DNA of 63,300 nucleotides, counting the filler, from Parachlamydiales bacterium (lineage in GTDB: Bacteria > Chlamydiota > Chlamydiia > Chlamydiales > Parachlamydiaceae): NCBI GenBank assembly GCA_020051075.1. It is 6 parts of 6 records of this genome, joined end to end, with 100 filler letters (N's around TTAATTAATTAA, not from the genome) between each part and the next. Parts side by side here need not be neighbours in the genome. Positions count along the whole stretch, not along the records: positions 36,493 to 49,340 come from JAGVJP010000084.1; 5 more parts are not named here. One strand, given 5' to 3'. Positions 1-63,300 of the stretch are shown in pieces. The translations under genes and the position numbers were made by a program. The stretch's first letter is position 1. Each line of letters begins with the position of its first letter. The notes under the pieces were generated by a model. That model was not told where the DNA came from, searched no databases, and saw only the letters and a list, made by a program, of their open reading frames with translations.

Positions 1-80
1 GAGTTGTTGCTTTGATCGCGCTTGCCTGGTTTCTCTACCGCCAACGGAACAAGGGAAAGCCGATCTTCAAGAAGCTGTGA
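1..80 (+). CDS. 3' end of a membrane protein gene, truncated by the window edge
   Basis: Frame 3 reads VVALIALAWFLYRQRNKGKPIFKKL* (hydrophobic helix plus basic tail), with TGA at 78-80. Confidence 0.5.
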   Translation, partial: VVALIALAWFLYRQRNKGKPIFKKL

Positions 81-84
81 AGTG

Positions 85-263
85 ATGGACACTATGGACT
101 AGATGGACTAGATGGACTCTATGGACAAAAATGGACCATATTGGACCATATGGACTGAAAACAAAGCAGTAGTCATGTCCATAAAGTCCATCTAGTCCAT
201 CTAGTCCATAAAGTCCATAAAGTCCATCTAGTCCATACTGTCCATCTAGTCCATAGTGTCCAT
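85..263. repeat. Foldback repeat built from ~9-nt ATGGACnnn units and inverted GTCCATnnn units
   Basis: The 24-bp termini ATGGACACTATGGACTAGATGGAC (85-108) and GTCCATCTAGTCCATAGTGTCCAT (240-263) are perfect reverse complements. The element lies between convergent genes. Confidence 0.9.
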
Positions 264-283
264 AAACAGGTTTGGCAGCTTTC

Positions 284-1102
284 TTATTCCGTTAGTTTTG
301 ACAAAGTTATTTCAAGGAAATCGCCTTTGGCGTAGATGGCAGAGATTTCACCTCGAAGTTTTCTATATTTTTGTCTAAGAGCAACAGTTTCTGCGTGATC
401 GAGGTCTCCAACAAAATACACTGAGCCAATAAGGAAAGGATAGTACCCATAGTCTCCGCATCCTTTGAGTTTAATCGTAGAATATTCCAATGCAGGGCTG
501 CTTAAAACTGCATTATTAAAATAGTCGCGTTCTCTCCGGTTATAAAGAATAGCATTGTGTTTCCCATAGCCTAGAAGAATTCCCCAAAGCATTTCGTTGT
601 TACTGATACTGTTTCGAAAAGAAGCTTTACCTGACTCAATGTTACTTAAGAGCTGTTCTGGAACGATTTTATGTCCTAGAATAGATTCGAACAAAGGTAA
701 ATGCTGATACACAGTTTTGAGAAAAGCCTTCTTGTTTATGATGATAATATGAGATACTTGCAAATTTTTCGAAGGGTGGTTTTCGTTTAACACCAGATAA
801 TTTTTAAAGGTAAACAAGTTTTTGTATTTTTCCCAAGTTTGCCATTTCTTCCAGAAAATTGCATCGGATTGAATCCGTTCGAGAGTGTTTTCCCAGGGTG
901 TTAATGTGAAGTGCCCAGAGATGGAAACTGCTTTATCTCCAAATAGTGTGTAGGCAAAGTGGTCTTCTTTGACTAAAAACGAGAACAAGGAACAGATTTC
1001 TTGACGATCTTTATCAGGGATTTCCTGAAGGATGGTTGATACATTTGTTCCTTGTAATGAATATGAAATAAAAATAAAGAAAATAACAAAAAATTTATAC
1101 AT
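284..1102 (-). CDS. Hypothetical exported protein
   Basis: 272-aa ORF with a signal-peptide-like N-terminus; motifs FAYTLFGDK and GILLGYGxxNA resemble a recurrent environmental-chlamydial family as I recall it. Confidence 0.75.
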   Translation of the reverse strand: MYKFFVIFFIFISYSLQGTNVSTILQEIPDKDRQEICSLFSFLVKEDHFAYTLFGDKAVSISGHFTLTPWENTLERIQSDAIFWKKWQTWEKYKNLFTFKNYLVLNENHPSKNLQVSHIIIINKKAFLKTVYQHLPLFESILGHKIVPEQLLSNIESGKASFRNSISNNEMLWGILLGYGKHNAILYNRRERDYFNNAVLSSPALEYSTIKLKGCGDYGYYPFLIGSVYFVGDLDHAETVALRQKYRKLRGEISAIYAKGDFLEITLSKLTE

Positions 1103-1118
1103 TTTGATTTATTTAATA

Positions 1119-1502
1119 TCAGTGTTTCTTATTTTTGTTGTCTCTTTCTCTATCATTCTTTTCTTTTTCTTTTCTTTCATTTGCTCTGTTTTTCTCTTTT
1201 TCCTCCCAGGTTTTATTAACATCCCCGCACCCAGGGCATACAGGTCTTTCGGGTGGGTTATAATGTCCATTAGAATCTATCCAAAGAACTCTAGTGCTGT
1301 CAGTATAAAGACCATTGATATCGTGTGCAAGCGTGTCTGTCATTCCTGCCATGCCATCAATGTTAACGATGATTCCATTCTGAGATACCATCACATCTTG
1401 TGGACTCAGGTAAAGTTTACATGAATCGCAAAACTCTTGAGCAATTAGAGTCATTGAAGATGTTCCTATAGCTATCAAGAGCGAACATAAATATTTTCTC
1501 AT
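1119..1502 (-). CDS. Small secreted hypothetical protein with CxxC motifs and a charged C-terminal tail
   Basis: The ATG at 1502 (MRKYLCSLLIAIG...) gives a signal peptide. Contains CDSC and CPGC. Its stop is 16 nt upstream of the next gene on the same strand. Confidence 0.65.
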   Translation of the reverse strand: MRKYLCSLLIAIGTSSMTLIAQEFCDSCKLYLSPQDVMVSQNGIIVNIDGMAGMTDTLAHDINGLYTDSTRVLWIDSNGHYNPPERPVCPGCGDVNKTWEEKEKNRANERKEKEKNDRERDNKNKKH

Positions 1503-1697
1503 CTGTCTTCCTTTGGTTTGAAATATTCTAAAATTAGAGTTTACCTGAGAACAGTCTAGTTTTATCACCAAATTTAGAAAGGAGGTTTATGATCCATTCT
1601 GAGGGTGAGAAGCGAGCGTCTCAGAAAGTACTCTGATTAGGATTATTCAGATGCCAATGAAATTTTGCAAGACTTTTGTAAAAAAAAATTGTAATCA

Positions 1698-4600
1698 CTA
1701 AGATACTTTCTCGATGGAGATGACAGTGGGCTCGCCATTGAGGTCCCAATCGGTGCCGGAGCAGGGGCCGAACTGCACATCGACAGCCAAGACCTCTTGA
1801 CAGATGTAGTCTTCGTACAGTTTAAAGCACTGCTTCACACGGTCAGTTGTCTCCAGGCGCAGTTTGATCCGGTCAGTCACATCCAAGTCTGCATCGCGGC
1901 GCATCGTGTTGACTTTGTTGACAACCTCTCGTGAGAGTCCCTCGATCAACAAATCCTCGTTGAGGTGGGTGTCAAGAGCGATGGTGATCAGTCCCTGGTT
2001 CGCAGCGATCAAGTCTTCACGTACGATTCTTTCGACTTGAACATCCTCTGGGGTGAGGATAGTGGCGTTCCCTTCCAGGTAGATGACAATGGAGCACCCT
2101 TCCATGATCTTGGCCAGCTGGTCTTGAGTGAATTGTTCGATCGCAAGCTGAGCTCCTTTCATGAGCTTTCCTAGTTTTTTTCCTAAGATCCGGAAATTAG
2201 CCTTTGCCTGAAGGCTGACAAATTTGCTTTCGTCCTTGCTGAAGGTCACTGTTTTTACATTCAACTCTTCTGCGATGAGATGTTGTTGGTCTTCGAGGAA
2301 TGACAAGATCTGGTCGTCTGGAGAGACGAGATGGGCAGCAGCAAGAGGCTGCCGTACTTTCAGTTTATGCTCTTTGCGAAGGGAGTGGCCCAAGCTTGTC
2401 GTCACTTGTACCGCTTCCATCTCAGCTTCAAGCTTCTGACGCCTTAGTCCAGGGTGGTAGATGGGGAAGTCGCAATGGTGAACCGATTCAGGCATGTCCG
2501 AGGTGCGGAGATTTTGGTAAATCGTCTCGCTGATAAATGGGATGTAAGGAGCGGCGATCTTGACCAACTCGATTAAGACATAATATAAAGTGGCAAAAGC
2601 CTGATCCCGATCAGGCGAGGCTTCATTTTCCCAAAAACGGCGTCTTGAGCGTCTGATATACCAATTCGTGAGCTGGTCGATGAACGCGACGAAGGGCTCC
2701 ACGGCTCGGGAGAGGTCATAGTCATCCATTCCGAGCTCAACTTCATGGATCAGTTTATTCACTTGCGACACGATCCACTGATCAATCACTTGATCGAGCT
2801 TGTCGGGGAGTGGGGTGGGATTCCATTTATAGATTCGCGCATAGGTCACCAGAAAAGTATAAGCATTCCAAAGCGGCAGCATGATCTGCCTTAACACTAA
2901 TTCAACACCAGCTTTTGAGAAGGAGAGGTCTTCACCTTTAACGGCAGTGCTATGGAGAAGGTAAAGGCGGATCGCGTCTGCGCCATATTGGTGGATGACG
3001 TCAACGGGGTCGGGGTAATTTTTCAGTCGTTTAGACATTTTAGCCCCATTTTCTGCAAGGATCAACCCATTCACGACCACATTTTTAAATGCAGGCTGGT
3101 CAAATAATGCTGTCGACAATATCGTTAAAGTGTAAAACCATCCTCGCGTTTGATCTAACCCTTCAGCGATGAAGTCGGCAGGGAAGTTCTTTTCAAACAG
3201 ATCGGAATTTTCGAAGGGGTAATGATTCTGAGCATAAGGCATCGACCCTGATTCAAACCAGCAGTCGAAGACTTCAGGGATGCGGCGGAAAATTTTCCCC
3301 TCTTTCTCGATGGTCAGGTCGTCGATAAAATGGCGATGGAGGTCATTGACGTCCTTTCCAGTATATTGCTTTAATTCGGCAATGCTGCCGATGACGAGGA
3401 GTTCGCCATCTTCAGCTCTCCATATTGGAATGGGGGTTCCCCAATAGCGGTTACGGCTGATCGCCCAATCCCGCGCCCCTTCGAGCCATTTCCCGAAGCG
3501 TCCATATTGAATGTGTGAAGGCGTCCAATGGATCTTTTCATTGGAAGCGAGTAATCTGTCTTTGATTTTTTCGACAGAGACAAACCACGAGCTGACCGTC
3601 TTATAAATTAAAGGGGTGTCTGAGCGAGGGCAGAAGGGGTAGCGGTGGCGGCAAGTGCCTTGATGAAAAACTTTACCTTCTTGCTTCAGTCGCCGCATGA
3701 TCTCTTTATCGGCATCTTTAACAAAGAGGCCATGAAACTCAGCGATCTCCTCAGTGAATAGCCCATTATTGTTAACTGGACAAACAGGCTCGATTCCAGC
3801 TTTCTGGCAGGCAAAGAAGTCGACTTCGCCAAAAGCTGGCGCTGTCTGGACGATGCCGGTTCCTTCATCAATAGAAATTGTATCTTCTAAAATAATTCGA
3901 AATGCCCCTTTCAGCTCATGATCGGCAAAGTAATCGAATAGAGGGATATAGCGGTGTCCTTCTAACTCCAAGCCTGGGAAGGTTCTAACTAACGTGTAAT
4001 CATCCTCATTTTTATAGTACGAATGGATCCGTGCGGAGGCTAAGATATAGTGGCGCTTGGTTGCGTGGTCGATGACTTCAGCATATTCAATCAATGGGCT
4101 GACCATTAATGCTAAATTTGAAATTAACGTCCAAGGGGTTGTCGTCCACGCTAGATAATAGGTGTTCTCACTTTCTCTGGAATGGAAGGCTACAGTTAGG
4201 GAGGGGTCGTCGACATCTTTATAGTTTTCTGAAGCTTCAAAATTTGATAGAGGAGTCCCCAGTTTAGCTGAGAAAGGCATCACTTTGAACCCTTCATAGA
4301 CTAAGCCTTTTTCGAAAAGCTGCTTAAACACCCACCAAACAGACTCCATAAAGGTTTTGTCCATAGTGTGGTAAGTGTGGTTGAAGTCGACCCATCTTCC
4401 CATTCGAGTGACAATGGCTTGCCATTCTTTAGTGTAGCGGAGAACGATGCTTCGGCATTCTTCATTAAAGCGGGGGATGCCGAATTCTTCGATCGAGATT
4501 TTTCCGGAAAGTCCAAAGGTTTTCTCGATTTCGCTCTCTACCGGCAGGCCATGGCAGTCCCAGCCGAAACGGCGGGGCACATGGAAGCCCTTCATGGTCT

Positions 4601-4811
4601 TATAACGGAGGACAACGTCTTTGATTGTACCGGCTAAAAGATGGCCATAATGAGGCAGTCCTGTCGCGAAAGGAGGCCCGTCATAGAAAGTGAAACGGGG
4701 GCAGTGTTCTCTCAGGATGATCGACTGTTCAAACATCTGCTTGCTTTGCCATAGCTGAACAATTTTCTTTTCTCTTTCATCGAAAGACTCTTGGGGAACT
4801 TCTTGGAACAT
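1698..4811 (-). CDS. ileS: Isoleucine--tRNA ligase (type 2, archaeal/eukaryote-like)
   Basis: FYDGPPFATGLPHYGH (HIGH motif), GWDCHGLP, WTTTPWTL, EGLDQTRGWFY, KMSKR; 1037 aa. Confidence 0.98.
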   Translation of the reverse strand: MFQEVPQESFDEREKKIVQLWQSKQMFEQSIILREHCPRFTFYDGPPFATGLPHYGHLLAGTIKDVVLRYKTMKGFHVPRRFGWDCHGLPVESEIEKTFGLSGKISIEEFGIPRFNEECRSIVLRYTKEWQAIVTRMGRWVDFNHTYHTMDKTFMESVWWVFKQLFEKGLVYEGFKVMPFSAKLGTPLSNFEASENYKDVDDPSLTVAFHSRESENTYYLAWTTTPWTLISNLALMVSPLIEYAEVIDHATKRHYILASARIHSYYKNEDDYTLVRTFPGLELEGHRYIPLFDYFADHELKGAFRIILEDTISIDEGTGIVQTAPAFGEVDFFACQKAGIEPVCPVNNNGLFTEEIAEFHGLFVKDADKEIMRRLKQEGKVFHQGTCRHRYPFCPRSDTPLIYKTVSSWFVSVEKIKDRLLASNEKIHWTPSHIQYGRFGKWLEGARDWAISRNRYWGTPIPIWRAEDGELLVIGSIAELKQYTGKDVNDLHRHFIDDLTIEKEGKIFRRIPEVFDCWFESGSMPYAQNHYPFENSDLFEKNFPADFIAEGLDQTRGWFYTLTILSTALFDQPAFKNVVVNGLILAENGAKMSKRLKNYPDPVDVIHQYGADAIRLYLLHSTAVKGEDLSFSKAGVELVLRQIMLPLWNAYTFLVTYARIYKWNPTPLPDKLDQVIDQWIVSQVNKLIHEVELGMDDYDLSRAVEPFVAFIDQLTNWYIRRSRRRFWENEASPDRDQAFATLYYVLIELVKIAAPYIPFISETIYQNLRTSDMPESVHHCDFPIYHPGLRRQKLEAEMEAVQVTTSLGHSLRKEHKLKVRQPLAAAHLVSPDDQILSFLEDQQHLIAEELNVKTVTFSKDESKFVSLQAKANFRILGKKLGKLMKGAQLAIEQFTQDQLAKIMEGCSIVIYLEGNATILTPEDVQVERIVREDLIAANQGLITIALDTHLNEDLLIEGLSREVVNKVNTMRRDADLDVTDRIKLRLETTDRVKQCFKLYEDYICQEVLAVDVQFGPCSGTDWDLNGEPTVISIEKVS

Positions 4812-5037
4812 AGCTCATCTCGTTAATTAGACGTATTGATCATCACTACTGTACTCGTTCTGAATCTAAAAGTCCATTGGACTTTTTGAACCCGTCATCC
4901 AATCCCATAAAAAATAAAAGCTGGTTGAACAATTTATCTTAAACTTGTAGACTCATGCGATTATACTCGTGTTTATCTGATTTTTTTCAACTAGATGCTA
5001 GCATATATTATAAGATAACTGTGATGGGAGCCTATAA

Positions 5038-7533
5038 ATGTTCGAAGAAGACAATCAAAATACTTCTCTTGAGTTGGGGATCGAAGACGCACTCATGAAT
5101 TCTCTTGGGGACGATGAGGACCAGCAGAAAACCAGCTCTGCTCTTCCAGACGAAGTATTCGTCTTTCCTTTAGTGAAACGTCCTTTTTTCCCGGGGATGG
5201 CCGCTCCTATTGTGATTGAACCAGGCCCCTTTTATGAAGTATTAAAAGTTGTCGCAAAATCCGATCACAAATGTGTAGGGTTGCTGATGACCCGTTCAGA
5301 GACGATCGATATTTATAAGGCGACGTTTGAAGAGATGCATAAAATTGGCGTGTTGGCTCGGGTGCTCCGGATCATCCCAATGGAGCAGGGCGGGGCGCAG
5401 GTGATCTTGAATATGGAAAGACGGATGATTGTCAAAACTCCCATATCAGAACAACCGTCTTTAAAAGCTAATGTCGAATACTATGAAGACAATCACATCC
5501 TCACAACCGAGCTCAAAGCATATGCCATCAGCATCATTTCGACGATTAAAGAGTTATTGAAATTGAATCCTCTGTTTAAAGAGGAACTGCAGATCTTTCT
5601 CGGCCATTCAGACTTCACCGAGCCAGGAAAACTTGCAGATTTTGCTGTTGCATTGACCACAGCTTCCCGCGATGAGCTTCAAGATGTTTTGGAAACTTTC
5701 AATATCAATAAACGGATCGATAAGGCGTTGATACTGCTGAAGAAAGAGCTTGATATCAGCATCTTGCAGAACAACATCAATCAGAAAATCGAAGCGACAA
5801 TCAATAAAACTCAAAAAGATTTCTTTTTACGGGAGCAGCTCAAAACGATAAAGAAAGAATTGGGAATCGAAAGAGATGATAAATCCCTTGACCGGGAGAA
5901 GTTTCAAGCTCGCCTCAAAGAGAGGGTCGTCCCTCCTGATGTCCTGCAGGTGATCAACAACGAACTTGAAAAACTCAGCGTCTTGGAGATCCAATCTTCT
6001 GAATATGGCGTCTGCCGCGGCTATCTTGACTGGTTGACGATTATCCCTTGGGGCGTCCTCGGTCAAGAACACCATGACTTGGATGAAGCAGAAAAAATCC
6101 TGGCAGAAGATCATTATGGATTAGAGGATATCAAAGAGCGGATCATCGAATTTATCAGTGTGGGCAAGCTTGCTGGGGGTGTTCGTGGAAGCATCATCTG
6201 TCTTGTTGGGCCTCCAGGGGTAGGGAAAACAAGCATCGGAAAAAGTATTGCACGTGCATTAAATCGAAAGTTTTACCGATTTTCTGTTGGCGGGATGAGA
6301 GATGAGGCAGAGATTAAAGGGCATCGACGCACTTACGTCGGCGCAATGCCTGGAAAAATGATCCAGGCCCTCAAACACTGTCAGACGATGAATCCTGTGA
6401 TCATGCTCGATGAAGTGGACAAGATGGGTAAAAGCTATCATGGCGACCCTGCCTCAGCTTTGCTTGAAGTGCTCGACCCTGAGCAGAACGCCGAATTCCT
6501 CGACCACTATCTCGATGTGAGATGCGACCTCTCGAACGTTCTCTTTATTGTCACAGCAAACGTCTTAGATACCATTCCTGAGCCTCTGAAAGATCGGATG
6601 GATATCCTTCGTCTTTCTGGCTATATCATGCAAGAGAAAATCGAAATTGCAACCAAATACCTGATTCCTCGCAACCGCAAGATGATGGGGCTCAAGTCTT
6701 CTCAGGTGGTCTTTACCAAAGAAGGGCTCCGTTCGATCATCAATGGCTATGCGCGGGAATCGGGTGTTCGAACGCTGGAAAATCTGATCAAGAAAATTTT
6801 AAGAAAAGCGGCTGTAAAGATAGTCCGTGAAAATCAACGGATAGAGAATTTGGCAGCTCAGAAAAAAAGGAAGGCAAAAGCTACGCCTCCTGTCATTCAT
6901 CGCTATTCGATCAATAATAAGAATGTGGCAGAATTTCTAGGAAAACCGGTTTTTACTAGTGACCGGTTTTATCCAAGAACCCCTGTCGGAGTTTGCATGG
7001 GGCTTGCCTGGACGGCTCTTGGCGGAGCTACGCTCTATATCGAATCGATCAAGGTTGTAGGTGAAAAGACTGAGATGAAGTTAACCGGACAAGCTGGCGA
7101 TGTGATGAAAGAATCGGCCCAGATTGCCTGGAGTTATCTTCACAGTGCTCTCCATAAATATGCCCATGAACACACGTTTTTTGAGAAATCGCAAGTTCAC
7201 ATCCATATCCCTGAAGGGGCGACCCCAAAAGATGGCCCTTCGGCAGGGATCACGATGGTCACCTCCCTTCTCTCCTTGTTGTTGGATACTCCCGTGTTAG
7301 ATAACCTCGGCATGACAGGAGAGCTCACTTTAACAGGGATGATTTTGCCTATTGGCGGGGTCAAGGAGAAGCTTGTTGCTGCACGGCGGTCTGGATTAAA
7401 AGTGTTGATTTTTCCTAAAGACAATCTAAGGGATTACGAAGAGCTTCCAGAGTATATCCGAAAGGGGTTGACAGTCCACTTTGTCGAACACTATGACGAA
7501 GTCTATCACATTGCTTTCCCAACAAGAAGATAA
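5038..7533 (+). CDS. lon: ATP-dependent Lon protease
   Basis: Lon N-domain, Walker A GPPGVGKTS, DEAEIKGHRRTYVGAMPG, catalytic PKDGPSAG and GGVKEK. Confidence 0.98.
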   Translation: MFEEDNQNTSLELGIEDALMNSLGDDEDQQKTSSALPDEVFVFPLVKRPFFPGMAAPIVIEPGPFYEVLKVVAKSDHKCVGLLMTRSETIDIYKATFEEMHKIGVLARVLRIIPMEQGGAQVILNMERRMIVKTPISEQPSLKANVEYYEDNHILTTELKAYAISIISTIKELLKLNPLFKEELQIFLGHSDFTEPGKLADFAVALTTASRDELQDVLETFNINKRIDKALILLKKELDISILQNNINQKIEATINKTQKDFFLREQLKTIKKELGIERDDKSLDREKFQARLKERVVPPDVLQVINNELEKLSVLEIQSSEYGVCRGYLDWLTIIPWGVLGQEHHDLDEAEKILAEDHYGLEDIKERIIEFISVGKLAGGVRGSIICLVGPPGVGKTSIGKSIARALNRKFYRFSVGGMRDEAEIKGHRRTYVGAMPGKMIQALKHCQTMNPVIMLDEVDKMGKSYHGDPASALLEVLDPEQNAEFLDHYLDVRCDLSNVLFIVTANVLDTIPEPLKDRMDILRLSGYIMQEKIEIATKYLIPRNRKMMGLKSSQVVFTKEGLRSIINGYARESGVRTLENLIKKILRKAAVKIVRENQRIENLAAQKKRKAKATPPVIHRYSINNKNVAEFLGKPVFTSDRFYPRTPVGVCMGLAWTALGGATLYIESIKVVGEKTEMKLTGQAGDVMKESAQIAWSYLHSALHKYAHEHTFFEKSQVHIHIPEGATPKDGPSAGITMVTSLLSLLLDTPVLDNLGMTGELTLTGMILPIGGVKEKLVAARRSGLKVLIFPKDNLRDYEELPEYIRKGLTVHFVEHYDEVYHIAFPTRR

Positions 7534-7545
7534 GGAGCTTACTCT

Positions 7546-8055
7546 GTGGCATCATCTTCACCTCTCTTATGGTCTGAAGCATATAAAAAAAAGGTTGTCA
7601 TCCCAGCCCATATCGAAAGATTTGTCTGCGAGCTTCGCAGAACAAAGAAAACGATTGCGACGTTGAACGGTTCATTCGACCTTCTCCATGCAGGGCATCT
7701 GCAAATCATCTTCGAAGCTTCTCAACAAGCTGACGTCTTATTTGTTGCCCTCAATTCCGATGCTTCTATTAAAAAATATAAAAGCCCGAAACGGCCGATT
7801 ATCCCCCTTGAATACCGTTTGCAGATGATGGCAGCGTTGCAATTTGTCGACTATCTCACTTGGTTTGAGGAAACTGACCCTTGCCGCATCCTCTCTCTCA
7901 TCAAACCTGACATCCATGTTAATGGGGCTGAGTATGGGGAAAACTGCGTCGAAGCAGATATCGTCAAAGCCAATGGCGGAAAGATTCATATTGTTTCCTT
8001 GGTTCCTGGACTGTCTACATCCAGCGTTGTACAAAAAATACAAGAAGGGGTGTAG
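7546..8055 (+). CDS. Cytidylyl/adenylyltransferase (RfaE/HldE domain II-like)
   Basis: NGSFDLLHAGH, VALNSDAS, KPDIHVNG and GLSTS motifs. Confidence 0.88.
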   Translation: MASSSPLLWSEAYKKKVVIPAHIERFVCELRRTKKTIATLNGSFDLLHAGHLQIIFEASQQADVLFVALNSDASIKKYKSPKRPIIPLEYRLQMMAALQFVDYLTWFEETDPCRILSLIKPDIHVNGAEYGENCVEADIVKANGGKIHIVSLVPGLSTSSVVQKIQEGV

Positions 8056-8059
8056 GAAC

Positions 8060-9211
8060 ATGCGTTTAATTGGCACTCTTTCTGACGAGCAAGAAGGCCG
8101 TCTATTTGCCCGATTTTTGGAAAAACAGGGGATTGCATGCAAGGTCGATATTGGTTCCGACCAAGACTGGGGAAGCGAGCATTATGGAACACCCTTTTGT
8201 CAAATTTGGATTGTCGATGAGGACCAGGTGGAAAAAGCTGTTCAGTGGCTCAATGTATTTAAAAATCATCGGGAAGACCCTCAGTTTGATGAGTCTTCTC
8301 ACGCTGCACCATCCTTTTCAAAAGACTTACCGAAGACGCCATCACCACAAGTTCCCTTGGAGGCTCGCCCGATGGGGACAATCACCCGAGGGCTGTTGAT
8401 CATTTGCTGCCTCCTTTTTTTTTCCAGCCTGATCTTGATGAGAGAGGATAAAATCCCTGAAAAGTATGAGAGCTTAAGCCTCTTTACCTCTCCAATTGAA
8501 AAGACGATGCTTTACGACTATCCATTGTTTTATCAGCTCATTGGCCGTTTCATCAAACTTTACGGTGTCGAAGCACTTGAAAATCCTTCCAATATCACTC
8601 CTGAAGGGAAAGTGCTGATGAATCAAATCCAACATACTCCCTATTGGCAAGGAGTGTACCAGCTTTGGGTTGAAGAGAGCAAAGCCCAGAACAAAGAGCA
8701 TCCAACCTCTTCTCCTCCGCTCTTCGAAAAAATCAGGGAAGGAGAAATCTGGAGGCTATTTTCCCCATGTCTCCTGCATGGAAGCGCTCTTCATCTTCTA
8801 TTTAACATGCTTTGGCTGATTGTGCTCGGTAAGCAGTTAGAACACAGGTTGACCCCTTGGCGATATATCCTCTTCATTCTCATGACTGGGATTATATCGA
8901 ATACGGCTCAATACTTGACAAGCGGACCTAATTTCATCGGGTTTTCAGGCATCCTCTGCGCGATGCTCGCTTTCGTCTGGGTCAGACAGGTTGACGCCCC
9001 ATGGGAGGGGTACCAAATTGATCGCCTCACCCTTGTGTTCATGTTGGTTTATGTCCTAGGGATGGCTGGACTTCAGGTTGTGTCGTTCTTTTTTGAAACA
9101 GTTTATGACGTTGCATTGACTCCCAATATCGCTAATATGGCCCATTTAAGTGGAGGAGTCATCGGATATCTTCTTGGGAAGCTCAATTATTTCAGCTGGA
9201 GGCAATCTTAA
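8060..9211 (+). CDS. Rhomboid intramembrane serine protease (GlpG-like)
   Basis: The likely start is ATG 8060 (MRLIGTL), just after the upstream stop. Motifs WRLFSPCLLH, HLLFNMLW, catalytic GFSG and AHLSG. Confidence 0.92.
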   Translation: MRLIGTLSDEQEGRLFARFLEKQGIACKVDIGSDQDWGSEHYGTPFCQIWIVDEDQVEKAVQWLNVFKNHREDPQFDESSHAAPSFSKDLPKTPSPQVPLEARPMGTITRGLLIICCLLFFSSLILMREDKIPEKYESLSLFTSPIEKTMLYDYPLFYQLIGRFIKLYGVEALENPSNITPEGKVLMNQIQHTPYWQGVYQLWVEESKAQNKEHPTSSPPLFEKIREGEIWRLFSPCLLHGSALHLLFNMLWLIVLGKQLEHRLTPWRYILFILMTGIISNTAQYLTSGPNFIGFSGILCAMLAFVWVRQVDAPWEGYQIDRLTLVFMLVYVLGMAGLQVVSFFFETVYDVALTPNIANMAHLSGGVIGYLLGKLNYFSWRQS

Positions 9212-10123
9212 ATGAGTGTCCGCGATCTGATCATTTTAGGCTGTTCTAGCCAACAGCCGACACGCTTCCGCAATCATGGCGCTTATCTACTTCGATGGAA
9301 TGGCGAAGGTCTTCTCTTCGACCCAGGCGAGGGGACTCAACGTCAATTCATCTTTGCCAACGTTGCACCAACATTCGTTAATCGAATTTTTATCTCTCAT
9401 TTTCACGGGGACCACTGCCTTGGATTAGGGTCGATTCTGATGAGATTAAACCTCGATAAGATCCAACACCCTGTTCACTGCTATTATCCAGCGAGCGGCA
9501 AGAAATACTTTGATCGGCTGCATCATGGGGCGATTTTCCACGAAAAAATCAAAGTGATCGAACATCCTGTCCACGAGCCTGGCCTTGTAGAGGATGATGG
9601 CCATTTCCGGATCGAAGCAGCCTTCTTAGAGCATGGTGTCAATAACATCGGTTGGCGCATCACTGAGCCTGATACTCGAAAATTTGACGACGACAAATTG
9701 AAGCTCCATGGTGTCAGGGGGCCGCTTGTCAAAGAATTAGAGTCTGCAGGCACCCTCATCATCAATGGAAAAAGCGTTTCTCTCGACGATGTCAGCTGGA
9801 TTAGAAAAGGGGATACCTTTGCTGTGGTCATTGATACGCTTTCCTGCCAAAGTGCCATCGATATTGCAAGGGGCGCTACGATGTTTTTATGCGAGAGCAC
9901 CTATCTTGAAGAACATCGAGAGTTAGCTTTGCATCACAACCATTTAACAGCCAAGCAGGCTGCAATGATTGCCAAAGAGGCTGGCGTGAAGCAGCTCATC
10001 CTCACACACTACTCAGCGCGCTATTTGAACGCTAAGGTTTTTGAAACGGAAGCTAAAACGATATTCCCTAACACAAGAGCTGCAGAAGATTTCATGGTCT
10101 TTCAATTCCCCAAATCACCATGA
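9212..10123 (+). CDS. rnz: Ribonuclease Z
   Basis: Metallo-beta-lactamase motif [16 protein letters not shown], exosite [16 protein letters not shown]. Confidence 0.95.
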
Positions 10124-10440
10124 GAACAAGATAAGCAAGATAACAAGATAACAAGATCGCAATTTCCCACAACAAGAAAAACAGGATGGGCAGGATAAAC
10201 AAAAAACAGGATAGGTAGGATCGCTTCGCGGCAGGATAGGCAGGATAAAAAAACAGGATAGGTATGATAGGAAAGATATTAGAAGTATGAATTAAAATTC
10301 AGTAGGCTTCTCTTTAATAATGAAAAAGAGAAGGTGCTTTTTTTCCTATCCTTCCTTATCTTTCCTATCCTGTTTATCCTGCCGCGAAGCGATCCTACCT
10401 ATCCTGTTTTTTGTTTATCCTGCCCATCCTGTTTTTTTTA
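10124..10440. repeat. CAGGATAGG-family foldback element (copy 1)
   Basis: Core CAGGATAGGTAGGATCGCTTCGCGGCAGGATA (~10207-10238) with its reverse complement at ~10375-10406 and an AT-rich spacer; between convergent genes. Confidence 0.9.
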
Positions 10441-11103
10441 TGCTGGGAGGTGACCTCTTTGCCAATTGTAGATGCTTGTCAGCTGCTCTGTGCTCAGAAT
10501 CGTCTGCCGCCGCTGCTGCTTGACAAATGACAAAGCTTGAGTCAGTGACCACCGAAATTCCTTGATAAGATAACAAATGACAGCAGAGGCGCTACGTCCT
10601 CTCCCTGCTGTGCAATGGACATAGACTTTGTGGCCTGACAAGACTTCGCTTCTGATATAATCAACGGCTTTAGCAAGATCTGCGACAGATAGAGGCGAGA
10701 GGTCTGGACTATTGAGCCGCAAATAATGGATATTTCGATCAGCCCATTCATTTTCTTGTATCGGTTTGGCGCCGATTTGTTGTTGCAATTCATGATCTTC
10801 ATTAAAAGAAAGAATAGCGCCCACACCTAAACGAGTGATGTCATCGATATGACCCCAATTATCCAGAGGGATGGCTCCTAAATAAATTTGATCGGTAATT
10901 TGAGACCAATAAGGCCATCTGGCCGACCATATCATCGCTTGCAGCTGGACTGTGGCACGGGAGATCCAGCAAAAAATTGCCACAGGAAGAATCGCTTGAA
11001 TTACTTTTGCAATTAAAAACGCCATCCCTTCAACAGGGGTGTTTGTCCATTCATGAATGCCATAAATGTCAGTGTCGTCTTCTGCAACAGCATCGATGCT
11101 CAT
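10438..11103 (-). CDS. Dual-specificity phosphatase (PTPMT1-like)
   Basis: Catalytic loop VYVHCTAGRGRS; ITDQIYLGAIP; general-acid SPD loop. Confidence 0.9.
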   Translation of the reverse strand: MSIDAVAEDDTDIYGIHEWTNTPVEGMAFLIAKVIQAILPVAIFCWISRATVQLQAMIWSARWPYWSQITDQIYLGAIPLDNWGHIDDITRLGVGAILSFNEDHELQQQIGAKPIQENEWADRNIHYLRLNSPDLSPLSVADLAKAVDYIRSEVLSGHKVYVHCTAGRGRSASAVICYLIKEFRWSLTQALSFVKQQRRQTILSTEQLTSIYNWQRGHLPA

Positions 11104-11285
11104 TGATTATACCTTTGAAATTGATCCGAGTGATGATCGCTGAAGTAGTGTAGCTTTTTGCAGGTTGGACGTCAAGGGTGCTTTTTTGTTTCTTTGAAAC
11201 TGTTTTTTATGGCATCCGTAAAATATTCTGTCGTGCTACAATGCAAAGTAGAGCCTGATGAAGAGGCGTGTTACAAGAATAAGCA

Positions 11286-12272
11286 ATGTTTATTTCAGCC
11301 TGTTATCAGTTTATCGAACACCTTAGAGTGATAAGGTGTGCTTCAGAGCATACTTTACGCAATTACACCATCGATCTTAACAATTTTAAAGACTTCTTGG
11401 AATCGACAGAACTCAATCGGTTCTCAACAAAAACACCATCTGAAAAAATCTCCTATTTAACGCCGACGGTGCCGCCTCATGATTCAATTCCTCTCTCAAG
11501 CATCCACCATAAGACAATCCGCAGATACTTGGCATTGTTGATCGAACAGAAACAGCATCGTAAAACTGTTGCGAGGCGCTTGTCAACGTTGCGCAGCTTC
11601 TTCAGGTTTGTTCGCAGTCAAGGATTGGTTGACACAGATCCAACAGAAGAGATCGAGAGTCCAAAGCTGGAAAAGACGCTTCCAGCTGCGCTGACGTACC
11701 AGCAAGTCACCCATCTCCTCGAACAACCTGACATCTCAACCTATTTAGGCTATCGCGACAGGGCGATGATGGAAGTTTTATATAGCTCAGGACTGCGCGT
11801 CAGCGAGCTCGTCGGACTGAACGTTGCAGACTTCGATAAATCTGCGCTTACGCTTAAACTGCGTGGCAAAGGGAAGAAGGAGCGCGTTGTCCCGATCACA
11901 AAAAATGGCGCCAGGTGGATACAATCCTATCTAGAACACCCCGACAGATATCATTATTTCCCAGAACTTCACCTTGAACAGAGGCGTCAGCCCATTTTCC
12001 TCAATAAATTAGGAACTCGGCTGACTGCACGTTCGGTAGACCGTCATTTTGCTCGCTACCTTATGCAAAGCGGGCTGTCAGGCGAGATCACCCCTCATAC
12101 CATCCGACATACCATCGCCACACATTGGCTAGAGAATGGGATGGATCTCAAAATGATCCAGGTTCTTCTCGGTCATAGTTCCCTAACCACAACGACCATC
12201 TACACACAGGTGTCGCCGAAGTTAAAGAAAAAAGTCTACGATAAGGCACATCCCCGCGCCTTTTCAAGATAA
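11286..12272 (+). CDS. xerC: Tyrosine recombinase XerC
   Basis: SEHTLRNY, LYSSGLRVSEL, GKGKKERVVP, HTIRHTIATH, LLGH, TTIY. The lon-rnz-xerC order matches Chlamydia. Confidence 0.9.
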   Translation: MFISACYQFIEHLRVIRCASEHTLRNYTIDLNNFKDFLESTELNRFSTKTPSEKISYLTPTVPPHDSIPLSSIHHKTIRRYLALLIEQKQHRKTVARRLSTLRSFFRFVRSQGLVDTDPTEEIESPKLEKTLPAALTYQQVTHLLEQPDISTYLGYRDRAMMEVLYSSGLRVSELVGLNVADFDKSALTLKLRGKGKKERVVPITKNGARWIQSYLEHPDRYHYFPELHLEQRRQPIFLNKLGTRLTARSVDRHFARYLMQSGLSGEITPHTIRHTIATHWLENGMDLKMIQVLLGHSSLTTTTIYTQVSPKLKKKVYDKAHPRAFSR

Positions 12273-12515
12273 ACAGGATGGACAAAAACAGGATAGGCAG
12301 GATCGCTTCGCGGCAAGATAGGCAGGATAAAGACAAAAAAATTAACAGGATAGGAAAGATGAGAAGGATGGGATTGCATTTTTTTCAATGGAAAGCCATT
12401 TTCTATTTTACCTATCCTTCCCATCGTGCTATTTTTTTGTCTTTATCTTGCTTATCTTGCCGCGAAGCGATCCTACCTATCCTGTTTTTTTTGTTCATCT
12501 TGTTTATCCTGTTGT
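12272..12515. repeat. CAGGATAGG-family foldback element (copy 2)
   Basis: Core CAGGATAGGCAGGATCGCTTCGCGGCAAGATA (~12289-12320) with an inverted copy at ~12453-12484. Confidence 0.9.
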
Positions 12516-12538
12516 AAGGAAGTTATTGTAGATTTATT

Positions 12539-13318
12539 TTGTGTTGCAATGATATTCTCAAACAGGTGGAAATGCCTTGTGAGGAGGTAACGATGCGACA
12601 GTTGTGGTCCTATTCGAAATTTGCTGATTGGATCCGAGGAACAACAAAACCAACTATTTATCATTATACAGGACCAGAAGAATGGGAAGCAGAGTGGGAT
12701 GCTTGGATAAGATATAAAAGCAAACATAAATTCAGATGTTGGCTCGCAGAAGAGGGTCTTGACTGGATTCAAGATTCGATTTACTGGCCGATAAAAAAAC
12801 GTCTGGATAATATAAGGTTTTATATCAGAAATCGATGGATTTCAAAAACTCATCTCCTCTCCTCAAACCTCCAAAAAGGGGATTGGCATGAATATTACAG
12901 CCGCTTGTTGCATTCTGCTTTTGATTCGTATGTAGACTTTGTTCAGGGGGAAGAAGCCTGGTTTCATATGTTTGGTATGGGTTATGCTCATGGAGCCTGT
13001 TGCAAATACTGGACAGCTTGGTTTCGCGCCATCTCCCGTCTTGCTCAACGATGCAGCCCTGAATCTGCTCAGGAATATCGTAACTGGGCGGTTAGCCTAG
13101 GGTATCATGAAGATATTGGAAAAGAGGATCCTGATAACGGGACGCTGACAGATCAAGATTTATTGGCTGAAGAAATGGTTATTCTTTACAGGTGGTGGAA
13201 AGAGGACCGGCCGAGACGCCCTGACCCGCAGGACATACTCGGCGAGATTGCTGATGACGAAGAAGATACGGAAATGTTGGTTCGTCTTGTGAAAATCCGT
13301 CGAGCCCTCTGGATCTAA
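12539..13318 (+). CDS. Hypothetical Trp-rich protein, resembling uncharacterised phage proteins
   Basis: 259-aa ORF; the true start may be ATG 12593 after GAGGAGG. Motifs FADWIRG, YRWWKEDRP and C-terminal EDTEMLVRLVKIRRALW. Confidence 0.7.
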   Translation: MCCNDILKQVEMPCEEVTMRQLWSYSKFADWIRGTTKPTIYHYTGPEEWEAEWDAWIRYKSKHKFRCWLAEEGLDWIQDSIYWPIKKRLDNIRFYIRNRWISKTHLLSSNLQKGDWHEYYSRLLHSAFDSYVDFVQGEEAWFHMFGMGYAHGACCKYWTAWFRAISRLAQRCSPESAQEYRNWAVSLGYHEDIGKEDPDNGTLTDQDLLAEEMVILYRWWKEDRPRRPDPQDILGEIADDEEDTEMLVRLVKIRRALWI

Positions 13319-13338
13319 CTCTCGGACCAATGGGCCAA

Positions 13339-14313
13339 TCACCATTTATAACAGGGAGGGTAATTAGTGAGTAACTCAGGAGCAGAGGGCCCGCCACCAC
13401 TGACTATGCAAGACAAAGAATGCGTATCAGGTACTTTCCATTCTGTAAAAGTGATTCCAATGCTATCCAAGCCTTCTGGAAAGATGTCCTTCATCGTTTT
13501 TACCTGACGTTCAGAGGTGATCAAATGAATTTTTAATCGTTTTAATCCTTCATGTCCGTGCAATTCTGGCGAAGTCATCAAGGTTTGCAAATGGTGAAGG
13601 ATAGATGCTTCAGCAACTTTAGAAACAAAGGGGATGACAAAATAGATTTTCCCTTTCCTATCTTGACGGAGCAATTCTTGTAGCATGGAAGAGATGATGG
13701 TTATCATTTGTTTTCCGCTGTAGGATGCATCGTCAAAGACCACAAAGTCGCTGCTCTTTTTGGATAACTCCGTTTGACTCCCACCCACATCAGTTGAGGG
13801 TTCAAAATAATCAATAGGAGGACATGACATATAAGGAAGTGCTAACTCTGCGATCCATTTTAAACTTTTTCGCTTTACAAAGCCAATCTGGTAATCTCCG
13901 CCCTTTACCTTGCTGTCTAGATATTTGGTACAACGAGGGAGTTTGTCTTCTAATTCATCGACTGTCAGTTTGAGGACATCACGTTCAAAGAATGTTTTCA
14001 GACGTTCATAACGGCTTGGTTGTTCTAATTGTATTTGAGATAAATAACTCTGAACTGCTCCCGGTCTGAAATCATTGAGATGCTCTTGGCGTGGCGGATG
14101 TTCACAATTGAGGGGGATTCCGCGTTCAACTAACTTCGCTTGCATTTCTGCTAAGTCTCTCTGAACAACTTTAGGAATGGCTTCTTCGCTAGTGAAAATC
14201 CGAGTGATTTTCAATATTTTGTGTTTTGATTCCCCGTTTTCAGCAAAGTAGGTTTCCGTTTGACTTCCTATTGATTTACCAATCGTAGTCGTAATGCCAA
14301 AGCTAGTATTCAT
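13339..14313 (-). CDS. Phosphoribosyltransferase-fold protein (PRTase-like)
   Basis: PRPP-binding loop FVVFDDASYSGKQM; N-terminal extension of about 140 aa. Confidence 0.7.
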   Translation of the reverse strand: MNTSFGITTTIGKSIGSQTETYFAENGESKHKILKITRIFTSEEAIPKVVQRDLAEMQAKLVERGIPLNCEHPPRQEHLNDFRPGAVQSYLSQIQLEQPSRYERLKTFFERDVLKLTVDELEDKLPRCTKYLDSKVKGGDYQIGFVKRKSLKWIAELALPYMSCPPIDYFEPSTDVGGSQTELSKKSSDFVVFDDASYSGKQMITIISSMLQELLRQDRKGKIYFVIPFVSKVAEASILHHLQTLMTSPELHGHEGLKRLKIHLITSERQVKTMKDIFPEGLDSIGITFTEWKVPDTHSLSCIVSGGGPSAPELLTNYPPCYKW

Positions 14314-14509
14314 ATTTTTACCTTAGTTTGTAATAGCGTATTAATAATACATAATTATATATTTAATTTATATTAATTGCAATACAAAATTTGAATGCAA
14401 CAATCAGCAATTGTTGGTGAAGGAAAGTTCCCAGGAAAAATGAGAATTAAAAAAAGATTATTCCTAATGCCGTTTAGGGATATTTGTGGAAGATTATCTC
14501 TACAAATGT

Positions 14510-14600
14510 GTTGCGGTCCTATTCGAAATTTGCTGATTGGATCCGAGGAACAAAAAGACCGATGACGGATGTTCAAACACCAGAAGAAGGGAAGCAGCTG
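14510..14600 (+). pseudogene. Remnant duplicate of the 5' part of the 12539-13318 gene
   Basis: 14515-14553 is identical to 12606-12644 over 39 bp, with further similarity (CCAGAAGAA.GGGAAGCAG) downstream; no intact ORF. Confidence 0.7.
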
Positions 14601-14693
14601 TTCGATTAATCTGTAGGGTGAATAATGACGAGAATTCAGCAATATTTTTATTATAGATAAATAAATCTGTTGTCTTGTAATATGGTCTTCTAA

Positions 14694-15872
14694 TTGTTTA
14701 TCATAGGCGAGGAATTTATTATGAATTTTATTTCAAGTCTTTCGTTCCCAATTCGTGGTAGCAGTGCAGTTGGTTTAGCTAGGCAATTATTAAAAAATTC
14801 ACCGACGAAGATTGTCTCAGTTGCAATAGCGATTATCTTGTTCTTGGGTGTCTTCCTTTTTAAGCTTTGTAGCTGTTCAAGACACTTTTCGGTCAATACT
14901 GGTTCGCAAATAACTCCAGCATGCTTTTCTCCCACACCTCCTCCTTCTCCAGCACCACTTCTTTCTCCCACACCCCCTCAGAAAATTACTCTCGAAGAGA
15001 TCCAGGTCGCCATAACCAACATCAAAGCACTAAAACGGATATTTAATAGTCCGGAGGGGTTTGATATTGAATCACTGGACGAAGACCCCAGCACCTCTGC
15101 GTCGTCATCATCTGAAAATATGCATAATCTTCGAGAAGGAATCCAAGCGTTTAAAACACGTTTTGAAAGATATAGAGGAGAAGCCTCCTTAGCAAAAGCA
15201 TTTGAAGCATTGGATTTCATGGACCAAACTGTCACCAATCTTCAAATTGTTCTTTATCATTATCGTGAAGTGATGAGAGACTACCGTCTGTCAATGGAAG
15301 TTGATGAACAAGGGATAAAAAGGCAGCCGGATGACGGCAATTGCTGGCTTCATGCAGCGCTTTTCAGTCTGAATGATATGGGTAAAGCTGTTGGAGTTAC
15401 CCATGAAACACTTCGAACTGATGTGGTTAATTGGATGCGAGATCATCAAAGCGACACAGAACTTCTTGAAAATATTCGTGCAGCGATGGAAGCGCATCAG
15501 TATGTAAAAACAAATCAGCTCAACGATGAAAAAGGGGCGTTCCTTTCGATGTTTCATGAAGCAATTATCACTGAAGAGGATTATCAAGAGGGGATAGAAA
15601 GACTGGATCAACAGTTAGCAGCCCTGGACGCGTTTACGATAGAGCAGTATTTTGAATGTATGAGTGAAACGGGTTCACACGGCTCACGAGCTGAATTTTA
15701 TGCGATTTCAAAAATCTTTAACGTTGATGTCTACATTTGGAGAGAGATTGATGGAAAATTGTCTAAAGAATATGATCAACCCATCATTTCTATAGCAAGT
15801 GAGGGGGTTATCCACGTCGTTTTGAACGCCAGAGGGAACCACTTCAATTCTCGATTGCTGGATCCTGTTTAG
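14694..15872 (+). CDS. OTU-family cysteine protease / putative deubiquitinase effector
   Basis: QPDDGNCWLHA (Asp/Cys), HGSRAE and GNHFNS (His); N-terminal TM helix and Pro-rich linker. The start may be ATG 14721. Confidence 0.82.
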   Translation: MFIIGEEFIMNFISSLSFPIRGSSAVGLARQLLKNSPTKIVSVAIAIILFLGVFLFKLCSCSRHFSVNTGSQITPACFSPTPPPSPAPLLSPTPPQKITLEEIQVAITNIKALKRIFNSPEGFDIESLDEDPSTSASSSSENMHNLREGIQAFKTRFERYRGEASLAKAFEALDFMDQTVTNLQIVLYHYREVMRDYRLSMEVDEQGIKRQPDDGNCWLHAALFSLNDMGKAVGVTHETLRTDVVNWMRDHQSDTELLENIRAAMEAHQYVKTNQLNDEKGAFLSMFHEAIITEEDYQEGIERLDQQLAALDAFTIEQYFECMSETGSHGSRAEFYAISKIFNVDVYIWREIDGKLSKEYDQPIISIASEGVIHVVLNARGNHFNSRLLDPV

Positions 15873-16563
15873 GGATGTTTTCGACCGCCGTGATGGGAGG
15901 TTCATCTGGTGCGGGATTAGCGAGTTTGATGCCGGTGAATCCCATGAAAGCCATCGACATGAGTCCAGACATGATGAACGTGATGCCCATTCCGCGAAGG
16001 CCTGGGACAACGTCTGAAATGACAATTTTCTCACGTATTGCTGCTATCAACGCGATGGCCAGCCACCAGCCTAAGGCAGAGCCGAGGACGTAGAAGAAAT
16101 TAGGGACAAAGGGATAGTCTCGTGTGACAGCAAAGAGGCAGGCTCCAAGGATTGCGCAGTTCACGGCGATCAACGGGAGGTAGAGTCCGAGCGACATATA
16201 GAGCGCGGGAGAGACTTTCTCAATGATGATCTCAAGGATTTGTGTGAAACCTGCAATAATAGAGATAAATAGGAGGAATTGTAAGAAGCTTAGGTCTATG
16301 TGGGAGGCGTCTATACCGACAAAGGCAAGCCATGAGAGCGCTCCTGGTGCGGTGACATAGTGTTGGACAAACCAGTTCAGAACCCCTGAAATCGTCAGGA
16401 CGAAGACAACGGCGATGCCAAGGCCATTAGCGGTTTTGAGTTTATTGGAGCAGGCCAAGTAGGTGCACATGCCTAAGAAGTTGACAAGCAGGAAGTTTTC
16501 GATGAAGATCGCTTGTATGAGGAGTCCGAAAAGATTTAAGAGTGAATATGTTCCCATCCACAT
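15844..16563 (-). CDS. nqrE: Na+-translocating NADH:quinone reductase subunit E
   Basis: FLGMCTYLACS and YLPLIAVNCAILG; position in the operon. Confidence 0.95.
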   Translation of the reverse strand: MWMGTYSLLNLFGLLIQAIFIENFLLVNFLGMCTYLACSNKLKTANGLGIAVVFVLTISGVLNWFVQHYVTAPGALSWLAFVGIDASHIDLSFLQFLLFISIIAGFTQILEIIIEKVSPALYMSLGLYLPLIAVNCAILGACLFAVTRDYPFVPNFFYVLGSALGWWLAIALIAAIREKIVISDVVPGLRGMGITFIMSGLMSMAFMGFTGIKLANPAPDEPPITAVENIPKQDPAIEN

Positions 16564-16582
16564 AGAATGCTCCCTCTAAAGA

Positions 16583-17218
16583 TTATGGATGCTTCTGCAT
16601 CTTATTTGAGATATATATTAATCCTCCAATGAGGAAAAAAGCAGCTGGAGGACTCACCATGAGAACAAAATTGTCATATCCATCCGGGTTTGCGGCGGTC
16701 GCATACCAGGATTGAGGGATCACTTGATAACCGAGCAGCTGTCCAAACCCGAAGAGTTCCCTAACAAATGCAATGATGAATAGAACGATGGCATAGCCCA
16801 TCCCTGCTCCAAGGCCATCTAGGAAAGCAGGAAGAGGTTCAACATTCTTAGCCATCCCCTCGCAGCGGCCCATCACGATGCAATTCGTGATGATCAATCC
16901 GACAAAGACGCTTAAGACTTTAGAGATATCAAAAAAGTATGCCTGAAGAAACTGGTCGATGATGATGACGAAGACGGAGATGATGGCGAGCTGGGTAATC
17001 ATCCGGACGCTGTCAGGGGTAATTTTACGCAATAACGAGACAAAAAAGGAGGAGCACGCTGTGACGAATGAAACGGAAAGGCCCATTGTGATGGCGACGC
17101 TCAAACGGTTGGTGACGCCCAGTGCCGAGCATATGCCTAATACCGCGACGAGGACTTGGTTCCCTGACCACAATTGGGAGGTGAAATAAGAGGAAACAGG
17201 AGGTTTAACTGTACTCAT
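16583..17218 (-). CDS. nqrD: Na+-NQR subunit D
   Basis: [10 protein letters not shown] and [15 protein letters not shown]. Confidence 0.96.
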
Positions 17219-17226
17219 ATCTATCC

Positions 17227-18150
17227 CTAAGCTCCTTTAGTTGATGCTTCGTGCAGTTTAAGAAGGAATGGACGGTAGGGTGCCAACACATCGCGATAGG
17301 CATTTGTCACACCGTTTCCTGTTAACGTTGCCCCTGCCATGCCATCAACAGCACTATGTGATTTAGGCGAGCTGCCTAATACTTCATTGACTTTGCCTTT
17401 AACGACGATAATGCCTAAGGGGGCTTTTGCAAAATCGGTTTTGCCATTGGGGCTTTCTTGAAAAATCACTTTTCCAGGGAACTGGCTTTGCCATTCAGGT
17501 TCTGCGATGTTGGCTCCGAGCCCTGGGGTCTCTTTTTGGTCATACCAGGAAATGCCGATGACAGTATCGCCATCGGGTTTGATGGCAAGGTATCCGTAAA
17601 TCGCGTCCCAAAGGCCCATTCCATTGATTGGGAAGACATAGCCTTCAACAGACTGTTTATCCGATTTGTTGTTTTCTCCAGATTCATCGTTGGCGTAAAC
17701 CTTATAGACGAGTTTCCATGGTTCTTGAAAGTATCCTGATTTTCGATAATCTTGGACATACTTCTGCTCGTTAATTGCGGCTTCCTGAAAGGTTTTCTGT
17801 TCTCCTTGATGATTGACAAGAAAAGGAGAGATCCGTTTCCGGTAGACTTCTAGAACCTGTTCTTCGGTTGGATAGACGGTTTTGTCGGTTTTTTTCAATG
17901 CCCCTCCTGGAGTATATTGAGCAGGAAGGACTTGGTCATTGTCTTGAATCTGAAAATAGCCGTAAGGGCTGAGGATTCGTGCAGAAATGAGCATCTGTTT
18001 GCTGCGATCGAGATCTTTTGCGCGCATTTGAGGTTCTTTCAGGGCGCTGGCTAGGACGGATAAAATAACCGCACAGATTAAGCTTAAGACAGCCATGAAC
18101 CAGAGGGTATAGTTGCGTTGTGAGTTGGGTGAAGGGTTAGGTTCTGACAC
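17227..18150 (-). CDS. nqrC: Na+-NQR subunit C
   Basis: [19 protein letters not shown]-attachment motif DGMAGATLT. Confidence 0.96.
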
Positions 18151-19666
18151 GTTTCATACTCCTCTTTCGAGTGAAATAGGCAACATAATAATCGATCAAA
18201 GGGGCAAAGACATTGGCCATCAAGATGGCGAGCATGACCCCTTCAGGATAGGCTGGATTGATGGCTCGAATGACGATGGTGACGATGCCGGCTAGGGCGC
18301 CATAGATCCACCGTCCAAGCTTCATCGAGGGGGAGGACACAGGATCTGTGGCCATGAAGACGATGCCGAAAGCTAATCCCCCTAGCAGAAGGTGTTTATA
18401 GGCAGGGAACCCAAGCGTTGCAGGGTTCCATGCTCCTCCCTGGGTACCGAAGAAATGAGATCCCAATTCAAAGAAGAGCGCGGTGAAATAGGCTCCTAGA
18501 GCCATTCCGCACATTGTTCTCCAGGATCCCACACCAGTCCAAATGAGGATGAAAGCTCCGATCAAGCAAGCAAGGACAGAAGTTTCTCCCATGCAGCCGA
18601 GTTTGTCTCCGAAAAACCAATTCCAGTCGCTGTCATGGCCAAGGCCATAGTTGAGCGAGGAGAAATGATAAGCATCGTCATAGTTTCCAGGGGAGAGGCC
18701 GAGCCCTCCTTCTGCCAGAGGGGATGTGACAAAGTTTTGGAGTTGGCTGGGTTCTAATTGAGTTAAAGTGGCCTGATGTTGGCCTGCTCCATTCCATTGA
18801 GTGAAGTGCTGTTCAATCGTAGGGTAGGTGCCTACTGAAGATCCGAGGTCGTTAGAGGCGATGGCATCGACATGTATCCGTTTAATTTCAGGGGAGATGT
18901 TAAATCGAGCTAGCCTGGTGGCTTGGCTATATCCATCCAATGCTGTTGTTTGGGCGTCTTGGTTCATCTTAAGGAGGCTTTCTCTGACAGTCGTGGGATT
19001 CGTTCCAACCCACACATCGCCCGACATCTTGCCTGGAAAAGTGAAGAATAAGAAAGCTCGGCAGGCAAGGGCCGGGTTGACGATGTTCATCCCGGAGCCG
19101 CCAAAAACTTCTTTACCTAGAATCACACCTGCAGCAACGCCGACAGCGACCATCCAATACGGGATGGTGGGAGGGAGGATCAGAGCATAGAGTATGCCAG
19201 TGACCAGGAATCCTTCTGTAATCTCATGTTTTCTGACGATGGCAAACAAGGTTTCGCAGAGGCCTCCCACAACATAGGAAATGAGGACGATAGGGAGTAG
19301 AGCGGCGAGTCCATTTTTGAGAATGGTCAGATAGCGGTTGTCTTTGAAAGCAAAATCGAAATAGGTAGAAAATGAGTTTGCAGAAGCGAGGTATTCATTC
19401 ATCAGTTTGTAGTCGCCGCTCGAATAGACGAAACTTTGCAGTCCGGTATTCCAGATCGCCACAAGGATACAGGGAAGTAAGGCGAAGACGACGATGAGCA
19501 TCCACCGTTTGACGTCAATAGCATCTCGAATATGTGGAGCGCGCTGGGTGTTGAGCGGGGCTTCGTAGAGGAATGTGTCTGTGGCATCAACTAAAGGACG
19601 CAATCGGTGAAGAGGCTTCCCTTTTTCTGTCAGTGAAAGTTGATAATCGAGTAAACGTCGCAGCAT
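18137..19666 (-). CDS. nqrB: Na+-NQR subunit B (long chlamydial type)
   Basis: HIRDAIDVKRWM, KEVFGGSGMN, FMN site DGYSQAT, FMATDPVS, YPEGVMLAIL. Confidence 0.96.
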   Translation of the reverse strand: MLRRLLDYQLSLTEKGKPLHRLRPLVDATDTFLYEAPLNTQRAPHIRDAIDVKRWMLIVVFALLPCILVAIWNTGLQSFVYSSGDYKLMNEYLASANSFSTYFDFAFKDNRYLTILKNGLAALLPIVLISYVVGGLCETLFAIVRKHEITEGFLVTGILYALILPPTIPYWMVAVGVAAGVILGKEVFGGSGMNIVNPALACRAFLFFTFPGKMSGDVWVGTNPTTVRESLLKMNQDAQTTALDGYSQATRLARFNISPEIKRIHVDAIASNDLGSSVGTYPTIEQHFTQWNGAGQHQATLTQLEPSQLQNFVTSPLAEGGLGLSPGNYDDAYHFSSLNYGLGHDSDWNWFFGDKLGCMGETSVLACLIGAFILIWTGVGSWRTMCGMALGAYFTALFFELGSHFFGTQGGAWNPATLGFPAYKHLLLGGLAFGIVFMATDPVSSPSMKLGRWIYGALAGIVTIVIRAINPAYPEGVMLAILMANVFAPLIDYYVAYFTRKRSMKRVRT

Positions 19667-19735
19667 ACTTATACCTAAGTTAATCTACTGTCGTCAGGCT
19701 AGCAAATTTGTTTGATCTTGAAAACGAAAATCGAT

Positions 19736-20035
19736 ACAGGATGGGCAAAAACAGGATAGGCAAAAGGGACAAAACAGGATAGGCAGGATAAAGACAAAGA
19801 AATTGAACAGGATGGGAAGGATGAAAAGGCAAAAACAAGATAGGCAGGATCGCTTCGCGGCAGGATAGGCAAGATAATAGGAAAGTTCAGATAAACAAGA
19901 CAAAAAAATTAAAAAACACTCTCATCTTATCATTAACTATCTTTCCTATCCTGCCTATCTTGCCGCGAAGCGATCCTGCCTATCCTGTTTTTTTGTTTAT
20001 CCTGTTTATCCTGTACTGTCCATCCTGCGTATCTT
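19736..20035. repeat. CAGGATAGG-family foldback element (copy 3)
   Basis: Multiple CAGGATRGG units, core GATCGCTTCGCGGC at ~19848-19861 and inverted core at ~19962-19975; lies upstream of nqrB. Confidence 0.9.
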
Positions 20036-20039
20036 GATG

Positions 20040-20537
20040 TCAATCGATGGCCTCTTCAATGATGGGGAGGATTTGATAGTGGACAAGGGTAGAAGTTGTC
20101 GTATAGGGGAAGGGGCAGACAACTCGATAAGGCAGTCCGTTTGAACTATTGTAAACGAAGTAGTATAGCGATCCATCTTCTAGATGGGGTTCATGCATCA
20201 CAGAGACATCGAAGATTTTATAGTCAGTTAGGCGGAAAGGGAAAATATCACCTGGACAGAGCCTTTCAAGCTCAATTTGATCGTGGTAGTACTGTTGGAA
20301 CTGGCTGATAGAATCAATATAACGGAAAATCACCCCTTTCCAGAAAAAATTTGAGATGCGGGCAAATTCCTTTAAATGTTTGGGATCAGAGAGCAGTGGA
20401 CAGCTTTGAACGAGAAACCATAGTTGGGAGAAGTGTTCCTCATCAAATTCAGCAATGGGTTTGTCCTTGTGAATAGAAAGTTTGATTAGATGTGGTCCAA
20501 CTTGAATTTCTTCAATCGTGTTTAATTCACTGCGCAT
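20040..20537 (-). CDS. Hypothetical protein
   Basis: 165-aa ORF with ATG start and normal composition; no recognised motif. Confidence 0.75.
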   Translation of the reverse strand: MRSELNTIEEIQVGPHLIKLSIHKDKPIAEFDEEHFSQLWFLVQSCPLLSDPKHLKEFARISNFFWKGVIFRYIDSISQFQQYYHDQIELERLCPGDIFPFRLTDYKIFDVSVMHEPHLEDGSLYYFVYNSSNGLPYRVVCPFPYTTTSTLVHYQILPIIEEAID

Positions 20538-20706
20538 CGGAATCTCTCATGCTAGGGTTTTTTTGACAAATATTTCTCGGATCTTGAACGTGGATGGGCA
20601 CGTCTGAAAAATCTTCATATAAGTAATATTCCCAACATCTGTCAAGATAAAATAGATCGTAAAGAAAAAACTAAGGCGCTATGCTTTATCGAAAAGTCAA
20701 TAGCTA

Positions 20707-23700
20707 TTGATGATGAAGCTCTTCTCAACAAAAAAAAAGATCTGTTTACTGGGGATGTTATGCACGGTATTGTGCTTTGCCGTCTTCTATCAAACAGTGA
20801 TTTCAACAGTGGCTGCTTGGTCATTCCAGCTCTATGCAACTTCACAGTGGGGGAAGCCTTTTAGCTATAAAGAGGCTTATCTGAAGGAATCTATGTTGGT
20901 CATCGTAGAGCCAAACTATGACAATCACCTCTCTTTTTCTGCTCGGTCGTTAATTTTGGATTTTAATTTCAATTGGAGCCAATATCGTCTTGATATTGCT
21001 GTCGAAGTTGATGAGCCAAGATTTCGTTTGCTTTCTCCTCTCAATCCCCAAAGAGAATTGAAGGATTTTTTTTCGCAAGATAGAAAATGGTTCAGAGCCC
21101 ACCCAAGGTTTCATGTTCAGAAAGGGCTTTTAAGCTGGTGTTTAACCGATCAGATCAAGCGTCAGATCAGCTTCGATTTTGATGGCGGTAGTGATGATGG
21201 GGGAGTGTTGACACTCTATTTTGATCCTGAGAACGTTGAGGCGAACTACCTGCAAATTCTAGCTGCCAGAAGTGCTGAAGGAAAGAAAATTCGATATCGA
21301 AGCGTTCAAACATCATTTCAATCTCTTAGTTCGTTTATTGAACTTTTTGGCTTTCATCCAGAGTCGCTGTCTGTTGATTCAGGCATTCTAGACGGTGAAG
21401 TCGCAGCTGTTTTCCCAAAAAAGGGAAGGCCCTATTTAGAAGCTAATCTCAGCTTTGATGATATCGTATGTCGATATTCTTCAGAACGGTCGACTTTTAG
21501 AGGGGTACTTCCTCAAATTCAACTGAATCTTCGACACAATCCTTCATACCGGCATCTAGTTGAAATTGACCATCTGGACTGCGCCAAAGCCCCGGAGTTG
21601 AACGATCGTAAATCACCCAATATTAATTCAATATGGGGTGATTTACGATCGTTCAACCCCGGGAGCTTTCGCGCAAGTCCAGATGGCCAATTTCAACTAG
21701 ATGCCGGTATAGCCGAGCAAAATAGAGATCTCCGTTTTCCTGTTATTGGAGAACTTGAACTCGTTTCTCATGGGACAATGACCTTATCTTCCAATTCTCA
21801 AAACTGGCAGCTCGAAGAAATCGCAGGACTGATTAAATTAGATGAAGATGAAACGATTCATATCGATTTATCTGCAAATCATCGTGAGGAAGAAGTGAAT
21901 AAACGGTGGGTTTTAGAAGGTCTTGCCAATTTAAGCAACTATAGCTCTATGCATTTTGATGGTTTCTTGCGTTGTTCTCACTCCCCTTCTTTCGAAAGCC
22001 AATCTCATTTTCATCTTCACCAGCTTTCAGATGGCGTCAAACATCTAGATATAAAACTGCATAAACTTAATCCTATCGAAAGCAAATTTTTACAAACGAT
22101 TTTTGCTCATTTTTACCCTGTTTTAAATGAATTTTCAATCGCTAAGGGGATGATTGATGCTCATATTGAAGCTGACTTTAAAGAGTCTTATAGAGACCAC
22201 ACCCTGAATTTCACTTATGAATTAAAAAATCTGTTTTTTGAGAATGATGATCTATGGGTCGAAATGAAAGAAGGTGAAGGTTCATCTGCTGATGCGCGTC
22301 AAGGATTTCATGAGATTGACATGACCACTTATTCAAATCATGGAACTTTACCCATTTTCCATGGTTCATATTTGATCAAGTCAAATGGTTTATTGTTTGA
22401 AGAGGTTCATGGATTGGTGAACTTTGAGGAAAATACAATTTCTATTGAACCGTTAGAAGGATATTGCTTAGAGACATACTTTTCAGGGGGGCTTGCATTC
22501 GATTACAAAGACCCGGCTCCAGGTGTGTTCAACCTTTCCATTCATCTTCCTACTCTGTCAGGTAAACTGTCTCAAATTCAGCGCTTTTTCGAGTATTTTC
22601 ATCAAGGGTCTCTATTCAATCAAATTCCTTTCGAAAGTATAGTGACAGCAAGAAATAAGGGGATAACCCTTGATTTTTCTTTCTTGCCAGAAGACTATAC
22701 TTTACAAGCGGACATCCAAGGATCAATTGTAGACGGGTATTCTTCATTTGAAAATAGCGACATCTCTTTAAAGGGGGTGTATGCAGATTTCGACTACCAA
22801 CACCGCAACGAGACGCTTGAATTCACAGATATTCAAGGGACTCTGCTTGTTGGAAAGCCGCGCCGCGTTGAAGAATATCTATTTGTCGGCGACCATCTTC
22901 GTTTTGAACATCTGAATGATCCAGATGTCTATCTTGATGTCGCTGTGCAGGATGGGAATGATGAGTTATTGCGGATTGCAGGGAGGTCGTCAGATGCTGA
23001 TACAACAGGTTTGAAGAGGCTTCACTTAAATCCAGGATTCACACATTTTAGCTGTATATATCCTCAAGAGTGGCAATGTACCTTTAAAAATTGGAGTTCT
23101 ATTGAAACGCTCCATTTTCTTTCCCGCTTTGACCTTCAAACTCTCATAAAAGATCTTCACCGTTTTCGCTGTCCAGGATTTCTTTTTTTGACCCCTGCGC
23201 TATTAGAACAGTTGTCTAAAGAGTCATTAATCGATGGCGAGGGGACGATGATATTGGGGTATGAGCCACTAGATCATCACTTCAGCTATCACCTCGAGGC
23301 AGTGCGGAGCGGTAACAAATATGAAAGCAAGCCATTTGCAAAACTAAGTGGTCGGAAACTTGAAAAAAAATGGCTGGTTGACCAACTGCAATGGAATGAT
23401 TGGACTGCTTATGCGGAGCTACAGCATGAAGCAGATAAGTGGAAAATCCCTTTCCTCGGATTAAATGGAGGGGAAGACTTCCTGATAGGATTAGAAGGGG
23501 AATTCCTCCCCGATGAAGGGCTTCTCTACGCTAAGTTGAATCTTTGCAAGATTGACTTATCAGGTTTGAGGCGGTGGGAGTGTTTAAACGATTTTGTTGA
23601 TCGATGGATACCTGAAGGGCATCTGCGAATGAGTGGGCAGATGGAATGCAATCTGTCAAAAGGAAATTTTACTGATGGGTTTGCCGGCCATTTTCAAGCA

Positions 23701-25104
23701 GAAACCGCTGGCTTATCGATAAAAGGATCTCCGATTGTGCTAGGAGCTCCATTTCAATTTGATGTTAAGCATGATGAGTCTAATTTAACATTTCACATGA
23801 ATTTACAACCTGGTTTATATAAGTTTAATACTCATGAATTTGACATCAGCAATTTCAATCTTCTCATTGCTGATGGGGAAATGAATTTTTCTCTGCAAAC
23901 AGAAGATCAACGGCATCCCTTTAGTGTCAAGGGATCTGTTCCCTGGCCCTCATGCCATCCAATGACCCTGACCCTTGTCGACAACTCCGTTGGCTATCTA
24001 CAGTCTTATTTTCAGCCCCTTCAGATCATATGGGGAAAAAATCAACAAGGGAATTTTTCCATCCAATCTTTGCGTGGAGCTTTTGGAGGCTGTCTTTTTA
24101 ATTTAAAAGAAGATAAAGATGTGCTTGTTATAGGAGAGAGGGGGGAACCCTCCCGTCGCTGCACATCTTTAGTCGGAGATATTTCTGTTGATTTCCATCG
24201 ACTGACCCCATTGCTAAACCCATCTACAGCTGAGATCATACAAAATCTGCAAATAGAGTCTATTTATACCTTTAAAGGGAGGTTATCTTTAGTTGAAGAA
24301 ATGACTGCATCCTTCTTAGATTCGATCTATTTCAATGGAGAACTCTCTTGTGAAAAACCCATTATAAGAGGGGTTCAATTTGAAACATTGCAGGGTCAAT
24401 TTCAATATCGCCCCCAAAGATTCGATCTACAAGACTTGAAAATAGATGACGCAGCTTGCCGTATTCATGTAGATACACTATCCGTCATGCGAGACTCAGT
24501 CAGCCCGGATTGGAGATTTTTTATTCCTAATATTCATGTCAAGAACCTCCGCCCCAGTGCAGTCCGGGAGGTTGAGTCTGATCATGTTCTGGAGTCTGCA
24601 AAATGGCAGTCGCTTGTTGTTAAACGTTTTGAACTCACAGATTTCAGTGGAGATTGCCATAACGTCGCTTCTTGGCAAGGAAAAGGCAATATGCATTTTA
24701 TCAACCCTGTGAAAAAGAATTTTAACCACCCCCTCTTTGCCATTCCTGCCGAAATCGTCATGCGGTTAGGCCTTGACCCTAAGGTGATGAATCCTGTGAC
24801 TGGAACCATCTACTTTGATTTAAGGGGCGACCGCTTCTACCTCAATCGATTCAAAGATGTTTATAGTGAAGGAAGAGGGTCTAAATTTATCCTCGCTGAA
24901 GGGAATACTTCTTGGATGGACTTCGATGGCAATTTATTTGTGCGAATTAAAATGAAGCAATATAACCTTTTTTTCAAAATTACTGAGTTGTTTACCGTGT
25001 TAGTCCAAGGCAATATTAAAAAACCTCAGTATCAGCTGCTGCAAGGCGATCGTTTACCATCCAGAAAATGGGGTAAAAAGTCCTCTCAATACGCTTCAGA
25101 ATGA
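20707..25104 (+). CDS. Large membrane-anchored beta-rich protein (AsmA/TamB-like), carrying an in-frame palindromic insertion
   Basis: 1465 aa with an N-terminal TM anchor, alternating beta-strand pattern and C-terminal VQGNIKKPQY resembling AsmA-like C-termini. Confidence 0.7.
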   Translation: MMMKLFSTKKKICLLGMLCTVLCFAVFYQTVISTVAAWSFQLYATSQWGKPFSYKEAYLKESMLVIVEPNYDNHLSFSARSLILDFNFNWSQYRLDIAVEVDEPRFRLLSPLNPQRELKDFFSQDRKWFRAHPRFHVQKGLLSWCLTDQIKRQISFDFDGGSDDGGVLTLYFDPENVEANYLQILAARSAEGKKIRYRSVQTSFQSLSSFIELFGFHPESLSVDSGILDGEVAAVFPKKGRPYLEANLSFDDIVCRYSSERSTFRGVLPQIQLNLRHNPSYRHLVEIDHLDCAKAPELNDRKSPNINSIWGDLRSFNPGSFRASPDGQFQLDAGIAEQNRDLRFPVIGELELVSHGTMTLSSNSQNWQLEEIAGLIKLDEDETIHIDLSANHREEEVNKRWVLEGLANLSNYSSMHFDGFLRCSHSPSFESQSHFHLHQLSDGVKHLDIKLHKLNPIESKFLQTIFAHFYPVLNEFSIAKGMIDAHIEADFKESYRDHTLNFTYELKNLFFENDDLWVEMKEGEGSSADARQGFHEIDMTTYSNHGTLPIFHGSYLIKSNGLLFEEVHGLVNFEENTISIEPLEGYCLETYFSGGLAFDYKDPAPGVFNLSIHLPTLSGKLSQIQRFFEYFHQGSLFNQIPFESIVTARNKGITLDFSFLPEDYTLQADIQGSIVDGYSSFENSDISLKGVYADFDYQHRNETLEFTDIQGTLLVGKPRRVEEYLFVGDHLRFEHLNDPDVYLDVAVQDGNDELLRIAGRSSDADTTGLKRLHLNPGFTHFSCIYPQEWQCTFKNWSSIETLHFLSRFDLQTLIKDLHRFRCPGFLFLTPALLEQLSKESLIDGEGTMILGYEPLDHHFSYHLEAVRSGNKYESKPFAKLSGRKLEKKWLVDQLQWNDWTAYAELQHEADKWKIPFLGLNGGEDFLIGLEGEFLPDEGLLYAKLNLCKIDLSGLRRWECLNDFVDRWIPEGHLRMSGQMECNLSKGNFTDGFAGHFQAETAGLSIKGSPIVLGAPFQFDVKHDESNLTFHMNLQPGLYKFNTHEFDISNFNLLIADGEMNFSLQTEDQRHPFSVKGSVPWPSCHPMTLTLVDNSVGYLQSYFQPLQIIWGKNQQGNFSIQSLRGAFGGCLFNLKEDKDVLVIGERGEPSRRCTSLVGDISVDFHRLTPLLNPSTAEIIQNLQIESIYTFKGRLSLVEEMTASFLDSIYFNGELSCEKPIIRGVQFETLQGQFQYRPQRFDLQDLKIDDAACRIHVDTLSVMRDSVSPDWRFFIPNIHVKNLRPSAVREVESDHVLESAKWQSLVVKRFELTDFSGDCHNVASWQGKGNMHFINPVKKNFNHPLFAIPAEIVMRLGLDPKVMNPVTGTIYFDLRGDRFYLNRFKDVYSEGRGSKFILAEGNTSWMDFDGNLFVRIKMKQYNLFFKITELFTVLVQGNIKKPQYQLLQGDRLPSRKWGKKSSQYASE
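21547..21711. mobile_element. 165-bp palindromic MITE-like element inserted in frame (55 codons)
   Basis: ATACCGGCATCTAGTTGAAATTG (21546-21568) pairs perfectly with CAATTTCAACTAGATGCCGGTAT (21688-21710). Inner arms GTTGAACGATCGTAAATCACCC / GGGTGATTTACGATCGTTCAAC are also perfect. Confidence 0.85.
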
Positions 25105-25116
25105 CTTGTTTCAGCG

Positions 25117-25490
25117 AACAAGATATGCAGAATCGTGACTTCCCAAAACAAAAAAACAGGATATGCAGGATCGCAAGCGGCAGGATAAGCATGATGATAA
25201 GCAAGTTCTCGCAAAAATGACAAAATAAAAAAATTTATCCTCTCTATCCCATACGCAGGCTAACATATGTTTCTTCTCGAAATTGCTAGAGTACAATTGA
25301 AACACAGAGTCACAGAGGTCACGGAGAGAAGGATATATTTTTTCCTCTCTGTGTTCTCTGTGCCTCTGTGTTTCTATTACTCCAAGTGCGCATTCCAGAT
25401 TTTTTATAGTAAATATATAGTCATTTATAAGAGTTGAAGATCTATCCTGCCGCTTGCGATCCTGCTTATCCTGTTTTTTGTCCTGTGCAG
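25117..25490. repeat. CAGGATAGG-family variant foldback with a nested CACAGAG/CTCTGTG hairpin
   Basis: GCAGGATCGCAAGCGGCAGGATA (~25165-25187) is inverted at ~25443-25465. Internal AAACACAGAGTCACAGAG...CTCTGTGCCTCTGTGTTT spans ~25300-25373. Confidence 0.85.
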
Positions 25491-25560
25491 TTGCGATTGG
25501 TTAGACTTGTTTTAAATTCTTTTTCTTGTCACAATGTTCCTTGGTTTTATTTAAGGATAA

Positions 25561-26532
25561 TTGTATATGAATAAATTCTTGTCAAAGCGTTCCCTCTATC
25601 TACTATGTATTGCTTTAGTGCTCTTTGGAGTCGCCCGACTTTATTACCGGCTGACAGATGACTTCCGTTTTGGAAACATCGACTATGAACTCCCTTTTGA
25701 ATCACAATGGCAGCTGCCCCCGCTCAATCCTGAGGAGCAGCAGCAGCTGGCTGCTATTCTCGATCAGAAATTCTCTTATCTTGGCAAAGGGGCACAATGC
25801 TATGCTTTTGTTAGTGAAGATGGATTATATGTATTGAAATTTTTTAAGTTCAAACATCTTAAACCCCACTTTCTTGTTGATTTACTCCCTTCTATCCCTC
25901 CGTTAAAACAGTTTAAGGAAAGCACCGCAGAGAGGAAACAGCGGAAACTCATGAGCGTTTTTGACGGCTATGATTTAGCTTATCGGGAAAATCGAGAGGA
26001 TTCCGAGCTGCTCTACCTCCACCTGGTTCCCTCAGAGAATTTGCATAAAAAAGTGACTGTAGTGGATAAGATCGGGTTAAAACTGTCGATCAACTTAGAC
26101 GATGTTGTTTTCTTAGTGCAGCGCAAAGGGGAAACGTTGCGGACCCGCCTGCAGCGTTTATTGAATGAAGATAATATTCAAGAGGCGGAGAAATCTATTG
26201 CAGGCATTCTCGAGATGTATATCGGAGAATATCGCAAAGGCATCTATGACCGCGATCATGGGGTCATGCATAATACTGGCTTTGTTGGGGATCGCCCTTT
26301 TCACTTAGATGTAGGGAAACTCTCCAAAGAAGATCAGATGAAGCAAGTTGATGTCCATAAGAAAGATCTTGAACATGTGATCTGGAAGATTGATGTCTGG
26401 GTTAAAGCGAATTATCCGCAGCATTACCAGACGCTGTCAACATTCCTGACTGAAGAGTATCGCCGTTTTACTGGGGAAACTTATGATGTTGCCGCAGTCG
26501 ATCCAGCCCGCTTCAAGAAAAGGCGCCATTAA
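25561..26532 (+). CDS. Membrane-anchored hypothetical protein with kinase-like motifs
   Basis: N-terminal TM; YLGKGAQCYAF (Gly loop), YVLKFFK, DRD...HNTG, HLDVG. Confidence 0.7.
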   Translation: MYMNKFLSKRSLYLLCIALVLFGVARLYYRLTDDFRFGNIDYELPFESQWQLPPLNPEEQQQLAAILDQKFSYLGKGAQCYAFVSEDGLYVLKFFKFKHLKPHFLVDLLPSIPPLKQFKESTAERKQRKLMSVFDGYDLAYRENREDSELLYLHLVPSENLHKKVTVVDKIGLKLSINLDDVVFLVQRKGETLRTRLQRLLNEDNIQEAEKSIAGILEMYIGEYRKGIYDRDHGVMHNTGFVGDRPFHLDVGKLSKEDQMKQVDVHKKDLEHVIWKIDVWVKANYPQHYQTLSTFLTEEYRRFTGETYDVAAVDPARFKKRRH

Positions 26533-26549
26533 GATTTAGGATAGCAGGG

Positions 26550-27281
26550 ATGAAGGGGCTTTGGCAACGTCTTAAGGAGTCGGTTGTTCATCTCTGCTTT
26601 CCAACAAAGTGCCTCTATTGTGAGGAACGGCTCCCTCCTACTGACTTAGTGTTGTGCAGCAGTTGTGCTTCCTTATTAGAGTTGATCGACGTGTCAGAAC
26701 GGTGTTCAACCTGTTTTAACCCACTTCCAAATCCGCATCGCTTGATTTGTCAGAGGTGTTCGCACTACCCTTCCCATTATTTCAGAATCGGAGCCGCCTT
26801 CAACTACGAACACCTCCCATCAGCTCTTGTGAAGCAATTGAAGTATGGCAACCATCCCGCTCTGTCTAAAGGGATGGCCGCCTTTTTGGTTGCGCAATTG
26901 CACCGTCTCAATTGGCCTTTGCCCGATGCCATTGTGCCTGTGCCGATGTCATTTATCCGTAGACTTGATAGAGGCTATAATCAGAGTCTTCTGTTAGCGC
27001 AAGAGATGGGGAAAATGCTAAACCGACCTGTCTGGGAGCTGTTGAAGCGACGCAGCGGCGATTTCAGTCAGGCAGCATTAAATTTTGAGCAGCGCAGCAA
27101 GTTGGAGGGCCATAGCTTTAAACTTCGGCAAAGCCCTTCAATTCAAGACAAGGTTCTATTAGTGGTGGACGATGTCATGACGACAGGATCGACCCTGGAA
27201 CGCTGCGCTGAGGTTCTGCGTGAAGGGTCGCCTTCAACACTTTATGCCCTCACCTTTTGCCGTACTCTGCTTAATGATTAA
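26550..27281 (+). CDS. comF: ComF-family amidophosphoribosyltransferase-like protein
   Basis: Double Zn-finger CxxC motifs, LKY, IVPVP, RGYNQS, LVVDDVMTTGST. Confidence 0.9.
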   Translation: MKGLWQRLKESVVHLCFPTKCLYCEERLPPTDLVLCSSCASLLELIDVSERCSTCFNPLPNPHRLICQRCSHYPSHYFRIGAAFNYEHLPSALVKQLKYGNHPALSKGMAAFLVAQLHRLNWPLPDAIVPVPMSFIRRLDRGYNQSLLLAQEMGKMLNRPVWELLKRRSGDFSQAALNFEQRSKLEGHSFKLRQSPSIQDKVLLVVDDVMTTGSTLERCAEVLREGSPSTLYALTFCRTLLND

Positions 27282-27287
27282 CACCCT

Positions 27288-27425
27288 CGCAAGATCGGAA
27301 CTTCCCAGCATAGAAAAACAGGATAGGCAAGATCGCTTCGCGGCAAGATAGGCAGGATATAATAGCTTTCCCATTGAATAAAATGTTTCCGCATCCTTTT
27401 TATCCTCCCCATCTTGTCAATTTCC
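27288..27425. repeat. CAGGATAGG-family element (partial copy)
   Basis: CAGGATAGGCAAGATCGCTTCGCGGCAAGATAGGCAGGATA at ~27319-27359. Confidence 0.85.
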
Positions 27426-27478
27426 TAGCCATTATATATCGATTTATGATAAGTTGATATAAAAAGCGGGTTTATACC

Positions 27479-27778
27479 TTGATTGTTTCGTTTGCCGACC
27501 AAGAAACCGAAGATATTTACCACGGAGCTTTCTCAAAAAAGGGGCGACGAAGGCTTCTGGTGACTTTGTGGGAAAAGGCTCAAACTAAGCTCGATATGAT
27601 TGATAAGGCTAAGCGGTTAGAGGATTTAAAGGTGCCACCTAATAATAGACTGGAGAAACTTACAGGGGATCTCTCAGGTCACTTTAGCATCCGAATTAAT
27701 GATCAATACAGGATTGTTTTTGAGTGGGAAAAAGAATCATCGATCGCACGAAATGTAAAAATTATAGATTACCATTAG
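27479..27778 (+). CDS. higB: HigB-family toxin (RelE fold)
   Basis: IVSFADQETE, DLKVPPNNRLEKLTGD, FSIRINDQYRIVFEW, IIDYH. Confidence 0.93.
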   Translation: MIVSFADQETEDIYHGAFSKKGRRRLLVTLWEKAQTKLDMIDKAKRLEDLKVPPNNRLEKLTGDLSGHFSIRINDQYRIVFEWEKESSIARNVKIIDYH

Positions 27779-27787
27779 GATAAATTT

Positions 27788-28073
27788 ATGCTTCCTAAAT
27801 ACAGAAAGCCAACACTTCCAGGCAAAATACTATTAGAGGAATTTCTCATTCCTCTTGGCATTTCTCAGTCAGATTTTGTGAGACATCTTGACGGTTCCTG
27901 GTCCCAGCCTAAGCTAAGTGCAATTATCAACGGGAAGAGGTCCATTACGGAAGAAATAGCCCTTGATTTTGCCGATGCGTTGGGAACGTCACCAGAGTTT
28001 TGGATGGGGCTGCAGACAGACATACATTTGTGGGAAGCTGCCCAAAAACACAAAAAAATTCCTCTCATCTCTA
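27788..28073 (+). CDS. higA: HigA-family antitoxin (HTH); last codons cut by the contig end
   Basis: PGKILLEEFL, IINGKRSITEEIAL, LGTSPEFWMGLQ; downstream of higB. Confidence 0.92.
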
Positions 28074-28173
28074 NNNNNNNNNNNNNNNNNNNNNNNNNNN
28101 NNNNNNNNNNNNNNNNNTTAATTAATTAANNNNNNNNNNNNNNNNNNNNNNNNNNNNNNNNNNNNNNNNNNNN
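28074..28173. other. Artificial contig linker
   Basis: N-run with central TTAATTAATTAA (stops in all frames). Confidence 0.99.
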
Positions 28174-28332
28174 CGTGCCCGTGCACGGGCAGGGGCACGA
28201 TACGGACTTCTGCAATTACCACACAAGGTCCACCTTAGGTTCTTTAAATGGGCTTTTTTCTTGTAACTAATATTCATCCTATGATTAAATGAGTTTTAAT
28301 TTTTACGCTATTAAGCTTTTTATAGGATTAAT

Positions 28333-28740
28333 ATGACAAGTGCAATACAAGGGGCAACAACAGCAGTTTCAGAGATAGCTGCCGGAGGGTGCGCACAGTT
28401 TTTTCTTCGCTGGAAAGGACGCGGCATCCAGCTCCTGACACATCTCTCCATTGAGATGCACCGGAAGCCTCTCAAAGCCCTGTTTGTCGTTGTGAGTGCA
28501 AATGCGCTGTTCTATGTTCTTGTCTCTCATCAACTAGTCCGTTCCCTTGATCATCGTTTCAATCCATCTGAAGAACCAGACGACCACAGTTTCAGACATG
28601 TCGCTGTGATCGGACCGTTAACAATCATCTTTAATATCGCTTTTGCTAAGCTGACACAATACCAGCTCAGCCGAATTACTTTATTGATGATTACCACTGC
28701 GATTATTTCTCTTCGTATGTTATACATGCGTCGTCAATAA
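28333..28740 (+). CDS. Inc-like membrane protein, WxGRxI paralog family member 1
   Basis: 135 aa with several hydrophobic segments; aligns by eye with the 28866 and 35801 ORFs. Confidence 0.75.
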   Translation: MTSAIQGATTAVSEIAAGGCAQFFLRWKGRGIQLLTHLSIEMHRKPLKALFVVVSANALFYVLVSHQLVRSLDHRFNPSEEPDDHSFRHVAVIGPLTIIFNIAFAKLTQYQLSRITLLMITTAIISLRMLYMRRQ

Positions 28741-28865
28741 CAACGCCATTTACAAAACTATTATTCAATGATGATTTTTTTCTTGTAAATGAATGTATTT
28801 ATGTGTATAAATCTATATTTAATTGTTAATTTTACAATATTATATTTTATTTTTAGAGGTTTGAA

Positions 28866-30656
28866 ATGTCTGGTGCAATACAAAATTTAGTTGATACTAT
28901 TTCAGGGATAAATCGTGGAACGTTAGTTCAATGGGGGACTCAATGGAAAGGACGCGGAATCGAACTTCTAACGAACCTCTCAGCACGGATGCACCAGAGC
29001 CCTTTTAAAGCCTTCGCTGTCATTTTAACCGCCAACGCATTGTTCTACACACTGTTTTCCCGCGTCATCATCAACCTCTTCAATCAGCCAGGTCAGGTGG
29101 AAAGAAATCGTTTGAGAGACGTGATGGCCCTCAGTGTGTTGACACCGCTGTTTAATCTAGGTTTCTCTAAGCTTTTACAATTCCAATTGAGCCGCACCGC
29201 TCTCCTCGCGATCACCTCAACAGTGATTATCCTTCGGCTCTTGTTTAAGAATGAAAGTGGTTCAACCGAAATCAGGAACACCCAACAAGGACAAAGCACA
29301 CCAGCAATTTCACCAAAGCCAACCTCAATACCAACAAAGCCAACACCAGCAATTCCACCAAATCCAATGACTTCAACAACTCCTACAAAGTCTACAGTCG
29401 AACCCTTAACTTCACTGTCTTTTAATTTCTCAGATCCTGATGCCCAAGCTCTTAAGTCTTTTGGTTTCACAGAAGATCAATTGACAACTCTCTTTGAAGC
29501 TGTGAATGCGGAGGAAGCTAGCGGCATTGCCTATGCCTTTCATGCGTTTTGTTACGAATGTTCAATGAATCACTTTCTTTTATTCTCTCTGGATACAGAT
29601 GAGAAGAGAAACACGCTCATACAAGATATGATCACTCGCTTCAATAAAATAAAGAATGACTTTGTCGATGACTCTATTGGCGCATTTTGTCGAATCTCGG
29701 GAGACCTACGAATAAGAGAATTAAATGCCAATTATTCCTATTTAAAACGATTAAATTTTGTGAATGATCAAAATTACAACAGTCTGATAGGGATGGGCTT
29801 CAGTGAGCAGCAGTTAGCGATATTTGCTAAGACTGTGATCGGTGCTGATTGGACTGTAGAGGGCACTGCACTTTTCAACTGGCTAATGACGCAAGTGAGG
29901 GACCTCGGCCAAAAAGATTTATGGACACAAGAAAATAAGACCTTATTTTTAGATCATGTGATCAGCGAGTTTGCTGCAAGAGCTAAAACACGACCATCTG
30001 CGAACGGTGTAATGGCTGATCTCGAAGAAATTGTTCTAGCGGCTCAGCAGAGGCTTTCAGAGTATACAGACGATGCGTCCTCAGGAGGAATCAATCGAAA
30101 CCACCCTGCTTATCAAAGACTCTTGATTCTCGGTTTTAGTGATCGTCACCTGGTTGAACTTCACCAAGAGATAGGAGCCAATGAAGATTCAACACTAGAA
30201 GCGCTCGATGGATGGATGGGGAAATTTCCGTCTCTAAATGTCAAATCATCAATCGCGAAAATGAACCTTGCCAAAAAGGTGCGTTCGCGTAAAGAGGATG
30301 TTGATTCAGTTGGAAAACAACCTTTAGAGTTGTTGAGAGATGTTCTGGAAACTCAATTGCACAAGCATAAATTCATCGACCTCAATTATACCGAGACAGA
30401 TAACTTCTTCATCACTTTCGCTGAAGGGGCACAAATTGATTATTATACTTCATTGGAAATCATCAGCGAGTGTTTCCAAGAAGCCCATGAGCAATGCAAG
30501 GCCCTGCCCCGAGACCCACGTGCAAAAACGGCTTTTACTCGAGCTCTTGTGAGAAATTACAATATACAGAAAGGTTCTCAACAGCTTAATAAAGACGAGA
30601 TGTCTCGGTTAGTGAAAAGAATTTTTAACGAAACTCTCCCACAGTTTTCCTCTTAA
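28866..30656 (+). CDS. Inc-like protein, WxGRxI family member 2, with a Pro/Thr linker and helical C-terminal domains
   Basis: The N-terminal ~130 aa are paralogous to the 28333 ORF; PT-rich linker; repeated (L/M)GF(S/T)ExQL-type motifs. Confidence 0.8.
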   Translation: MSGAIQNLVDTISGINRGTLVQWGTQWKGRGIELLTNLSARMHQSPFKAFAVILTANALFYTLFSRVIINLFNQPGQVERNRLRDVMALSVLTPLFNLGFSKLLQFQLSRTALLAITSTVIILRLLFKNESGSTEIRNTQQGQSTPAISPKPTSIPTKPTPAIPPNPMTSTTPTKSTVEPLTSLSFNFSDPDAQALKSFGFTEDQLTTLFEAVNAEEASGIAYAFHAFCYECSMNHFLLFSLDTDEKRNTLIQDMITRFNKIKNDFVDDSIGAFCRISGDLRIRELNANYSYLKRLNFVNDQNYNSLIGMGFSEQQLAIFAKTVIGADWTVEGTALFNWLMTQVRDLGQKDLWTQENKTLFLDHVISEFAARAKTRPSANGVMADLEEIVLAAQQRLSEYTDDASSGGINRNHPAYQRLLILGFSDRHLVELHQEIGANEDSTLEALDGWMGKFPSLNVKSSIAKMNLAKKVRSRKEDVDSVGKQPLELLRDVLETQLHKHKFIDLNYTETDNFFITFAEGAQIDYYTSLEIISECFQEAHEQCKALPRDPRAKTAFTRALVRNYNIQKGSQQLNKDEMSRLVKRIFNETLPQFSS

Positions 30657-30670
30657 TGAGTTTCATCCTG

Positions 30671-30959
30671 TCATTCCTTAAGGGACAAGGGACCTAAAGG
30701 AAAGGGACAAGGGACCACAAGGACCTAAGGGACCAAAGGGACCTAAAAAGGGACGTAAGGGACAAAATACTGTACTTAAGTGACCAAACATGTGACATAT
30801 TATCTCTTGGTTTGCACCAACTTTTCTTGCCTCTAGCACCTTCGATGATTCTTAGTCAGTGAGAAAGAATTTTCTAAGTTTGAGATCTGTCCTTTACGTC
30901 CCTTTTTAGGTCCCTTTGGTCCATTAGGTCCTTGTGGTCCCTTGTCCCTTAAGGAATGA
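30671..30959. repeat. AAGGGAC-unit foldback element (MITE-like)
   Basis: TCATTCCTTAAGGGACAAGGGACC at the left end and GGTCCCTTGTCCCTTAAGGAATGA at the right end; arms ~70-95 bp, unique spacer ~120 bp. Confidence 0.9.
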
Positions 30960-31111
30960 GATTTCGTCCATCGTGTCCATCAGGGTTTCCTAGGGGACAT
31001 ACGTGACAAGAAGCAGAAAATTGCAAAATCTCTCTTTACAGAGAAAAAAATTTATTATATGTATTCATGTTAGGAAAATTAAACAAAATTTAGATACGAA
31101 AGGGAAGTCAT

Positions 31112-31363
31112 ATGATACGTTTTATTCTCAACTTTATCTTGTTTGGAATCTTATTCTATTTGATCTATCACTTTTTTCCAGATGCGTTTCAGATTCTTGT
31201 GACATGGGCAGAGCATCTCTATGAGTTCCTCAAAGACCTTGCGATGCAGCTCTATTCGAAGCTGTCATCGGTGGTCAAACAAGCTCCGTCAGCTCCTGCA
31301 GCCCCTGCAGCACCCCAGCATGAAGCCCTATCTTGGATGGTGAAGAGCTTCTATGGCAGATAG
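31112..31363 (+). CDS. Small membrane protein
   Basis: 83 aa with an N-terminal TM helix; overlaps the start of the next gene. Confidence 0.7.
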   Translation: MIRFILNFILFGILFYLIYHFFPDAFQILVTWAEHLYEFLKDLAMQLYSKLSSVVKQAPSAPAAPAAPQHEALSWMVKSFYGR

Positions 31364-32372
31364 AACTGAAATCTCTCTGACGCAAGATCAGGTTGATGAG
31401 GCGGTGAAAAGTCGGATACTGACGCCTGAACAGGGGGGGCAGCTTTGGCTGTTCTGGAAAGAACGCCAACCTCAGCGCGTCAGTCATTTCGACTATATCT
31501 CCGTTCTCCAATACTTCGGGATGGCTGGGGTCTTAGTTGCCATGGGCCACTTTGTCCACAGTCATCACTTGCTTGGCAATTATGGAATGGCCCAGATTTC
31601 GATTTTCTATGCAGTCCTATTTTTTGCTTTTGGCTATTGGCTCTGGAAACAGCCGTGCTACCGATTTGGAGGGGGATTATTTCTTACCCTTTCGGTCTGC
31701 ATGATTCCACTCCTGTTGTATGGAATCGAAAGCGGGCTCGGTCAATGGCCTCAACTTCAAGCAGAACAGCTAATGGCAGGTGAGCAGGGGAAGCAATACG
31801 ACCTCCTTGTCCGAAGCCATCAAATTAGACTTGAAGCTGCAACTGTTGTTGGAGCGATGGTGATGCTTAATTTTTTTTCCTTTCCTCTTCTGCTCTTGCC
31901 CCTGGTCATCTCCGGTTGGTTGTTATTCCTTGATGCATTGCCCGTTCTGTTTCCATTCAACCTATTTTTGTGGCGTGAATTGCTCGAAATCACCGCAGCT
32001 TATGGCGCCGGCGTTCTCCTTTTTGCTTACAAAGCTGACCGTAAAAATCAGAGCGTTTTTGCCAGTTGGGGGTATTTTCTCGGACTTGCTCTATCCTGGA
32101 GTGCCTTGACAGCGTTGATTTGGGATAGCTCTGAATTGGTCAAGGGCTGTTATTGCCTTGGCAACGGGGTGTTATTGCTTCTCTCTTTTGTTTTCAATCG
32201 CACGGTATTTTTGTTATTCGGAGCACTAGGGGTTTTAGGCTATTTTTGTTATTTAGCTTACCTGTTGTTTAGCAATCCTTTTACTTTTTCGTTTGTGATC
32301 AGCCTCATCAGCATCAGCGCTCTTTATCTCGGGGTGTTTTTTCAAAAACATCAAAAGCGGCTGTTTATTTAA
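31353..32372 (+). CDS. Polytopic membrane protein (DUF2157-like)
   Basis: N-terminal AVKSRILTPEQ helix motif followed by about 9-10 TM helices. Confidence 0.7.
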   Translation: MADRTEISLTQDQVDEAVKSRILTPEQGGQLWLFWKERQPQRVSHFDYISVLQYFGMAGVLVAMGHFVHSHHLLGNYGMAQISIFYAVLFFAFGYWLWKQPCYRFGGGLFLTLSVCMIPLLLYGIESGLGQWPQLQAEQLMAGEQGKQYDLLVRSHQIRLEAATVVGAMVMLNFFSFPLLLLPLVISGWLLFLDALPVLFPFNLFLWRELLEITAAYGAGVLLFAYKADRKNQSVFASWGYFLGLALSWSALTALIWDSSELVKGCYCLGNGVLLLLSFVFNRTVFLLFGALGVLGYFCYLAYLLFSNPFTFSFVISLISISALYLGVFFQKHQKRLFI

Positions 32373-32389
32373 CGATTGTCAAATGAATT

Positions 32390-33100
32390 ATGGATATTAC
32401 AAGTCTTGATTATAAAAAACTGACCGCGGAAGAACGGGTCGAATATGTCGATAAGCTCCCTTCCAATCTCGAGTGGGCACAAGGGCTTATTTTAGGAGAC
32501 GAGTGGGCAAATAGTTTGACACATGCTCTTGGCTTAGTGTTAAGCTTCATTGGTGGAGCCTATCTGGTCATGAATGCTTGGACTGAAGATAACCAAGAAA
32601 AGGTTGTTGCCCTATCGATCTATGGGATCTGTTTGATCCTCCTCTATGCGACGTCAACGCTGTATCATGCGGTGCGCCATCATCGGCTCAAAAAACTATT
32701 TAGAACCTTCGATCACTGTGCGATCTATCTCTGCATAGCCGGGACTTATACTCCTGTGACTAATCTTGTCCTAGAGAAACCTTGGGGAGATTTGCTGTTT
32801 TCTCTAGTTTGGGGACTGGCTTTTCTTGGGATCTGCTTCAAGATGTTTTATACACATCGGTTCAAGGGACTTTCCCTTTGCATCTACATCGCCATGGGTT
32901 GGCTCATCGTCATTGCTGCGGAGCCCTTTTTCAATAGCTTCCCTTATGAGGGGATCTGCTGGATTTTTTTTGGAGGGCTGAGCTATACGCTGGGAATTAT
33001 CTTCTACCTCCTTGATAAGAGGCGTTTTTATCACGCGATCTGGCATCTGTTTGTATTAGGGGGGAGCGCCTCCCATTTCGCAGCTTTCTTATACCTCTAG
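32390..33100 (+). CDS. Hemolysin III / PAQR-family membrane protein
   Basis: EWANSLTH, STLYH, DHCAIYLCIAGTYTP, HAIWHLFVLGGS. Confidence 0.93.
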   Translation: MDITSLDYKKLTAEERVEYVDKLPSNLEWAQGLILGDEWANSLTHALGLVLSFIGGAYLVMNAWTEDNQEKVVALSIYGICLILLYATSTLYHAVRHHRLKKLFRTFDHCAIYLCIAGTYTPVTNLVLEKPWGDLLFSLVWGLAFLGICFKMFYTHRFKGLSLCIYIAMGWLIVIAAEPFFNSFPYEGICWIFFGGLSYTLGIIFYLLDKRRFYHAIWHLFVLGGSASHFAAFLYL

Positions 33101-34338
33101 CGATTAGAGGGCGGTATGTAGATCAACACCTTCTCGACCCGTTTCCCATCCATTTTTACAATTTTGAAACGAAACTTATGCCATATGAACGTGTTACCAA
33201 CAGCTGGGATGTTTCCGAGTTGGTGCATACAAAACCCTCCGAGGGTGCGGTATATTCCCTTTTCCTCTTCAGGTAGCTTCTCAATGTCAAATTGATCTTT
33301 AAGTTCGTCAATGGGGAGCATGCCGTCCACCAACCATGACCCATCTTTCCGTTGGATAATTTGCGTTTCAGGAAGAATGGATGTTGTTTGCACATCACCA
33401 ACGATAGATTCTAAAACATCATGGAGGGTAATCATCCCTTGAATGCCGCCATATTCGTTTGTGATTAGAGCAATATGGTTGGGTGTCTTTTTGAAGATCT
33501 CTAAAAGCTGCACCACCCGCATATTTTCAGGAACAAATAACGGCGGCTTGATCACAGCAGTAAGGTCGATTTGGCCATTTGTGAGCAAGTAATTGAGGAT
33601 GTCTTTAGAGGTCGCTAACCCAAGAACCTCATCAAGTTCGCTGTCGCAGACCGGAAAGCGGTTATGGGGAGAGAGGTCGAGCATTTCTCTCAACATATCG
33701 GGTGGAGTGTTGATATCGATCCACTCGATGTCTTGCCTCGGGACCATCAAGATATTGACCCGGCGGTTGCTCAGACGTAAGATTCCTTCCAGCATATCAT
33801 GTTCGACCTCTTTAATCACTCCAGCTTGTGTCCCCTCTTCTAGGATCTGTTTAATCTCTTCTCCAGTGATTTTTTCTTGGTTTTTCCCTCTAGACAGTAG
33901 GCGGGCAAAATATTCAAAAGAGATGACAAAAGGATAGGTGATCGTGATCAAAAATCTAATGCTATAGGCAGAAGAAGGGGCGAGCTTTTTCCAATACAAT
34001 GCCCCTAAAGTTTTGGGGATCATCTCGGTGAAAAAAAGCATTGTCAGAGTGAGGATGATGGAGGTGATCGCGAGCCAGTGGTCTCCATATAATTCAACAA
34101 CTTTTGAACCAACCCCAGCAGCACCAAACGTGTGTGCTGCTGTGTTGATCGTCAAAATTGCTGCTAGAGGACGATCGATACGCTTCTTCAGATCGGCTAA
34201 AATCAATCCCGCAGAAGGTTTCTTCTTTTTTAGAAGCGAAACATAGCCATTTGTACAGCATAGGAGGACAGCTTCCAAGATAGAACAGGTGAAGGAGATG
34301 ATGTGAGAGGTGATATAGTAAAAAAGAAGTATATACAT
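33097..34338 (-). CDS. CNNM/CBS/CorC-domain hemolysin-family protein (TlyC-like)
   Basis: CSILEA, EMIPKT, two CBS domains, NEYGGIQGMITLHD, CorC C-domain WLVDG...YRTLGG. Confidence 0.93.
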   Translation of the reverse strand: MYILLFYYITSHIISFTCSILEAVLLCCTNGYVSLLKKKKPSAGLILADLKKRIDRPLAAILTINTAAHTFGAAGVGSKVVELYGDHWLAITSIILTLTMLFFTEMIPKTLGALYWKKLAPSSAYSIRFLITITYPFVISFEYFARLLSRGKNQEKITGEEIKQILEEGTQAGVIKEVEHDMLEGILRLSNRRVNILMVPRQDIEWIDINTPPDMLREMLDLSPHNRFPVCDSELDEVLGLATSKDILNYLLTNGQIDLTAVIKPPLFVPENMRVVQLLEIFKKTPNHIALITNEYGGIQGMITLHDVLESIVGDVQTTSILPETQIIQRKDGSWLVDGMLPIDELKDQFDIEKLPEEEKGIYRTLGGFCMHQLGNIPAVGNTFIWHKFRFKIVKMDGKRVEKVLIYIPPSNR

Positions 34339-34398
34339 CTGTTTCGTTAGTTAAAATGCAGAGTCAACAAAACCTTAGAAGCTGTGCTTTCACCTGAG

Positions 34399-34821
34399 TT
34401 ATTTATTTGGACATATCTTTGGATAAATCTCTTGATACAACTTTAGGCCAATTTGGTAAATGATAAAAGAAGTCCCAAATACAGTCAAAATCTGTGTATT
34501 AGTGAGTCCCTGGTTGAAAACGTTGCAAAGAGCTTTCGTTACAATAAACGAGATTGCGATTTTGGAAAAATCACGCATCAGCACTAGAGGTGAATTTGGG
34601 TCAGAAATTTGAACATTGTTGTTGATCGAAGGGCTGATGGCTTTCCAGATAGTAAGCATTGTAAACGAGAAAAATGCTGCACGCATTGGAGGAACAAAGG
34701 TGAAGCGAGAAGCATTGAAATAAGTGAATCCGCTGATTGCTAATGTTTCCAATAGTGGCGAAGCAGAATGATAGTGATTGGTTACATAACTCGGTAACAT
34801 TGAGGTGAGTTTATTTGTCAT
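34399..34821 (-). CDS. Small hydrophobic hypothetical protein (Inc-like candidate)
   Basis: 140 aa with several hydrophobic segments; AAGGA upstream. Confidence 0.65.
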   Translation of the reverse strand: MTNKLTSMLPSYVTNHYHSASPLLETLAISGFTYFNASRFTFVPPMRAAFFSFTMLTIWKAISPSINNNVQISDPNSPLVLMRDFSKIAISFIVTKALCNVFNQGLTNTQILTVFGTSFIIYQIGLKLYQEIYPKICPNK

Positions 34822-35026
34822 ATTATTTCCTTAAGTTAAAATTAATTATCAGAAAATGATTTTGATCGTTTTATGAATATATGCGAAAAAAACGTCCGCT
34901 AACAGATTAAACATTAGATTACTATAAAGTTGTTATTTTTCCTAGAAAAATATTCCTCATCAAAGGGGGAGCACGGATCCTAACCAGAATCTACCGTGAA
35001 CGAGCCTGGGCTCGTTCACGATAGAA

Positions 35027-35467
35027 TTATTCGTCAGCACTCATGTATGCACGAAATACCTGCCCAGAAAATGCAGCTAACGTAAGAATAAAGCTGCTCT
35101 TGTAGGAGAGCGTGCCCATAGAGCATTGTTGCACTGCTACTGCGCTCAAGACACCGCCTACGACAATGATTGCTGTGCGGCTGTGCATTGAAATATCCCG
35201 ATATCGCCGCATTGTTTCAACCGCGCTCGTAACTACAGTGTAATTTACGACTGCAAATAACGCAGCGGAAAGAATAGACGTGGATTGAAAGTATTTTGCA
35301 CAAGCCACTGTAACAATTAATGAAACTGGCAATCCATGAAGCACACAACGGTCAACAATATATTCATTGTATTTATTGCTACACCAATCAGCAGCCTTTG
35401 GCCAACGATCGGACATATTTTCAGCAATTCGATTTAAAAAAACTCCACACATAATAACTATCTCCAA
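35027..35467 (-). CDS. Small hydrophobic hypothetical protein (Inc-like candidate)
   Basis: 146 aa with two bilobed hydrophobic regions; start uncertain. Confidence 0.65.
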   Translation of the reverse strand: MEIVIMCGVFLNRIAENMSDRWPKAADWCSNKYNEYIVDRCVLHGLPVSLIVTVACAKYFQSTSILSAALFAVVNYTVVTSAVETMRRYRDISMHSRTAIIVVGGVLSAVAVQQCSMGTLSYKSSFILTLAAFSGQVFRAYMSADE

Positions 35468-35540
35468 TTAAATTAAACGATTTACTAACGAATGATAACA
35501 AATTCAGTTATATATGTCACTATAAAAAAGTTGCGAGTAG

Positions 35541-35690
35541 TATGGACAATATGGACAATATGGACAAGATGGACTTTATGGACGGGGATGGACCTATTGT
35601 TCTCGTGCATAAAGTCCATCCTGTCCATATTGTTCATACCTGTCCATATTGTTCATACCTGTCCATATTGTTCATTTCATCCCGTCCATT
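35541..35690. repeat. ATGGAC-family foldback repeat (copy 2)
   Basis: TATGGACAA tandem units followed by inverted GTCCATATT units; same unit family as 85-263. Confidence 0.85.
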
Positions 35691-35800
35691 TTTTCGAGAT
35701 CACCAGCGTTTTTGTTTAAACCCATAATATTTCCTATTTAAATATTCCACTTGCAATTGAATTTAGTTTGTGTTAAAATTGGTTTTTTCAATTCAATAAT

Positions 35801-36392
35801 ATGGAGTTAACAATGTCAGGTATGATACAAACTGTTGGATCGCAATTTTCTGGGATCAATTATCAGGGAATTTCTAAATTTTGTGTAGAATGGACGGGTC
35901 GTGCAATCGATTTTTGTAAGACAATCCCAAATCGAGTCGGACCAGAAAATTTGAAAATTGGCGGAGCATTTGTCTTGACAAACGTGTTCTGTTATCTCTT
36001 GACTAGTTTGTTCATTGCTAAGTTAGAACAGCGTTATCAAACTCATGATAAAGTGAGTGGAAATTTGACAGACAGACAAATAAGCCTTAAGCAAGGGGTG
36101 CTCAATGGAGTTATCCCTGTTACTTTGGCTGTGATATTTAATGTTGCACTTGCTAAGGTGATCAAGCACGAGTTAAGCTTAATCGGGTTGTTGGGGATCA
36201 CGGCTACTGCTGTGATTATTCGTCATTTACTCAATCGGCCAAAACCACCAGCAGCAGAGACGCCACCAGCCGGGACACCAGCAGCAGAGACGCCACCAGC
36301 CGGGACACCAGCAGCAGAGACGCTACCAGCCGGCACACCAGCAGCAGAGATTCCCCCAGCAGGAGAGATTCCAGGAGGGACACTAGCAGCAG
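35801..36392 (+). CDS. Inc-like protein, WxGRxI family member 3, truncated by the contig end
   Basis: MSGMIQ...EWTGRAI...FNVALAK aligns with the 28333 and 28866 ORFs; C-terminal PAAETPPAGT repeats. Confidence 0.78.
36247..36392 (+). repeat. 30-bp coding tandem repeat (PAAETPPAGT)
   Basis: ACCAGCAGCAGAGACGCCACCAGCCGGGAC repeated about 4-5 times with decay. Confidence 0.9.
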
Positions 36393-36492
36393 NNNNNNNN
36401 NNNNNNNNNNNNNNNNNNNNNNNNNNNNNNNNNNNNTTAATTAATTAANNNNNNNNNNNNNNNNNNNNNNNNNNNNNNNNNNNNNNNNNNNN
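36393..36492. other. Artificial contig linker
   Basis: N-run with TTAATTAATTAA. Confidence 0.99.
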
Positions 36493-36493
36493 T

Positions 36494-37159
36494 TCCAAAG
36501 ATCATGTTTTTAAAGCGTTAGAATGTATCAGACTCGAGCCTGAAGAGCGTATTTTTTTGCGTTCCAGTATTGATTTAGAATTGGTTGAAAATGCTCGTCA
36601 GTTTGAGGATCAAACACCCGGCTATTTTGGAGTAGATGTAAAGCTTCGCGCGAATAGCGCAGGATTGCTTCTCTTTTCTTATTGGATGCATCACTTTGCG
36701 GTATCGGTAGATAAATGGGCTGATTTTCAGAACAGATGGAATAACCGTCTAACAGAACAAAAAGAGACGCCAGATGATAGGATGGAACCTTCAACTAGTT
36801 GGCTTCATTTACGAAAAATAGAGAGTACTTTTGAACAACCTATTTTCTCTTTTGAAGCGCCTGATGATGGAAGTCGAGACTTATATATCTTTGGCAACCC
36901 AAGAGGTTTTGAAGAATTGTCTCAAATCACAGAGGAGTATGCTTTTAGCTCCGATCATGATGAATTCTATGACATACCCTTGGAAAAGATGTTTAGAGGA
37001 CATCCTAGAGTCGGAATATTTGGTCCGCAACACTTTCGCTCTTTTAATGGATGGCAAATTTTAGGGGGAGGCTTTTTTAATCCAGCTTATAATCCCCTAA
37101 AAAAACAGTCACTGTTCGATGCGAAAATGAATCACGTAAACACAAGGATTCTATTATGA
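36494..37159 (+). CDS. Hypothetical protein with two Imm32-like immunity motifs; 5'-truncated
   Basis: The frame is open back to the contig edge. Motifs LRANSAGLLLFS and IFGNPRGFEELS. Its stop overlaps the next start (ATGA 37156-37159). Confidence 0.6.
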   Translation, partial: SKDHVFKALECIRLEPEERIFLRSSIDLELVENARQFEDQTPGYFGVDVKLRANSAGLLLFSYWMHHFAVSVDKWADFQNRWNNRLTEQKETPDDRMEPSTSWLHLRKIESTFEQPIFSFEAPDDGSRDLYIFGNPRGFEELSQITEEYAFSSDHDEFYDIPLEKMFRGHPRVGIFGPQHFRSFNGWQILGGGFFNPAYNPLKKQSLFDAKMNHVNTRILL

Positions 37160-40100
37160 TTCACGATACGCTAGACAGTTTGTACCATTCAAGATCCCAT
37201 CAAGAAATTTGTCAGGATATTGGAGAAAACGGAAAATTGGCTGATTCCAAAAAACGAATTGAGCGATTAAAAGCTTCTATATTTCCTCTGACGAAACCTT
37301 TCCTAGATCAGCATGGGGATACTTTTCAGGTTTGGTCGACCCCCGGATCGAGAGCTATTGTGACGATTCAGCATTCTAGTGGTCTAATCACATATGTTTC
37401 AAGAATTAGAAATGCTCTTAATCTTGATGACAACTGTGTGACGATACATAACAGGTTGTTAACTGCTCCAGATTATTGCGAATGGAGATTCACTCCGAAT
37501 GAGGATGGAAGTTTGACTATATGGCCTCACATATTGGCTGGGGGGTGGAGGGATGTTCTTCCGCGATCACAATTTGATCTAAGTGGTTTAACGAGACTTG
37601 CCCGTGGAAAAACTCAAGAGCAAATGTGCGCTTGGTTTTATACTAATGACTACCAGGCCAATAACCCAAGAGAGGGAACTCGCATAGAAATTCACATGGA
37701 TGGGCAATTTGCTGGGTCATATTCTCCCGAGGATCATCAGACCATTCGGAATTTATTAAGGCAGGGAGGGAATATTCTCGCTATCCATTTCGCAGAAGCA
37801 AGTCATCGTGGGCAGCAAAACAACTTTATTGGGAGAGGCCTAACTTTTCAACATCCATCAGACAGAAGTGAATCTACATTTAATGTGGATTTTACAAGGG
37901 TGAGAAATGAACATGGTGATTTGGTTGCTGAAAATGAAGGAGGGTATCACATTGATGTGAGAAACCCTGGATTTAGTAGCAAGGTGAAAATTAGTACCAG
38001 GGAGACTTATGATGCTAACTATGAAGCAATTAGAGGTGGGAGAGCGAGACCTTTCAAATTAAAAGCCGCATTAATCATAAAACCTTTTCACCAAACACTT
38101 CAGCAAACAGGGCTAACAAAATCGTATAACTCGTCGAATCCAGATCACCCAGCACCAGAACAGGGAAGTACACAGGGAGAGATTGGGGGTGTAGGATGTA
38201 GTGTAGAGTTTCTTGAGGGGCTTTTCAACAATCCAGAATGGCTTTTTGAGGCTGAACATCAGTTTTTTATTCCTGAAATGAATGGGGAGATTATTCCTTG
38301 TACGACGCAGGAGCTGCATCAGCTTCTTCAGGAGCTAGCGGTGGGAATCTATGTGCATGACACCATTCCATTTTTTAGCCTTCACTTTAACCAAGATACC
38401 AACCTGTATCCTGTCATTCATCCTGCTTATCAAAATACTCTTGTCGGGCAGGTCATCAGTATGCTCGATTATTTCATGAAGGGGTACTTGAATGGAGCGG
38501 TTTTCAAGGAAGAATTTGTGCAACAGTGGCAACAAAATCCCTATCCAATTGTCGCTAAACGGGGGATTTTTGATCAGATGATCGACTTTCACGATTATGC
38601 TGGAATTCATCTCTCAGGAAGAGATCAACGCTATTTTTCTGCTAGAACGCTCTTGAATTTATCTGGAGAGGGAGATACTCGCGTTGAACGAGCCATGGCG
38701 ACGGCGACGTCTGCCTTTTCAAGGATGACTCGCACTCCTCCTCAATATGACTTTTCAGATTACACGAAATTTACTAATTCCTTCCGAATCATTGCCAAAC
38801 AGCAAAAGATTGAAAAAACAAAAGAGTTGTTCGTTCTACATCCTGACTTTGATGTCTTCTATACAATTGAACCTGACCCTGAATACAAAGCACGCCTTGA
38901 TGAATATCATCAACTGACTGGGATGTATCCGCTTGAATACCAGAAGTTGGAGATTGTTTATGATGTGATGAAAGAACGTATCCATGACCACATGACGAAG
39001 ATGCCTTTTTGTCGAAAATACTTTGCGATGCTAGGCCTCATCAATTTCTTTTCGCACTATTTCATGACGCTAAAAAAACATCGAAGGTTTCCTATCTTAC
39101 CAAGGTGTCATCCTCAACCTGCTGGATCCCCTTCGCTATTTCCATCCCTTCCTCTTCTTGCTCAAAAAGAGTTCACCCTTACTTATCGTTCTTCTGAGGT
39201 ATTGGTAAGTATCATTGGGAAAGAGAGGGATAGATTAAAAGAGTATTACAGTACGGGAGATTTGTCTCGCCGCAATGAGCTTAAGGCTTCCATTAAAGAA
39301 TCTTGGGTGAATCTTGTCTGGGAAAATCTTTATAATAGAACAGAATTTATTTATCAGCATTACTTGGAAAGTGATAAGGCAAAATACCTGAGGTTAATTT
39401 CCAGCCGATTTCCCTTTGATTCGTTAGATTTGATCGAATCGGTTTCGATGAGAGTGCGGCGTGATGTTGATAGCTATTTATCGATCCCTGATTTATTAGA
39501 TGATTTTCCCAACTACTTATCAAAAATTATTGATTATAATAAGTTCTGGAATGGCCTTATAGCACGTTCAGAGGTGTCATTAAAAGGAGAGGAGCTCATT
39601 GTTCTATTACCATCGAACCAAACTCTAGAAGACCATGGGGGAGGAAGGAAGATTGTTGGAGGCTGCGGCCTTCATATGGAACAGCATCCTATTCTCAGTT
39701 CATCAAATGGACCTTATATTTTAGAACATGTCAAGGAGCTGTTAGCTCATACATCTCATGGTGAATGGATTCCTTTAGATACTGACGGAGCGGTTTGTCC
39801 GAAAGGGGCAGTGTTTAAATTGGCTTTTGACGATCTTCCTCTAGGAATTTTGGAGGATAAAGAAGGGTTGCATCACTTCCTAGTTGGTTCTGTTCCTCCT
39901 ACGGATACGTCATTATCATCATCTTCTTCTTCCTCATCATCTTCTTCTTCCTCATCCTCTTCTTTGGTCTCGCCAGACCCCATTTCTAATGTTCTCAAGA
40001 TACAGAGAATTTTATCTTTTGTTGCAAAGAACGACCAAGAGGGGTTTCTTAGAGAAATTAATGACTATTCATTGCAACAGTTGAACGACTATCAAGGCCG

Positions 40101-43100
40101 GAATTTGCTTCATAGAGTCTTAAAATTTGATCATGTTTTTTTCTTAAAAGAGCTATTGAAACGTCGAATTTCTCTTTCACAATCCGATCATCAAGGATAT
40201 CTCCCGATTCATTATGCAGCGATGTATGGTCGAATGCCGCATCTAACAATTTTATATGAGGCTGAAAGGTTAACGAGAGAATCTAAGAGCCTGCAAGGGG
40301 CAACCCCTCTAACGGTGGCTATTCAACACGAGCAACTGGAGGCTGTGCTGTTTCTTCTTGCAAGGGGGGCTGTAATCTTCACACGCACCAAGGATGGGTA
40401 TAGCTCTCTCCACACAGCACTGCATTACGGAAATGAAAAAATCGTCCTAGCTCTGCTAAAGCAACCTTATATTACTGAAACTACTGTTAATTTGACGACT
40501 AATGAGGGGATCACTCCATTGATGCTTGCTTGTGAGTCTAAAAATCTTACTCTGGTCAAAGCTTTGCTGAATTGTGGTGCAAATCCAACAATTGTTGCTA
40601 AAAATGGGTTAACTGCTTTAGATATCGCTGTAAGGAATGATGATTATCCGCTCTGTGAGCATCTTTTCCCTTTATCAGCCTTAACAAGAATGACGCTTGA
40701 GATTGCGATAAAGAGTAGCTCGCTTGAAATAAATACCTTGTTATCAAGACATCAAAGTTATCAGACTAATCAGAATAGCCTTGGAGATACCCCAATTCTT
40801 ATGTCTTTGAGGTACGCTAATATCCCAGTGTTTAGATATTTGTTAGACCGTATGACTGATCCAGCTCTTTTGAACGTTAAAAATCGTTTAGAAGAAAGTC
40901 CTTTAGAACTCACTGCAAAAGGAGGTTTTTATGAGGACTTCATGAATCTTCTCAGAAAAGGTGCTGTTGATGAACCGTTTCAACTGATTTCTTCTCTGTT
41001 GAAGGGAGGGTATGCAGGTCAAAATGATGAGATCAATCGGTGGATAAAAAATCAAAATTTGTCCGAACATCAAATTCACAAATTAGTGATAGATTCTCTC
41101 GACGTAGGCAATCACATGGGGGTCTCAATCGTTTTAGACTTAGATCAACGGTATCTCGATGACATCCAAGGGCCTCGTGGATGGAAAATTGAACATTATC
41201 TGGCCAAATCCGATGCGCTCTTTCTATTTAGAGAACGGTTTATCGGAAAAGATGATTATTTATACCGTTTAGATCAGGAGGGAGGGAAAACTTTGCCATA
41301 TATCGCTGCAGAAAACCGAAGTTGGCGTGTTTTAAATTTTCTCTTAACTAAAATGAGAAAGAAAGGAATCCCTTTTGATAATCATTTTAATGAACGTCAT
41401 CTCTTCTATAGTATTTTTGAGAGCGGAGATCTTATGGGAATAGAGCTCTTGATAAGGCTTTTGAACGATTCGGAGGCGATGCATATCCCATTAGATAGAG
41501 AAGGAGCCAGAGGAACCCATCTTGTCGCCAAAGAAGGTTCCAGGGAAGTATTGGAGTATTTATCGAAGAAGGGTGCTGATTTTTCTCTTGTTGATGGTCT
41601 GGGGAGATGTTCGCTCTACTATGCTGTCCGCTTTGAAAACCGAGCTGCAATGAAATTTTTATTAGCTAAGTCTCTTCCCATTTCTGCTGAGGTGATTTAT
41701 GCGGCAGCTGAAAATAAACGACAACTTAAGAGTTTATTGTTAAAAGGAGGGATAAATCAACGAGATTCGCGAGGAAATTCAGCCATTTTGCTAGCTGCTA
41801 AGGATGGGAATTTACGAGCTTTTCTTGCTTTATTACACGCTGGAGCATCTTTGGAAGTGAAGAATCGTGCTGGTTGGAGTCCGTTGCTCTATGCTGCTTA
41901 TCACGGCAATATTGAGATGATCAAACTTATTCTTTCAAAAATCCAAAATCCTCAGCTAGATACTATAAAAGGAGAAAATGCTTTACACATCGCCATTCGG
42001 CGGAGTCATATTTCATGCATGAGACTTTTGATCAACCATCAATTCTCTCTTGAACAGCCTAATCAGAATGGTGTGACAGCTAGAAACCTTGCGGAAAAAT
42101 TTTTTGCATGCCGAGCAGTTATTGGGGTAGAAGGAGATGAGGATAAATATGATCGTTTTATGTTTGACTTAAGATTAGCGATTCGCGAACAGGATCTTAC
42201 TGAGATATCTTCTCATTTAGATGAGTGGTTCATCAATACCTATTTTTCTATCACCGTGGAAGGAAAAAACTATGAAGGAACGCTTCTCCATATTTTGTTA
42301 CATTTCTGTGCAGATTGTCCTCAGCTGGAGGGTATGATTGCGAGGATATCTAATCGAGAGAAGTTTTCTTTCAAATTAAAGGATTCCTTAGGCAATTCTT
42401 ATGCACACCTTATGGTCAAGGCTGGCTATGACCCAATTCAGATAGGTTCGTATCAAGACTTGCCTCTGATGTTAGGTGAGAAGAATGTTCATCAGGATAC
42501 TCCCTTACATCTTGCTGTTCAGGAGACTAAATTTCGCTATTTGTCAAATCTAGTCGATCGGTTGATTCGAATTGAATCTCCTAATGAAACTGGATCTGCG
42601 TCAAGTTCACAACCGATAAGGATGGTGAGAAATACTCATCTCTTAGATCCGATCAATCGATCTGGACGTACCCCCTTATTTGCAGCCATCATAGCTAACA
42701 ATATAGAAGCGATTATTTGCTTAGTAGATAATGGTGCCAATCTCAATCATAGAGATTTTTCTGGAATAACTCCTTTAATCCTCGCATGTAGTAAAGGAAA
42801 TTATACTGTAGCCAGACTACTCATTCAACGAGGTGCTGACATTAATTTGTCAACTCGAAAGGAGGAGAGACAAACGGCTTTAACAACTTCTTTGATGATG
42901 AAAAATGAAATGATGGCTCTTTTTCTTTTGTTTCAAGGAGCGAAGACTGATGAGAGAAAGCCGATTCCTCTTGTTCATCTAGCTGCAAAATCAGGATTGA
43001 AGCCCATCCTTCGATTTTTAGCAGAAAAGGGGATGTCATTGACCACAAAAGATACTAAAGGTAGGCAGCCAATCCACTATGCTGCAACAGCTGAAACGAA

Positions 43101-44028
43101 TGAATCGTTAGTTTTATTGAAGGAATTGGGGGTTTCGATCCACTCAAAAAGTCATCATTTGACACCACTTGATCATGCGGTAAGAGAAGGTACTGTTGAT
43201 GCTGTCAAGTGGCTTCTCAAAAATCGGGCTAATCCCTTAGAGTCTACTTCCGAGTTGAAGATTTTGGCGTCAACGTTGATTAACACACCGGTTAATACGG
43301 AACGTCTCCTTATCTTGTTTAAGAAATATTTACTTTCAACAGATTTAAGACAAATTATTCCTGCAATAGGGCTTGCTATACAGAGAGATTATATTGAACC
43401 TCTCAAGTTGTTATATGGATTAGGCATTCCCATTGACGGGAGAATAAATGAGTCTGAATATTCTGGATTACATCTGGCTTGTAAATTTGGTGCTTTGCAG
43501 TCCACAGAATTTTTTCTGACAAGAGGGAGCGATTGTTTTGAGAAAACAAGATTTGGAGACACACCATTGGAGATTGCCGCTGGAAATAAGTCTGTCACAC
43601 AATTCCGGATGATGCTTAATTTTGTTGATTATGATGTGGATGGTCGTAATCTAAAAGGGGAAACACTCCTTCACCATGCTGTAAGTGCAGGTAATTTGGC
43701 TCATGTTGCTTTGTTATTAGAAGCTGGTGCAGATCTTAATTTACAAGATGTACAGGGTCAGACACCACTATTTCGTGCAGTTGAACAGGAAAATAATTCT
43801 ATTGTTGAGTTACTGATGGTCTGTGGAGCAGATAGCGAGATTTCTACCTCATTCAGTGGTTTGCGGCCTAATGATATGACTTGTAAGAAAGACATTCGTG
43901 ATATCGTACAAAAATACAATCAACTCAGAGGACCTAGCATCACCCCCTTGGATATTGCTTTGAGAACTGGTAGCTATTTAGCTGAAAAAGTGTGCGCTCA
44001 ACGAGAAATCCATGGGAGGGTGAGATGA
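37156..44028 (+). CDS. Giant multidomain ankyrin-repeat protein (2290 aa)
   Basis: Many GxTPLHxA-type ankyrin repeats from ~aa 975 to the C-terminus; poly-Ser linker ~aa 920-936; ~900-aa non-ankyrin N-terminal region. Confidence 0.9.
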   Translation: MIHDTLDSLYHSRSHQEICQDIGENGKLADSKKRIERLKASIFPLTKPFLDQHGDTFQVWSTPGSRAIVTIQHSSGLITYVSRIRNALNLDDNCVTIHNRLLTAPDYCEWRFTPNEDGSLTIWPHILAGGWRDVLPRSQFDLSGLTRLARGKTQEQMCAWFYTNDYQANNPREGTRIEIHMDGQFAGSYSPEDHQTIRNLLRQGGNILAIHFAEASHRGQQNNFIGRGLTFQHPSDRSESTFNVDFTRVRNEHGDLVAENEGGYHIDVRNPGFSSKVKISTRETYDANYEAIRGGRARPFKLKAALIIKPFHQTLQQTGLTKSYNSSNPDHPAPEQGSTQGEIGGVGCSVEFLEGLFNNPEWLFEAEHQFFIPEMNGEIIPCTTQELHQLLQELAVGIYVHDTIPFFSLHFNQDTNLYPVIHPAYQNTLVGQVISMLDYFMKGYLNGAVFKEEFVQQWQQNPYPIVAKRGIFDQMIDFHDYAGIHLSGRDQRYFSARTLLNLSGEGDTRVERAMATATSAFSRMTRTPPQYDFSDYTKFTNSFRIIAKQQKIEKTKELFVLHPDFDVFYTIEPDPEYKARLDEYHQLTGMYPLEYQKLEIVYDVMKERIHDHMTKMPFCRKYFAMLGLINFFSHYFMTLKKHRRFPILPRCHPQPAGSPSLFPSLPLLAQKEFTLTYRSSEVLVSIIGKERDRLKEYYSTGDLSRRNELKASIKESWVNLVWENLYNRTEFIYQHYLESDKAKYLRLISSRFPFDSLDLIESVSMRVRRDVDSYLSIPDLLDDFPNYLSKIIDYNKFWNGLIARSEVSLKGEELIVLLPSNQTLEDHGGGRKIVGGCGLHMEQHPILSSSNGPYILEHVKELLAHTSHGEWIPLDTDGAVCPKGAVFKLAFDDLPLGILEDKEGLHHFLVGSVPPTDTSLSSSSSSSSSSSSSSSSLVSPDPISNVLKIQRILSFVAKNDQEGFLREINDYSLQQLNDYQGRNLLHRVLKFDHVFFLKELLKRRISLSQSDHQGYLPIHYAAMYGRMPHLTILYEAERLTRESKSLQGATPLTVAIQHEQLEAVLFLLARGAVIFTRTKDGYSSLHTALHYGNEKIVLALLKQPYITETTVNLTTNEGITPLMLACESKNLTLVKALLNCGANPTIVAKNGLTALDIAVRNDDYPLCEHLFPLSALTRMTLEIAIKSSSLEINTLLSRHQSYQTNQNSLGDTPILMSLRYANIPVFRYLLDRMTDPALLNVKNRLEESPLELTAKGGFYEDFMNLLRKGAVDEPFQLISSLLKGGYAGQNDEINRWIKNQNLSEHQIHKLVIDSLDVGNHMGVSIVLDLDQRYLDDIQGPRGWKIEHYLAKSDALFLFRERFIGKDDYLYRLDQEGGKTLPYIAAENRSWRVLNFLLTKMRKKGIPFDNHFNERHLFYSIFESGDLMGIELLIRLLNDSEAMHIPLDREGARGTHLVAKEGSREVLEYLSKKGADFSLVDGLGRCSLYYAVRFENRAAMKFLLAKSLPISAEVIYAAAENKRQLKSLLLKGGINQRDSRGNSAILLAAKDGNLRAFLALLHAGASLEVKNRAGWSPLLYAAYHGNIEMIKLILSKIQNPQLDTIKGENALHIAIRRSHISCMRLLINHQFSLEQPNQNGVTARNLAEKFFACRAVIGVEGDEDKYDRFMFDLRLAIREQDLTEISSHLDEWFINTYFSITVEGKNYEGTLLHILLHFCADCPQLEGMIARISNREKFSFKLKDSLGNSYAHLMVKAGYDPIQIGSYQDLPLMLGEKNVHQDTPLHLAVQETKFRYLSNLVDRLIRIESPNETGSASSSQPIRMVRNTHLLDPINRSGRTPLFAAIIANNIEAIICLVDNGANLNHRDFSGITPLILACSKGNYTVARLLIQRGADINLSTRKEERQTALTTSLMMKNEMMALFLLFQGAKTDERKPIPLVHLAAKSGLKPILRFLAEKGMSLTTKDTKGRQPIHYAATAETNESLVLLKELGVSIHSKSHHLTPLDHAVREGTVDAVKWLLKNRANPLESTSELKILASTLINTPVNTERLLILFKKYLLSTDLRQIIPAIGLAIQRDYIEPLKLLYGLGIPIDGRINESEYSGLHLACKFGALQSTEFFLTRGSDCFEKTRFGDTPLEIAAGNKSVTQFRMMLNFVDYDVDGRNLKGETLLHHAVSAGNLAHVALLLEAGADLNLQDVQGQTPLFRAVEQENNSIVELLMVCGADSEISTSFSGLRPNDMTCKKDIRDIVQKYNQLRGPSITPLDIALRTGSYLAEKVCAQREIHGRVR

Positions 44029-47000
44029 ACATAAGCAGTTCTGAAGTTCAGAGTTTTTTAACATCTTATGAAAAAAAAATATTATCAACGGTCGAAGTTT
44101 CGTTACAGGGACTAATCGTTTCAAATCTCTTTGAGATTCAATCCGTAGAGATTGCTCAAATAGCTTCTAAGGTACTTGACATTATTGGTAAGAGCTCTCC
44201 AAGTCAATCACGAGATCGGTTTTTCATTCATTTATTAAAAGATAGAATACCACTTACACCAGATCGGCTAAAACAGATTTTAGCGGTTCTTGATGTAGGG
44301 TTTTTTGAGAAATTTCTTTTGACAGTGGATTCGAATAAAAAAAAATACCATCCCAAAGAAAAAATCCTTCATCTGATTAATACTTTTTATAACGATGTCA
44401 TTCGACCATCTCAAATTCAGCAACAGATGATTCTTACAAGCTCGTCAAGTAGTAGTAGTGGTAGTGGTAGTAGTTCGCCAATTGAGGTGGTATATGAAAA
44501 TTTAAAACGCTGTCAAGTCTATTGTAAATTTGTTCTTCTGGTAAATGAGTATGTTAGTTTAACTACGGAGAGAAAAGATTTAATTTCGCGAATCGTGCAA
44601 GTCATGTTTGATAAGTTAGATTCAAGTGAAGATTTTTGGTTTAATGATTGTGAAAAATTACTTTTGGGGAAAATTATCCTATGCACGGTTGGACCTGACA
44701 TGAACTCAGTTACCTTTGCTTACACTGAAAATCTTATCCAAAATAGTCTTGCGGTAGTTTTGAAAGTCAAAACCCTGATTGGAGATGAAATCTTATTCCG
44801 TCTTTGTCAATCATTCTTAAATAAAAATGGAACCCATTTGGAGGAATTTATCAATTCTGTGAATTTGATTTTACTTGTCAGTCCATTTAAGAAAACTTTT
44901 CACCTTTCATTGCGCGCATGGGCTGCAGCGTCATATTCGTGGGATCAAATTCAATCCTGTTTTAACCAAACAGAAAGTGTAAGTCAATCAAAATACACTC
45001 CCGAGGATAGTATTAGAGCTACGTTGGAAAGATTTAGAAATGACGCAACAGTCCAACGACAATTGACTGATGCTCATCTCGAACTTATAAGTGATCAGTA
45101 TCGTTTAGTAGATAATCTTTGTGGTGAATATTGTTCTTTAGACTTTTCAGAACTTATTTACATTGCTCATACGATTCGCAGTCGTGCTAGAGATTGTACA
45201 TTAGAACCTTTAGATCGGTTCAAATTGATTGCAGTAGGGCGTCTTGCAATCAAATCTTACTTCGGAATATATCCCTATACAACACAGATTCTCGCTCTAC
45301 TTGGCGTTTTTATTGAAAATAAAAGTTGGCAAGTCCAAGTAAAGACTGGTGAGGGAAAATCTATTATTATTGCACTATGGGCGTTTGTCATGTCGATGGA
45401 GTGCCGTTGTTTAGATATTATTACTTCCGCTCGATCACTGGCTATTAGAGATCAGCTAAAGTTTGCCGACTTCTTTCAAAAATGTGATATTATCACAAGC
45501 CATATCTGTTATGATATCAAAAAAAAAGATCACTTCAAAGCACAAATCCTTTACGGACCGGCCTTCGATTTTGAATTTGCATTCATGGAAGATCTTTTAT
45601 ATGACTCACAACTCTTTGCTGCACGTTTAACCCATCCTTACATAAAGCGAAACTTTGACTGTGTTTGCGTAGATGAGTCAGATAATCTCTTAGTAGATAC
45701 CTCTCAAAATAGCGCTCGATTATCTCTGCCAGCTGAATTGACCTATGATTGGATCTATTCACCAATTTTGAACTATGTTAGACATCATTTCACTCTTGAG
45801 AATATGAGAACAGTCTCACAGGTCCACATCGATTCGATCAAAGATTGTTTAAGAGCAATTGGAAACGAAAGGAGGGTACAGTCGATATCTGATGAAGAAA
45901 TCAGAAAAAAAATTGAGTCAGCAATCATTGCGCTTTATTTACGAAAGGAGGATATCGACTATGTTGTAAGGACAACGATAGATTTTCAAGGGACGTCAAG
46001 ACGGGCAATTCAAATTGTTGATCTAGAGACAGGGCGTATTTCGGAGAATAGTCGTTGGACTGATGGGATACATGAGTTTATTGAATTAATACACGACATT
46101 GTTGTCGAAAAAGAAACTCTGAATCCAATTTCTCTTTCACACGCTGTTTTTTATCACTTTTACCACACGGTTACTGCTTTGACAGGGACAGCAGAAGACT
46201 ATCAAACAAAAGGAATTTATGGAATAGGGTCATTTGATGTGCCTCCTCATAAACCTTTGAAAAGGAGGGATCTTCCGGCGGTTATTTTCGATACACAACA
46301 AGGCCAATATGATGGAATCTTACAGGTAATAACAGAAATGGTACGCCGGCAACGACCGGTTCTTCTTCTTTGTGAGACTATTCTAGATTCAAAGCATGCT
46401 TCCTCTCGTTTAGATTCAGCAAATATCCCTCACACTCTACTAAATGAGGTTCAAGAAGAATCTGAAGAAACGATCATTTATAGGGCGGGATTACCTGGGA
46501 GTGTAACAGTTGCGACAAATACTGCTGGAAGAGGAACTGATATTATCCTATCGGCAAAAAGTATTGAGAATGGTGGCCTCCATGTCTTGTTGACTTTCTT
46601 TCCAGACTCTGATCGGATTTACTATCAAGCTGTAGGACGTGCTGGAAGGCAAGGGCAACCTGGATCATCTCAAATGTTTCTCTGTAAGGAAAAAGAGATG
46701 ATAAGGAGATTTCGTGGAGACTTCCATGGAACAAATGATGATTTTCTACTTGCTTTGAGATTGCAGAGATCAATTATTGAGGATCTTACAACCCGAAGAC
46801 ACTTATTTCAGGCAAGTATAGAACGTCATCTCGCAAACAAAACGAAGATTTTCTTTTCATTATTTCATGAGTGGGTACATGTTGTTGAACAGGATCATTT
46901 TTCTGATTCTTATAGTAGGATGCTATGTTCTATTCATCTGGCTCCGAATAAGGTTCTTGATTTTTCCCATCTTTTTGATTTTGATTTGAAATTAGCAGAG

Positions 47001-47315
47001 ACAGCGAAGCAATTGTTGTTATCCCCAGAGCAAGATTCATTGAATTGGAAAATGTTAATAGAAGGAGTTGTTAAGCGGGTCAAATATAAAATTCTCACTG
47101 CCTGGTCGTCAAATTTCTATGAACCAATCACAAAAATTTGCAATAGGGGTGATGATCTTGAAGCCAAGAAATCTGAAATTGATTTATTTTTTGATGCCCA
47201 CGCACACAGTTGGAATAAATATTTATCTATTGATGGAAAAGGAACGTTAATTTACCTCCAAGAACTCCTTTCGATTGATTTTATTGCTATATTGACTAGG
47301 CTTGGTCGTTTGTAA
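44025..47315 (+). CDS. SecA-like DEAD ATPase paralog with an N-terminal helical extension
   Basis: ATG 44025 overlaps the upstream TGA, with GGGAGG upstream. SecA-type motifs QVKTGEGKS, VDESDNLLVD, LTGT, VATNTAGRGTDI, GGLHV, QAVGRAGRQGQPGSS. Confidence 0.88.
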   Translation: MNISSSEVQSFLTSYEKKILSTVEVSLQGLIVSNLFEIQSVEIAQIASKVLDIIGKSSPSQSRDRFFIHLLKDRIPLTPDRLKQILAVLDVGFFEKFLLTVDSNKKKYHPKEKILHLINTFYNDVIRPSQIQQQMILTSSSSSSSGSGSSSPIEVVYENLKRCQVYCKFVLLVNEYVSLTTERKDLISRIVQVMFDKLDSSEDFWFNDCEKLLLGKIILCTVGPDMNSVTFAYTENLIQNSLAVVLKVKTLIGDEILFRLCQSFLNKNGTHLEEFINSVNLILLVSPFKKTFHLSLRAWAAASYSWDQIQSCFNQTESVSQSKYTPEDSIRATLERFRNDATVQRQLTDAHLELISDQYRLVDNLCGEYCSLDFSELIYIAHTIRSRARDCTLEPLDRFKLIAVGRLAIKSYFGIYPYTTQILALLGVFIENKSWQVQVKTGEGKSIIIALWAFVMSMECRCLDIITSARSLAIRDQLKFADFFQKCDIITSHICYDIKKKDHFKAQILYGPAFDFEFAFMEDLLYDSQLFAARLTHPYIKRNFDCVCVDESDNLLVDTSQNSARLSLPAELTYDWIYSPILNYVRHHFTLENMRTVSQVHIDSIKDCLRAIGNERRVQSISDEEIRKKIESAIIALYLRKEDIDYVVRTTIDFQGTSRRAIQIVDLETGRISENSRWTDGIHEFIELIHDIVVEKETLNPISLSHAVFYHFYHTVTALTGTAEDYQTKGIYGIGSFDVPPHKPLKRRDLPAVIFDTQQGQYDGILQVITEMVRRQRPVLLLCETILDSKHASSRLDSANIPHTLLNEVQEESEETIIYRAGLPGSVTVATNTAGRGTDIILSAKSIENGGLHVLLTFFPDSDRIYYQAVGRAGRQGQPGSSQMFLCKEKEMIRRFRGDFHGTNDDFLLALRLQRSIIEDLTTRRHLFQASIERHLANKTKIFFSLFHEWVHVVEQDHFSDSYSRMLCSIHLAPNKVLDFSHLFDFDLKLAETAKQLLLSPEQDSLNWKMLIEGVVKRVKYKILTAWSSNFYEPITKICNRGDDLEAKKSEIDLFFDAHAHSWNKYLSIDGKGTLIYLQELLSIDFIAILTRLGRL

Positions 47316-47543
47316 CTCAAATTTTTCGGACATCTTGAGGTCGGACTTGGCAATTTGACATTTCATGGCAGCACCAATACATTCATTAAAAAAAATAGTG
47401 GTTTCTTAGTGCTTAATTCTATAAATTCTATTTTGTGCCTGAGTGGTTCATTGTCTCTATGTCCCGAGATATGCCGGGATTTTGGACAGCTCGTGGGCTT
47501 AAGCAAATTTTCCGTTTGTTTATTTAGGAAGGGTGAATAATTT

Positions 47544-48869
47544 ATGGCTGTGTTTCAAGGCAAGAAAAGGGAGTCGTGGGGGGAATATCTAGCAAACCTT
47601 CCCTCTTTGTTTATCCGTTCAATCTTTCGGCATAACTATCCCAATAACGATGTCGACCGTTCTGAAGTCATCTTCAAAAACTTCTTCCTCCATTTCCACC
47701 CGGTCAAATGTCATAAGCATTCGCTAGATCCATTCTATACGCTTGGCTTAGGGACAATTTCAACAAGCCTATTTCTCTTGTTGACTTTCACCGGCGTGAT
47801 CTTGATGTTCTATTATATCCCTGCTGAAGATCGTGCCTACGATATCATGAAAGATTGGCAAGACACCACACCTTTTGCCATGATGTATCGAAATATGCAC
47901 CGCTGGAGCGCTCATCTGATGGTTCTCTTTGTCTTCCTCCATATGTCAAGGGTGTTTTATACCGGTTCGTATAAAGGACCTCGCCGTTTTAACTGGGTGA
48001 TAGGCGTGACATTGATGGTGCTGACGCTGCTTCTCTCTTTCACAGGCTACCTTCTCCCTTGGGATCAGCTTGCCTTCTGGGCGATCACTGTCGGGTCAAA
48101 TATCGCTGGATATGTCCCCAACCTCCCAGGTTTTGAATACAATGTCAACCGTGTGATGCTTCTCGCTTCAACTTCAGTCGGACAAGATGCCCTCATCCGT
48201 TTTTACGTCCTCCATGTCGCCTTGCTCCCTCTCATCACTGGTACATTGATCGGAGTCCACTTCTGGCGGATACGAAAAGATGGTGGCTTGTCGAGACCTC
48301 CAGATAAGTTCAGACCTGATCCCTATCGCGTTGTGCAGCGTTCTGATACGAAGGAATCGTTTGCACCAGGAGTCAAGAGAACGTATGGTCTCATGGAGCT
48401 TGTCAGAGGGACATGCCCCACTGTAGACAAAGGCCCCTACAATTTTGTCTTCACCTGGCCTCATCTCCTGAGAGCAGAACTCCTCGTCTTTCTGGCAACG
48501 ACAGCGGTCGTGTTATTGCTGTCATTTATTGATGCTCCTCTTGAAGAACCAGCTAATCCTGCCAAACCTCCTAATCCCTCAAAGGCGCCGTGGTACTTCC
48601 TCGGCCTCCAGGAAATGGTTGCCTATAATGCCTTTTGGGGTGGCGTTGCAATTCCGCTCTTCATCATCCTCGGATTGATGAGCATCCCTTACCTTGATCG
48701 AAACCCTCATGGAGAAGGCGTCTGGTTCCATCGCAGCCGCTATCTTGCGATTTTCCTGTATACACTGTTTATGACATGGCAGGGAATTTTGATCGTCGTG
48801 GGGACATATTTCCGAGGAGCCAACTGGGGTTGGATTTGGCCATGGACTGAAAATTTTGCAAGGCATTGA
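47544..48869 (+). CDS. Cytochrome b of a Rieske/cyt b complex (N-terminal cyt b plus subunit-IV-like C-terminus in one chain)
   Basis: Heme ligands RNMHRWSAH...LHMSRVF and FYVLHV...VHFW; FTGYLLPWDQ; Qo motif KAPWYF. Confidence 0.9.
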   Translation: MAVFQGKKRESWGEYLANLPSLFIRSIFRHNYPNNDVDRSEVIFKNFFLHFHPVKCHKHSLDPFYTLGLGTISTSLFLLLTFTGVILMFYYIPAEDRAYDIMKDWQDTTPFAMMYRNMHRWSAHLMVLFVFLHMSRVFYTGSYKGPRRFNWVIGVTLMVLTLLLSFTGYLLPWDQLAFWAITVGSNIAGYVPNLPGFEYNVNRVMLLASTSVGQDALIRFYVLHVALLPLITGTLIGVHFWRIRKDGGLSRPPDKFRPDPYRVVQRSDTKESFAPGVKRTYGLMELVRGTCPTVDKGPYNFVFTWPHLLRAELLVFLATTAVVLLLSFIDAPLEEPANPAKPPNPSKAPWYFLGLQEMVAYNAFWGGVAIPLFIILGLMSIPYLDRNPHGEGVWFHRSRYLAIFLYTLFMTWQGILIVVGTYFRGANWGWIWPWTENFARH

Positions 48870-48885
48870 GCAGCCATTTCACGAT

Positions 48886-49010
48886 TTTTTGAAACACAGA
48901 GGCACAGAGGGCACGGAGAACAGGATAGGCAGGATGGCAAAAGGGACAAAACAGGATAGGCAGGATCGCTTCGCGGCAGGATATAAAGGATAAGAAAATA
49001 GGATGGTGAA
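48886..49010. repeat. CACAGAG unit fused to a CAGGATAGG-family half element
   Basis: GAAACACAGAGGCACAGAGGGCACGGAGAA followed by CAGGATAGGCAGGATCGCTTCGCGGCAGGATA (~48952-48983). Confidence 0.85.
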
Positions 49011-49185
49011 ATAATTAAAATAGAGTGGATGATTGTCTTCTAATTTACTTGTTGTTCTTTTCTCCATCTCGCATATCCCATACGCATCAGGTTAAGACCT
49101 TTGCCGTCTTGCAGCCCTACGAGGCTGCGATATTCATTCTGAGCATACCCAGGGCGTTGCCCTTACCACTACCCATTTTTTTCAG

Positions 49186-49223
49186 CGCGAAGCGTTTGGA
49201 GTGCGAAAGTCCTCTTTCGCTTT
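49186..49223 (+). repeat. REP-like element (GCGAAGCGTTTGGAGTGCG family)
   Basis: CGCGAAGCGTTTGGAGTGCGAAAGTCCTCTTTCGCTTT; related copies at 63220-63300. Confidence 0.8.
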
Positions 49224-49340
49224 ATTCTAGATCAATTTTTCAGACATTCGTGTCTTTTGAATTTTTCTACCGCTTCGCGCAGCGTTCAGTATCTCCTACT
49301 TTTCTCTCAAGCTTATCCACGTCTGGTGCTATCGCCTAAA

Positions 49341-49440
49341 NNNNNNNNNNNNNNNNNNNNNNNNNNNNNNNNNNNNNNNNNNNNTTAATTAATTAANNNN
49401 NNNNNNNNNNNNNNNNNNNNNNNNNNNNNNNNNNNNNNNN
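49341..49440. other. Artificial contig linker
   Basis: N-run with TTAATTAATTAA. Confidence 0.99.
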
Positions 49441-49459
49441 TGGGTTTGCTTTTTTTTTA

Positions 49460-49531
49460 TTCACGAGGTAGGGAACCTAGCCATGTTGGCCGTCTTGCGA
49501 CCAAACATGGCTAGCCTCCCTACCCCGTGAA
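49460..49531. repeat. Long imperfect hairpin near the contig start
   Basis: TTCACGAGGTAGGGAACCTAGCCATGTT...AACATGGCTAGCCTCCCTACCCCGTGAA. Confidence 0.75.
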
Positions 49532-49569
49532 CGGATACGAGAGATTTTGATTTAGATGATGAGGATTTA

Positions 49570-50901
49570 TTGAATGAGATATTAGAAGAAGAAGAGTTGA
49601 ATAATATCCATGAAGAAAAAGTAGATGTTGAAGAAGAGAAAATGGATATCGAAAAAGAGACCGTTCATAAAGAAAAGGATATTGTTAATGTTGAGCAAAT
49701 TCTTACTAAAAAAGAAGAAGAGATAGAAAATAAATTAATTATTAATAGAGATCAAGTAGATCAGAAATCGGAGATTAACCTCTGTGAAGGATCTGAGAAA
49801 GTAGTTGTTGGAGGGGGGATGGCTATTGAAATCGAAGATTCCGATATAAGTCTTAGAAATGACACAATAGCGACTATCGACGCTAAAATTGGGCAAAACA
49901 TAATTGCTATAGACCAAGACAAAAAAACAATAAGTCAAGACAAGAGAGATTTAACCGAAGACAAGGGGAACAAAGACCTAATACAGGGAGCGGTTCAAAA
50001 AAAATCTGTGGCAATTGCGAAAGATACAGATGTGATACGCAAAGATACGGCAGCGGTTGCAGAAGGGATGAGAACGAGGGCAGAAAATGCTAGGAAATTA
50101 AACGTGTTTGATGCTGACAAACGGGTCGATTCAGAAACGGTTAGTAGAGCGATTACTCAGCGATTACAGACTGTAGTTTTCGATAACGTCCGCAACGATA
50201 GGGGTGTTCTTCTCCGTGATGATAGAGAAAGTGTTCAAGAATTAACGTTAGCCATCGATGCTAGTCGGCAGACTCATCCGGAAAAGGATCTGACGAAGTG
50301 TATTGAAGATGATATCAAAGAATGGTTGGGAAACAAGGAGCTCTGTGAATTAGACGCGGAGGGAAATCTGGTCCCAGTCACTCCTGAAAGAAGAAACCAA
50401 TTGGCAGCGATCTTGTCTAGAGGGGTTATCAAAGAAATCGGCTTTCAAGTCGGAATAGCGCAAAAAACCGACGAAAAAAATAAGGCTGAAGACAAAAAAA
50501 CCGATTCTTTGAAAGCTGCAAAGAGAGATGAGCATGAGTCCATTGTTTCTTTGGTTGATGGTCATCATTTGGATCCTCAGTTCTTTAATACCATGTATAA
50601 GGTTGTCGAGTGCAAGCTTTTTTGCCTGGATGGGGTAGAGTTAAAAAATGTGAATCGTCTTGAAGAAATGAACAAAGAGAATATCGACTTAATCGAACGG
50701 ATCAAAGAGGTGGTGATTTTAAAAGACATCATCAAAAAAGATATTCTGAAAACTGAGATTGAACATACTGAGATTGAACATAAAGCGACTGTTATTGATG
50801 GTGCAAAGAGATCGATCACAAACAAAATCTATAGATTTGATGGTCAAAGCAAAGAGAATGTGTGTCTAAGACATCCCACCCTCCATCCCAAAGTTAAATA
50901 G
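49570..50901 (+). CDS. Highly charged coiled-coil-like hypothetical protein, probably lacking its 5' end
   Basis: 443-aa E/K/D-rich ORF; the frame stays open upstream to a TGA at 49528-49530 inside the hairpin. Confidence 0.7.
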   Translation: MNEILEEEELNNIHEEKVDVEEEKMDIEKETVHKEKDIVNVEQILTKKEEEIENKLIINRDQVDQKSEINLCEGSEKVVVGGGMAIEIEDSDISLRNDTIATIDAKIGQNIIAIDQDKKTISQDKRDLTEDKGNKDLIQGAVQKKSVAIAKDTDVIRKDTAAVAEGMRTRAENARKLNVFDADKRVDSETVSRAITQRLQTVVFDNVRNDRGVLLRDDRESVQELTLAIDASRQTHPEKDLTKCIEDDIKEWLGNKELCELDAEGNLVPVTPERRNQLAAILSRGVIKEIGFQVGIAQKTDEKNKAEDKKTDSLKAAKRDEHESIVSLVDGHHLDPQFFNTMYKVVECKLFCLDGVELKNVNRLEEMNKENIDLIERIKEVVILKDIIKKDILKTEIEHTEIEHKATVIDGAKRSITNKIYRFDGQSKENVCLRHPTLHPKVK

Positions 50902-50959
50902 CTCAAAAGAGACCATGTACGAGGGATCAACTTTCGATAAAAACACCTAATAGAGGTTT

Positions 50960-51547
50960 TTAGGGTTGAGAAGCAGGATAAGGGTGTTTTTGTTTTGTAA
51001 TATCGACAATCCACATATTGTGATATTCGTGGATGTCTTCGTCTTTTTCACAGTAATTTTCTCTAAGATAACTTCTTTCGGCTTCTTTGTAACATTCAGA
51101 ATCAGGCATGTTCCTAATAGTGATTTTGTCTTTAGAATATTCCTTTTTAGGAAAAAGGGGGCAACCAATGATGAATTTTTTATATTCTTCAACCCCAGCG
51201 TCTTCATCGCCTAGAAGGGTGAAAGCACCGCTTCTCCTTGAGCCACATGCTAAACGTTCATAATCTGTAAGATGTCTCGATTTTAACGCAACTTCAGTGT
51301 CTTGGATCACTCTTGAATAATTACCAAGCTGATAATCAGCACCAGATCGATAAGTTAAAACATAAGGGTGGAGATCTAATTCCTCTTCCGACATGAGTGC
51401 CACTGCTTGATCAAATTCTTGAGAGGCTTCTTGAAACTGTGCGTTATGTAAATGATTCATCCCTTTTTGCCATAAATCCCTCCAATCGCCCTCAGCCAAG
51501 CAGTTTGAAAAGAACAAACAAAAAATTAGCACAGTAGTTTTTTGCAT
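50960..51547 (-). CDS. Secreted TPR-like protein
   Basis: ATG 51547 (MQKTTVLIFCLFFSNCLA) gives a signal peptide; TPR-like helices WQKGMNHLHNAQFQEASQEFDQAV and YRSGADYQLGNYSRVIQD. Confidence 0.75.
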   Translation of the reverse strand: MQKTTVLIFCLFFSNCLAEGDWRDLWQKGMNHLHNAQFQEASQEFDQAVALMSEEELDLHPYVLTYRSGADYQLGNYSRVIQDTEVALKSRHLTDYERLACGSRRSGAFTLLGDEDAGVEEYKKFIIGCPLFPKKEYSKDKITIRNMPDSECYKEAERSYLRENYCEKDEDIHEYHNMWIVDITKQKHPYPASQP

Positions 51548-52338
51548 CGTTGCTCCGGATTTGTTGATTCCAAATTCAATCAAAAAGACAATTTGACATC
51601 ATGAATACCATGTGAGTAATTAATTGTCAAATTTTCGTGGTTTTTATTCATATTATCAGCTTTCCCGTCTCAATGATCTGATTATTAGATACTTAAGTAA
51701 TAGCACGATATTTCGATCGATTTGAAAATCTTATGGTGTATGGTTACTTCAGAGTTCATTTTCGCAGGTATCAATTCCTGAGAAATCTCAGTTTTCTAGA
51801 AAATTGATCTTGGTTAAGATCGCGTATGGCTTGTTGCGTTGAACAACATGCGTGAAGACATCGTAGATCATGTAGCAAGAAAAATTATCGAAAATTAAGT
51901 TCATCTCCCTACCCAGCTCAATAACCAAGCTCTTCTATCATTGGTTCTGAAGAACTGGAACAAGCACGTGAAAAATAACCACAAAAGAAGGACGTTGTTT
52001 TGAGGTTAAGGTGGCTAAAATTGTTATCATTGAATTTGGTAGGTTCAGCCATTCTAATCTCCCTTATTTCGTAGTTTGGAAGATTTAAGATGCTGATCTA
52101 CCTTTTTTTATGTGATAAAATGCTAAATTCGAGTCTGTGCCTCTGTGTTTCAAAATTATTGGAAATCCAGAGGCAAGAGAACACAAGGGAGAGTGATTTT
52201 ATAGAGAAAACAACTTGTCAAGGAAAATCTTGTGAAACAGCCCTGCCAGAAAAGGACCTTCACTACAAGCAATAAGAAATGGAAAAATAAACTTAAATCG
52301 ATATGAAATAGCGATTTAAATCTCTTGGGAAAAAGCCA

Positions 52339-52367
52339 TTGACGTGCATATTTTGAAATGTTATTTT
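52339..52367 (+). promoter_or_regulatory. Candidate sigma66/sigma70-type promoter of the LRR gene
   Basis: TTGACG-17 nt-TATTTT, about 45 nt upstream of ATG 52412. Confidence 0.35.
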
Positions 52368-52411
52368 GTCTTTTTGAAATCCTTCCTAAGTTTTAACAGG
52401 CGTGGTGACAT

Positions 52412-55400
52412 ATGAATTTTTCGGAGTTGTCCTCTCGCATACTCGGTCTTCGTGTTAGTACACGAACAGATTTTGATGTATCGAATCTAGACCTTGACGA
52501 GGAGGGCGTACAACGCCCAGAATATTTTATACCATCTCAATTATCCCGAGCATTTGAATATAATTCCCATTCTCACCTGAGATCGATAAATTTGGAAGGA
52601 AATAGATTTACTAGACTAGACTTCCTTTTGCCTTCGATGTCCCGCTATGCTAGTATAAAATCTTATCTGAGAGTGTTAAATGTAAGTAGGAATCGGATTG
52701 ATGATAAGGGGGCCGAAACAATCGCCCAGCTTTTCTGGAGACATCATCATCTGCTTCAATTGGACGTGAGCGACAACCGGATTGGAAACGAAGGTGTCCA
52801 AGCGCTTGCTGCCGCGATTCGCGCACCATATTGCTCAGGACTGATCCATTTAAACATTAGTGGAAATCTCATTAGCGTCGAAGGCACACGAGCAATTGCG
52901 GAGCTGCTTAGCACATCCACTACCTTAAACCAACTCTATTCCTTAAAACATTTGAACTTAAGTAGGAATCCGATTGGTAACGAGGGTGTTCGTGCACTGG
53001 GAGCCTCTCTTCCTATGAATAGACAACTAAAAGTCTTGTATTTAGATGGATGTCAAATCGGGATCGAAGGTGCGGTGGAACTTGCAAGGTCAATCATAGA
53101 CAACTTTTTTTTGACCGATCTAAGTTTAAAAGACAATCAGATCGGAGATGAAGGAGCCATTGCATTTGCTAGAACTCTTACCAATAACGTCAGTTTGCAG
53201 AATTTATTTTTGGATAAAAATCAAATTACCCTTGAGGGAATTCGATCTTTAGCAACCGCTCTTTTTGATAATGCAAATCTAAACGTATTGACCTTATCTG
53301 GCAATGCAGAGGGCGCTGAAGAAAGCAGCACATTGGCCACGATCAACGAAAGGTTAATGGCTATTCAAAACATGGTACGGATGTCCGCCAAAACTCCTCC
53401 AATTTCCTCAAGCTCTTCAAGCTCTTCAAGTTCCTCAAGCTCGACAATGCCTTCGGTCTCAGAAGCTCCTTATTCAGAAGCTCCTTATACAGGATCCTCT
53501 AGAACATCCAGTTCGAGTGACTTAAGCCCGTTGCCCACTATAGATTGGAATGATGGTGATGATGGTGTACTAATCAAACGTTTTGAACGACTAAAAGGTG
53601 AAGAAGAACGTGTCAAATACTTCATGTATTTAGCCTGTGAGTTGATTAACCTAAAAAAAACATGTCCAAAAACACACAAGGATATAGAAGTGAACAATAA
53701 TTGGATCAATGGCGTTAGAGAGATCGAGTGCTACCTATGGACTGCTCTTATGGTATTAGGGGAGAAACTCCCCAATATGAAGTTTGGACATCAAAGCATA
53801 AAGTTCATTGGTTCAATGCACCCATACCCCGCAGGCTGTCATTTAGAGAAAGAAATCGGACCATTGTGGCGGCGTTATTCCAAAGGTTCTCTGTACGAAA
53901 CCGTCTTTAAACACCATGTAAAAGATTACATGTGTGATTTAATTGAATTTCCTAGATCTTACAGAACTAAATCATCAGAAGGAAGCCACAATGCTAACCT
54001 GGAAGTGGCAATCAAGAACACCAGACTAGCAAAAGCTGGAAAACTAGAAATCATCATAAAGCAAGAAGAACTCAGAATACAGAGAGAACCTGAGACAAAA
54101 CTAGCGAAAGAGAAAAGACTGCAACACTACCTCGATCGAATTCTCCCCATTACCACCGAAGTAGACTGGAGTCACTTAAGCCTTGGCGACGAAGGAGCTA
54201 AAGCAATAGCCTTCGTTTTGAACAATAACACAACCATAACAACTTTATCTTTGAAGGGAAATAAGATTCAGGAACCGGGAATAAACGCCATTGCCGAAGC
54301 TCTCAGAAATAACTCAACTTTAACGATTTTAGACCTCAGTAACAATCAGATAACACTCGAATCTTTAAAAGCACTGGCTCAAGCCCTTGTCGAGAACAAG
54401 ATCCTTACCTCATTAATCTTAGACACAGAAACTCATCAGAACACTGAAGTATCCCAATTATTAGCAGTTATTGAGGAGCGTTTGGTCGCCAACCTCGTCT
54501 TAGCTAAAGAAAAGGAAATAAACGAAAATTGGGGAAAAGATACTGCTGGGATGGATCGACAAAGTGAAGCTTGTTCATCTTTGCCAAGCGCTGCACCTTT
54601 CAATGATCCAAACGAATTACCACATTTGGTTCCTTTTGATGATCAAGAGGGAATCTTCCAAGGAGAAGGGAAACGAATAACTTCAGGTGGACCAGCATTG
54701 GCAAGCAGCTCAACAAGTGGACCAGCGTTGGCAAGCAGTTCAACAAGTGGACCAGCATTGGCGATCAGCTCAACAAGTGGACAAGTTTTGACAAGCAGCT
54801 CAAGCAGCTCAAGTGGATCATCAGCTCAAGGAAGAATGACAAGAGCTGATGGAAGCTGGGTTGAGGGAACTTTGGAAGGGGTTGGTAGACAAACGGATTC
54901 AAATGGGAATATTAGGGAAGGAACCTTTGCAAATGGATTTTTAGTTCATGGAAAAATGACACGGATTGATCGAAGCTGGGTTGAAGGAACCTTTGAAGGA
55001 ACTGGTAGACAAACACTTTCAAATGGGGATATTAAGGAGGGTACCTTCGCAAATGGATTATTAGTCCATGGAAAAAGAACATTCTTCCAAACGAAAACCT
55101 GGGTCGAAGGGACTTTTCAAGGAGAGGGAATGCGAACTCATACATGGGGTGGAAAAGAAGAAGGAAAATTTGTTGATGAAAAATTGGTTGAAGGAAAGGA
55201 ATCTGGTTTAAATGGTTGGGTTATGAGAAATGGAACATTCACAGAGAGTGGTTTTTCTGGATATGGAGAACAAGGAAAACCGGAAACCAGCTCGTCTGTA
55301 CGCTGTGGACGATTCGAAAATGACATATTCATTAATGGAACCATCCAGGAGTATTCTTCTTCGAGCCTCCTTTTACCCGGCAGATATCTAGCATGGGAGA

Positions 55401-55666
55401 CGAGAGGAACTTTCCATGGAGTTGGCTCAAGAACAAAGATTCATCGATTCAAGCAAATCCTTCAAAATCCATATTCTCCTCATCTTGATGTTACAGAGGA
55501 GGGGACGTTTAATAATGGGGTATTGGTTGACGGAAGGAGGACACTAGGAGATGGAACAATCCATAGGATCTTTCAACTTGATAACAGAACCGTATCCACA
55601 GTCGAATACAAACCGCCTACAACTGTTAAAGGGGTCCTCAATCAATTTTTCAGTTGGAGAGGTTGA
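52412..55666 (+). CDS. LRR (ribonuclease-inhibitor-like) protein with a central unknown domain and C-terminal MORN-like repeats
   Basis: 28-aa LxxLxLxxNxIGxEG repeats in two blocks, poly-Ser linkers, and EGTFxNGxLVxG repeats. Confidence 0.9.
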   Translation: MNFSELSSRILGLRVSTRTDFDVSNLDLDEEGVQRPEYFIPSQLSRAFEYNSHSHLRSINLEGNRFTRLDFLLPSMSRYASIKSYLRVLNVSRNRIDDKGAETIAQLFWRHHHLLQLDVSDNRIGNEGVQALAAAIRAPYCSGLIHLNISGNLISVEGTRAIAELLSTSTTLNQLYSLKHLNLSRNPIGNEGVRALGASLPMNRQLKVLYLDGCQIGIEGAVELARSIIDNFFLTDLSLKDNQIGDEGAIAFARTLTNNVSLQNLFLDKNQITLEGIRSLATALFDNANLNVLTLSGNAEGAEESSTLATINERLMAIQNMVRMSAKTPPISSSSSSSSSSSSSTMPSVSEAPYSEAPYTGSSRTSSSSDLSPLPTIDWNDGDDGVLIKRFERLKGEEERVKYFMYLACELINLKKTCPKTHKDIEVNNNWINGVREIECYLWTALMVLGEKLPNMKFGHQSIKFIGSMHPYPAGCHLEKEIGPLWRRYSKGSLYETVFKHHVKDYMCDLIEFPRSYRTKSSEGSHNANLEVAIKNTRLAKAGKLEIIIKQEELRIQREPETKLAKEKRLQHYLDRILPITTEVDWSHLSLGDEGAKAIAFVLNNNTTITTLSLKGNKIQEPGINAIAEALRNNSTLTILDLSNNQITLESLKALAQALVENKILTSLILDTETHQNTEVSQLLAVIEERLVANLVLAKEKEINENWGKDTAGMDRQSEACSSLPSAAPFNDPNELPHLVPFDDQEGIFQGEGKRITSGGPALASSSTSGPALASSSTSGPALAISSTSGQVLTSSSSSSSGSSAQGRMTRADGSWVEGTLEGVGRQTDSNGNIREGTFANGFLVHGKMTRIDRSWVEGTFEGTGRQTLSNGDIKEGTFANGLLVHGKRTFFQTKTWVEGTFQGEGMRTHTWGGKEEGKFVDEKLVEGKESGLNGWVMRNGTFTESGFSGYGEQGKPETSSSVRCGRFENDIFINGTIQEYSSSSLLLPGRYLAWETRGTFHGVGSRTKIHRFKQILQNPYSPHLDVTEEGTFNNGVLVDGRRTLGDGTIHRIFQLDNRTVSTVEYKPPTTVKGVLNQFFSWRG
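54687..54805 (+). repeat. 30-bp coding tandem repeat (GPALASSSTS)
   Basis: GTGGACCAGCATTGGCAAGCAGCTCAACAA repeated about 4 times. Confidence 0.9.
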
Positions 55667-55910
55667 CTCCAGACAAAAGAAAATAACAATGATAACGATC
55701 ATCCGCTATGGATGATCGGTCATTGACTTCCTCAAAAGGATTGGTTAGGAGATTTTCTATTGCATAGTTCAATGATTTTGGCTTTTCATTAAAGTAGGGG
55801 TTTTTATGTTTTCCACAACATAGTAACTATAAACGGAGTTATGTCTTCTCGATTTCTCATATCGATGTTGAGCAGCCCTTCTCTATCTTTTGTAATGAAA
55901 GCGTAAACTA

Positions 55911-56421
55911 TTAGCCTTTGTTTTGGATGGTGTTTTCTCCGTGATATTGCCATGGAGTGGATTTATAAAGTCGTGTTATTTCTTCAACGACTTCTAAACC
56001 AAGATTTTGGTAAATTTTTTGCGCAAGGCTCTGCTTTTCTGCAATGATGATCAGTTTATCAATATCATAATATTGTAGTGCATACAATGAAGCACTATAA
56101 ACCAATGCATGACATACTCCATTTCCTTGAAAATCTGGGTAGGTTACAACATCCTGAAAGCAAGCCATTTTTTCTCCATGAAACAACATCAAGTGACCAA
56201 CACTTTGACCATCAAGTTGAGCAATAAAACAGTCCCCCTTTTGGAGTTCCAAAAGGCGTTGGTACTCTTTAATACGTAATTTAATAAAGGAAGCAAAAGA
56301 AGGATCGCTATCATTTCCTAATTGACCGAGAGCTATTTCTCTCTTTTGAATCTCAGGCCATTCGCTTGGCTTAATTTTACGAACGGTAACTTCTGGATTG
56401 ATCTGGGGAACTTTTCTAACA
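55911..56421 (-). CDS. GNAT-family acetyltransferase, 5'-truncated by the contig end
   Basis: FQDVVTYPDFQGNGV (motif A) and AQKIYQNLG; the frame is open to the contig edge. Confidence 0.85.
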
Positions 56422-56521
56422 NNNNNNNNNNNNNNNNNNNNNNNNNNNNNNNNNNNNNNNNNNNNTTAATTAATTAANNNNNNNNNNNNNNNNNNNNNNN
56501 NNNNNNNNNNNNNNNNNNNNN
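56422..56521. other. Artificial contig linker
   Basis: N-run with TTAATTAATTAA. Confidence 0.99.
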
Positions 56522-56620
56522 CAAGGAAGATGAATCCTTCCTCCAGGAATTGACCGTCTTTCCTTATTTAGGTCTTGCTGGCAAGGGAGGCGCTATATGA
56601 ATTTTTTGTCGTGTACAGAG
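56522..56620 (+). mobile_element. Right end of an IS4-family (ISAba1-like) element
   Basis: ATTTTTTGTCGTGTACAGAG (56601-56620) is the exact reverse complement of 59662-59681. CTCTGTACACGAYAAA is the ISAba1-type terminal repeat. The end reads ...FLSCT, like ISAba1-type transposase tails. Confidence 0.75.
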
Positions 56621-56949
56621 AACATCGATACTATGCGTATTAGCAATTCCCGTCCCTTCGCATATTGAGATTCTTGTATCAGCTGGAGCCTTCGACATAT
56701 GTCAAAAACGCCAGCACATTCCGTAGCTGAACGTCTTGCCATACGATAAAACCTCACTTTCTCAGCGCTCGAGTATTCTCCAGCGCCCTCGGCAATATTT
56801 AATGGTACTGATGTACCAGCTCGTTGAAATTGATCAGCCAGGTAAGCTCTGCCTCGAGGCAAATTCTCTATAATGACGTCTATCAAAATCACCAACTCTA
56901 TTGCTGCTTGATATACGTCTAATTTTTCATGGTCAAAATAATTCACCAT
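56593..56949 (-). CDS. Four-helix bundle protein (23S rRNA IVP / TIGR02436-like), C-terminus replaced by the IS4 end
   Basis: FDHEKLDVYQ, LADQFQRAGTSVPLNIAEG, FYRMARRSATEC; ATG 56949 has GGAGG upstream. Confidence 0.88.
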   Translation of the reverse strand: MVNYFDHEKLDVYQAAIELVILIDVIIENLPRGRAYLADQFQRAGTSVPLNIAEGAGEYSSAEKVRFYRMARRSATECAGVFDICRRLQLIQESQYAKGRELLIRIVSMFSVHDKKFI

Positions 56950-58657
56950 TTTCCTCCATTGAAAAGATTTCAAGCAGCTATTGTTCTCATGCTCAAAGTA
57001 GGCTCCAACAGTCTTGGACGTCCCATTAAAGCATCTGTCAAGGCGTCCCAAATATTCCATCCCTGTTTGCGCGCCGTCGAGATGTAGCTCCGAACACGGC
57101 AAAATAACTGCCCTCCTGAAAATGTACGGAGGCATCCACTTATTTTCTGTTTCAGTTTTGCCATGCGAATATCTTGCTCACCTTGATTATTTGTAAAAGG
57201 CACGGAAAAATCATGCATGAAACGTAAGACGCACTCTCGCTCCTGTGAAAGTCGATCAAGAAGATTTTTGCCATCTCGTTGTTTTTGCCTGCCTCGCTTA
57301 CCCTTTGGTAAAGGAGGTAATCGTGTGTGGTATTCGATCCCTTCGGTGATGATTTGGGTATATTGTTGCTCCATTTGTAAGAGCTTTTCCCTTGGGAGAG
57401 CTCCTACCTCCCAGTACCTTATGACTTCGTCATGGGCAAGAATGAGCAGGTCTTTCATTTGTTTTGCCCATTCTTCTCTGTGTTCTTCGTGAATAAAAGT
57501 GAGCTCACGCAAATGGTGAGCGTTGCATAATGCGTGAAGCATATGTTTATAGGAAAAATAAGGACTCCAGTGGTCATGCACAGCTATCCCTTCAAACTGG
57601 GGTAAAACCCCTATCTGATCCATTGCCTCTTGTCCCCGTTTGGGATGTATCATGAACAAAGTCGCCATTTGCGATGCAGTCACATGCACCCATTGGAGCT
57701 TTTTCTCACATCGCATCCCCGTCTCATCGAAATGTAGAACTCGTGTTGCTAGTAAATGTGCTTTGAGACTGGCTTCAAATACCTTCAAGTGATCGAAAAG
57801 CTTTTCGTCAATATTTGCACAAGTGCCCTGAGAAATTGCCACTCCAAAAACATCTTCGAGAATTTGTCCTACACGTGCAACAGGTATAAAATGTTGATGA
57901 GCAAAATAAGCAATGAGTGCTTGTACACGCTCCCCATATTGCATTGGACCCTTGACGTTTTCAGGAAATGAAGCCCGAGTATTTTCCCCACAGCAAGGAC
58001 ATTTCTTCTCCTCGACTTGATGCTCTGTGACCTCTATTTGCAGTTTTGGGACATCAAACACTTGACGTTTTTCCACACACGAGCCCTTCACCTCGGTAAG
58101 GAGTGATCCGCATCCCTGACAACTTATAGGTGTATGCATCTCAATATAATCCGGATTTGCTAACTGTGTACGGGTTTTTCCAATATGACCTTCTTGTCCT
58201 CCGGACTTTTTATCGGACTTACTTCTCGGACTTACTTCGTTGACTTTTAGGTTGTTTTCTTAAGCCGTCACTGCCTGGAGGCTTGCTACTATTGGAGCTA
58301 TTTTTTGCTAACTGCGCCTTCAAGTCTGCAACTTCCATCTGTAAGTCTCCAACCTGCTTCTGCAAGGCTACAACTTGCACCTGCAGCTGCTGTATATGGG
58401 TTTCAAGAAAACGAATGTAACATTGAACAGATACTGGTAGAGAATCAAAAAGTTCTTGTGGAAGCGTAAATGTAGAAATGGGGCTTATTTCTGAATTCAT
58501 GCGTTATAAGATAGCAGAAAAGCACTATTAATGAGGAATAAAAATTTTACTGGTTTGGTGCTTGAGAAAGACCGGCTCAGATTTTTCTTTCGTGAACGTT
58601 ACCGTGCCCGTTACCGTGCCCGATCTTTTTTTTAAAGGGAGGTAGGTGAGTAGTTAC
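56621..58657 (-). mobile_element. IS66-family element (left end at 58657; far end not seen)
   Basis: Reverse-strand terminus GTAACTACTCACC at 58657-58645 matches the IS66 GTAA... end and abuts the IS256 remnant. Confidence 0.7.
56970..58500 (-). pseudogene. IS66-family transposase (single-ORF type), frameshifted
   Basis: N-terminal coiled coil plus KNSSNSSKPPGSDG, Zn ribbon, LHFDETG, VHDHW, CNAHHLREL, FTNNQGEQDIR. A 13-bp tandem duplication at 58213-58238 breaks the frame. Confidence 0.9.
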
Positions 58658-58948
58658 GACGGTTTTCCAGTTTCCCAAAGAGCATTGGAAGAAAGTGCGA
58701 ACTTCAAATGGTATAGAGCGGATAAATAGGGAGATTAAGCGGCGTACTCGAGTGGCGGTGCTATTCCCGAATAAAGAATCGGCCCTCCGGCTGGTAACTG
58801 GAGTGATAATCGAGATTCATGAGGAGTGGGTGACGGGAAGGCAACATTTAGACATGAGTCCATTGTTAAACCAAAACCTGAAAACAGAATAAATGCGAGG
58901 GAGAAAAGAGGAAGGAGATCGAATTTACAGAAAAACTGTTGCTTTACC
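58658..58948 (+). mobile_element. 3' remnant of an IS256-family element
   Basis: Reads TVFQFPKEHWKKVRTSNGIERINREIKRRTRVAVLFPNKESALRL...; stop at 58892; terminal ATTTACAGAAAAACTGTTGC at ~58923-58942. Confidence 0.85.
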
Positions 58949-59019
58949 AAAGTTCACTAATAAATGATGTTGCGAGACCTCCTATCACTTTCGAAGGAGG
59001 AGAGGTAATAATCCAATCA

Positions 59020-59499
59020 TTACCAACCTCTGCGCTTATTGATAAGCCCCCTGCAAATTTCAGATTGGCAAAGACAGCTAAAATCACCATCTGGATCCCA
59101 TTCGCCTGTGCCCGCGTCGTAAGAGACAGTTAACTCTTTACCTTTAGTCACAGTCCTGATTGTGATGACCTCGTTATCATTATTTACAATGCAATTTGGA
59201 TCGCAAGAGTGATTTATAAATCTAGCATCGCTAATCACTCTCCCCCATAATGCATTGCCTTTGTCATCGTAGCCAAGTTGTACTACGTGTCTATGTTCAA
59301 ATGGAGTATCAGAAGATGCCTTATATTTATCGTTAGTAGGTGTTGTAATAAATTTTGCTACTATTGTGCCAATCTCCAGATCTTGAGTGGTCACTAAACA
59401 GTCCCCAAAATGATTTTTACTACGAGCTGCCGGGTATTCGGCAGGAAAAGATTCTCTGCGCGATGAAGCGTATAACATATCAAGACAATTACTAGACAT
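59020..59499 (-). CDS. SET-domain protein-lysine methyltransferase
   Basis: ARFINHSCDPN, ELTVSY, post-SET CLCQSEICRG. Confidence 0.92.
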   Translation of the reverse strand: MSSNCLDMLYASSRRESFPAEYPAARSKNHFGDCLVTTQDLEIGTIVAKFITTPTNDKYKASSDTPFEHRHVVQLGYDDKGNALWGRVISDARFINHSCDPNCIVNNDNEVITIRTVTKGKELTVSYDAGTGEWDPDGDFSCLCQSEICRGLINKRRGW

Positions 59500-59661
59500 T
59501 TAATTTATTCTCCGTTTATTTTCATAATCCATATAATAACAAAATAAAACTAAATTGTAAATGAAATTGCAAGTGCTTATAAAGTTGAGGTAAGCGCCTC
59601 ATTCTCAACCCCCCAAAATCAACAAAAATCTTTTTTTTAATTTTGATTCAGCGTAAATTCG

Positions 59662-59760
59662 CTCTGTACACGACAAAAAATGATTTGAAGAAAGAAACTC
59701 GCTGAAATGCCACTATATCTCGTTGGTTATCAAACATCGAGGTATATATGAGAAAAATCA
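59662..59760 (+). mobile_element. Left end of an IS4-family (ISAba1-like) element
   Basis: CTCTGTACACGACAAAAAAT terminal repeat; GAGG followed by ATG 59748 is the probable transposase start, cut by the contig end. Confidence 0.75.
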
Positions 59761-59860
59761 NNNNNNNNNNNNNNNNNNNNNNNNNNNNNNNNNNNNNNNN
59801 NNNNTTAATTAATTAANNNNNNNNNNNNNNNNNNNNNNNNNNNNNNNNNNNNNNNNNNNN
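59761..59860. other. Artificial contig linker
   Basis: N-run with TTAATTAATTAA. Confidence 0.99.
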
Positions 59861-59968
59861 ACTGAATTTGCAGTCGTAATTGTCGTCGTTATGCAATTAT
59901 AATTGACGCGAAAGAGACGGAGTGCTCGAATGACTTGACAAATTCACATAGCAGGCTAATTCGCTTTT

Positions 59969-60001
59969 CGTGCCCGTGCCCTTGCCCGTGCCCGTGCCCG
60001 A
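59969..60001. repeat. CGTGCC hexamer repeat
   Basis: CGTGCCCGTGCCCTTGCCCGTGCCCGTGCCCGA; related tracts at 28174-28200 and 58591-58623. Confidence 0.75.
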
Positions 60002-60108
60002 GTGTCCCTTATCTTGCTTATCTTGTCTCTCCTTAGAACTATTTTGCAGGCACAGACATTTGTCGTTTGAATTTGGAGTTTTTTGCGTTTAATAAAGGGG
60101 TATAGGTT

Positions 60109-61932
60109 ATGTGTGGAATATTCGGCTATGTCGGCTCAAAAAATGCCATTAAGATCGTCCTTGAAGGATTGAAAAAACTGGAATATCGAGGCTACGATTC
60201 CGCTGGTTTTGCCGCAGTCAAAGACAATGAAATCACCTTCTGCAAGAGGGTGGGAAAAGTGTCGATCTTGGAAGAAGAGTCGGCGAAGCTGGATTTGAAT
60301 CTGCCGATGGCTATTGCACAGACACGCTGGGCCACCCATGGGACTGTGACGCAAAGCAATGCCCACCCCCATTTTGATGCGGCATGCTCCGTTGCCGTCG
60401 TCCACAATGGAATCATTGAGAACCATGAATCCTTAAGGGCAGCTCTCAGGGAGAAAGGGGTGGTTTTTACCACCGATACCGACACTGAAGTGGTCGCTCA
60501 TCTGATTGCCGCTTGCTACCAGGGAGATCTTTTAAATGCTGTTCAGAAAGCCGTGTCTCAGCTGAAGGGCGCTTATGGATTGGCTTTAGTCCATCGCGAC
60601 CACCCCGACCAGTTGATTGCCGTGGCTCATGAAGCTCCTCTGGTGATCGGCATCGGACAAAATGAAGCCTTCCTTTCGTCCGACCCCCATGCTTTTGCTT
60701 TTTACACCAAGCAGGTCATCTATTTATCCAATTCTGAAATTGCCGTGATCCGTGCTAACAGCCAGCAAGTGTATAACACAGAACAGCTGATCGACAAGGA
60801 GACCTGTCAGATTGAAGGGGATGGCGTCGAAGCTTCCAAAGGTGCATATGAGCATTTCACTCTGAAAGAGATCTTCGAGCAGCCTCAAACTCTCCGCAAT
60901 GCCATGCTCTCCCGCTTCCTTTCAGAATATGGGACTGCGATATTTGAAGAGCTCTCTTTCAAAGCTGTCGACCTCCTCACAGTCGAGCGGATTTTGATCC
61001 TCGCCTGCGGCACATCGTGGCATGCGGGCTGCATTGCTGCCTATATGCTCGAAGATAAAGCACGGATCCCTGTACAAGTTGAAATCTCTTCTGAGTTTCG
61101 ATACAAAAACCCGATTATTCCGCCTGGAACCTTTGTGATCGCCATCAGCCAATCAGGGGAGACTGCGGACACGATCGCCGCGATGCGGGAGGTTAAAGCT
61201 AAAGGAGCTCCGGTCTTAGCCCTCTGCAATGTTCAAAGTTCAACATTGGCACGGGAAGCCGATAACACCATTTTCTTAAAAGCCGGCGCTGAAATCGGCG
61301 TCTGCTCGACCAAGGCATTCACAAGCCAGGTCGTCACACTCTCCTTATTTGCCTTGCTGATGGCACGGATGAGGCATATGAGTAAACAGGAAGGACAGGA
61401 ATTTCTTCAATGCATCCTTCAGCTTCCTGAGCAGGTGCAGGAAGTGTTGGACCAATCTAAGCATATTCAAGAGATTGCCCATCGCTACGCCCATTATGAC
61501 AATTTCTTCTTCATCGGCCGTAGATATATGTTCCCGGGCAGCTTGGAAGGGGCCCTTAAACTCAAAGAAATCTCCTATATCAATGCCAATGGCTACCCTG
61601 CCGGAGAAATCAAACACGGTCCGATCGCGCTGATCAACGAAGACTGTCCGACAATAGCGCTGTGTGCTGATCGGATGACCTATGATAAACTCATCAACAA
61701 CTTGATGGAAATTAAAGCGCGGCATGGAAAAGTGATTGCTATTGCCTCCACTGTCGATAAACACCTTGAACAGATCGCTGATGACGTGATATATATTCCC
61801 CGTTCAAGCGATGAGTTAGCCGTGATCCCTGCCACTGTGGTGACGCAGCTATTTGCCTATTATATCGCCCAGAAGCGAGGATCCGACATCGACCATCCAC
61901 GCAATTTAGCAAAATCTGTAACAGTAGAATAA
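60109..61932 (+). CDS. glmS: Glutamine--fructose-6-phosphate aminotransferase
   Basis: MCGIFG, LEYRGYDSAG, TRWATHG, HNGIIEN, ISQSGETADT, PRNLAKSVTVE. Confidence 0.98.
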   Translation: MCGIFGYVGSKNAIKIVLEGLKKLEYRGYDSAGFAAVKDNEITFCKRVGKVSILEEESAKLDLNLPMAIAQTRWATHGTVTQSNAHPHFDAACSVAVVHNGIIENHESLRAALREKGVVFTTDTDTEVVAHLIAACYQGDLLNAVQKAVSQLKGAYGLALVHRDHPDQLIAVAHEAPLVIGIGQNEAFLSSDPHAFAFYTKQVIYLSNSEIAVIRANSQQVYNTEQLIDKETCQIEGDGVEASKGAYEHFTLKEIFEQPQTLRNAMLSRFLSEYGTAIFEELSFKAVDLLTVERILILACGTSWHAGCIAAYMLEDKARIPVQVEISSEFRYKNPIIPPGTFVIAISQSGETADTIAAMREVKAKGAPVLALCNVQSSTLAREADNTIFLKAGAEIGVCSTKAFTSQVVTLSLFALLMARMRHMSKQEGQEFLQCILQLPEQVQEVLDQSKHIQEIAHRYAHYDNFFFIGRRYMFPGSLEGALKLKEISYINANGYPAGEIKHGPIALINEDCPTIALCADRMTYDKLINNLMEIKARHGKVIAIASTVDKHLEQIADDVIYIPRSSDELAVIPATVVTQLFAYYIAQKRGSDIDHPRNLAKSVTVE

Positions 61933-61937
61933 ATCTT

Positions 61938-63131
61938 ATGCAATCCAACCGTGGTAGTGTTTTTAGTGGAGCTTTTCTCATTGCAGGAACGACGATAGGT
62001 GGGGGGATGCTCGCCCTTCCAGTCCTGACTAGCCAGGCAGGCTTTGTCCCTTCTTTGGCCATCTACCTCTTGTGCTGGCTATTCATGGCCGGGACGGGGC
62101 TTCTTTTCTTAGAGACCTCAACTTGGATCAAAGGGGAGTCTAATATCATCTCCATGGCGACGCGGACGTTGGGAAATGGGGGTAGGGTTTTTGCCTGGGC
62201 CCTTTATCTGTTCTTGTTTTATTGTTTGACCATTGCCTATATGGTTGGCTGCGGCAATATCGTTGTGGATATCTTAGGCGGGTCGATTCCTGCCTGGCTG
62301 GGACCCATCATTTTCACTGTGCTTTTTTCCCCTTTGATTTTGCTTTCTACATTGGTCGTAGGGAGGTTGAACATCTTCTTAATGGCAGGTTTGACCCTTT
62401 CTTTTTTGGGGTTTGTCATCCTTGGCTTCAAGTATGTCCAGGCAGAACCGCTCGCGTACCGAGATTGGGGCTATTCGATGAAAATCCTTCCGATTGCATT
62501 TATCTCTTTTGCCTATCAAGGGATCATCCCGACATTAAATGCCTATATGCACCATGATGTGAAGAGGATTCGAAAGGCGATCTTAATCGGCAGCTTCATC
62601 CCTTTCATCGCCTATGCGATTTGGCAGTGGCTCATTCTTGGAATCATCCCTCTGAAAGGAGAACATGGGCTTCTACAGACAATCGCTGAAGGGCAAACCG
62701 CTGTTCATCCCCTGAAATATTTTATTCAAAATGAGAGTGTCTACCTTTTGGGGCAGACCTTTGCCTTTTTTGCTTTAGTCACCTCGTTTTTAGGAGTCAC
62801 GCTCGGATTGCGAGATTTCCTTGCCGATGGGCTGTCGATAAAGAAAGAAGGGATGGGGCAGGTCGGGATCTTCTTGATGGTGTTTCTGATTCCATTAGCT
62901 GTTGCTGTGCTAAATCCGCACATCTTCCTTAATGCTCTCGATTATGCAGGGGGATTTGGCAGCGCGCTGCTCTTGGGGCTGCTTCCGATTTTGATGGTTT
63001 GGAAGGGGAGGTATCATCTGAATCTCCCGTATCAACCTCAGCTGCCAGGCGGCCGTGTCCTCCTTGCTGTCATGGCCATCTTTGTCCTCTGCGAGATCGC
63101 CGGCGAAGTCAAGCAGCTGTTCTTTCACTAA
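61938..63131 (+). CDS. tyrP: Aromatic amino acid (tyrosine) permease
   Basis: LIAGTTIGGGMLALP, ~11 TM helices, TSFLGV; glmS-tyrP order as in Chlamydia. Confidence 0.88.
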   Translation: MQSNRGSVFSGAFLIAGTTIGGGMLALPVLTSQAGFVPSLAIYLLCWLFMAGTGLLFLETSTWIKGESNIISMATRTLGNGGRVFAWALYLFLFYCLTIAYMVGCGNIVVDILGGSIPAWLGPIIFTVLFSPLILLSTLVVGRLNIFLMAGLTLSFLGFVILGFKYVQAEPLAYRDWGYSMKILPIAFISFAYQGIIPTLNAYMHHDVKRIRKAILIGSFIPFIAYAIWQWLILGIIPLKGEHGLLQTIAEGQTAVHPLKYFIQNESVYLLGQTFAFFALVTSFLGVTLGLRDFLADGLSIKKEGMGQVGIFLMVFLIPLAVAVLNPHIFLNALDYAGGFGSALLLGLLPILMVWKGRYHLNLPYQPQLPGGRVLLAVMAIFVLCEIAGEVKQLFFH

Positions 63132-63219
63132 GAGAAGTCGAATCTGAACCAGTTCTTTGAGCTCTCGCCGAAAACTGACGATTATCATCTCACAGGTGCT
63201 TTTCAACATTGTTTGGCGA

Positions 63220-63300
63220 AAAAGCGGAAGAGGACTTCCGCACTCCAAACGCTTCGCGTAACACAAATGTGGCTTCGCGAAGCGTTTGGAGTGCGGAAGT
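63220..63300. repeat. Inverted pair of REP-like elements
   Basis: AAAAGCGGAAGAGGACTTCCGCACTCCAAACGCTTCGCG followed by CGCGAAGCGTTTGGAGTGCGGAAGT (cut by the window end). Confidence 0.85.

Follow-up and report, generated by a model that had tools for sequence, protein, structure and literature searches.

A candidate mirror-image polymorphic toxin–immunity locus in a Parachlamydiales bacterium, with an exchangeable putative toxin near the N-terminus of a giant ankyrin-repeat protein

Polymorphic toxin systems such as CDI, Rhs, MafB and LXG combine a constant body with a swappable toxin and an adjacent cognate immunity gene and, in the parts of the survey by Zhang et al. (2012, PMC3482391) that bear on this study, toxin followed by immunity gene, with exchange of the 3' tip, is given as their pervasive rule. 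The same parts of that survey describe spare cassettes, strings of immunity genes, and common toxin domains such as Ntox28 and Ntox37-like types, list Imm32 as a partner of Ntox37, with both present in chlamydiae, and state that immunity genes are mostly absent from intracellular bacteria. According to the relevant part of PMC9086364, CdiA-CT of E. coli 536, a tRNase, belongs to Ntox28. A further point of comparison, by description, is provided by the Amoebophilus proteins APD1 and APD2, for which the passages on them in PMC3482391 report a lineage-restricted conserved N-domain, ankyrins, SecA-like domains and intracellular hosts.

The present analysis concerned a giant-protein locus within a window (the whole stretch of DNA that was analysed) of 63,300 nucleotides from a Parachlamydiales bacterium, assembly GCA_020051075.1. 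The locus shares the general plan of polymorphic toxin systems, and we regard it, at a probability of roughly 0.8, as a mirror-image toxin–immunity system, with an N-proximal exchangeable toxin, an upstream immunity gene, and a constant body of core and ankyrin repeats. It differs from the described systems in that the candidate toxin is N-proximal (aa 131-300 of 2290), the immunity gene is upstream, and recombination is at the 5' end, and also in having a body of ankyrins and a core of no recognised family, and a SecA-like ATPase instead of a T5SS, T6SS, T7SS, PVC or MuF marker. A full-text literature search, largely of non-subscription journals, returned no description of a layout with an N-proximal toxin and upstream immunity gene, although the supplement lists of PMC3482391 might contain members. 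The features of the locus are as follows.

36393..36492, no strand: artificial contig linker (N44-TTAATTAATTAA-N44); the DNA to its left is contig C8, not a genuine neighbour
36494..37159, + strand: gene 1, the C-terminal 221 aa of a putative cognate immunity protein of ~390 aa, with motifs 3 and 4 of 4; its start is on contig C19
37156..44028, + strand: giant ORF of the candidate toxin carrier, 2290 aa, its start overlapping the stop of gene 1 (ATGA)
37276..37545, + strand: conserved, beta-rich N-domain, aa ~41-130, ending in a WPHLxAAG-type motif and travelling with the slot
37522-37545, + strand: WPHILAGG, the end of the N-domain (aa 123-130), the local form of WPHLxAAG
37546..38055, + strand: variable putative toxin slot of type A, aa 131-~300, modelled as a helix and four-strand meander
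37939-37959, + strand: HxD motif H265-x-D267 within GGYHIDV (aa 262-268), invariant in type A
38068..39900, + strand: conserved core, aa ~305-900, of no known fold, with the motifs PFFSLHF and LDYxMKGYLNG; crossover is inferred at its start
40078..43935, + strand: ankyrin repeat region, limits approximate (Ank_2, E 8e-102, 14 stretches)
43992..47315, + strand: SecA-like ATPase, 1107 aa, with Walker A TGEGKS and DESD intact; the conserved partner of the family
47544..48869, + strand: cytochrome b gene, flanking the island on its right, found directly after the Rieske gene in relatives

The window consists of six contigs joined via artificial linkers, and the giant-gene locus opens contig C9; genes left of 36393 were rejected as neighbours, their apparent adjacency being a linker artefact. 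Gene 1 as present in the window is a 5'-truncated fragment, since its frame begins at the very edge of the contig. Its 5' part was recovered with a profile of homologs (E 2e-9) at the end of another contig of this genome, C19, where the first 53 aa are encoded by an ORF running off the edge, and on this match contig C19 is the true upstream neighbour of contig C9. Contigs from the sequencing runs did not bridge the gap within gene 1; no RNA data with the locus were listed for these runs, and the DNA shares were small. A Rieske gene lies on contig C19 and the cytochrome b gene on contig C9, and the two were separated by only 16-111 bases in 14/14 relatives examined, the best-scoring among 57 that matched. 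Because the pair adjoins in all of these, an island of four genes (a 254-aa ORF, gene 1, the giant gene and the SecA-like gene) has been inserted between them. The insertion looks recent. GC3 of the island genes is 0.29-0.38, compared with 0.52 for cytochrome b.

By comparison of its relatives, the giant protein belongs to a family, mostly from Chlamydiota, in which N-domain, variable slot, core and ankyrin repeats follow one another in this order; members were also found in Mycoavidus, Neisseriaceae and gammaproteobacterial records. The ankyrin repeats occupy the last 1300 aa. A hydrophobicity check gave no signal peptide, and a known secretion marker was likewise lacking, whereas APD1 and APD2 combine a signal peptide and lipobox with C-termini that vary, and lack cognate immunity genes. 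The conserved core had no match in Pfam, NCBIfam, PHROG, PADLOC or PDB-sequence searches, nor in the ESM Atlas or a plasmid search, and a suggested resemblance to DUF1598 was rejected for want of a Pfam match. Searches of NCBIfam, PHROGs and PADLOC with the N-region also gave nothing.

The motifs WPHILAGG and GGYHIDV were located at aa 123-130 and aa 262-268, as the preliminary description had stated, but its reading of the former as a ubiquitin-like diglycine end fell away on comparison. The consensus at the N-domain end is W-P-H-L-x-A-A-G (P in 77/77, A in 72, A in 58 and G in 69), GG occurs in only 7/77, and the diglycine is for that reason considered incidental. A ubiquitin-like N-domain, cut after GG by a deubiquitinase-type protease to free the toxin, would be suggested by the LAGG found here and in those seven ends and by the motif falling exactly at the slot border. 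It is nevertheless highly improbable, given that position 129 is Ala in 58/77 and Gly in just 9/77, and that the predicted order of five strands around one late helix (model pLDDT 66) differs from a beta-grasp. The alignment-based model of N-domain and slot (pLDDT 66, compared with 38 for the single-sequence fold) reached a best Z of 4.3 in the fold search, with nothing clear of any kind in PDB, VIA-wide or BFVD and no ubiquitin-like chain among the listed matches. From its position, WPHLxAAG would rather mark the point where the toxin begins, and perhaps also a release site.

The variability of the region behind this motif was evident from a phmmer scan with aa 1-340, in which 12 of the 52 matches extended throughout aa 22-339, about 30 covered only aa ~30-135 and ~307-339, and the remainder were fragments. 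The 51 relatives whose slots differ shared 14-19% identity with the giant protein over aa 141-300, rising to 38-80% over aa 301-460, while nine type A relatives showed 27-64% identity over aa 141-300. The exchangeable segment proposed earlier (aa 131-330) thus does vary between conserved flanks, but it ends near aa 300. Clustering of 71 unique core-bearing proteins by BLAST, partly by eye, gave eight slot groups and five others, and both Ntox28 and Rhs-type toxin domains were found to fill the slot in relatives, in agreement with the idea of an exchangeable toxin following the motif. Ntox28 exceeded the Pfam cut-off right after the motif in 8/29 proteins, picked from the 52 phmmer matches mainly because they lack the slot type of the window (P0058 was left out), as well as in 5/32 locus slots or N-regions scanned, and most Ntox28 slots carry a DHxx[ED]-like motif. 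This is not the slot type of the window. As far as the relevant part of PMC9086364 describes CdiA-CT536, the Ntox28 domains of the family differ from it in being internal, and so do not have the free C-terminal tail to which CysK binds. Type B slots comprise a helix, G.G.Y.HP and EP.HVD, and also form the C-termini of Rhs proteins.

The slot of the window, type A, gave no family and no fold in Pfam, NCBIfam, PHROG and solved-fold searches. It carries an insertion of ~50 aa (aa ~170-221), and its model (pLDDT 66), a helix and four-strand meander, is compatible with a small RNase; the secondary-structure order of BECR-fold RNases, in which a helix precedes a four-stranded antiparallel sheet with a catalytic His, would fit, with no structural match among the listed fold matches. 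The HxD motif of the slot (H265-I-D267) agrees with the Hx[DH] motif of Ntox37 (PF15535), but neither the window slot, three slots of the same or a near type, nor G000 matched Ntox37 in Pfam, and strict membership was rejected, as the cut-off was not passed. Profile alignment of types A and B gave 8% probability with the insertion kept and 85% (E 6e-6) once the hand-chosen ~50 aa were removed, with six control groups below 2%. The A2 and B profiles compared at 74%. One B-like Rhs tip scored 54.9 bits on Ntox37, the other type B members tested did not match it, and type B against other Ntox37 members gave 1.5%. Ntox37 is also listed as all-beta, whereas the window slot has the 50-aa insertion and an alpha+beta model. 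Taken together, the slot is probably a small HxD (His/Asp) RNase distantly related to Ntox37, a judgement that draws on the shared motif and on weak profile links. The top score with the slot in the ESM Atlas was 0.77, PDB sequence searches with slots A, B and D, the core and one HEAT-like gene returned chance matches only, and a weak search for slot A in other toxin chassis found none.

It might be argued that the toxin system is real but that slot A is a degenerate, non-catalytic binding module with gene 1 as its structural partner, as the slot lacks a family or fold match, bears the long insertion, and is accompanied by a protein below the Imm32 cut-off. We consider this quite improbable, because the HxD motif is invariant in 13/13 type A slots from divergent genomes, and the position and gene pairing are the same as for verified toxin families.

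Gene 1 had been described as carrying two similar motifs and as resembling Imm32 proteins. Within the frame 36494-37159 both motifs were located, at aa 51 and aa 132, but complete homologs (362-419 aa) carry four motifs of N-x-x-G plus helix rather than two. Imm32 membership did not hold: the window protein had no match to PF15566, and the best homolog (P0006) reached 16.1 bits against a Pfam cut-off of 27, followed by the L090 piece at 13.4, with no match in homologs L031, L036, L053, L094 and L096. Alignment of the gene 1 profile to ten chlamydial Imm32 members (hhalign, last repeat) nevertheless gave a score of 27.4 (E 0.0015, probability 17%), and 30 column shuffles reached at most 15.5. 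The pattern compared is that of Imm32 members, a strand-N-x-x-G-helix with a later His; gene 1 differs from them in size and repetition (~390 aa with four motifs, compared with 75-92 aa). On this weak profile similarity, "Imm32-like" is a fair label, while strict membership was rejected; NCBIfam, PHROGs and PADLOC added nothing. Neither member of the window pair passes its Pfam cut-off. The Imm32–Ntox37 pairing in the survey's list (PMC3482391, in the part concerned) fits the pair of gene 1 and slot A but does not prove it.

Across 42 fetched loci with upstream DNA, the adjacent family changed with the slot type, as the preliminary description had anticipated: a HEAT-like family (all-helical, with weak HEAT matches) precedes 5/6 Ntox28 genes, a second family 4/4 type D genes, LRR proteins or a third family 6/9 of types B/B2, while all type A genes (3/3) follow a member of the gene 1 family. 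Loci L014, L025 and L030 had no candidate upstream immunity gene, and tblastn revealed no gene 1 homologs in the remaining fetched loci beyond type A. In a sample of the phylum, slot A occurred in 5/400 genomes, and strong matches to the gene 1 family fell in these five genomes of 401, adjacent every time; two of the five (G210 and G263) had contributed to neither profile, and the remaining three had. A stray weak match of the gene 1 profile at E 3e-4, spanning 43 aa and containing a stop, was seen in G152, which lacks slot A. From this strict co-occurrence, gene 1 is expected to neutralise the window slot. A metagenome scan returned one locus, left uncounted because its protein is identical to L031.

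Phylogenetic comparison suggested an evolutionary history of repeated exchange. In a tree built from the start of the core (70 rows, from a quick unfinished search, with seven duplicate cores and one short core omitted), slot labels required 31 changes, where the minimum is 8 and the shuffled mean 46.9, and the branch that holds the window protein, nine rows with support 96, otherwise contained slots of the Ntox28, B, D and F types but none of type A. In the N-domain tree (FastTree, 60 rows, 92 columns, ten further rows without a full N-domain omitted), type A formed one branch (10/10, support 96), as against the 8 changes that the core tree requires for the same rows. Over all groups, again with the same rows, 17 changes were needed on the N-domain tree and 29 on the core tree, counts in which the rows are relatives and not independent, and the slot groups are partly defined by eye. 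As N-domain and slot travel together in the trees, the crossover would lie at the core start and necessarily include the upstream gene; comparison shows a swapped unit of putative immunity gene, N-domain and candidate toxin. The slot is exchangeable, as first proposed, but the unit also takes in the upstream gene and the N-domain, with a crossover near aa 300-305. One locus, L014, is a mosaic, its first ~275 aa resembling locus L028, of type B, at 50-97% and followed by an Ntox28-like remnant, with a core closest to that of the Ntox28 locus L016. Tandem immunity genes or spare cassettes were present upstream in L016, L017, L028, L038, L040, L046 and L049, and neither spare cassettes nor immunity gene strings were found in the window genome.

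The mirror-image arrangement can be outlined as follows. A constant body of core and ankyrin repeats would carry an exchangeable putative toxin near its N-terminus, and the upstream putative immunity gene would be translationally coupled to the giant gene. Because it is both upstream and coupled, the antidote would be made before the toxin. By comparison of the loci, recombination at the conserved core start (aa ~300-320) replaces putative immunity gene, N-domain and candidate toxin as a cassette, and leaves spare immunity genes and cassettes upstream.

A SecA-like gene was found within 6 kb of the giant gene in 25/42 loci, and in 14/17 loci without one the giant ORF runs off the available DNA. 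The ATPase matches SecA at E 1e-73, yet far below all true SecA cut-offs. A family of ~250-aa proteins bearing a hydrophobic segment accompanies the giant gene in 9/42 loci as well as at the window locus, and a second small family does so in 7/42. Most likely, the ATPase and the ~250-aa membrane-type protein move or unfold the giant protein for export or delivery. A PADLOC search of the locus gave only weak helicase-motif matches, from the ATPase, and this bears on a distinctly unlikely alternative, an intracellular defence or addiction module in which the ankyrins would sense an invader, the ATPase activate the response, the nuclease kill its own cell, and gene 1 act as antitoxin, with nothing exported. 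NLR-like defence proteins join an N-terminal effector to repeats at the C-terminus, type II toxin-antitoxin operons usually place the antitoxin first, and the island looks recently inserted. However, PADLOC offers nothing beyond those matches, the ATPase is SecA-like, and spare immunity genes fit protection against incoming toxins, less so a suicide module.

An unlikely, though somewhat better founded, explanation is that the giant protein is a host-directed effector, injected into the eukaryotic host by a type III route with a polar N-terminal leader. The slot would then damage RNA of the host or of an organelle, and the upstream gene, in the manner of a dedicated chaperone or antidote, would protect the producer only. 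The ankyrin body, the lack of a signal peptide, and the two FHIPEP export-gate genes in the genome would suit this, as would the carriers named in the records, which are mostly host-associated lineages; ankyrins and SecA-like domains are, moreover, typical of host-directed effectors, for example in Amoebophilus (PMC3482391, in the passages on these proteins). Yet the slot domains are common to CDI and Rhs interbacterial toxins, rapid swapping with retained spare immunity genes suits kin conflict, and host-directed toxins usually lack immunity genes, as stated in the pertinent part of Zhang et al. (PMC3482391). For the mirror-image toxin–immunity system, the likeliest targets would be competing bacteria inside the same host cell.

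If so, the giant-protein family would reverse the geometry of a C-terminal toxin with the immunity gene behind it, and repeated toxin–immunity exchange in obligate symbionts would imply bacterial warfare inside host cells. The family would also supply several uncharacterised candidate toxin–immunity pairs, together with an N-domain and core of no recognised family, and suggests a concrete candidate role for the SecA-like ATPases of endosymbionts. More tentatively, and with rather less than even odds, a dedicated SecA-like motor and small membrane proteins might thread an ankyrin carrier of 2000-3000 aa toxin-end first out of the symbiont, killing other bacteria in the same host cell, and so constitute a separate delivery class of polymorphic toxins, laterally shared among intracellular bacteria. 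The mechanism by which chlamydial symbionts protect amoebae against other bacteria is stated to be unknown in the part of PMC6520448 that deals with it, where toxins are raised as an option; such a delivery class, if real, would be a candidate molecular basis of symbiont-mediated amoeba protection.

A 254-aa open reading frame (ORF) with a hydrophobic segment lies directly upstream of gene 1, the putative immunity gene, on contig C19 of the window's own genome. Its family is linked to the giant gene in nine other loci, and the ORF is a candidate fourth component of the giant-gene locus. Five more giant ORFs of the same genome (1807-4507 aa; contigs C132, C109, and C54) contain SecA-like regions, without the N-domain or core of the window's giant family. 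Contig C86 carries an additional SecA-like ORF of 1028 aa.

Five artificial linkers join the contigs of the window:
28074-28173, contig linker
36393-36492, contig linker
49341-49440, contig linker
56422-56521, contig linker
59761-59860, contig linker
The ORFs at 27788-28129 and 35801-36448 extend into linkers, and their ends are therefore false. A group of small membrane proteins is encoded at 28333-30656 and 34399-36391; they have hydrophobic helices in pairs as well as repeats rich in Pro, resembling chlamydial inclusion-membrane proteins, and two pairs look paralogous. On a different contig from the giant gene, 52412-55666 encodes a 1084-aa leucine-rich-repeat protein, a typical effector-like gene.

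Among the relatives, the upstream gene of the Mycoavidus record (L053:7286-8911) includes a segment that almost exactly matches the end of that locus's own toxin slot and may be a scar left by recombination. Three candidate immunity genes lie on the strand opposite to the toxin gene:
L034:461-1015, candidate immunity gene, opposite strand
L023:342-614, candidate immunity gene, opposite strand
L041:6996-7934, candidate immunity gene, opposite strand

Rhs-type frames of ~1640-1710 aa with C-terminal Ntox37 toxin tips (L057, L060, L061, L066, and L074) occur across several genomes of the phylum, followed by a conserved gene of ~210-230 aa that is not Imm32.

Four relatives (L045, L048, L052, and L054) retain the core but have no N-domain. 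Their N-termini differ, with a class 3 lipase in L052 and a glycine-zipper-like sequence in L048, which suggests a second branch of the giant family.
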